A DNA stretch of 20,757 nucleotides, taken from IMG/VR virus record IMGVR_UViG_3300005673_000046; one strand, given 5' to 3'. Positions 1 through 20,757 of this stretch are shown one piece after another. The translations under genes were made by a program, and so were the position numbers. This DNA comes from an uncultured virus (IMG/VR IMGVR_UViG_3300005673_000046) (Duplodnaviria; Heunggongvirae; Uroviricota; Caudoviricetes). The notes under the pieces are model-generated. The model did no database searches. It was given only the letters and a program-made list of their open reading frames with translations, and was not told the origin of the DNA. Each line of letters begins with the position of its first letter. Positions within the stretch are counted from its first letter, which is position 1.

Positions 1-247
1 CCGCATGCTCGGCGCGGCGGGTGGCGCGCTCGTAGCAGGCCTGGCCGGCCTGTTGGCTGACCTGCTCCAGCGCCACGCACTGCGCCCAGGACTCCAGCAT
101 GTCGGCTGCCAGGCTGTTCTGTTGTGCCTGCAGCGCCCGAATGCGTGCCTCGCGCTCCTCATCGGCCGATGGCTGCACCAGCAGATGCGTCCCGTAGACC
201 AGCGCCAGCAGCGCGGCCGCGGCGACGGCAATGCTTCGCGGCTTCAT
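1..247 (-). CDS. Hypothetical exported/membrane-anchored protein (3' end runs off window)
   Basis: Not in the ORF track; translated by hand: MKPRSIAVAAAALLALVYGTHLLVQPSADEEREARIRALQAQQ... It has a basic N-terminus plus a hydrophobic stretch, a GGGGAG RBS just upstream on the minus strand, and no stop before base 1. Confidence 0.6.
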   Translation of the reverse strand, partial: MKPRSIAVAAAALLALVYGTHLLVQPSADEEREARIRALQAQQNSLAADMLESWAQCVALEQVSQQAGQACYERATRRAEHA

Positions 248-529
248 GCCCTGCTCCCCTGTCTCAGCCGCTCAGGACGCACACACAGCGACGGCAAGCT
301 CATCGAGCTGCCGACCCTGCGAGTAGGCGCCGCCACGGCTGATGGTCTTCGGCGGCTGGCCGCGGCCGAGGGCATGCCCCTGGCCGAGTTCGTTCGGACG
401 CTGTTGGATGCGCGGGTGTTCGGTGCGGCTCATGTCGAAAGCCTAGCCGTCGATCGCATCCGGCGGGTGGTCGGAACCGGGGCCGCAAAAGGCCCGATTC
501 CGGGGTCGCACTGGGAGGTGCGTCGATGA
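185..529 (+). CDS. Putative phage transcriptional regulator (cII position, ribbon-helix-helix-like); start uncertain
   Basis: The C-terminal part LPTLRVGAATADGLRRLAAAEGMPLAEFVRTLL fits a strand-helix-helix pattern. It is ATGA-coupled to the next gene. The annotated start at 5 overlaps the minus-strand gene; ATG 185 is a nearer in-frame option. Confidence 0.55.
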   Translation: MRPVDQRQQRGRGDGNASRLHALLPCLSRSGRTHSDGKLIELPTLRVGAATADGLRRLAAAEGMPLAEFVRTLLDARVFGAAHVESLAVDRIRRVVGTGAAKGPIPGSHWEVRR

Positions 530-873
530 GCCTGGGGGTGGAGTCCGTCGCCACCGGCATCGAACTCAAGCGCGCCGGCCAGCAGCTCGCGCTGGACTTC
601 TCCGGCTCCTGGGCCGAGGAGGTCGTCATGGAGTTCCGCGGCTGGGCGGCCATCGAGAAAGCCCGCGGCCTGGAGCGCACCACGATCGAGCGGTTCCGCG
701 CCACGGCGCGCCACCAGCCGCCGTCGCACAAGGCGTGGGGCGCGCTGCCGCGCCTGCTCGTCGAGGCCGGGCTGATCGAGCCGGTGCTCGATGACACCGG
801 CCAGCCGGTCTACCGGCGCGCGGCTTCACCCAAGACCCACGCGCATCCGGTGCGCCTGTGGAGGCTGCGCTGA
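526..873 (+). CDS. Phage hypothetical protein (possible winged-helix DNA binder)
   Basis: 115 aa, GC3-rich codons, coupled on both sides; motif PPSHKAWGAL...AGLI...HAHPVRLW. Confidence 0.75.
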   Translation: MSLGVESVATGIELKRAGQQLALDFSGSWAEEVVMEFRGWAAIEKARGLERTTIERFRATARHQPPSHKAWGALPRLLVEAGLIEPVLDDTGQPVYRRAASPKTHAHPVRLWRLR

Positions 874-1802
874 TGGGGGCCAAACTCATCCGCCAGGACA
901 TCCTGGAGTCCGAGCGCGTGGCCAAGCTGCCCATGGAAGGGCGCTGGCTGTTCCTGGCCATCCTGCTGACGGCCGACGACCTGGGCCTGTTCGAGGCCAC
1001 GACGCACCGGCTGCACAAGAAGTCCGACCTCAAGCACGAGCACATCGAGCGGCTGCTGCCCATCCTGGCCGACCTCGACCTGATCCGACTGTACCCCGGG
1101 CCCGGCGCCAGAGTCTTCGGGTTCATCCCCCGCTACGGCCAACGTCTGCGGGTCCGGCGCGTCCGATTCCCCCTCCCGCCCATCGAACTGCTGGCCGGAG
1201 ACGAGGACGCCATCAAGAAATTCAACAACTTAGTCGCCGAACTCGCTGACAAATGCGGCGGATTGCAGCATTCCGCCGCAACGCGCGGCGAAGTGCGGCC
1301 TGAACCTGAACCTGAACCTGAACCTGAACCTGAACCTCCTAACGGAGGAATACCAACCACAGGTTCGCTTCGCTCACCTGTGGTCGTCGCCGGAGCTGGC
1401 GCTCCGGGCGACCAGACCGGGGTAATCCCGAAGACCACGGACCCGGCCAAGCCGTGGCTGGCGGTGGCTGAACGGTGCCCGCACCAGAAGCTCGTTGCGC
1501 TGTACCACGAGCTGCTGCCGACGCTGGACCGCGTCGCGCGCTGGGACGACCGCCGCCAGGCGTTTTCCCGCGGACGCTGGCGCGAGGTGGCCATCGAACG
1601 GCGCTGGCGGGACGAGGAGGAGGGGCTGCGGTACTTCGCCCGGTTCTTCCGCTACGTGGCCACCTGCCCGCACCTGATGGGCAAGAGCCCACCGCAGACG
1701 CCGGGCGGTCCGCCGTTCCAGGCCACGCTGGAGTGGCTGCTGCGGCCGACCAACTTCGTGAAGGTCGTCGAGGGCTTCTACGCCCCGAAGGAACGCACAT
1801 GA
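873..1802 (+). CDS. Phage replication initiator protein (lambda O analogue)
   Basis: TGATG overlap at 871-875. N-terminal RWLFLAILLTADDLG, central (PE)n linker and C-terminal CPHQKLVALYHELLP...ATLEWLLRPTNFVKVVEG, an architecture typical of phage replication proteins. Confidence 0.8.
   Translation: MGAKLIRQDILESERVAKLPMEGRWLFLAILLTADDLGLFEATTHRLHKKSDLKHEHIERLLPILADLDLIRLYPGPGARVFGFIPRYGQRLRVRRVRFPLPPIELLAGDEDAIKKFNNLVAELADKCGGLQHSAATRGEVRPEPEPEPEPEPEPPNGGIPTTGSLRSPVVVAGAGAPGDQTGVIPKTTDPAKPWLAVAERCPHQKLVALYHELLPTLDRVARWDDRRQAFSRGRWREVAIERRWRDEEEGLRYFARFFRYVATCPHLMGKSPPQTPGGPPFQATLEWLLRPTNFVKVVEGFYAPKERT
1299..1334 (+). repeat. Perfect tandem repeat (CCTGAA)x6 encoding a Pro-Glu linker
   Basis: Read directly from the sequence. 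Confidence 0.97.
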
Positions 1803-2233
1803 GCAGAGGTTTCAACCCCGACACCGACGACGAGCCGGCCGGTAGTGCGCCGCCGTCGACCCTGCGCTGCAATGCCCACGGTTGCCCGCACCGCAGGACG
1901 GTGCGCACCGAGCTGGGCCAGCTGTGCAGCGCGCACGCCGCGGCGCCGCCGCACGAATGGCCGGCGCTGACGGCGCATCTGCAGCACCTGGCCGAGCGCG
2001 GCCAGCGCGCGGCGCCGCCGCCGGCGGCGCGTGCCGTGATTCACGACCCGGAGCGGCTGCGCCGTGCCGCGGCAGTGCTGCAGGCGCGCATGAGCGGCGC
2101 CGCAGGTAGCCGCGAATGGGCCTACCGGCTGCGTGAGCGCGAACAGCGCGGCGAGCGGCTGTCCAAGGCGCAGCGCGACGCCTGGCGGGCCGCCATACCG
2201 CGGTCCCTGGACCACGAAGCACAGGAGGCCTGA
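1799..2233 (+). CDS. Hypothetical protein at the helicase-loader (P-like) position, with Cys/His motif
   Basis: ATGA overlap 1799-1802; MSRGFNPD...CNAHGCP...LCSAH...REWAYRLREREQRGE. Function inferred from position only. Confidence 0.65.
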   Translation: MSRGFNPDTDDEPAGSAPPSTLRCNAHGCPHRRTVRTELGQLCSAHAAAPPHEWPALTAHLQHLAERGQRAAPPPAARAVIHDPERLRRAAAVLQARMSGAAGSREWAYRLREREQRGERLSKAQRDAWRAAIPRSLDHEAQEA

Positions 2234-2236
2234 GCC

Positions 2237-2539
2237 ATGCCCCGCGCCGCCAGCACGCCCTTCAACACCTACCGGCCGCCCGAACCGGCGCCGCACACGA
2301 TGCCAGGCTGGAGCGCGGCCGAGAACGCGCGCCGCGCGAAGCGCAAGGCGCTGCGCCTGGAGCCGGATGCACCGCGGGTGCCCAGCGAACCGTGCTTCAC
2401 GGTCTGCCCGACGCCCAGCCGCGAGGTCGTCCTGCCGCCGGGCTACGTGAGCCAGCTCAACCCCGCCGACTGCCGCCCGTGGGCGGCGGCCGCTACCACC
2501 CGAGGAGAACCCGATGAAGCCCCCCGTCAGCGCCGCTGA
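2237..2539 (+). CDS. Phage hypothetical protein
   Basis: GGAGG RBS upstream, 100 aa, fits the operon. Confidence 0.6.
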   Translation: MPRAASTPFNTYRPPEPAPHTMPGWSAAENARRAKRKALRLEPDAPRVPSEPCFTVCPTPSREVVLPPGYVSQLNPADCRPWAAAATTRGEPDEAPRQRR

Positions 2540-2804
2540 GGCCATGGAGTCGGCCCGCGTCGAGCGCGTGCGCGCCGCGCGCGCCATCAAGCATCCCGTC
2601 CAGCTCGAAGCCAACTACTACGGCCCGTGGATGAAGCTGGCCGAGTTCGACGCCGCCGACGACTTGGCCTTCAGCACCTGCCGCCAGGCCTGCGAACTGC
2701 TGGCGTCGGTCGACAAGGCGGCCGCGTTCCGCTTCTCGACGGCGGCCGCACCGCGCCGGGTTCTGGCGACCTACACCCTCAAGACCGGCTGGCAGGAGGC
2801 GTGA
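2514..2804 (+). CDS. Phage hypothetical protein
   Basis: GAGGAG RBS, GC3-rich codons, abuts the next ORF. Confidence 0.7.
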   Translation: MKPPVSAAEAMESARVERVRAARAIKHPVQLEANYYGPWMKLAEFDAADDLAFSTCRQACELLASVDKAAAFRFSTAAAPRRVLATYTLKTGWQEA

Positions 2805-3167
2805 ATGGCCTTCCGCGTCCCTGACCAGTTCCGCGTCACACGCGGCCGCCTGGGCACCGAGCGCGGCTCCGGCAACAACGGCGCCTTCGTCCTCCCGGCG
2901 CCACCGCGGTCGCTGTCGAATGCACGGCTCCACTGCATCGCCACCGACAACTTCGGCTGGGAGCACGTCAGCGTCACGCTGAGCGCGCCGCGCATCCCGA
3001 CCTGGGCAGAGATGTGCTACGTCAAGAGCGTCTTCTGGGAGCCCGAGGACACGGTGCTGCAGATCCACCCGGCCGAGTCGGAGTACGTGGATCTGCACCC
3101 TCACTGCCTGCACCTGTGGCGACCGATCGGCACCAGCTTCCCGGTGCCGCCGACGTTCCTGGTCTGA
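2805..3167 (+). CDS. Conserved phage protein (DUF7694-like)
   Basis: Motif WEHVSV...PTWAEMCYVKSVFW...QIHPAESEYVDLHPHCLHLWRP. Confidence 0.75.
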   Translation: MAFRVPDQFRVTRGRLGTERGSGNNGAFVLPAPPRSLSNARLHCIATDNFGWEHVSVTLSAPRIPTWAEMCYVKSVFWEPEDTVLQIHPAESEYVDLHPHCLHLWRPIGTSFPVPPTFLV

Positions 3168-3170
3168 GCC

Positions 3171-3701
3171 GTGGAAATCCAGCTCGTGCGCCGCGCCGAT
3201 GTCGTCCTCTCCGAGGAGGACAAGGCCGCGCTGCGTCGGCTGGTCACGACCATCGTGTGCGGGCTGGGCGAGGCCAACCAGCGGGCCTGGCTGCGGCTGT
3301 GGGCCCGGATGTGGCGCATGGAGCCCGGCGAAGTCCAGACGATCTGGACGCACAAGGAGCGCCTGGGCTGGTTCCACCGCAAGCACATGGCCCTGGAGAC
3401 GAGGGTCTTCGAGGGGCAGGAGCGGTTCGAGTCCTTCGAGTCCTTCCGCGACTGGCTCAAGATCGGCGCTGGCCACGTCGAATGGCATGCCGGCCCGCGC
3501 GGCGGCATCGTGCCCATCCCGAAGTCGATCAGCTACGCGAGGCTGGGGCAGGACGAGATGGAGGAGTTCCACGCGGCGGCCGTGGCCTTCCTGCGCACCG
3601 AGCGCGCCGCCAAGTGGCTGTGGCCGCGCATGCCGGCCGCGCAGCGTCAGGGTGCGATGGACGCGATCCTGGGCGCGTTCGGCGCCTTCGGGGAAGGCTG
3701 A
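3171..3701 (+). CDS. DUF1367-like nin-region protein
   Basis: Motifs FHRKHMAL, FESFRDWLKIGAG and PKSISYARLGQDEMEEF. Confidence 0.75.
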   Translation: MEIQLVRRADVVLSEEDKAALRRLVTTIVCGLGEANQRAWLRLWARMWRMEPGEVQTIWTHKERLGWFHRKHMALETRVFEGQERFESFESFRDWLKIGAGHVEWHAGPRGGIVPIPKSISYARLGQDEMEEFHAAAVAFLRTERAAKWLWPRMPAAQRQGAMDAILGAFGAFGEG

Positions 3702-3710
3702 TGCAACCCG

Positions 3711-3995
3711 ATGCAGTCCAGGAACAAGCCCTCGATGACTCGCGCGGAGCGCGAGCACGTCGAGCGGGTGAAGTTGCTGCCGTGCTCGGTGTGCGACACC
3801 GGCGGCGGCTACTCGGCGCCGAGCGAGGCGCACGAAATCGAGCAAGGCATGTGGTGGTTGTCAGTCGCGCTGTGCGCGGAGTGCCACCGCGGCAGCGTGC
3901 TCGGATGGCACGGCCAGCGCCGTATCTGGGCGATCAAGAAGATGACCATGCTCGATGCCCTGGCGGTGACGATCCGCCGGCTCATGGGCTACTGA
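3711..3995 (+). CDS. Ref-family/HNH-like zinc-binding nuclease
   Basis: CSVC...HEI...LCAECHRG...GWHG pattern, in a nin-region context. Confidence 0.7.
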   Translation: MQSRNKPSMTRAEREHVERVKLLPCSVCDTGGGYSAPSEAHEIEQGMWWLSVALCAECHRGSVLGWHGQRRIWAIKKMTMLDALAVTIRRLMGY

Positions 3996-4043
3996 TGACG
4001 GCATGCCGGCAGCCGACGATGCCGGCGACACAGGAGAGGCACC

Positions 4044-4151
4044 ATGCCCACCAAGACCGCCCCGATGAAGAACGCCAAGCCCAAGCCCGGCCAGAAGCCG
4101 CCGCCGGCCAAGGAGAGCAAGGCCGAGAAGCGCCGCGGAAAGGCCTGCTGA
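4044..4151 (+). CDS. Small Lys/Pro-rich basic peptide (35 aa)
   Basis: AGGAGAGG RBS; MPTKTAPMKNAKPKPGQKPPPAKESKAEKRRGKAC; GC3-rich codons; fills the gap before the Q-like gene. Confidence 0.65.
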   Translation: MPTKTAPMKNAKPKPGQKPPPAKESKAEKRRGKAC

Positions 4152-4161
4152 AGGTCGCGCG

Positions 4162-4770
4162 ATGACCGTGCCGGGCGATCGCCCCACCATCCCAGAGCGG
4201 TATGCGCGCGCACTGGAGTCCTCGCATCTGGAAGCCACGCCAGAGCGCCAGGGCGACGTGGACGTGCTCATCGCCGCGGGGTGGGCCAAGGATTCGCTCG
4301 GCACGGCCCTGTACCGACTGCGCGCGGAGTACGACGCGGTGAACAAGCGCGAGCTCGCACTGGTCGCCAACAGCCGCATCGCGCGCGCCATCGTGATGTC
4401 GCAGCTGCAGTCGCTGCAGCCGACGAAGCTGCGCCTGACCGCCTACGCGCTCAAGCAGGCCACCATCAACCGCGTGATGCTCAACGACGCCGACGTCATG
4501 CGCATTGCCGCGGCCGCGCTGGCGCACTGGATCGACGATCGCTGCCCGGCCTGCACGGGCCGCGGGTTCAGCGGCGGCGCTGGCCAGCCCATCGTGCTGT
4601 GCTCTCTGTGCCGCGGCACCGGCACGCAGCGCCTGAGCGGGAGCCGATCCAAGCGCCTCGGCCAGAACAACACCGAACACCAATTCGGCGCTCTGCTGCT
4701 GGAGCGCATGGACCGAAAGACCGCCTGGGTCGCAAGCACCATGGCCCGCTGGCTGCGGAGGTTCGCGTGA
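4162..4770 (+). CDS. Antitermination Q-like protein with zinc finger
   Basis: CPACTGRG...CSLCRGTG zinc finger, about 200 aa, located after nin-like genes as lambda Q is. Confidence 0.7.
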   Translation: MTVPGDRPTIPERYARALESSHLEATPERQGDVDVLIAAGWAKDSLGTALYRLRAEYDAVNKRELALVANSRIARAIVMSQLQSLQPTKLRLTAYALKQATINRVMLNDADVMRIAAAALAHWIDDRCPACTGRGFSGGAGQPIVLCSLCRGTGTQRLSGSRSKRLGQNNTEHQFGALLLERMDRKTAWVASTMARWLRRFA

Positions 4771-4988
4771 GCGACGACCTGGTGCCCGCCGCGGTGATCG
4801 AGAGGATGACCGGCTATCGCCAGCCGGCCGCCCAGCTCGCCGAGCTGCACCGGCAGGGCTTCTGGCGGGCTCGTCGCCTTCGCACCACCGGCAAGGTCGT
4901 GCTCGAGCGGCCGCACTTCGAGGCCGTGAGCAGCGGCGCAGACGCGCAGTTCGGCCGCACGCGCCAGCCGAAACTGGCCCCACCGTAA
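4767..4988 (+). CDS. DUF4224-like small DNA-binding (excisionase-like) protein
   Basis: GTGA overlap; IERMTGYRQPAAQLAELHRQG...GKVVLERPHFEAV...PKL. Confidence 0.7.
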   Translation: MSDDLVPAAVIERMTGYRQPAAQLAELHRQGFWRARRLRTTGKVVLERPHFEAVSSGADAQFGRTRQPKLAPP

Positions 4989-4998
4989 GGAGACGAAT

Positions 4999-5505
4999 GT
5001 GCTCAGCGCATCCCGCGCCGAACAGATTGAGCGCGGCCTCAACGAGATGGCCAAGCGCGTGCTGCGATCCGTTCCGGTCAACGAGACGTGGACCACACAC
5101 CAGATCGACCAGGACTTGCGTCGCGCCGGCAGCCGAGCCGACCGTGACGTCATCCTGGGATGCCTGGGCCGCCTCGTGAAGGCCGGGCTGATCGACGAAC
5201 CAGGCCCGGGTCACTTCCGACGCCGCAAAGTCCGTCCACCGTACATCACCGAAGTCACGAAGCCCAGCGCACAACCACAAGGAGACGTCATCGTGCCTGA
5301 CGCAACGCCGCACGCCGCGGAACGAGCATCGACCCTGGATCAGCTCGCAAAGGTCGCCTCCGAGCTGCGCGCTGCCGCGGCGCGCCTGGAGGAGATGGCG
5401 CGCGACATCGACGACCTGGCCGTCGAGATCGTCGAGGCGCAGGAGAAGACCAGCGCCGACGTGGTCAAGCTGCGCCAACTGCAGGCGCTTCTCAAGAACC
5501 TGTGA
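4999..5505 (+). CDS. Hypothetical protein, N-terminal winged-helix-like domain plus C-terminal coiled coil
   Basis: TAAGGAG RBS; ILGCLGRLVKAGLIDEPGPGHFRR followed by a heptad-rich tail. Confidence 0.75.
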   Translation: MLSASRAEQIERGLNEMAKRVLRSVPVNETWTTHQIDQDLRRAGSRADRDVILGCLGRLVKAGLIDEPGPGHFRRRKVRPPYITEVTKPSAQPQGDVIVPDATPHAAERASTLDQLAKVASELRAAAARLEEMARDIDDLAVEIVEAQEKTSADVVKLRQLQALLKNL

Positions 5506-5585
5506 CCCTGGAGAAGACGATGCACACACCCACGATCAAGCACTACCGCGTCACCGTCTGGGCCGCTGGCCCCGGAGCGTGAAGC

Positions 5586-5765
5586 ATGGGAACGACGACG
5601 GTATGGGTGCTGGTGTTCTTCATCGGCGGATGGACGCACAACGGAGGGCCTGCGGTGGTTGACAACATTGCTAGCGCGCAAGAGTGCGAGAAGCTGGCGC
5701 AGGCGATCCAAGACATTCGCGGCGAGGCGCGCTATCGGTGTGTGCCGGTGGCGAAGGTGAAGTAG
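5586..5765 (+). CDS. Small hypothetical protein (59 aa), cassette-like gene A
   Basis: Translated by hand: MGTTTVWVLVFFIGGWTHNGGPAVVDNIASAQECEKLAQAIQDIRGEARYRCVPVAKVK. GGAG RBS at 5574-5577; the stop is 2 nt before attC-like site 1. Confidence 0.7.
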   Translation: MGTTTVWVLVFFIGGWTHNGGPAVVDNIASAQECEKLAQAIQDIRGEARYRCVPVAKVK

Positions 5766-5767
5766 CG

Positions 5768-5830
5768 GCCCAACGTTGCCGGTAAGCGGCCGGGCCGCCA
5801 GGCCTGGTCCGCTTGACTGGCGGGTTGGGC
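5768..5830 (-). other. Integron attC-like recombination site 1 (63 bp)
   Basis: Minus strand reads GCCCAAC-ccgcc-AGTCAAGC-ggaccaggcc-tggc-ggcccggcc-GCTTACC-ggcaac-GTTGGGC. This gives RYYYAAC/GTTRRRY ends, 5 and 6 nt spacers, 8/7 nt L boxes and two unpaired bases (+ strand G5815, T5808). Confidence 0.88.
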
Positions 5831-5859
5831 GGCTGGTGGAGAAACGAGAAGGAGCATGC

Positions 5860-6057
5860 ATGCACACAGCACCGATGTCAGACAGCCAAGGCGAGTTCGC
5901 CGAGTTCAAGACCCAGCCCGACGTGCCTTGCCGCAAGTGCGGCGTGCACGCGGTGAGCATGCGCGAGTGGGAAAGCTCGTGCGGCGGCTGGGAAGACTAC
6001 CAGTACAAGTGCCACCACTGCGGCCATACGTGGTGGGTGGAAGGAATCGACGCATGA
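5860..6057 (+). CDS. Small zinc-ribbon protein (65 aa), cassette-like gene B1
   Basis: GAAGGAG RBS; CRKC...CHHCGHTW. Confidence 0.75.
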   Translation: MHTAPMSDSQGEFAEFKTQPDVPCRKCGVHAVSMREWESSCGGWEDYQYKCHHCGHTWWVEGIDA

Positions 6058-6281
6058 CGTACTGGTGGCTCGTTGAGAACTTCACTGCCGAAGGGCATTC
6101 CACCGGGCTCTATATGGCGTGCCAAGTGAACATGACCCTGACCGCCGACGTGCACAAGGCTCGCAAGTTCCGCCGCCAACGCACGGCCGAGTTCCGTGCG
6201 CTGGACATGCGTGACGCGAGGCGCGGCGACTGGCGGGCCGTGGAGCACGGCTTCGACGACAGCAAGACGCCCAACGGATAG
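6054..6281 (+). CDS. Small hypothetical protein (75 aa), cassette-like gene B2
   Basis: ATGA overlap with B1; MTYWWLVENF...AVEHGFDDSKTPNG; stops inside attC-like site 2. Confidence 0.7.
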   Translation: MTYWWLVENFTAEGHSTGLYMACQVNMTLTADVHKARKFRRQRTAEFRALDMRDARRGDWRAVEHGFDDSKTPNG

Positions 6282-6323
6282 TTGACCTGCGCCGCAGGCG
6301 TCAGGTCCAACGCAGGGTTGGAC
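6269..6323 (-). other. Integron attC-like recombination site 2 (55 bp)
   Basis: Minus strand reads GTCCAAC-cctgc-GTTGGACC-tgacgcc-tgc-ggcgca-GGTCAAC-tatcc-GTTGGGC. Same box structure and same two-bulge asymmetry as site 1; the second spacer is 5 rather than 6 nt. Confidence 0.78.
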
Positions 6324-6340
6324 CGGCGCCGCGCGCGTCG

Positions 6341-6383
6341 CAAACCGGTTTGGCTGCCCAGCAGGCCGGGGCGCCGCCACAGT
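6341..6383 (+). promoter_or_regulatory. Candidate activator-dependent late promoter (Mor/C-type site plus -10-like hexamer)
   Basis: Perfect 12-bp palindrome CAAACCGGTTTG (6341-6352); CACAGT at 6378-6383, 7 nt before ATG 6391. Mu has a C-dependent promoter upstream of gene I. Confidence 0.5.
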
Positions 6384-6390
6384 GCACGCC

Positions 6391-7578
6391 ATGCCCCGGC
6401 CGCTGCCCCTCATCGCCCTGCTCGCCGCCACCATGCCGGTGGCCGCGGACGGCACCGCGCAGCTGCTGCCTGTGGGCGAATTCACGGCGCGTGACGGGCG
6501 GCCCGGCAACGGCCTGACCTGGAAGATCACCGATGCACAGGGGCGGCTGCTCGCCGAGCGGCTGAACCTGGTCGCGTCGCTGACGCCCATCGTCTACGAC
6601 TACGACCACGCGACGATGACGACGCGCGGCACCGGCAACCTGGCGCCCGCTGCAGGCTGGATCAAGAGCGTGAGCTGGGTCGAAGGCCAGGGCCTCATGG
6701 CCAAGGTCGAGTGGACCGAGCGCGCCAGGAAGCTGATCGAGGCCAAGGAATACCGCTACTCGAGCCCCGTCATCGAATACGACGAGGACACCGGCGAGGT
6801 CACCGGCGTGCTGATGGCCTCCCTCGTCAACTACCCCGCGCTGCTGGGCATGGACGCCGTGCAGGCGGCCCTGTCCGGGTTCGCTTCCTCGTCAACCAAG
6901 CCGCCCGGCCGCGAGGCCGGCACCCACGGAGACCCCGCCATGTCCAAGACCATCGCCCTTGCCGCGCTGCTGCCGCTGATCGGCCTGGGCGCCAGCGCCA
7001 CCGAAGACGAAGCCGTGGCCCGCGTCACCGCCCTGCAGGGCGAGCTCGAGCAGCTGCGCAAGCGCCCGCTGCTCACCGAGGCGCTGGCCACCGCGCTGGG
7101 CGTGGCGGCGACCGCCGACGAGGCCGCCGCGCTGAGCGCCGTGGCCACGCTCAAGACGGCCGCCGGCGGCGCCGGCGACGCGGTGCGGCAGCTCACGGCC
7201 CTGCAGGGCGAGCTCGCCACGCTGCAGGGCGAGCTGGCCCAGATGCGCACCGCGCAGGCCGAGACCGAGATCGCGCGCCTGGTCGACGACGCCATCGCCG
7301 CCGGCAAGTTCGCGAACGCGCAGCGCGACCAGCTGCTGGCCACCGGCCGCAAGGACCGCGCGCTGCTGCAGGGCCTGATCGCCAGCGCCGTGCCCATCGC
7401 GGCACTGGCCGGCACCAACCTGCAGGCCACCCGCGCCGCGGCCGCCGCGGCCGCCGGCGGCGCCGCCCCGCAGATGACGCCCGAGGCGCGCCAGATCGCC
7501 GCGCTGATGGGCATCACCGAGGCCGAGTACCTGAAGTTCAAGGCCGACCAGGCCAAGGCCCAGGGCGCCACCGCCTGA
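6391..7578 (+). CDS. Mu-like prohead protease (gpI) with C-terminal scaffold
   Basis: QLLPVGEFTARDGRP, YDYDHAT, APAAGWI, VEWTERA...EYRYSSPV, SLVNYPALLGM, followed by an Ala-rich helical region. Confidence 0.93.
   Translation: MPRPLPLIALLAATMPVAADGTAQLLPVGEFTARDGRPGNGLTWKITDAQGRLLAERLNLVASLTPIVYDYDHATMTTRGTGNLAPAAGWIKSVSWVEGQGLMAKVEWTERARKLIEAKEYRYSSPVIEYDEDTGEVTGVLMASLVNYPALLGMDAVQAALSGFASSSTKPPGREAGTHGDPAMSKTIALAALLPLIGLGASATEDEAVARVTALQGELEQLRKRPLLTEALATALGVAATADEAAALSAVATLKTAAGGAGDAVRQLTALQGELATLQGELAQMRTAQAETEIARLVDDAIAAGKFANAQRDQLLATGRKDRALLQGLIASAVPIAALAGTNLQATRAAAAAAAGGAAPQMTPEARQIAALMGITEAEYLKFKADQAKAQGATA
6940..7578 (+). CDS. Nested in-frame scaffolding protein (Mu gpZ analogue)
   Basis: Internal GGAG (6928-6931) and an in-frame ATG at 6940, right after the protease domain. 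Confidence 0.7.
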   Translation: MSKTIALAALLPLIGLGASATEDEAVARVTALQGELEQLRKRPLLTEALATALGVAATADEAAALSAVATLKTAAGGAGDAVRQLTALQGELATLQGELAQMRTAQAETEIARLVDDAIAAGKFANAQRDQLLATGRKDRALLQGLIASAVPIAALAGTNLQATRAAAAAAAGGAAPQMTPEARQIAALMGITEAEYLKFKADQAKAQGATA

Positions 7579-7623
7579 CCGGGCCGCGCCGACGCAACGC
7601 CAACCCCCGCACCGGAGCCTCAC

Positions 7624-8034
7624 ATGGCCGCCACCAAAGACATCAACACCCGCCAGGTCGCGGGCCTGCGCCGCGCCTTCCCGGTGGCGGCCAGCACCCT
7701 CATCCATGCCGGCACCATCGCCTGCCTCAACGCCAGCGGCCTGCTCACCAAGGGCGCCGTCAGCACCACGCTGAAGGCCGTGGGCGTGGCGCCCAGGCGC
7801 ATCGACAACGCCAGCGGTGCGGCCAGCGCCATCCGCGGCGAGGTCGAGACCGGCGTCTTCGGCCCCTTCAAGAACAGCGCCGCCGGCGACGAGATCGTGC
7901 TGGCCGACGTCAACGCCAACTGCTTCATCGTGGACGACGAGACGGTGGCCAAGACCAACGGCACCAACACCCGCAGCGTGGCCGGCGTCGTGTGGGACGT
8001 CACCGCCGAGGGCGTCTGGGTCAAGTTCAACTGA
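7624..8034 (+). CDS. Putative head decoration/cement protein
   Basis: 136 aa, beta-rich, between protease and capsid; CFIVDDETVAKT...RSVAG...GVWV. Confidence 0.75.
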   Translation: MAATKDINTRQVAGLRRAFPVAASTLIHAGTIACLNASGLLTKGAVSTTLKAVGVAPRRIDNASGAASAIRGEVETGVFGPFKNSAAGDEIVLADVNANCFIVDDETVAKTNGTNTRSVAGVVWDVTAEGVWVKFN

Positions 8035-8074
8035 CCGCCCGCACCCACACCCAGCACACCGACCGGAGAGCCCC

Positions 8075-8977
8075 ATGCTGATCAACTCCACCAACCTGCG
8101 CGAGCTGGACACCCAGGTGCAGCTCCTCTTCAACCGCGGGCTGCAGCGCACGGTGACGCCGTGGCAGAGCATCGCCCTGCAGTCCAGCAGCAACGCGGCG
8201 GAGAACCTGTACCCGCTGTTCAAGGAGCTGGGCGGCATCCGCGAGTGGCTGGGCGACCGCGTGGTCCAGAACGTGGAGCGCGATGGCTTCCGGCTGGTCA
8301 ACCGCGACTGGGAGGCCACCTGGGGCATCGACCGCAACCACATTCTGGACGACAGCTTCGGCACCCTGGCGCCGATGTTCGAGATGGCCGGCCAGGAGGT
8401 GGCCAGCTTCCCCAGCGAGAAGGCCTACGGCCTGCTGCGCGTCGGCCACGAGACGCTGGGCCCGGACGGCCAGTTCTTCTTCGACACCGACCACCCGCTG
8501 GCCAGCGGCGTGGGCAGCAACGACATGGGCGGCACCACGCTGCCCGTGGAGCAGGCCTGGTACCTCATCGACGAGAGCCGCGTGTTCAAGCCGGTGATCT
8601 ACCAGCTGCGCCAGTCCTTCAACCTGGTGCGCATGTTCAACCCGGACGACCACAACGTCTTCTTCCTCAAGAAGTACATCTGGGGCGTGGACGGCCGCGC
8701 GGCCTTCGGCTTCAGCCCCTTCTGGCAGCTGGCCATGCGCAGCCGCCAGGCGCTGGACGAGACCAACGTCAAGGCCGCGATGGTGGCCATGAACAAGCAG
8801 CGCAACCACCAGGGCAAGCCCATCGGCGCGTCCGCGACCACCATCGTGGTGCACCCCGAGCAGGGCGAGCTGGCGCGCGACCTGTTCAGCCGCGAGCTCA
8901 TCGCCAGCGGCGGCGCGGGCGTGACCAACACCCTGCGCAACCGCCTGCGCGTGGTGGTGGCGCACGAGCTGCTGTGA
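8075..8977 (+). CDS. Mu-like major capsid protein (gpT family)
   Basis: GGAG RBS; IREWLGDR, NRDWEATWGIDRNHILDD, DGQFFFDTDHP, WYLID...KPVIYQ, GVDGRAAFGFSPFWQLA. Confidence 0.93.
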   Translation: MLINSTNLRELDTQVQLLFNRGLQRTVTPWQSIALQSSSNAAENLYPLFKELGGIREWLGDRVVQNVERDGFRLVNRDWEATWGIDRNHILDDSFGTLAPMFEMAGQEVASFPSEKAYGLLRVGHETLGPDGQFFFDTDHPLASGVGSNDMGGTTLPVEQAWYLIDESRVFKPVIYQLRQSFNLVRMFNPDDHNVFFLKKYIWGVDGRAAFGFSPFWQLAMRSRQALDETNVKAAMVAMNKQRNHQGKPIGASATTIVVHPEQGELARDLFSRELIASGGAGVTNTLRNRLRVVVAHELL

Positions 8978-9007
8978 CCCGCCGCTGAACCCCGAGGAGA
9001 CCTGAAC

Positions 9008-9229
9008 ATGGCCAAGAACCCGCAGACCCCCTCCGGCAAGGCTGCAGCGCTGCGCGTGGTGAGCAAGAGCCCGATGGGCGCCTTCCGCCGCGCGGGCTAC
9101 ACCTTCACCGCCGAGCCCACGGTCATCCCGCTGGCCGAGCTGAGCGCCGAGCAGGTGCGGGCCATCAGGGCGACGGCGCTGCTGGACGTGACCGAGACCG
9201 AGATCGAGCCGGCCAAGGCCGAGGGCTGA
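9008..9229 (+). CDS. HI1506-like Mu head-associated small protein
   Basis: GAGGAG RBS; FRRAGYTFT...LSAEQVRAI...LLDV; immediately after the capsid gene. Confidence 0.75.
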   Translation: MAKNPQTPSGKAAALRVVSKSPMGAFRRAGYTFTAEPTVIPLAELSAEQVRAIRATALLDVTETEIEPAKAEG

Positions 9230-9339
9230 CCGCACAACCCACGCGGAAGGCAGGGGCCCGCAAGGGCCCGTGAGTGTCCCCGCCGGCCAGGTGCCGGCGG
9301 GGCTCTCCGAAGAGCCAACGCACCCACCGCCACCCCACC

Positions 9340-9771
9340 ATGAGCGCCACGCCCTACACCGAGCCGCAGGCGCTCGTCGACGCCTTCGGCGAAGCCGAGC
9401 TGGTGGAGCTGACCGACCGCGCCACCCCGCGCGCGAACGAGGTGGACTTCGTGGTGGCCCAGCAGGCGTGCGACCGCGCCACCGCGGAGATCAACGCCGC
9501 GCTGGCCGGCCGCTACAGCCTGCCGCTGCAGACGGTGCCCGAGCTGCTGCGCTACCTGGCGCTGGACCTGGCGCGCTTCTACCTCTACGACCGCGAGCCG
9601 CCGAAGATCGTGCAGGCGCGCTTCGACGCGGCGCGCGAGACGCTGCGCGAGCTGGGCACCGGGCGCAAGCACCTGGGCGCGGACGCGGCCGGCACCAGCG
9701 TGGCCGAGCGCCCGCAGGACCTGGCCGTGCTGAACGCCGGCGCGAAGGACTTCGCACGGGGGGCCTGGTGA
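9340..9771 (+). CDS. Mu gp36-like head-tail adaptor (DUF1320)
   Basis: FGEAELVELTDR...ATAEINAALAGRYSLPL..VPELL...DLARFYLY. Confidence 0.9.
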   Translation: MSATPYTEPQALVDAFGEAELVELTDRATPRANEVDFVVAQQACDRATAEINAALAGRYSLPLQTVPELLRYLALDLARFYLYDREPPKIVQARFDAARETLRELGTGRKHLGADAAGTSVAERPQDLAVLNAGAKDFARGAW

Positions 9772-10226
9772 CGTGGAGCACCGACGCGCTGTGGCTGGGC
9801 CCGGCGATCGCCGCGCGGCTGCGCGAACAGCTGCCGGCGCTGCGCACGGCCGAGGTGATGGACGACCTGACCCCGGACGCCTACCCGAAGCAGCTGCCCG
9901 CCGCGGTGGCCATGCTGCAGGACCTGCGCCCGCAGGGCAGCGACGGCCGGGTGAGCACGGCCCTGGTGGAGGCCGACTGGCTGGCCGTGCTGGTGGTGGA
10001 CAGCCGCCGCGCGGACCGCGACGCGCAGCGCGCGGCCGCCGGCCCGCTGATCAGCCAGGCGGTGCGCGCGCTGCACGGCTGGACGCCGCCCGGCTGCGCG
10101 CGGCCCATGAGCTGGGTGCCCGGCGCGCCGCGGCCCTACTTCACGCGCAACTTCACGGCCTACCCGCTGCTGCTGCGCACCGCCTTCACCACGCGCAGCG
10201 AGCCCGGCCTTCCCGCGCTGACCTGA
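9768..10226 (+). CDS. Mu gp37-like tail terminator/completion protein
   Basis: GTGA overlap; IAARLREQLP...WLAVLVV...AGPLISQAVRALHGWTP...AYPL; synteny. Confidence 0.8.
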   Translation: MTWSTDALWLGPAIAARLREQLPALRTAEVMDDLTPDAYPKQLPAAVAMLQDLRPQGSDGRVSTALVEADWLAVLVVDSRRADRDAQRAAAGPLISQAVRALHGWTPPGCARPMSWVPGAPRPYFTRNFTAYPLLLRTAFTTRSEPGLPALT

Positions 10227-10256
10227 CCTGAAACCTTCTTTCGCACGGAGCAACCC

Positions 10257-11015
10257 ATGAGCGAAGTCGTCACCAAGAGCTATGTCGGCATCGGCCGCGT
10301 GTGGGTGCGCCCCTTCGGCGTGACCGTGCCTTCCGTGCCGGCGCGCCGGCACGTGGGCAACGTGAGCGGGCTGGTGCTGCGCCACACCCTGGACATCCAG
10401 CGCCAGCCGGACTTCACCCGCCCGGGCGGCGGCACGGCCATCCGCCGCGAGCGGATCGAGGCGGTGGAGGCCAGCATGACCTGGCTGCACTTCAGCCCCG
10501 AGAACTGGGCCGTGGCGATGGCCGCCACGCTGCACGACGTGGCCGCCGGCACTGGCGTGGTGGAGGTGGTGAAGGCGCACCGGGGCAGCATCAGCGAGCT
10601 GGCGAACCTGCCCACCAGCATCACCAGCGTGACCGACGGCGCCACGCCCACGCCGGTGACCTTCACCGCGGGCGACGACTACGAGCTCAGCGCGGCGGGC
10701 GTCTACATCCCGACCGGCAGCGCCATCCCGGACGGCAGCGACATCACCGTCACGTACAGCCACGCCGCGCAGAAGCGGCTGGAGGGCAGCATGGGCACGG
10801 CCACGGTGCTGGACGTGCTGTTCGAGGGCCTGAACGACGCCGACACGCAGAAGCCCGTGGTGCTGAACCTGTGGCGCATGAGCGTGCCGCCGGCCGAAGA
10901 GCTGAACCTGATCGGCCTGGAACTGGGCGAGATGCAGCTCAGCGCCGAGCTGCTGAAGGACCCCAGCAAGGGCGCGAACGTGAGCGCGTTCTACCGCGCC
11001 CGCATGCTGCCCTGA
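10257..11015 (+). CDS. Major tail tube protein (non-contractile tail)
   Basis: GGAG RBS; SYVGIGRVW...VGNVSGL...LFEGLNDA; lies between the gp37-like gene and the tape measure gene; no sheath gene present. Confidence 0.8.
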   Translation: MSEVVTKSYVGIGRVWVRPFGVTVPSVPARRHVGNVSGLVLRHTLDIQRQPDFTRPGGGTAIRRERIEAVEASMTWLHFSPENWAVAMAATLHDVAAGTGVVEVVKAHRGSISELANLPTSITSVTDGATPTPVTFTAGDDYELSAAGVYIPTGSAIPDGSDITVTYSHAAQKRLEGSMGTATVLDVLFEGLNDADTQKPVVLNLWRMSVPPAEELNLIGLELGEMQLSAELLKDPSKGANVSAFYRARMLP

Positions 11016-11053
11016 CGCGCGCCGCCGCGCGCGCATAGCCTCCCGCACTGCTC

Positions 11054-14000
11054 ATGGCCACCGGCGGCGTGCGGGAGGTTGGCGTCCGCATCAAGGTCGG
11101 TGCCACCGGCCTGGAGGAAGCCACCAGGCTAAGCCGGAGCCTGAAGGACCTGGGCGTCGACGCCGAGGCGCTGGACAAGCGCGCCGGCGAGCTCTCGGCG
11201 GAACTGACCAGGCTGGGCCAGCAGCAGGCGCTGATCGACGGCTTCAAGCGCAAGAAGGCGGCCACCGAGGAGGCCGCCAAGGCGCTGCAGCAGGCGCAGG
11301 AAGCCGCCCAGAAGCTGGGCCGCGAGTTCGGGGCCACCGAGGAGCCCACCAAGCGCCAGGAGCAGGCCCTGGCCAGGGCGCGCGCCGAGGTCACGAAGGC
11401 CAAGACGGCCTACCAGGAAAGCGGACTGGCGCTGCAGACGGCCAGAAAGGGGCTTTCCGACGCCGGCATCGGCAGCGACGAGCTGGCGGCCGCACAGGTG
11501 CGGGTGCGCAAGCAGACGACCGAGACGCAGCAGGCCGTCGCCGAGCTGACCAACCGCTACCGCGCCGCGGAGGGCCAGGCCAAGCTCAGCGCGCAGCAGC
11601 AGGCGCAGCTGGCCCGCGCCACAACCGAGGCAGGCAGCGCCAGCACGCGCGCTGCGAACGAGCAGGCGGCCGCCGGCCAGAAGGTGGCCGGCAGCCTGGA
11701 GGGTGTGCAGCAGCGCCTGAGCGCCATCGGCAAGCTGGCGGTGGGCGGCGTGCTGGGTGCGGGCAGTCTGAATTTCCTGCGCGGCGTCACGGCCACCGCC
11801 GACGCCTTCAACAACCTGCGCGCGCGCATGCAGCTCGTCACCGGCGAGGGGCCGGCGCTGGATGCGGCACTGCTGTCGGTGCAGGAGATCGCGCTGCGCA
11901 CGGGTGCGAGCCTGGAGAACACGGGTACCCTGTTCACGCGCGTGCTCTCCGCCGGCCGCGAGATGGGCCTGGCGCAGGCCGACGCGCTGCGCCTGACCGA
12001 GAGCATCAATCAGGCGGTGGCCATCAGCGGCGCCAGCGCGGCCGCCTCCGACGCGGCCATCACGCAGCTGATCCAGGGCCTGCAGAGCGGTGTGCTGCGG
12101 GGCGAGGAGTTCAACAGCGTCGTCGAGCAGAGCCCGCGGCTCGCGCAGGCGCTGGCCGACGGCATGGGCGTGGCGCGCAGCGAGCTGCGCGGCCTGGCCC
12201 AGGACGGGAAGATCAGCGCCGAGACCGTGATCCAGGCGCTGCAGTCGCAGGCCGACGTGCTGGAGCGCGAGTTCGGCCAGCTGCCGCAGACCGTGGGCCG
12301 CGCGGTGGAGAACCTGAACACCGCCTGGTCGGTGTTCGTGGGCAACCTGGACCGCACGACCGGCTTCACCTCGGCGGTGGCCAGCGGCATAGGCTTCATC
12401 GCCGACAACCTGGACGAGCTGGCGGCGGTGGCCGGCCGTGCCGGCGCCGTGATCGTGGCGGCGCTGGCCGTCAAGGCGGCCGGGGCCCTGCGCGACCTGG
12501 CCACCCAGGCGCTGGCCAGCGCGAGCAGCTTCGGCGTGCTGCTGACCAGCATCGAGAAGATCCCGCGCACGGTGAACATCGCGATCGCGGTGACGGGCTT
12601 CGAGGTCGGCTTCCAGATCGGCCAGATGCTGCGGGAGAACAGCGCGCTGGCCAGGCAGCTGGGCGTGGCGGTGACGGAGTTCTTCACCAACATCGTCCGC
12701 GACCTGCAGTTCGTGGTGGAGGCCGGCCGGGCCATCTTCACCGACGACACCATCGGGGCCGCGTTCGAGCGGCTCAAGCAGCGCGCGGCGGAGCAGCAGG
12801 CCATCTTCGCGGACCTGTACGCCGACGCCCGCCGGGCGCCGCAGGCGGTGGCGCAGGCGGCCGCCGGCGCCGAGCAGAGCCTGGGTGCGCTGGGCGCCCA
12901 GGCCCAGGGCGTGGGCCTGCAGCTCGGCCGGGCCGGCGCTGCCGGTGCCGCCGGAGTGCAGCAGCTTGGCCAGGCGGCCGACACCGCGGCCGGCGCGCTG
13001 GCGGCGCTGGTCGCCGGCGCCACGGCGGCGCTGCCCAAGGTGGGCGAGACGGCTGCGGCGCAGGCCCGCGAGCTGGCCAGGCTGGCGGAGGGAAGCGAGG
13101 AAGTGCGCCGCCGGCTGGCGGACGGCATCCCGGCGGCGCTGGAGAAGCTCAACGGCACCCAGCTCGTGGAGTTCCGCGCGGAACTCGAGCGCGCGCTGCA
13201 GGGGTCCGCAAAGGGCGCGGAGGTGCTGCAGGCCGCCTTGCAGGAGGTGGGTCGTCGCGCCGCGCAGGCGCTGGGCGTGGATCTGGCAGGAGCCAGCGCC
13301 ACGGTGACCCGGCAGTTCGCGCAGCAGATGGATGCGCTGTCAGCGCTGATACGGGCCCTGCCCGTGCTCGAGCGCACCGGCGTCGACACCGCCCGCGTGG
13401 TGGCCGACGCGCTGGCCAAGATGGTGGACGGCGCCAGGAGCCAGGCCGAGCTGGACGCACTGCGCACGCGCATCGAGGCGCTGGGCAAGGCCGGAGAGCT
13501 GAGCCGCGAGCAGGTCGTGCGGCTCATGGACACCATCACCGCCAAGGCGGCCGAGGCGGCCAGCAGCGTGAGCCTCATCGACGAGGCGCTCAAGACATTC
13601 GGCATCACGACCCAGGCCGAGCTGAAGAAGACGGCCGACAACTTCAAGCAGGCCTGGGACCGCATCCGGGAGAACTCCACCGTCACGCTGGACCAGAAGC
13701 GCCAGGCCTTCGTGCAGTACGCGAACGCCGCGATCGCGGCCAACGGCGGCGTGATCGACAGCCAGATCCGCAGCCAGGCGCAGGCCTTCAAGCTGGCCGT
13801 GGAGGTGGACAAGACCGGCAAGGCGGTCGTCAGGGCGATGGGCGAGGGCGCCTTGGCCAGCGACCAGCTGAGCGGGGGCTTTCGCACCGCGGCCGAACAG
13901 GCACGCAAGCTGGGGGCCGAGGTGGCGACCCTTACAAGCCAGGTTGGCAACCTCACCGCTGGCTGGGAAAAGGCCCTGCGCGCGCGCAACGCCGCCGTGC

Positions 14001-14488
14001 AGAGCACGCTCACCTGGGAAGGCCGCGACGCCGCCGGCAACCTGGACCGCACCTTCGTGGGCAGTAGCGNNNNNNNNNCCTTCACTCCGCCCCCGGACAA
14101 CAGCGGCGACTGGGTGTGGATGGCCACCGCCGCCAGGCCGGGCGGCGAGTGGGTGCTGACGCCGGAGGCGAGCGCGCGGCGGTTTGCCGACCAGGAGCAG
14201 GCGCGCGGCCTGGTGCCGGTGCGCGACCCGTCAGGCTCCGTGCGCTATGTGCAGCCCAGCGGTGCACCTTCCACCGGCGCACCGTCGGCGGCCGCACCGG
14301 CCTCTGCGCCCGTGCCTGCCCCTGCGCCTGCACCGCAGCCCAGTGCAGCGCCGGCGCCGACGAGCGTGGTGGAGATCCGCTTCACGCGCGGCGACGGCAG
14401 CTACGTGCCAGCGGTCGTGAGTTCGCAGCAGGCGGCCGACGAGCTGGCCGCGCTGTTGCGCGAAGAGATGGAGCGCCGGGGCGGATGA
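11054..14488 (+). CDS. Tail tape measure protein (contains a 9-N gap at 14070-14078)
   Basis: 1144 aa, Ala/Gln-rich helical; motif AAITQLIQGLQSGVLRGEEFNSVVEQSPRLAQALADG. Confidence 0.95.
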   Translation: MATGGVREVGVRIKVGATGLEEATRLSRSLKDLGVDAEALDKRAGELSAELTRLGQQQALIDGFKRKKAATEEAAKALQQAQEAAQKLGREFGATEEPTKRQEQALARARAEVTKAKTAYQESGLALQTARKGLSDAGIGSDELAAAQVRVRKQTTETQQAVAELTNRYRAAEGQAKLSAQQQAQLARATTEAGSASTRAANEQAAAGQKVAGSLEGVQQRLSAIGKLAVGGVLGAGSLNFLRGVTATADAFNNLRARMQLVTGEGPALDAALLSVQEIALRTGASLENTGTLFTRVLSAGREMGLAQADALRLTESINQAVAISGASAAASDAAITQLIQGLQSGVLRGEEFNSVVEQSPRLAQALADGMGVARSELRGLAQDGKISAETVIQALQSQADVLEREFGQLPQTVGRAVENLNTAWSVFVGNLDRTTGFTSAVASGIGFIADNLDELAAVAGRAGAVIVAALAVKAAGALRDLATQALASASSFGVLLTSIEKIPRTVNIAIAVTGFEVGFQIGQMLRENSALARQLGVAVTEFFTNIVRDLQFVVEAGRAIFTDDTIGAAFERLKQRAAEQQAIFADLYADARRAPQAVAQAAAGAEQSLGALGAQAQGVGLQLGRAGAAGAAGVQQLGQAADTAAGALAALVAGATAALPKVGETAAAQARELARLAEGSEEVRRRLADGIPAALEKLNGTQLVEFRAELERALQGSAKGAEVLQAALQEVGRRAAQALGVDLAGASATVTRQFAQQMDALSALIRALPVLERTGVDTARVVADALAKMVDGARSQAELDALRTRIEALGKAGELSREQVVRLMDTITAKAAEAASSVSLIDEALKTFGITTQAELKKTADNFKQAWDRIRENSTVTLDQKRQAFVQYANAAIAANGGVIDSQIRSQAQAFKLAVEVDKTGKAVVRAMGEGALASDQLSGGFRTAAEQARKLGAEVATLTSQVGNLTAGWEKALRARNAAVQSTLTWEGRDAAGNLDRTFVGSSXXXXFTPPPDNSGDWVWMATAARPGGEWVLTPEASARRFADQEQARGLVPVRDPSGSVRYVQPSGAPSTGAPSAAAPASAPVPAPAPAPQPSAAPAPTSVVEIRFTRGDGSYVPAVVSSQQAADELAALLREEMERRGG

Positions 14489-14874
14489 GCACGACCACCA
14501 TCACCGTCGGCGCCACCGTGCTGACCCTGGACCACCCGCTGCTGTGGGAGGACGAATTCGGCTGGGAGCCCGTGGTCCAGACGCGCCGCACCACGGTGAC
14601 CGGCGCGCAGAACGTTCAGGCGCAGGCGATGCTGGCCGGCCGGCCGGTGACGCTGGCCAGCGGCGGCTGGGTGCGCCGCAGCCAGCTGCTGCAGCTGCAG
14701 GCCTGGCGCGAGCAGCCCGGCCTGGTGCTGCAGGTGAGCCCGCGCGGCGGCACGCCGATGTCGGTGACGTGGGACACCAAGGGCGGCGCGCTGCAGGCCG
14801 ACATGGTGCAGCCCTGGGCCTTCCCTGAAGACGGCGAGCTGTACCGCGTGCGGCTGCGCTTCTTCACCGTCTGA
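14485..14874 (+). CDS. Putative distal tail/tail tip protein
   Basis: ATGA overlap; LLWEDEFGWEPV.Q...TGA...AGRPVTL; first gene after the tape measure gene. Confidence 0.75.
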   Translation: MSTTTITVGATVLTLDHPLLWEDEFGWEPVVQTRRTTVTGAQNVQAQAMLAGRPVTLASGGWVRRSQLLQLQAWREQPGLVLQVSPRGGTPMSVTWDTKGGALQADMVQPWAFPEDGELYRVRLRFFTV

Positions 14875-14897
14875 CCACCAAAGACTAGACCACTGCC

Positions 14898-16523
14898 ATG
14901 CCCATCACCCAAGACGACATCCGGTTCCGCGCCAGCCAGCGCATGACCGACTTCGACGACGGCGGCGGCCGCATGAGCGACGTGGTCATCGTCGACGGCC
15001 AGGACAACAACGTCTTCGACGACGTGACGGACCTGGAGTACCTCACCGGCAAGCTGAGCCTGCGCAAGATCTTCGGCGCCGCGCTCAACGCCGACCAGGC
15101 CGCCTACCTGAGCGCGCACGTGCTGCTGGACGACGAGCCCGACTATGCGCCGGTCAGCGCGTTCGTCTTCGCGCACGGCGGGGTGACGGGCGAGCGGTCG
15201 GCTGCGCTGGCGGCGCTGCGCAACACCTCGTCGGCCCTGTCTGCGGCGGTCTATGGCGCCATCGGCGGCACCGCGTCTTCCAGCAGCGCCGTCATCACCG
15301 GCTTCACGATCAGCGACACCGGGCTGCTGGACAGCGGGATCGGCCAGTGGTTCCTGCTGCAGCACACCGATGCCGGCAACGATCGGGTGGCGCTGCGCCG
15401 GCTGATCTCGCGCGACACCAACGACCTGACGTTCAACGCTGCCCCGCCGTGGTCCGGCACCACGGCAGTCAGCCGGGTCAACCAGTTTCCGAACGCCACC
15501 GCCGACAGCCGGGTGTACGGGCTGGCCGTGCTGCCTTCCGGCGCGGCCGAGGACGACACCAGCGTCACCGCCACCTCGCTGCTGGTGCGGGTGGCGCCGC
15601 TGCCGGACGGCGGCATCGCAGGCCCCGGCGCGGTGACACTGCCTGGCTTCGGCCTGCTCGCACCCTACGACGTCTCGGCCGGCTTTGTGCCGGTCTTCCT
15701 GCCCGGCGACCTGCTCCTGGTGCACCACACCGACCCGGAAGCGCCGCAGACCGTCAGCAACGCGCAGACGGTGGACGTGGGCCGGACCAACCTGGCGCGG
15801 CTGCGCGTCATCGGCAACAACGGAACCGAGCATGCGCGCTACGTTGCCGGCCAGCCCGACCCCGCGGTGCCGGGCATCAGCTGCGACCTGGCCGCCGGCA
15901 CCGTGACCTTCAGCGACGTGAGCGGGCTCAGCCAGCCGGTGACGATCGAGCACCGCATCGAAGAGATGGCGGTCGCGTCCTCCGTCAACCTGGGTACGGG
16001 CGTGGTGGGCCTCAACCGCGGCCTGGGCCGCACGTACCCGGCTGGCACGAAGATCAGCAGCATCCTGATGCTGGGCGACCTGCAGGGCCGGCCCACCAAC
16101 GTGGCCTTCGCGCAGCAGGCGTGGACGGGCGTCTGGTCCGACAGCCGCATCGGCGGCGAGCCGCTGGCGGACTTCAACATCGCCGGCCACCCGATCCAGT
16201 GCACCAACGCCGGCGCGGTGACCGAGCGCTGGGCACTGATCTTCACGAACACCACCAGCTTCCGCATCGTCGGCGAGCAGCTCGGCGAGGTGGGCACCGG
16301 CACCACCGGCGCCGACTGCGAGCCCCTGAACCCGGCCACCGGCGAGCCCTACTTCAGCGTGGCCGCGGCGGGCTGGGGCGGTGGCTGGTCCAACGGCAAC
16401 GTGCTGCGCTTCAACACCGCCGGGGCCAACGCGCCGGTGTGGATCGGCCGCTGCGTGGCGCCCGCGGCGCCTGGCGGCGACGACTCCGTCACGCCGCAGC
16501 TGCGCGGCTTCGTCAACACCTGA
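14898..16523 (+). CDS. Minor tail/tail tip structural protein
   Basis: 541 aa; ASQRMTDFDDGGGRM...NNVFDDV...SLRKIF and GAVTERWALIF...PLNPATGEPYF...GWGGGW..GNVLRFNT. Confidence 0.8.
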   Translation: MPITQDDIRFRASQRMTDFDDGGGRMSDVVIVDGQDNNVFDDVTDLEYLTGKLSLRKIFGAALNADQAAYLSAHVLLDDEPDYAPVSAFVFAHGGVTGERSAALAALRNTSSALSAAVYGAIGGTASSSSAVITGFTISDTGLLDSGIGQWFLLQHTDAGNDRVALRRLISRDTNDLTFNAAPPWSGTTAVSRVNQFPNATADSRVYGLAVLPSGAAEDDTSVTATSLLVRVAPLPDGGIAGPGAVTLPGFGLLAPYDVSAGFVPVFLPGDLLLVHHTDPEAPQTVSNAQTVDVGRTNLARLRVIGNNGTEHARYVAGQPDPAVPGISCDLAAGTVTFSDVSGLSQPVTIEHRIEEMAVASSVNLGTGVVGLNRGLGRTYPAGTKISSILMLGDLQGRPTNVAFAQQAWTGVWSDSRIGGEPLADFNIAGHPIQCTNAGAVTERWALIFTNTTSFRIVGEQLGEVGTGTTGADCEPLNPATGEPYFSVAAAGWGGGWSNGNVLRFNTAGANAPVWIGRCVAPAAPGGDDSVTPQLRGFVNT

Positions 16524-16537
16524 AAGCCTGACCCATC

Positions 16538-17710
16538 ATGGCCATCGACGTCCTCCTGTACCACTCCGGCATGTCCGGCGCGCCCGGCGCGAACCTCCGC
16601 GTGGCCGGCGGCCTGACGGATCTGCTCAACGCCTGCCTGGTGGACGGGTTCAATGTCCGCGACATCACCGGCATCGTGCGCAGCGGCACCACCGCGACGG
16701 CCACGATCGACGGCAGCAACCCGTGGCAGATCGGCGGCGTGATCGAGCTCGCCGGGGCCGACCAGGCGGCGTACAACGGCCGCCAGCGCGTGACCGCGCG
16801 CACCGACAGCACGGTGAGCTTCGAGGTCAGCGGCAGCCCCGCCACGCCCGCCACCGGCACGATCACCGCGAAGATGCCCGGCGCCGGCTGGACGAAGAAC
16901 GTGCTGGGCACCAATCGGGTGGCCTACCGCTCCATCGTGCCGGGCAGCGAAGGGCACTGGCTGCAGGTGGAGGACGACAACCCCTACGCCGACAGCAACG
17001 TGGGCGCGCGCACGCGCATGGCGGTCAACCTGACCGGGCTGGACACCGCGGACCAGCTGGGGGAGCAGTGCCGCATCCAGAAGGGCAGCAGCACCGGCTG
17101 GGTGCTGGTGGCGGACGGGCGCAGCTGCTACATCGTCATGTCGGCCTCGGACACCTTCATGTTCGGCGAGGCGCAGCCGTACCTGTCCGGGGATCAGTAC
17201 GCCTTCTTTCAAAGCCGCGGAGAGAATGCTTCGGCGTCGGCAAGCGTCTTCGGCACCACTGCGGTGACGGGGCGCGTGTTCCCCGCCATCATGTACGCGA
17301 ACGCTGACTCTTCGGTCAACCGGGGCGCCAGCTGGCTGCGGGGCTCATCGCAGATCGGGGCGCACGTCGAGGGCACGCCAGTATTCCCCACGGTGACCTA
17401 CGTCTCTTCCGCCACGATGACGATCGACCGCTGGCAGTCGCTGGTGAACCCGCCAGTCGTGGACGACTCGATTGCCGTCGCGCCGCTGGTCATGACCGAG
17501 TTCAACGGCACCGCGTACCGCCTGCGCGGCGTGGCGCGCGGCGCGTACCTCCCCGCGACGCGGCTGCTGTCCGACAGCTTCGTCAACAACATCCAGATGC
17601 TCGACGACGTCACCATCAACGGCGACGTGCGGCGCCTGGCGGTGTGCCGCTTCAGCGCCTCCGGCCTCGCGCAGATCGCCTTCGACGTGGGCGACAGCTG
17701 GGACGACTGA
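16538..17710 (+). CDS. Putative tail fibre/receptor-binding protein
   Basis: N-terminal MSGAPG...LLNACLVDGF...IELAGADQAAYNG...ATGTITAK..GAGW followed by a divergent C-terminal part; position in the tail module. Confidence 0.7.
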   Translation: MAIDVLLYHSGMSGAPGANLRVAGGLTDLLNACLVDGFNVRDITGIVRSGTTATATIDGSNPWQIGGVIELAGADQAAYNGRQRVTARTDSTVSFEVSGSPATPATGTITAKMPGAGWTKNVLGTNRVAYRSIVPGSEGHWLQVEDDNPYADSNVGARTRMAVNLTGLDTADQLGEQCRIQKGSSTGWVLVADGRSCYIVMSASDTFMFGEAQPYLSGDQYAFFQSRGENASASASVFGTTAVTGRVFPAIMYANADSSVNRGASWLRGSSQIGAHVEGTPVFPTVTYVSSATMTIDRWQSLVNPPVVDDSIAVAPLVMTEFNGTAYRLRGVARGAYLPATRLLSDSFVNNIQMLDDVTINGDVRRLAVCRFSASGLAQIAFDVGDSWDD

Positions 17711-17713
17711 TCC

Positions 17714-18076
17714 ATGCCGCAACCCTCGTTCCCGTTCGGCGACCTGCTCGTGCAGCGCCTGGCCGGCCGCAATCGTGCGCTGGGCCCCGCCCCGAACCGT
17801 GTGGTTCGGCAGGTCTTGCAGGCCGCTCCCCGGCTCATGCGCGGCCGCTTCGGCTTCGCTGGGCAGGTGGACGTCATCACCACGCCGGCGCCCGACCGCG
17901 TGGTGCGGCTTTACGACCGGGCCAGCGGGCGCCTGGTGCGCGAGACGCGCACCTCGCTGGCCGGGCTGTATGCGTTCCCGGACCTGACCGACACGCGGCT
18001 GTACTACGTGGTCGCGCTGGACAACCTGCCCAACCCGGAGTCGGCCGCGATCGCCGACGCCGTGACCCCCACCTGA
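17714..18076 (+). CDS. Small tail-associated beta-sandwich protein
   Basis: RVVRLYDRASGRLVRETRTSLAGLYAFPDL...YYVVALD...AIADAVTP (prealbumin/carboxypeptidase-regulatory-like pattern). Confidence 0.7.
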   Translation: MPQPSFPFGDLLVQRLAGRNRALGPAPNRVVRQVLQAAPRLMRGRFGFAGQVDVITTPAPDRVVRLYDRASGRLVRETRTSLAGLYAFPDLTDTRLYYVVALDNLPNPESAAIADAVTPT

Positions 18077-18089
18077 CGAAGACCGACGT

Positions 18090-19716
18090 GTGNNGTATAC
18101 GCCGCCGCCCGCCGACGCCATCCACCTCGTGCTGGGTGGGGGAGGCTTCATCGCCCCGGGCACGCCGCTGGGCAGCACCGTCGCCGCGCGCTGGGGAGTC
18201 GCCAGCGCTGCGCGCGCCGGCCATGCCGTGCTGCCGTGGGCCGATGCCGCCGAGGCGGGCAGTGGCTTCGCCGGCGCGGGGTGGGGCCGCAACATCAACA
18301 CGCCTGCCGTGGGGCGACGCCAGCCCCGCACGTCGTGCGCCGCGGCTGCCCTGGGGCGCTGCGCAGCCCGCGCTGGCGGGGCCACGACTGCCGTGGCAGC
18401 GCGGCGAGGGCGCGCAGCAATGGGCCCGGCTGCCTTGGCAGCGTGGTGGCAGCGCGCACCGCCAGGCCCGCCTGCCTTGGCAGCGCGCCGGTGCCGCGAC
18501 CCGCACCGCGCGGCTGCCGTGGGGCGCTGCGCTGCTGGTCATCGCCCCCAACCGGCCCCTCCCGCGCCCGCCGGCGCTGCGCCCGCCCAGCGGCGTGGTG
18601 CGGTGGGTCAACCTGCGCATCTGCGGGCCGCTGGACCCCTTCCGGCTGCATTTGCGGCTGGGCGTGGACCACTGCCTGCCGCTCGTGCGCGCCACGCGCG
18701 GCGTAATCCTGCCGGCGACGACCTACATGCAAGTTCACGACATCCAGTTTGTCCGCCTCGCGGGGCCGCTGCCGCTGGACGTGTGGGACTGGTCGTTCGA
18801 TGCCTCGGACGCGAGCTTCGGCCGGACCCTCCAGTTCACCGGCCCGGTGGAGCTGATGACGCAGCTGGCGCCGGTGGCGGGCGTGCCCGCACAGGTGCGG
18901 CTGACGCTGGACGGGCTGCAATTCGACTTCGTGGTGCAAAAGCTCCGGCGCAACCGCGCGTTCGCCAATACGAGCTGCACCGTCACTGCGCGCAGCGCCG
19001 GCGTGCTGCTCGGCGACCGCCGCCAGGCGCAGCGCGCTTGGCTCAACACCGTGCCGATGACGGCGCAGCAGATCGTGGAGGACGTGCTGCAGTTCACCGG
19101 CGTGGGCCTGGATTGGCGCGTCGACGACTGGCTGGTGCCGGCCGGGGTGTGGAGCTTCACCGGGACGCCCCTGGCCGCCGTGCGACGTGTGGCGGACGCC
19201 ATCGGCGCGGTCCTGGCCAGCCCGCGCACCGGGGACCAGCTGATCGTCGCGCCGCTGTACCCGCTGCTGCCCTGGGAATGGTCAGCAGCGACGCCCGACG
19301 TGGTGGTGGCGCTGGACGCCGTCGAGGTCGAGGGGATGGAGGAAGACGAGAGCCCCCCATACGAGGGCGTGTACCTGAGCGGACAACAGCAGGGCGTGCT
19401 CGCGCTGGTGAAGCGGCAGGGCACTGCGCCGGACCCCGACCTGATGCTGCCGCTGGTGACCGATCCGCTGCTCACCGATCTGGAGGCCAGCCGGCAGCGC
19501 GGCGAGAGCCTGCTGGGCGCGGCAGGGAAGCGGGCGACGATGACACTGCGGATGATCGTGGCCACCGGGCCAGGCGAGCCGGGCGTCATCGACCCGCTGG
19601 AGCTGGTGGAGGTGCCCGACCCGGCCGGCGCCTGGAGGGGCCTGGTGCGGGCCGTGCGGGTGGAAGGCAACGGCGGCGACGTGATGCAGACCCTGACGGT
19701 GGAGCGGCACCTGTGA
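18090..19716 (+). pseudogene. Tail hub/central tail protein, frameshifted at ~18285-18300 (real lesion or assembly error)
   Basis: The N-terminus YTPPPADAIHLVLG...GAGWG is in the 18090 frame, while the RLPW repeats and the remaining tail domain (TAQQIVEDVL...DWLVPAGVWS...QTLTVERHL) are in the 17644 frame. NN at 18093-18094. Confidence 0.7.
18301..18522 (+). repeat. Six RLPW coding repeats with an exact 42-nt period
   Basis: Trp codons at 18310, 18352, 18394, 18436, 18478 and 18520; variation in the core CGNCTGCCNTGG is synonymous. Confidence 0.92.
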
Positions 19717-19940
19717 GTCGGCTGCTCGAGAACCTGCGGGTGCTGGTGCCGCAGCCGGCCGTGCTGATCGCCGAGGTGCTGGCGGTGCACTCCGACAACA
19801 CGTCGACCGTGGAGTTTCCCGACGGCAGCCAGCAGCGCGTGCGCGGCACCATCGTGGCAGTGGGGCAACCCGCCTTCGTCAGGGCGGGGATCATCGAAGG
19901 GCTGGCCCCCTCATTGGTGGCCTTCACGATCGAGATCTGA
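19713..19940 (+). CDS. Small tail tip protein (75 aa, OB-fold-like)
   Basis: GTGA overlap; LIAEVLAVHSDNTSTVEFPDGSQQRVRG...VFVRAG-like...IEGLAPSL; last gene of the tail module. Confidence 0.75.
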   Translation: MSRLLENLRVLVPQPAVLIAEVLAVHSDNTSTVEFPDGSQQRVRGTIVAVGQPAFVRAGIIEGLAPSLVAFTIEI

Positions 19941-20000
19941 GGTGCTACCGTGCAGCGGCACCGACAGACGCCCGACAAGCCATTCTGGAGGCACTCGGCC

Positions 20001-20489
20001 ATGATGACCCTGACCACCGGCCCCGCCGGCAAGCACGCGCGCTGGCTGCGAGCCATCGCGCTGGCGTTGCTGGCCCTTCTGCTGGCCGACCTGACCGGCG
20101 CGCAGGAGATCTACCGCTGCCCCAGCGCCAGCGGCGTCGCGGTCTTCCAGCAGATGCCCTGCACCGGCGGCCAGCTGGTCGAGGTGGGCACGCTCAACGT
20201 CATCCAGAGCCAGATGCCCAGCCCTGAGGTGATGCGCGACATGCACGTTCGCCGCGCCATCGCCCGCGGCGAGCTGGTGGCGGGCATGACGGAGCAGGAG
20301 GTCCGCCAGGTGATGGGCACCCCCAGCGCGGTCAACCGCAGCGCCAGCGTGCACGGATCGCGCGACCAGCTGGTGTACCGGGGCGCCGACGGCTCGCGGC
20401 GCTACGTCTACCTGCGCGACGGCGGCCTGGAGGCGGTCAGCAGCCACCACCGCGACCGCCCCCGCAGGCGCCACGACCGCCACCGCTGA
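20001..20489 (+). CDS. Exported protein, DUF4124-like N-domain plus SmpA/BamE-like motif (moron)
   Basis: GGAGG RBS; signal-like hydrophobic stretch, then QEIYRC...VFQQMPC and GMTEQEVRQVMGTP. Confidence 0.75.
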   Translation: MMTLTTGPAGKHARWLRAIALALLALLLADLTGAQEIYRCPSASGVAVFQQMPCTGGQLVEVGTLNVIQSQMPSPEVMRDMHVRRAIARGELVAGMTEQEVRQVMGTPSAVNRSASVHGSRDQLVYRGADGSRRYVYLRDGGLEAVSSHHRDRPRRRHDRHR

Positions 20490-20493
20490 CAGT

Positions 20494-20512
20494 CCGCCGC
20501 CGGGCGGCTTTT
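20494..20512 (+). terminator. Possible weak intrinsic terminator
   Basis: Short GC stem CCGCC-gccg-GGCGG followed by CTTTT, just after the stop codon. Confidence 0.35.
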
Positions 20513-20519
20513 CCTACTG

Positions 20520-20601
20520 CGCAATTTTTGATCGCACCGCGAAAGTCGCGGGGCGCTTCAAATATCTCAGGGAATCGGCCGACTTTTCTCGCGGCGCTTC
20601 A
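20520..20601 (+). repeat. Mu-type right end with candidate transposase-binding repeats, terminating in CA
   Basis: TCGCGGGGCGCTTCA (ends 20560) and TCGCGGCGCTTCA (ends 20601) in an AT-richer non-coding tract; host coding sequence begins at 20602. Confidence 0.75.
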
Positions 20602-20757
20602 GCGAGCCGCCTTCGTAGACGGCCAGCCACTTGCGCGGGCTGCCGATCGCCTCGAACACGGCCAGGCGGTCCTCGACCCCGCTGAAGTAGCCGGGGATGC
20701 GGATCACGTCCTCGGTCGCCGTGACGTGCAGGCTGGGCACCGTGACCCCGGCCAGGA
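20602..20757 (-). pseudogene. Host alpha/beta-hydrolase gene interrupted by the prophage end (5' part outside window)
   Basis: Minus strand reads LAGVTVPSLHVTATEDVIRIPGYFSGVEDRLAVFEAIGSPRKWLAVYEGGS, then runs into phage-end sequence (LKRREKSRPIP, stop at 20567). Confidence 0.75.

Follow-up and report, generated by a model that had tools for sequence, protein, structure and literature searches.

The locus described here raises the question of whether the hairpins and small genes that interrupt a phage early operon form an integron-like cassette array, and, if they do, what the mobile unit is and which enzyme would move it. The window, by which we mean the whole stretch of 20,757 nucleotides that was analyzed, comes from an uncultured virus (IMG/VR record IMGVR_UViG_3300005673_000046). 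It has a G+C content of 71% and contains a rightward run of phage genes. Pfam and PHROG family searches of 27 open reading frames gave the following landmarks on either side of the locus.

858-1802, + strand: O-like replication initiator (rep gene)
3171-3701, + strand: NinB/Orf, a NinB/Orf-type recombination mediator
4999-5505, + strand: upstream flank, an early gene (phrog_4405)
6391-7578, + strand: downstream flank, Mu-like protein I, head protease/scaffold (Pfam Mu-like_Pro, 258 bits)

The protease/scaffold gene is followed by genes for a decoration protein and a Mu gpT-type major head protein, and by connector and tail genes. In the Pfam/PHROG scan of the window, no terminase or portal gene was found between the early genes and the head protease. 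A DUF7694 gene and several unassigned genes are also present in the early run, to the left of the hairpins. Positions 1 to 5914 of the window recur without a difference in a metagenome contig of 68 kb (L166), which adds 4 kb to the left, with a leftward gene for a cI-like HTH repressor and then rightward genes. This arrangement places the locus approximately 6 kb into a lambdoid rightward early operon. Between positions 4900 and 6500 we observed neither promoter-like nor terminator-like sites and no T-run, and hence no GC-rich hairpin followed by a T-run as in an intrinsic terminator. These results agree with the preliminary description of the locus, which had placed the small genes inside an early operon. 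The region from 4900 to 6700 had no DNA match among phage GenBank records. Protein-guided scans with the product of the 4999-5505 gene covered species genomes, viral contigs and metagenomes; no relatives were found in the viral contigs, a single contig, L166, was retrieved from the metagenomes, and two matches in species genomes were rejected as spurious.

The locus itself consists of three small genes and two candidate recombination sites, here called attC1 and attC2.

5586-5765, + strand: gene A, 59 amino acids, ends 2 nt before attC1
5768-5830, bottom strand assigned to +: attC1, with the 5' R-box arm GCCCAAC at 5768-5774 and the 3' arm GTTGGGC at 5824-5830
5860-6057, + strand: B1, 65 amino acids, zinc-ribbon-like with two CxxC pairs
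6054-6281, + strand: B2, 75 amino acids, start overlaps the B1 stop (ATGA), last codons in attC2
6269-6323, bottom strand assigned to +: attC2, short and partly degenerate, with the 5' arm GCCCAAC at 6269-6275 and the 3' arm GTTGGAC at 6317-6323

As a stand-in for the attC model of IntegronFinder, we constructed a covariance model, R1, from 8 attC sites that adjoin true integron integrases in three viral contigs. The integrases of these records score 479, 460 and 425 bits against TIGR02249, for which the cut-off is 265. Their sites are of the same attC type as those in the window by ascertainment, since they were found via a motif taken from this phage family. In the R1 alignment, 77% of the cells pair, versus approximately 40% with the partners slid by one column. 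A first alignment of 10 sites (A1) was dropped because two long loops were misplaced, and the alignment of 8 sites (A2) was used for R1; a third loop helix was left out of the model because of its poor pairing (64.6%).

A search of the window with filters off matched both sites end to end on the + strand, attC1 with 39.5 bits (E 8e-9) and attC2 with 27.7 bits (E 1.2e-5). The matches coincide exactly with the two hairpins that the preliminary description had proposed on inspection, and the covariance-model check that it had suggested was thus positive at both. The third-best match in the window scored 12.6 bits, and on the opposite strand R1 scored 7.4 bits at attC1 and 9.6 bits at attC2. When calibrated on plasmid integrons, R1 matched the aadA1 attC site of R100 with 21.6 bits; among seven classical class 1 attC sites of three plasmids, it recovered four, each on the strand opposite to that of the resistance genes. 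One likely false match, of 23.8 bits, was located within IS26; the score of attC2 is only 4 bits above it. At E<=0.05, nothing was found in 47 kb of three viral contigs (G001-G003) outside the arrays, except for the copy of attC2 itself at the end of G001.

The R boxes of both sites follow the pattern RYYYAAC...GTTRRRY with the invariant AAC/GTT, with pairing at seven of seven positions in attC1 and six of seven in attC2. attC1 is a 63-nt imperfect hairpin, for which the DNA fold of the + strand has an energy of -30.0 kcal/mol (z -5.1, with none of 200 shuffles as good), versus a weaker -22.3 kcal/mol for the - strand. Its bulged bases, T5808 and G5815, are both on the 3' arm of the + strand, and its spacer is almost fully paired, with 2 + 1 nt unpaired in the predicted fold. 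The minimum-energy structure of attC2 is not a single hairpin (z -2.6), the two strands fold alike (-24.6 and -24.4 kcal/mol), and the R1 alignment revealed a partly missing L box and one mismatched R-box pair. An extra C in GGTC[C]AAC, seen in attC2 by inspection, is absent from the predicted fold. Full attC architecture had been claimed for both hairpins; attC2 is atypical in these respects. Judging from their sequences, attC1 is a secure member of the attC family and attC2 a weaker, partly deleted member. The membership of attC2 is also supported by its position, as an attC that starts within the last codons of B2 recurs in relatives. No Rfam family scored above its cut-off in the window or in the contigs G002 and G003.

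No Phage_integrase domain was found in the 27 scanned open reading frames, as expected from the earlier remark that no integrase is nearby. Integrases were likewise absent from the viral contigs G001-G003 and, in a Pfam scan, from five GC3-selected open reading frames in the 4 kb of L166 to the left of the window. A complete integron, with intI, attI and Pc beside the array, is thus not present in the material covered. IntegronFinder 2 defines a CALIN as at least two attC sites with no IntI (PMC9024848). The two sites of the window are 438 nt apart with no integrase among its scanned frames, so they form a two-site CALIN under this definition, and both the assignment to the integron attC family and the term CALIN used in the preliminary description are retained.

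The orientation of the sites is another matter. IntI cuts the bottom strand of attC within the AAC triplet, and the bottom strand's extrahelical bases are found in the arm that faces AAC (Nivina 2016). In attC1, the extrahelical bases are on the 3' arm, opposite AAC on the + strand. The aadA1 attC site of R100 reads, on the coding strand, AAC-5 nt-GTTCAAGCC ... GGCTTAAC-6 nt-GTT, and its extra base belongs to the 5' arm. The + strand of the window has the geometry of the complement of that site: its spacers measure 6 nt and then 5 nt, and its extra base belongs to the 3' arm. The position of the bulges, the comparison with aadA1 and the strand of the R1 matches lead us to conclude that the coding (+) strand is the attC bottom strand, as far as sequence can tell. 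The cuts are then expected at GCCCAA|C, at 5773|5774 and 6274|6275. In the classical layout, the gene is on the top strand of attC and the attC at its 3' end; the preliminary description had assumed this order, with a cut at G|TT in the right-hand box. That assumption has to be reversed, because both sites of the window match R1 on the coding strand and the predicted cut falls in the left-hand box. With the bottom strand on the coding strand, the attC would be the 5' leader of its cassette and B2 would end inside the next site. The bottom-strand cut site (Nivina 2016) and the ends of homology in relatives suggest the limits of the predicted mobile unit, which would be attC1 with B1 and B2 rather than a gene with its attC.

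5774-6274, + strand: predicted mobile cassette, 501 bp, with the attC1 body, a leader, B1, B2 and the six bases that open the next R box

Two further observations of the preliminary description were reproduced. The ends of the unit between the sites are complementary, with GTTGGGCG at 5824-5831 and CGCCCAAC at 6268-6275. The genes stop at or within the GCCCAAC boxes, as the TAG of gene A (5763-5765) precedes the box by 2 nt and B2 reads through it (ACG CCC AAC GGA TAG). Both B1 and B2 fall into phage-only hypothetical clusters in the Atlas and have weak or no family matches in Pfam/PHROG; the match of B1 to Zn_ribbon_8 is weak and below the cut-off. Gene A had also been counted as a cassette. 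It is not established as one, because the R1 search of the window identified no attC upstream of it and no relatives were found in the viral contigs.

Relatives of the cassette were sought by a protein-guided scan with B1, which gave G002, a viral contig of 33 kb that is 91% complete, and a second viral contig, G003. These share B1-B2 or B1 alone with the window at 89-94% identity (94% for the B1 DNA in G002), in unrelated flanks. The gene strand of both contigs displays a repeated element, GCCYAAC-GYAGAG-(S)TAACCGG ... loop ... CCGGTT[G]AGC-GACCT-GTTRGGC, in which the loop is variable and often includes the start codon of the following gene together with its ribosome site. Every element has a bulged base on the 3' arm, and by inspection the spacers GYAGAG and CGACCT of this type pair at the ends at most. 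The boxes are read in different frames, for example GAC GCC TAA and ACG CCC AAC, suggesting that the bases are conserved as nucleic acid and not as peptide. A peptide reading of a repeated KTPN C-terminus was dropped, as the same bases occur in another frame elsewhere. R1 identified 14 sites in G002, spread over 6.5 kb directly after NinB, and 8 sites in G003, all on the gene strand.

The design is not restricted to these two contigs. A 17-nt motif from the 5' arm retrieved 119 stretches in viral contigs. Three of 100 motif-bearing viral records carry an integron integrase, and the elements adjoin intI in each. R1 matched 68 loci, 44 of which have at least two sites, and in 43 of these 44 all sites are on one strand. 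As the preliminary description would predict, gene content varies among relatives at such sites. The named cargo of the related arrays consists mostly of DNA methyltransferases. Mom-like, Lar-like, DHH phosphoesterase, RNA ligase and exonuclease proteins were also recorded among the named cargo.

We analyzed the polarity of these arrays by comparing the longest open frame on each strand with PHROG in segments of 180-1100 nt between adjacent sites, leaving out the window, G002, G003 and four near-duplicate loci. Bottom-strand frames gave a PHROG match in 36 of 105 segments, as compared to 1 of 105 for top-strand frames (E<=1e-4). For the IntI-linked arrays, the corresponding numbers were 5 of 13 and 0 of 13. 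In the three IntI-bearing arrays, intI is located downstream of the cassette genes and is co-directional with them. Loci fetched with B2, which were found without any attC motif, gave the same picture, with all R1 matches on the strand of B2 (35/35) and with matches at 11 of 12 loci that contain full B2. Thus, based on the distribution of protein matches and sites we conclude that the reversed layout is general among the relatives, including the arrays beside IntI. Stop-to-stop frame lengths proved uninformative about the coding strand in GC-rich DNA. A period-3 GC test classified 104 segments as 53 forward, 18 reverse and 33 unclear; it called 35 of 37 known-gene chunks correctly in its calibration, yet two segments with known genes were miscalled, and it was therefore set aside and the PHROG test used.

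To see where homology between loci ends, we compiled 31 shared blocks between different loci, with at least 150 nt and at least 80% identity. The right ends of these blocks fall at the attC 5' box in 12 of 31 cases (-12 to +25 of the attC start) and at the 3' box in 2. Of the left ends, 7 of 31 coincide with the 5' box in both partners (offsets from -8 to +4), 4 lie at the 3' box and the others elsewhere. The B1 cassettes of G002 and G003 are 98% identical from the R box on and differ in the first box (GCCC versus GCCT), a difference to be expected if the cassette in front contributes the first six bases. Relatives of B2 were found in 13 viral contigs, and in 7 of 14 B2-bearing loci the B2 match extends 6-9 nt into an attC. 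At a threshold of at least 80% identity, pairwise comparisons of 10 B2 loci showed that 40 of 45 pairs share B2 itself; for the attC upstream of it the count was 10 of 45, for the attC downstream 0 of 15, and for the outer flanks 0 of 45 and 0 of 15.

Other joints do not follow the sites. The B1-B2 block is 94% shared with G002, whereas the preceding attC sites, aligned globally, are 48% identical, as unrelated sequences would be. On its left, the block therefore ends at the start of B1 and not at AA|C. In G003, B1 and B2 have come apart at the ATGA overlap, and G002 contains an extra gene X relative to the window, flanked by 9-nt GACAGCAAG repeats. Many additional joints are located at ATGA gene overlaps without attC, suggesting that ordinary phage mosaicism also acts. 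As B1, B2 and attC1 are separable in relatives, the shuffling at this locus is not all site-specific.

We also compared the window with contigs from public runs (X3, X4, X5 and X6), leaving uncovered parts out of the evidence; X5 and X6 cover only parts of the stretch. In X3 and X4, both from sludge, contigs are identical to the window from 5398 or earlier to 6276, with 0 differences, and then continue into other sequence. These two runs are from one study, that of the likely source sample, and the contigs cannot give rates. The branch point is at most 2 nt from the predicted cut at 6274|6275. In an unrelated viral contig, the first 30 letters of the continuation recur as the 5' arm of an attC that R1 matches with 25 bits. 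Used as a probe, these 30 letters retrieved one unrelated viral contig and not the variant itself. Run X5 belongs to another study; one of its contigs spans 5860-6392, differs there from the window at 4 positions plus 2 gaps, and displays a G002-type leader before B1.

The same comparisons bear on the join between the early operon and the head genes. Assemblies break at the cassette, as L166 ends at 5914, G001 starts at 6254 (15 nt before attC2) and X3 breaks at 6262-6276, with another X3 contig covering 6262-6675. In X4, the left contig has a depth of 19.3 and continues into another attC, and the right contig has a depth of 6.6. The three assembly breaks and the lack of terminase and portal genes before the protease suggest that the join may represent either a variant with a deletion or a chimera formed over the shared cassette; its support is piecewise. 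The identity of attC1 and the presence of an attC after B2 are unaffected by the nature of the join.

On this evidence, the locus is probably a two-site CALIN in the late part of a lambdoid early operon, with one reversed-polarity cassette (B1 and B2) on which IntI would act in trans. What the sequences show is that the sites belong to the attC family, on which strand they lie, that the design recurs across numerous viral contigs and that a variant branches at attC2. That IntI acts in trans is a reasonable inference, since gene content varies at such sites in relatives and a few relatives carry a true IntI.

Three other explanations were weighed against this conclusion. The attC sites could be relics of a single insertion that are now unused, with the mosaicism arising from homologous or illegitimate recombination that uses attC arms and gene borders as linkers. 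Such a history would fit the degenerate state of attC2, the left border of the B1-B2 block at a start codon instead of an R box, the separation of B1 from B2 at the ATGA overlap in G003, gene X between its 9-nt repeats in G002, the NinB genes of both the window and G002, and the lack of IntI in the window frames and in G001-G003. We nevertheless consider it improbable, because the right ends of shared blocks cluster at the 5' R box (12 versus 2 at the 3' box), the downstream attC is co-inherited with B2 in 0 of 15 pairs and the upstream attC in 10 of 45, the branch point of a natural variant lies no more than 2 nt from the predicted cut, and some related arrays adjoin intact IntI genes. It appears very unlikely that the hairpins work purely in RNA, by terminating transcription, marking RNase processing sites or controlling translation, and merely resemble attC: the lack of a T-run or terminator-like site from 4900 to 6500, the lack of an Rfam family above its cut-off, the reading of the boxes in two frames, which excludes peptide conservation, and a family that adjoins IntI and cross-matches class 1 attC sites all argue against it. 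The hairpins do lie between genes of one operon, the loops in relatives often include a start codon with its ribosome site for the gene that follows, and the + strand, which has the sense of the mRNA, folds best. They may have an RNA role in addition.

A different objection concerns the right-hand context, which could be an assembly artefact in which two phages were joined across a shared B1-B2, making attC2 and the head genes foreign to the early-operon phage. The missing terminase and portal genes, the breaks of three other assemblies at 5914 (L166), 6254 (G001) and 6262-6276 (X3), and the unequal depths in X4 (19.3 left, 6.6 right), where the left contig enters another attC, are in line with this objection. 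We regard it as rather doubtful, as the X5 contig bridges 5860-6392, and the X3 contig from 6262 to 6675 and the start of G001 join B2, attC2 and the head gene piece by piece. Even in a chimera, attC1 and an attC after B2 would remain in the early-operon phage.

With a trans-acting integrase as the preferred explanation, the cassette would be mobilized as follows. IntI, of the kind seen in three relatives, would be supplied by the host or a co-resident phage and would cut the folded + strand at GCCCAA|C. The segment 5774-6274 would then be excised as a circle, or other cassettes would be inserted there. B1 and B2 would be read from the phage early promoter instead of a Pc promoter. If, as presumed, the origin is within the O-like gene on the left, the + strand would serve as lagging-strand template as well as being the non-template strand, and both placements should favor folding. 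For integrons, bottom strands on the lagging-strand template have been described to favor folding and excision (Richard 2024, PMC13108822).

Attachment-site clusters without integrase are known from phages. Qi 2023 (PMC9892861) reported 17 CALINs in phages with methyltransferase cargo, found in temperate as well as virulent phages and described as arrays like those of bacteria, and IntI1 recombined five of six phage attC sites tested. The CALIN of the window is therefore of a known kind, and it resembles those arrays in having at least two attC sites without IntI, small accessory genes between them and, in the relatives, recurrent methyltransferase cargo. In contrast, the portions of Qi 2023 on which we draw hold no statement of genes on the attC bottom strand, whereas the polarity here is reversed, in an array of two sites. 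A full-text literature search, which did not extend to the supplementary tables of Qi 2023, found no report of reversed polarity in phage cassettes. Thus, attC clusters in phages are already published, and the reversed polarity, which we have not found in print, is the new addition.

The comparison with the aadA1 cassette in In2 of R100 is equally instructive. The phage sites share with it the AAC/GTT R boxes, an L box in which the G of TT[G]A bulges out, spacers of 5-6 nt and the cross-match to R1, and the placement of the attC strand relative to intI is the same in the three IntI-bearing viral contigs. In R100, however, the top strand carries the gene, its attC comes after it, and transcription is from Pc next to attI and a divergent intI, whereas in the window the genes are on the bottom strand, the attC comes first, and no attI, Pc or IntI is present. 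The T4-type phages reportedly have PeSL 'mobile regulatory cassettes', which Arbiol, Comeau and Krisch described in 2010 as an early promoter plus a stem-loop exchanged by homologous recombination. Like those, the locus has small novel genes in a plastic early region, with repeated stem-loop flanks and shuffling between phages; unlike those, it has no promoter-like site and its sites belong to the IntI-linked attC family. Sedentary chromosomal integrons likewise have many attC sites on one strand, cargo without assigned function and bottom-strand folding that depends on the template strand (PMC13108822). Their bottom strands are on the leading-strand template, which disfavors excision, whereas in the phage, with a rightward fork from the O-like gene, they would be on the lagging-strand template.

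The data add a direction to the known phage arrays: the window, its relatives and the three viral contigs that carry an integrase all appear to have their genes on the folding and recombining strand. If this is borne out at the bench, the cassette pools of phages and bacteria would be largely separate in spite of the same enzyme chemistry, cassette finders that expect a gene and then its attC would mis-assign phage cassettes, and phage early regions would gain site-specific swapping of counter-defence genes. We put forward, tentatively and as slightly less likely than not, a wider proposal. The phages of GC-rich sludge and soil bacteria may keep a mirror-image cassette pool of their own, in which the attC is the 5' leader, often with a ribosome site and start codon, and the preceding gene ends in it. 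Expression would depend on phage early promoters, and IntI would come from the host or from intI-bearing phages, in which it is downstream of and co-directional with the array. The cargo would be largely for counter-defence (DNA methyltransferases, Mom-like and Lar-like proteins), and the bottom strand, being on both the non-template strand and the lagging-strand template, would be highly recombinogenic.

A minor observation concerns codon composition. The preliminary description had noted more A/T-ending codons in the three small genes than in the flanking genes. The GC3 values of gene A (0.78), B1 (0.83) and B2 (0.85) are indeed lower than those of most early genes (0.90-0.94) and of the head genes (0.96-0.99), but the rep gene (0.82) and the 4999-5505 gene (0.80), which is the immediate upstream neighbor, are as low, so that the claim holds in part.

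Three viral contigs carry a complete integron integrase gene directly downstream of an attC array:

G023, array and integrase at L146 8562-14350
G056, array and integrase at L147 7281-10703
G053, array and integrase at L148 4277-7119

In all three contigs the integrase gene is co-directional with the cassette genes, whereas in classical integrons it is divergent from the array. Thus, transcription of the array would enter the integrase gene in these contigs.

The viral contig G002, which contains relatives of the small genes B1 and B2 of the window, represents a P22-like podovirus that encodes a tailspike and ejection proteins. Its array, within the region L012 10-7419, comprises 14 sites, starts right after NinB, has a DNA methyltransferase gene at its end and takes the place of the lambdoid nin region. 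The GC3 values of the array genes ranged from 0.68 to 0.83, as compared to 0.9–0.96 for most of the backbone genes (0.79–0.96 for the backbone overall). An extra gene of 100 codons is located 3' of B2 in G002 (L012 4680-4992; compared with window 6257-6275), and the 9-nt repeat GACAGCAAG, of which the window has a single copy, is present on both sides of it. From the sequence comparison, the difference looks like a short-homology deletion or insertion within a cassette.

In the window, the Mu-like head protease gene follows the early genes without any intervening gene for a late regulator, lysis proteins, terminase or portal protein (5506-6391 and 6391-8977). Breaks in other assemblies were located at positions 5914, 6254 and 6262-6276. 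It is possible that the window represents a deletion variant or a chimera, with the join at the shared B1-B2 cassette. Further upstream, the start of a mini-ORF of 20 codons at 5521-5583 resembles that of B1, with 14 of 17 bases alike (5520-5536 versus 5860-5876). A contig from the public sequencing run X6 matches the window up to position 5530 and then diverges, the next letters resembling an attC 3' arm. The mini-ORF start and this branch point may represent the scar of an older cassette junction.

The covariance model R1, built from eight attC sites adjoining integron integrase genes in viral contigs, displayed a match of 23.8 bits inside the IS26 transposase gene of a Salmonella plasmid (L168 7417-7468). 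This match is probably a false positive, and its score gives a practical noise level for R1.

In the rest of the phage region, a long tape-measure-like ORF (window 11054-14488) is interrupted by a stretch of undetermined bases (11 N in the window), and its sequence is thus incomplete. A leftward cI-like HTH repressor gene and a small rightward gene are located just left of the window, on the 68-kb metagenome contig L166 (3139-3933), and probably constitute the immunity region from which the cassette-bearing early operon is driven.

Follow-up and report, generated by a model that had tools for sequence, protein, structure and literature searches.

Reversed attC sites and hairpin-first cassettes in a prophage-like sequence and its phage relatives

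Integrons are treated as bacterial gene-capture devices, with cassettes that are read from one promoter and in one orientation. Two hairpins resembling integron attC sites, at 5768-5830 and 6269-6323, lie among phage genes in the sequence analyzed here (20.7 kb, 71% G+C; the window, meaning this whole stretch of DNA), and both appear reversed relative to the genes around them. This locus raises the questions of whether the hairpins are genuine attC sites, which segment of DNA travels with them, and what a reversed arrangement means for a phage.

The window reads as a prophage, and the explanation that we find best as a whole places it in a high-GC Burkholderiales host of the Rubrivivax/Ideonella/Aquincola group. 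Its early region contains an O-like replication initiator (858-1802) and a NinB-like gene (3171-3701). Small unknown genes separate the latter from a Mu-like head protease of the gpI family (6382-7578, plus strand; PF10123, 2e-76; phrog_328, 4e-77), which is the first backbone gene 3' of the second hairpin and is followed by a gpT-type capsid gene (7817-8977), a head-tail adaptor, a major tail protein, and a tape measure gene (11054-14488). The attC pair is at the joint between the nin-like early region and the Mu-like head module. The early region (1-6400) meets the head module (6382-20489) directly, terminase, portal, and lysis genes being absent between them; the prophage may be defective, or genome arms may have been fused, or DNA lost, at an attC. 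A blastn comparison with named phages returned nothing beyond weak protease matches to Ralstonia phages, and the head protease has no close relative apart from the window's own record. The nearest IMG/VR record (G001) is a fragment (CheckV, 34% complete) that begins at window base 6254. Viral contigs yielded no relative for a 168-aa protein encoded upstream of the array; its single metagenome match is a contig (L101) that is identical to window positions 1-5914 and breaks off within the first cassette gene (gene A, below). The window includes 11 N, nine of them at 14070-14078 within the tape measure gene, one at 18093, and one elsewhere.

The bottom strand of an attC site reads 5'-RYYYAAC (R'), L', a variable terminal structure, L'', a spacer, and GTTRRRY-3' (R''); in L'' two bases are extrahelical, one at position 16 (usually G) and the other at position 23/24 (T), and a 6-bp stem separates them, the spacer contains 5 to 6 unpaired bases, and the total length is 57 to 141 bp (Nivina 2016, PMC5027507). 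Site 1 (5768-5830, 63 nt, fold of -25.7 kcal/mol) begins with GCCCAAC at 5768-5774, which fits RYYYAAC, and ends with its perfect complement, GTTGGGC, at 5824-5830. Its sole single-base bulges are T5808 (position 23) and G5815 (position 16), both in the 3' arm of the plus strand and separated by a 6-bp stem. Folded as single-stranded DNA, positions 5760-5840 of the plus strand reach -30.0 kcal/mol (z = -5.07), with 0 of 200 shuffles as good; the minus strand reaches -22.3 kcal/mol (z = -2.62), with 2 of 200 shuffles as good.

Site 2 (6269-6323, 55 nt) has GCCCAAC at 6269-6275, within the end of the second cassette gene (gene B, below), and GTTGGAC at 6317-6323, with one mismatch to the complement of the left box. 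Folded alone it reaches -14.2 kcal/mol, and the bulges are T6301 (position 23) and either C6307 or C6308 (position 16), again in the 3' arm of the plus strand. When the flanks are included (6265-6335), the minimum-energy fold favors a competing 8-bp hairpin at 6304-6324; the attC fold is recovered when the site is folded alone and in the covariance-model alignment. Position 16 of site 2 is C where G is usual, and G is what site 1 has. The central spacer is 5x5 unpaired in site 2 and mostly paired in site 1, where it leaves a 2x1 loop. At 55 nt, site 2 is two below the quoted length range, and related sites measure 52 to 121 nt. In both sites, counting from the 3' end of the plus strand, the bulges stand at 16 and 23 with the 6-bp stem between them, and the plus strand is therefore the bottom (recombinogenic) strand.

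For an independent measure of site identity and polarity, we built a covariance model (R1) from 13 short attC bottom strands located beside true integron integrase (IntI) genes in host-family genomes. The training sites were taken from the DNA on the array side of intI by a strand-symmetric box search and a positional pairing score; R1 is thus our own model of 13 sites and not the published IntegronFinder model, and one of its training sequences (from L036) comes from a prophage-borne integron. With filters off, R1 matched site 1 over its full length on the plus strand at 45.5 bits (E = 5.8e-10), compared to 13.2 bits on the minus strand, and site 2 over its full length on the plus strand at 41.4 bits (E = 6.8e-9), compared to 11 bits on the minus strand; these E-values are rough because the calibration was shortened. 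Only these two sites were found in the 20.7-kb window. The next match (17.5 bits, partial, E = 0.013) is a box-less segment at 16188-16243 on the minus strand, inside a tail gene, and is probably due to chance. Chance is excluded as the origin of the two attC matches.

We conclude that 5768-5830 and 6269-6323 are genuine attC-type sites, reversed relative to their genes. A preliminary description of this DNA had placed the unpaired bases in the arm distal to the preceding gene's stop and had read the canonical R''-L''-L'-R' order on the minus strand, so that the sense strand would be the recombinogenic one; the folds of both sites agree with its coordinates, and the bulge positions and the polarity of the R1 matches bear out its reading of the strand. 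The two sites are co-oriented on the same strand, 439 nt apart, with no intI in the window, and together they constitute a CALIN, which requires a cluster of at least two nearby, co-oriented attC sites and the lack of an integrase. The distance threshold is the one used in IntegronFinder. A complete integron (intI, adjacent attI, and cassette promoter) was not found within the 20.7-kb window, and none of the 23 window ORFs scanned has an intI or Phage_integrase domain.

Two genes lie between the sites, both on the plus strand. Gene A (5860-6057, 65 aa) has a GC3 peak in frame and encodes a four-cysteine, zinc-ribbon-like protein with a weak Zn_ribbon_8 match below the cut-off. Gene B (6054-6281, 75 aa) overlaps gene A by ATGA and is conserved in relatives, with 64 to 97% identity across a 12-sequence alignment. 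Each belongs to a protein Atlas cluster of viral hypothetical proteins, and Pfam, PHROGs, and the protein Atlas gave no function for either. Comparing gene B with 15 copies in the plus frame, we counted 428 substitutions, of which third codon positions account for 276, first positions for 92, and second positions for 60; the plus frame has no stops and is open in all 15 copies. GC content by codon position is sense-like on the plus strand alone, and the minus-strand ORFs of the region have a noncoding pattern. Together with the GC3 frames and the conservation of the viral proteins, these data uphold the earlier assignment of all three ORFs to the plus strand. Gene B reads past the inferred crossover point, and the spacer of site 2 supplies its last codon and its stop (TAG, 6279-6281); the C-terminal tail therefore varies with the neighboring site, reading TPNG* here and differing in L005, L012, and L014.

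Upstream of site 1 and outside the cassette, a 59-aa ORF (5586-5765, plus strand, in the GC3 frame) has no family match in Pfam or PHROGs, no function from the protein Atlas, and no attC upstream of it according to R1; it is either backbone or a cassette remnant. In the adjacent region (5510-5582), a 20-codon ORF at 5520-5582 begins MHT after GGAG, and by eye its start region resembles the start region of gene A in L002, agreeing at about 17 of 20 bases. This ORF may be what is left of an older cassette start.

The homology of gene B ends at 6275/6276 in comparisons with 15 viral and 8 genomic loci; against the viral loci, the end of nucleotide homology spans 6266-6307 and is most often at 6275/6276, the final C of site 2's left box or its 3' neighbor. 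Past this point, each viral locus has its own hairpin ending in GTTRRRY. In six loci (L008 to L012 and L014), the same hairpin precedes the pair of zinc-ribbon gene and gene B, and the DNA 5' of its AAC is different everywhere. Because homology breaks at the left AAC box, the unit runs from C5774 to A6274, hairpin first. It measures 501 nt on the plus strand and takes in what remains of site 1, then gene A, and then gene B as far as the AA of the R' box that follows. By analogy with attC sites, in which cleavage occurs at the A/C step of AAC (Nivina 2016, PMC5027507), cleavage here would fall between A5773 and C5774 and between A6274 and C6275.

We also compared pairs of sites from different loci with interiors at least 80% alike. 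Unrelated upstream flanks combined with similar downstream flanks were found in 24 pairs, and the opposite pattern was found in none; the remaining pairs had ambiguous upstream flanks (five) or differed on both sides (two). The independent junction events behind these 24 informative pairs are few, because 23 come from one cassette family in nine loci; the other is a gene A cassette (L002/L018).

Contigs from four public runs (X4 to X7), compared with window positions 5300-6800, include variant forms. A 3,477-nt contig (X4), from a further sample of the study from which the window may derive, shares 5300-6276 without a difference (977 bases), and then continues into about 1.8 kb of unrelated sequence, the first letters of which resemble an attC L box. 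The X7 contig matches 5860-6276 and ends there, and the X6 contig covers 5860-6392 with a different sequence upstream. In the X5 contig, the match begins at 5768, with unrelated DNA before it, and ends at 6041, where a new AAC box and sequence like an L box take over; because this diverged copy of gene A (22 differences) runs into an attC, gene A also exists as a one-gene cassette without gene B. As contigs rather than reads, these data establish that such forms exist and do not give their frequency, and we excluded uncovered stretches and a single X5 joint (5418 to 5934, 21-letter-sided) as evidence. The homology breaks, junction pairs, and contigs agree with the earlier proposal that each site travels at the 5' end of its genes, as the unit 5774-6274. 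A canonical cassette has its ORF on the top strand and its attC 3' of the ORF; here, the hairpin travels 5' of bottom-strand ORFs.

We surveyed the orientation of attC sites and ORFs in phage loci and in IntI-linked arrays. The phage set consisted of 23 loci fetched through gene B (135,743 bases), which represent one phage and host clade. At E <= 0.001, all 63 R1 matches in these loci were on the strand of gene B; together with the window's two they give 65 sites, which group into 55 clusters at 90% identity. Across five entire phage records, the 34 matches shared one strand within each record (34/34). In the IntI-linked arrays, all 47 matches (13 of them training sequences) were on the intI-coding strand, which is the canonical geometry. 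A geometric classifier put 34 of 34 sites of the phage loci and 18 of 19 sites of the arrays on the expected strand, with 0.4 to 0.8 matches per shuffled set. A geometric match on the "wrong" strand in L084 was not reproduced by R1.

We used two methods to call the coding strand of cassette ORFs, because longest-ORF strand calls are unreliable at about 70% GC. Phage cassette ORFs were on the bottom strand in 41 of 44 cases by the GC3-weighted call and 28 of 44 by longest ORF. ORFs of the IntI-linked arrays were on the top strand in 27 of 31 cases by longest ORF and 20 of 31 by GC3; when L036 was omitted, these counts were 26 of 28 and 20 of 28. L036 was dropped as a chromosomal control and counted apart since it proved to be a prophage-borne integron, and the longest-ORF caller errs on its cassette that holds three conserved minus-strand genes. 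Within this one clade, the inversion is consistent in related phage arrays (63/63 sites; 41/44 ORFs) and opposite in host-family IntI-linked arrays (26/28); the preliminary description had proposed a comparison of this kind. Methyltransferases have been reported in phage cassettes (Qi 2023, PMC9892861), and L005 has a DNA methyltransferase gene (1026-2063; phrog_67, 2.8e-76) immediately ahead of its array's first attC (2058-2144).

Integron integrases are encoded in the host family and in some of the related phages. Relatives of gene B occur in metagenome-assembled genomes labeled Rubrivivax, Ideonella, Aquincola, and Burkholderiales. True IntI (here, TIGR02249 above the curated 265-bit cut-off) was present in three of five genomes with gene B prophages and in 29 of 61 sampled host-family genomes. 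Two phage records, G008 (47 kb; IntI at 426 bits) and G011 (55 kb; IntI at 412.8 bits), have the integrase gene directly downstream of the array, on the ORF strand; no IntI was found in records G007, G009, and G010. L009 has an intI-like ORF at the same position as in G008 and G011, judged solely by blastn to other intI genes. L036 (11328-15745, in a prophage of genome G003) is a complete phage-type integron in an early operon, with the order phage integrase, intI, cassettes, RecE/RecT-like genes, and repressor, all on one strand, and its cassettes and attC sites are 84 to 97% identical to those of the phage loci. It also has a PAPS-reductase-like gene between intI and the first attC, and its RecE/RecT-like genes lie upstream. 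In the relatives with their own intI, the geometry of intI and attC is ordinary and just the ORFs are flipped; cassettes and intI are therefore co-transcribed. In L019, a resolvase/small-terminase region and the large terminase flank the array, a placement similar to the window's.

Our preferred reading, to which we assign a probability of roughly 0.8, is that the window carries a two-site CALIN of integron attC sites with a reversed, hairpin-first cassette on which IntI acts in trans. The plus strand of each site would fold into the bottom-strand hairpin that integron integrases bind; IntI, provided by either the host chromosome or another phage in the same host, would cleave at the A/C positions given above, and the 501-nt unit, consisting of the hairpin, gene A, and gene B, could then be excised or inserted. 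Recombination of this kind may be ongoing at the locus. With its ORFs on the bottom strand, the cassette has its site on the 5' side of the genes, which would be transcribed as part of the phage operon.

The preliminary description offered, as an example, a reason for the flip: tuning to the strand that is single-stranded while the phage replicates. As the main driver, this would mean selection for a layout in which replication or packaging leaves the bottom strand unpaired, so that phage cassettes would fold and recombine more. Folding and excision are indeed greater for bottom strands on the lagging-strand template, and bacterial chromosomal integrons hold their bottom strands on the leading-strand template (Richard et al. 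2024, PMC13108822). The use of one strand for all sites in each phage record (34/34, five records) fits this idea as well. However, what is flipped relative to attC is the ORFs; attC itself keeps the canonical orientation to intI in the phage integrons, and the reversed layout occurs at two genome positions, beside the phage integrase and before packaging or head genes. We therefore consider tuning to the replication strand unlikely as the reason for the flip, and the arrangement can be explained without it.

The hairpins might instead be relics, that is, former attC sites kept as mRNA stem-loops that act as stabilizers, weak terminators, or translation controls, without current recombination in the prophage. 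Each hairpin is indeed in a 5' untranslated position, and in site 1 the plus strand folds better than the minus strand (-30.0 versus -22.3 kcal/mol) because of G-T/G-U pairs. Moreover, in 14 of the 55 nonredundant related sites the hairpin loop contains the start of an ORF that has a Shine-Dalgarno-like motif; such ORFs are on the plus strand and are translated through the 3' arm and the R'' box (for example, L014:2693-2786, L004:3216-3336, and L013:2449-2562), and neither window site is among them. Against this stand the X4 contig, in which 977 identical bases give way to a different attC-like sequence exactly at the crossover box, and the complete bottom-strand geometry that has been kept. 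Nor do the hairpins look like terminators: no T-run follows either of them, the terminator and promoter scan was blank at both, and none of the five terminator-like sites called in 1-20000, a number not above the shuffle level, falls at either hairpin. That the sites are now only mRNA structures is, in our judgment, a minor possibility.

The mosaic breakpoints could also have been produced by a process other than IntI, such as RecET/Red-type annealing or another recombinase acting on the 7-bp boxes, in which case the likeness to attC would be incidental. Lambdoid phages are known for mosaic joints at short conserved sequences, and related prophages encode RecE/RecT-like proteins beside the arrays. 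Yet homologous exchange needs no conserved asymmetric geometry, and all of the sites have extrahelical bases at 16 and 23; furthermore, IntI genes adjoin some of the arrays, and the same cassettes and attC sites occur in the IntI-linked array of L036 at 84 to 97% identity. This makes a process unrelated to IntI very improbable. The idea that the real genes are on the minus strand and the cassettes canonical can be set aside almost entirely: 13 of 15 gene B copies keep one minus frame open and a 197-aa minus ORF covers 5997-6590, but the 276/92/60 substitutions at positions 3/1/2 and the 15 open copies belong to the plus frame, sense-like GC by codon position is found solely on the plus strand, and the 197-aa ORF has a noncoding GC pattern (0.70/0.62/0.74) and runs across site 2 into locus-variable DNA.

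A CALIN with hairpin-first cassettes putatively served by IntI in trans can be compared with several known systems. Among 10,705 phage genomes, three integrons, one In0, and 17 CALINs have been described, the bottom strands of phage attC sites were recombined by IntI1, and two phage arrays were described as having a structure typical of bacterial arrays (Qi 2023, PMC9892861). The window resembles these CALINs and integrons in that attC clusters lie inside phage genomes without an integrase, some phages having complete integrons; in the sections considered here, however, Qi 2023 (PMC9892861) gives no rule for the orientation of ORFs to attC, whereas bottom-strand ORFs in hairpin-first cassettes run throughout this phage family. 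Full-text literature searches did not find reversed cassettes described as a feature of phage arrays.

The window shares R boxes and extrahelical positions with host-family chromosomal integrons, along with similar L-box sequences and, in site 2, the unpaired spacer. Unlike those integrons, in which 26 of 28 ORFs are on the top strand and attC follows the gene, it has bottom-strand ORFs and neither intI nor attI. The phage-borne integrons (G008, G011, and L036) draw on the same cassette pool with ORFs reversed likewise; the zinc-ribbon gene, the gene B cassettes, and the attC sites are common to them at 84 to 97% identity. In contrast to the window, which has two sites before a head protease, they have intI at the downstream end of the array, beside the phage integrase. 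Many promoter-bearing toxin-antitoxin cassettes of sedentary chromosomal integrons are inverted as well. Such cassettes are expressed independently of Pc (Richard et al. 2024, PMC13108822), which is a further likeness; the phage cassettes are presumably expressed by read-through from phage operons. Whereas inverted toxin-antitoxin cassettes are exceptions in bacterial arrays, the reversed layout is the norm in these phages.

A broader proposal, which we advance tentatively and rate somewhat below an even chance, is that phage cassettes form a pool set apart by orientation and that attC x attC exchange by IntI drives phage mosaicism. If so, phage cassettes would be compatible with bacterial IntI and arrays in recombination and incompatible with them in expression, because their ORFs occupy the bottom strand and are transcribed together with intI and phage operons. 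Expression, and not recombination, would then act as the filter on gene flow between phage and bacterial arrays. The standard rule of annotation, in which the ORF precedes its attC, would assign genes to the wrong sites in phages. Exchange between attC sites could also join whole genome arms, and could in this way account for the direct junction of nin-like early region and Mu-like head protease here, where terminase and portal genes are missing in between. Phages would be shuffling small accessory genes by means of the host's integron integrase or their own, and reversed phage cassettes would provide a concrete, site-specific mechanism for part of phage genome mosaicism.

Follow-up and report, generated by a model that had tools for sequence, protein, structure and literature searches.

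A public virus genome that passes from a podovirus into a Mu-like phage at an attC-like box is very likely an assembly chimera

Repeat-induced chimeric contigs arise in short-read (de Bruijn) metagenome assembly. In the Mu-like phages of Pseudomonas, the interval between genes G and I is presumably the anti-CRISPR locus (RGP G). Clusters of attC sites are also found in phage genomes that lack an integron integrase (phage-borne CALINs; Qi et al. 2023, PMC9892861), and five of six tested phage attC sites recombined with IntI1 (PMC9892861). The accessible parts of that paper do not state the strand of the genes relative to attC and label no carrier as Mu-like. Beyond it, the literature covered, which excludes subscription papers, yielded no attC cassettes in Mu-like phages and no reversed arrays in phages.

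The record examined here (IMG/VR IMGVR_UViG_3300005673_000046) is rated 100% complete. The window, by which we mean the whole stretch of DNA that was analysed, comprises the last 20,757 nt of a single 82,757-nt contig (C1). An early region with an O-like initiator (phrog_345, E 7e-14) is followed in it by Mu-like late genes, which begin at 6391 with the gene I protease (PF10123, E 2e-76). The initial annotation had suggested a fusion of two prophages by deletion or recombination at an attC-like site, a hybrid or helper-dependent element, or a mis-assembly. We conclude with high confidence that the record is no hybrid phage and that its join is an assembly chimera of two genomes: A, a 68,253-nt circular podovirus, and B, a Mu-like phage of ~42 kb. 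The features on which this reading draws are given below in window coordinates; L024 and L029 are the 20-kb portions, to which all readings apply, of a 53.4- and a 57.3-kb contig, and runs are denoted X1 to X6.

1..5767, + strand: early/replication region of A, with O-like initiator, NinB-like gene and small ORFs (profile matches); the A-circle contig is identical over C1 57,860-67,914
5768..5830, - strand: attC-like site 1, specific to A and reversed relative to the genes; fold z -4.4 on the + strand, with an L-box bulge opposite to that of a classical cassette
5860..6276, + strand: segment common to A and B, 417 nt with two small genes; 3 differences to L024/L029, 0 to L026 (one end of the A-circle contig)
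6254..6276, + strand: 23-nt word identical to the contig start, which also opens a separate 14,461-nt contig with the Mu-like part alone
6269..6323, - strand: attC-like site 2 (GCCCAAC...GTTGGAC), DNA fold z = -2.9; left box common to A and B, body and right box those of B
6324..6390, + strand: region upstream of gene I, native to B and including the palindrome 6341-6352; the same in L024, L029 and run X5
6391..19940, + strand: late genes of B, namely protease I, gpT capsid, gp36, tail terminator, tail tube, tape measure and tail proteins (profile matches)
20540..20601, - strand: right end of B; the X1 and X2 contigs both stop at 20601, and a second contig continues into another flank
20602..20757, no strand: variable flank, likely host DNA, different from the 60-nt flank of L037

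The two phages on the contig

Profile searches of the called genes in the window returned no match to terminase, gpF/gpG, MuA/B, Mor or lysis families, in agreement with the initial annotation. The inference that the element itself lacks packaging and lysis genes did not survive, as those of A lie upstream on the same contig and the lysis, packaging and transposition genes of B lie on other public contigs. The remaining genes of A occupy contig positions 1-62,000 and include a P22-like portal, both terminase subunits (TerL and TerS), capsid, tail fibres, a CHAP-domain endolysin, a weak spanin match and a tyrosine integrase. A is a temperate podovirus distantly related to F116 and CF418P1. No holin was named by profile among the called genes of A or B, the putative Q gene (4162-4770) had no match in PHROGs, Pfam or NCBIfam, and blastn against isolated phages returned no match for the join region or for the cassette row of A. 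The A genome also encodes a 5,447-aa DarB-like virion protein (L001:3620-19963, - strand) with inorganic pyrophosphatase, DUF6884, RadC-like JAB and helicase domains. Directly past the integrase lies a tRNA-Arg(TCT) gene (L001:3472-3618), and inspection by eye found 11 nt of its anticodon-loop region duplicated in front of it; this copy is a possible attP core, which hints at an excised form of A. Adjoining the lysis genes is a DUF1501 and DUF1800 gene pair (L004:294-3576, - strand), a combination that is usually cellular.

Comparison of the contig with itself revealed that positions 1-23 are the same 23-nt word as window 6254-6276. Since the word that starts the contig recurs at the join, A closes on itself there, which predicts a circular genome of 68,253 nt. 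Exactly this length (68,308 - 55 = 68,253) is obtained from a 68,308-nt metagenome contig whose two 55-nt ends match. The two ends of this contig that were compared (10,055 and 10,020 nt; L023 and L026) are 100% identical to A, and its path leads from the cassette through the attC of A to contig position 24. On C1, the sequence past the 23-nt word is likewise a different attC body behind the same left box (contig 24-101), followed by a row of sites and small genes that reaches the integrase of A.

To the right of 6276, the window is 99.5-99.8% identical to L024 and L029 (9.6 kb compared), in which B continues unbroken through the site into upstream sequence that is not from A. The order upstream is amidase, gp27, TerL, Portal_Mu, gpF, gpG and five small accessory genes, then an attC-like site (9878-9974 in L029) and finally the two-gene cassette. 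By the gene order in L029, B has the late arrangement lysis-terminase-portal-F-G-(accessory)-I-T. A virus contig of 14,461 nt, which starts with the 23-nt word, contains the Mu-like part alone. Another, of 27,245 nt and 99.99% identical to L029 over 9,959 nt, encodes a transposase (phrog_310, E 4e-74), a transposition ATPase, Mor, GemA, Gam and a repressor, from which the early genes point leftward. The Mu-type transposition and regulation genes of B were recognized by phrog_310, phrog_296 and PF08765, with PF07352 just under the cut-off, and by phrog_491; Pfam Mu-transpos_C matched neither B nor any control. The total of about 42 kb for this Mu-like siphophage was obtained by adding pieces. 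Its right end is fixed, with two different flanks past 20601, and its bottom strand starts there with TG, which we take to be a Mu-type end. The best capsid matches of B among isolates are 37-38% identical and mostly from Pseudomonas phages of 36-39 kb, and no relative of its protease was found in species genomes.

Several further features of B were recorded. In the interval between gpG and the cassette, L029:9330-9554 encodes an Acb2/Tad1-family hairpin protein (PF24729, E 2e-17) that also matched PDB chains named p26 (E 1e-11), which we take to be Acb2. It is likely a counter-defence gene, and the accessory slot before gene I in which it lies is presumably where Pseudomonas Mu-like phages keep anti-CRISPR genes. 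The left arm contains, between repressor and amidase (L032:5543-9935), tail-fibre-like and laminin-G genes and a sigma-70-type gene (PF04542, E 5e-15), an unusual position for these genes in a Mu-like phage. In the window, the tape measure gene follows the tail tube gene directly (11015-11054), leaving no space for tail assembly chaperone genes, and the intact B contigs align across this stretch. A weak PHROG label of portal for 9768-10223 was rejected in favour of the tail terminator indicated by Pfam. Local assembly gaps occur at 14070-14078, 18093-18094 and 18300; run X2 has 38 letters where the window has two Ns and 17 extra letters at 18300, and the ORFs at 18090-18600 are therefore unreliable as assembled.

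Coverage and alternative paths at the join

The interval between site 2 and gene I contains a perfect 12-bp palindrome (6341-6352) that is separated from the attC-like hairpin (6269-6323) by 17 bp (6324-6340), as first annotated. From its position the palindrome is likely a late-promoter element. The hairpin body of site 2, the 17-bp gap and the palindrome all belong to B and are also present in intact B contigs. The claim that the fusion lies exactly at an attC-like site thus holds in that the join coincides with site 2, and requires correction in that the boundary between the two genomes is the left box (6276/6277) and not the 17-bp gap.

Depth and graph data were taken from assembled Logan contigs. 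Runs X1 to X4 belong to a single study, and the contig may derive from X1 and X2; X5 is the only clearly independent study and spans 531 nt of the window, and the ERZ and IMG/VR contigs may share one campaign. The comparison of coverage across the join, suggested at the outset, revealed a step. Depth to the left and right of 6276 was 95-102 and 9-14 in X1 (a drop of about 7-fold) and 812-1037 and 49 in X2 (about 18-fold); it was 9-19 and 6-10 in X4 (about 2-fold), and X3 had no step at this position (3.5-6 versus 4-5). The ratio therefore varies between runs, as for separate replicons. The contig has 11 Ns, every one of them in the low-depth B part. In the X1 graph, the cassette forms a unitig of 417 nt (5860-6276, 135x) that is entered both by an A unitig (95x) and by a 2,773-nt non-A unitig (14.3x), and which the Mu unitig leaves (13.7x). 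In X2, the 31-mer that exits the window after 6276 has a depth of 950 versus 70 for the 31-mer that continues in it; the entry path of B was absent among the matches listed for this run. X5 covers 5860-6392 together with the non-A upstream sequence of B.

A repeat common to both genomes at the join, a depth step and both parents unjoined elsewhere all argue for mis-assembly, the one among the readings first offered that the coverage step in X1 and X2 and the separate parents bear out. Very likely the assembler walked along the early operon of A into the cassette common to A and B and, at 6276, took the rarer exit into the gene I region of B, the exit proper to A having presumably been used already to start the contig, as the repeated 23-nt word suggests. 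A stable hybrid, a deletion-fused prophage or a helper-dependent element, with lambdoid early and Mu-like late genes and without packaging or lysis genes, is consistent with the gene order inside the window taken alone, and we regard it as extremely improbable. The podovirus to which the left part belongs has its structural and lysis genes complete on the same contig, A and B each have packaging and lysis genes of their own and occur in intact, unjoined forms, and across the join the depth falls about 7-fold in one run and 18-fold in another.

Another alternative is a minority of real cointegrates, in which circular A has recombined into B through the shared cassette, by homologous recombination over 218-417 nt or by attC x attC recombination, and the contig represents the right-hand junction. 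The order on C1 (cassette end, all of A, cassette, right arm of B) is that of the right part of such a cointegrate; A has RecT-like and exonuclease genes, A and B co-occur in the same runs, and contig graphs alone give the same picture for a cointegrate and for two separate genomes. However, in X1 the upstream unitig of B (14.3x) suffices to explain all the depth seen downstream (13.7x), another public assembly has a break at the 23-nt word rather than joining A to B, and intact B and circular A were assembled elsewhere. We therefore consider real cointegrates very unlikely, though somewhat less so than a stable hybrid, and retain mis-assembly of two separate phages as the explanation of the record. 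As a chimera of two phages, the public record is unsuitable as the genome of a hybrid.

The shared cassette and its attC-like sites

The cassette encodes a Zn-ribbon-like protein (5860-6057) and an ORF without a known family (6054-6281). The copies in A and B are 99.3% identical, differing at 5994, 6048 and 6058, where the window has the alleles of A, and their last 218 nt (6059-6276) are identical. In six aligned sequences the shared part ends one base past the AAC in the left box of site 2. The join falls on an attC box since the attC crossover triplet is where the shared cassette ends, and in general mis-joins at cassettes of this kind will fall exactly on such sites and resemble site-specific fusions, which we offer as a warning. 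The cassette or its second gene was found in further viral and metagenome contigs (3 + 2 virus matches and 11 metagenome matches, some of which are A or B), and at the five loci with called genes it lies within rows of attC-like sites among small phage genes. Run X6 contained only diverged pieces of it, and an Rfam match on three cassette loci was dismissed as one chance hit.

The sites were evaluated by the attC box and strand rules in the accessible part of Nivina et al. 2016 (PMC5027507). They have R boxes of the form RYYYAAC...GTTRRRY, a hairpin and a bulged base in the L box, and their L boxes are similar to the ones in the R100 aadA1 control. At the strict threshold C1 has 4 sites, compared with 4 in 20 shuffles. 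The classical arrangement, in which the attC top strand carries the gene and the site follows it, was not found. Instead, when sequences were oriented cassette-forward, 43 of the 43 strict sites in 13 sequences had the reverse asymmetry, a count from loci that were picked by the shared cassette and hence are not independent, while the R100 aadA1 control was classical. Matches in classical orientation that appeared at a looser threshold (2 in C1 and 2 in L007) were discarded, being no more frequent than in shuffles (0-4 each).

In the cassette row of A, 4 of 5 pairs of boxes that face one another across a cassette are complementary, and the fifth has a single mismatch. In B, where the cassette lies between two sites, the outer boxes and the inner boxes are each perfectly complementary, as would be expected after one insertion into a lone site. 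Of 23 segment pairs with a common 3' end, none shared the downstream hairpin; of 23 with a common 5' end, 8 shared the upstream hairpin. These counts lean towards the reversed model, but the pairs are mostly from one cassette family, chosen with a pattern of our own, and 15 of 23 fit no single crossover side. Some attC bodies contain a ribosome-binding-like site and an ATG (L022:976-1061 and L019:4950-5036, gene-sense coordinates, by eye), and the downstream gene may begin inside the attC hairpin.

The integron integrase profile TIGR02249 had no match in the contig, including the integrase of A, and profile searches of the called genes in the left arm of B returned no match to integrase families. 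We infer that the cassette moved between the phages by integron-type recombination, and exchange of attC-bounded cassettes that reaches the G-I slot of a transposable phage is a plausible candidate process. As a tentative proposal, which we think somewhat more likely to fail than to hold, an integron integrase of the host might move reversed attC cassettes from one temperate phage to another, and also into the G-I anti-defence slot of a transposable phage, where one cassette would sit inside a lone attC with outer boxes GTCCAAC/GTTGGAC. What remains real once the chimera is set aside is an attC-flanked two-gene cassette common to an unrelated podovirus and Mu-like phage in one community. The pair of copies provides a concrete, testable case of whether integron machinery moves genes between phage families.

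Comparison with known systems

A shares with the F116-like podoviruses a P22-like portal, a tyrosine integrase, a giant virion protein and a similar genome size. It is only a distant relative, with a capsid 47% identical to that of Achromobacter phage CF418P1 and 34% to that of Pseudomonas phage F116, and differs in having an attC-like array between its early genes and its integrase. B resembles the Mu-like siphophages of Pseudomonas (D3112 group; the accessible part of Cazares et al. 2014, PMC4378225) in its transposase, ATPase, Mor, Gam, gp27, TerL, portal, F, G, I and T, as well as in a non-contractile-type tail, variable flanking DNA and accessory genes from G to I. In contrast to the members of that group described there, the slot in B holds an Acb2/Tad1-family gene and an attC-flanked cassette, and the early genes run leftward from the repressor. 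What sets the present case apart from the phage CALINs described in the accessible part of PMC9892861 is the reversal of the sites with respect to the genes and the presence of a transposable phage among the carriers.

The record itself behaves as other repeat-induced chimeras do, with a join at the end of a repeat, a repeated word at the contig start, a depth step, alternative paths and separate parents. It differs from them in that the repeat is an attC-bounded cassette, and the join therefore lies on the box of a recombination site and mimics a site-specific event.
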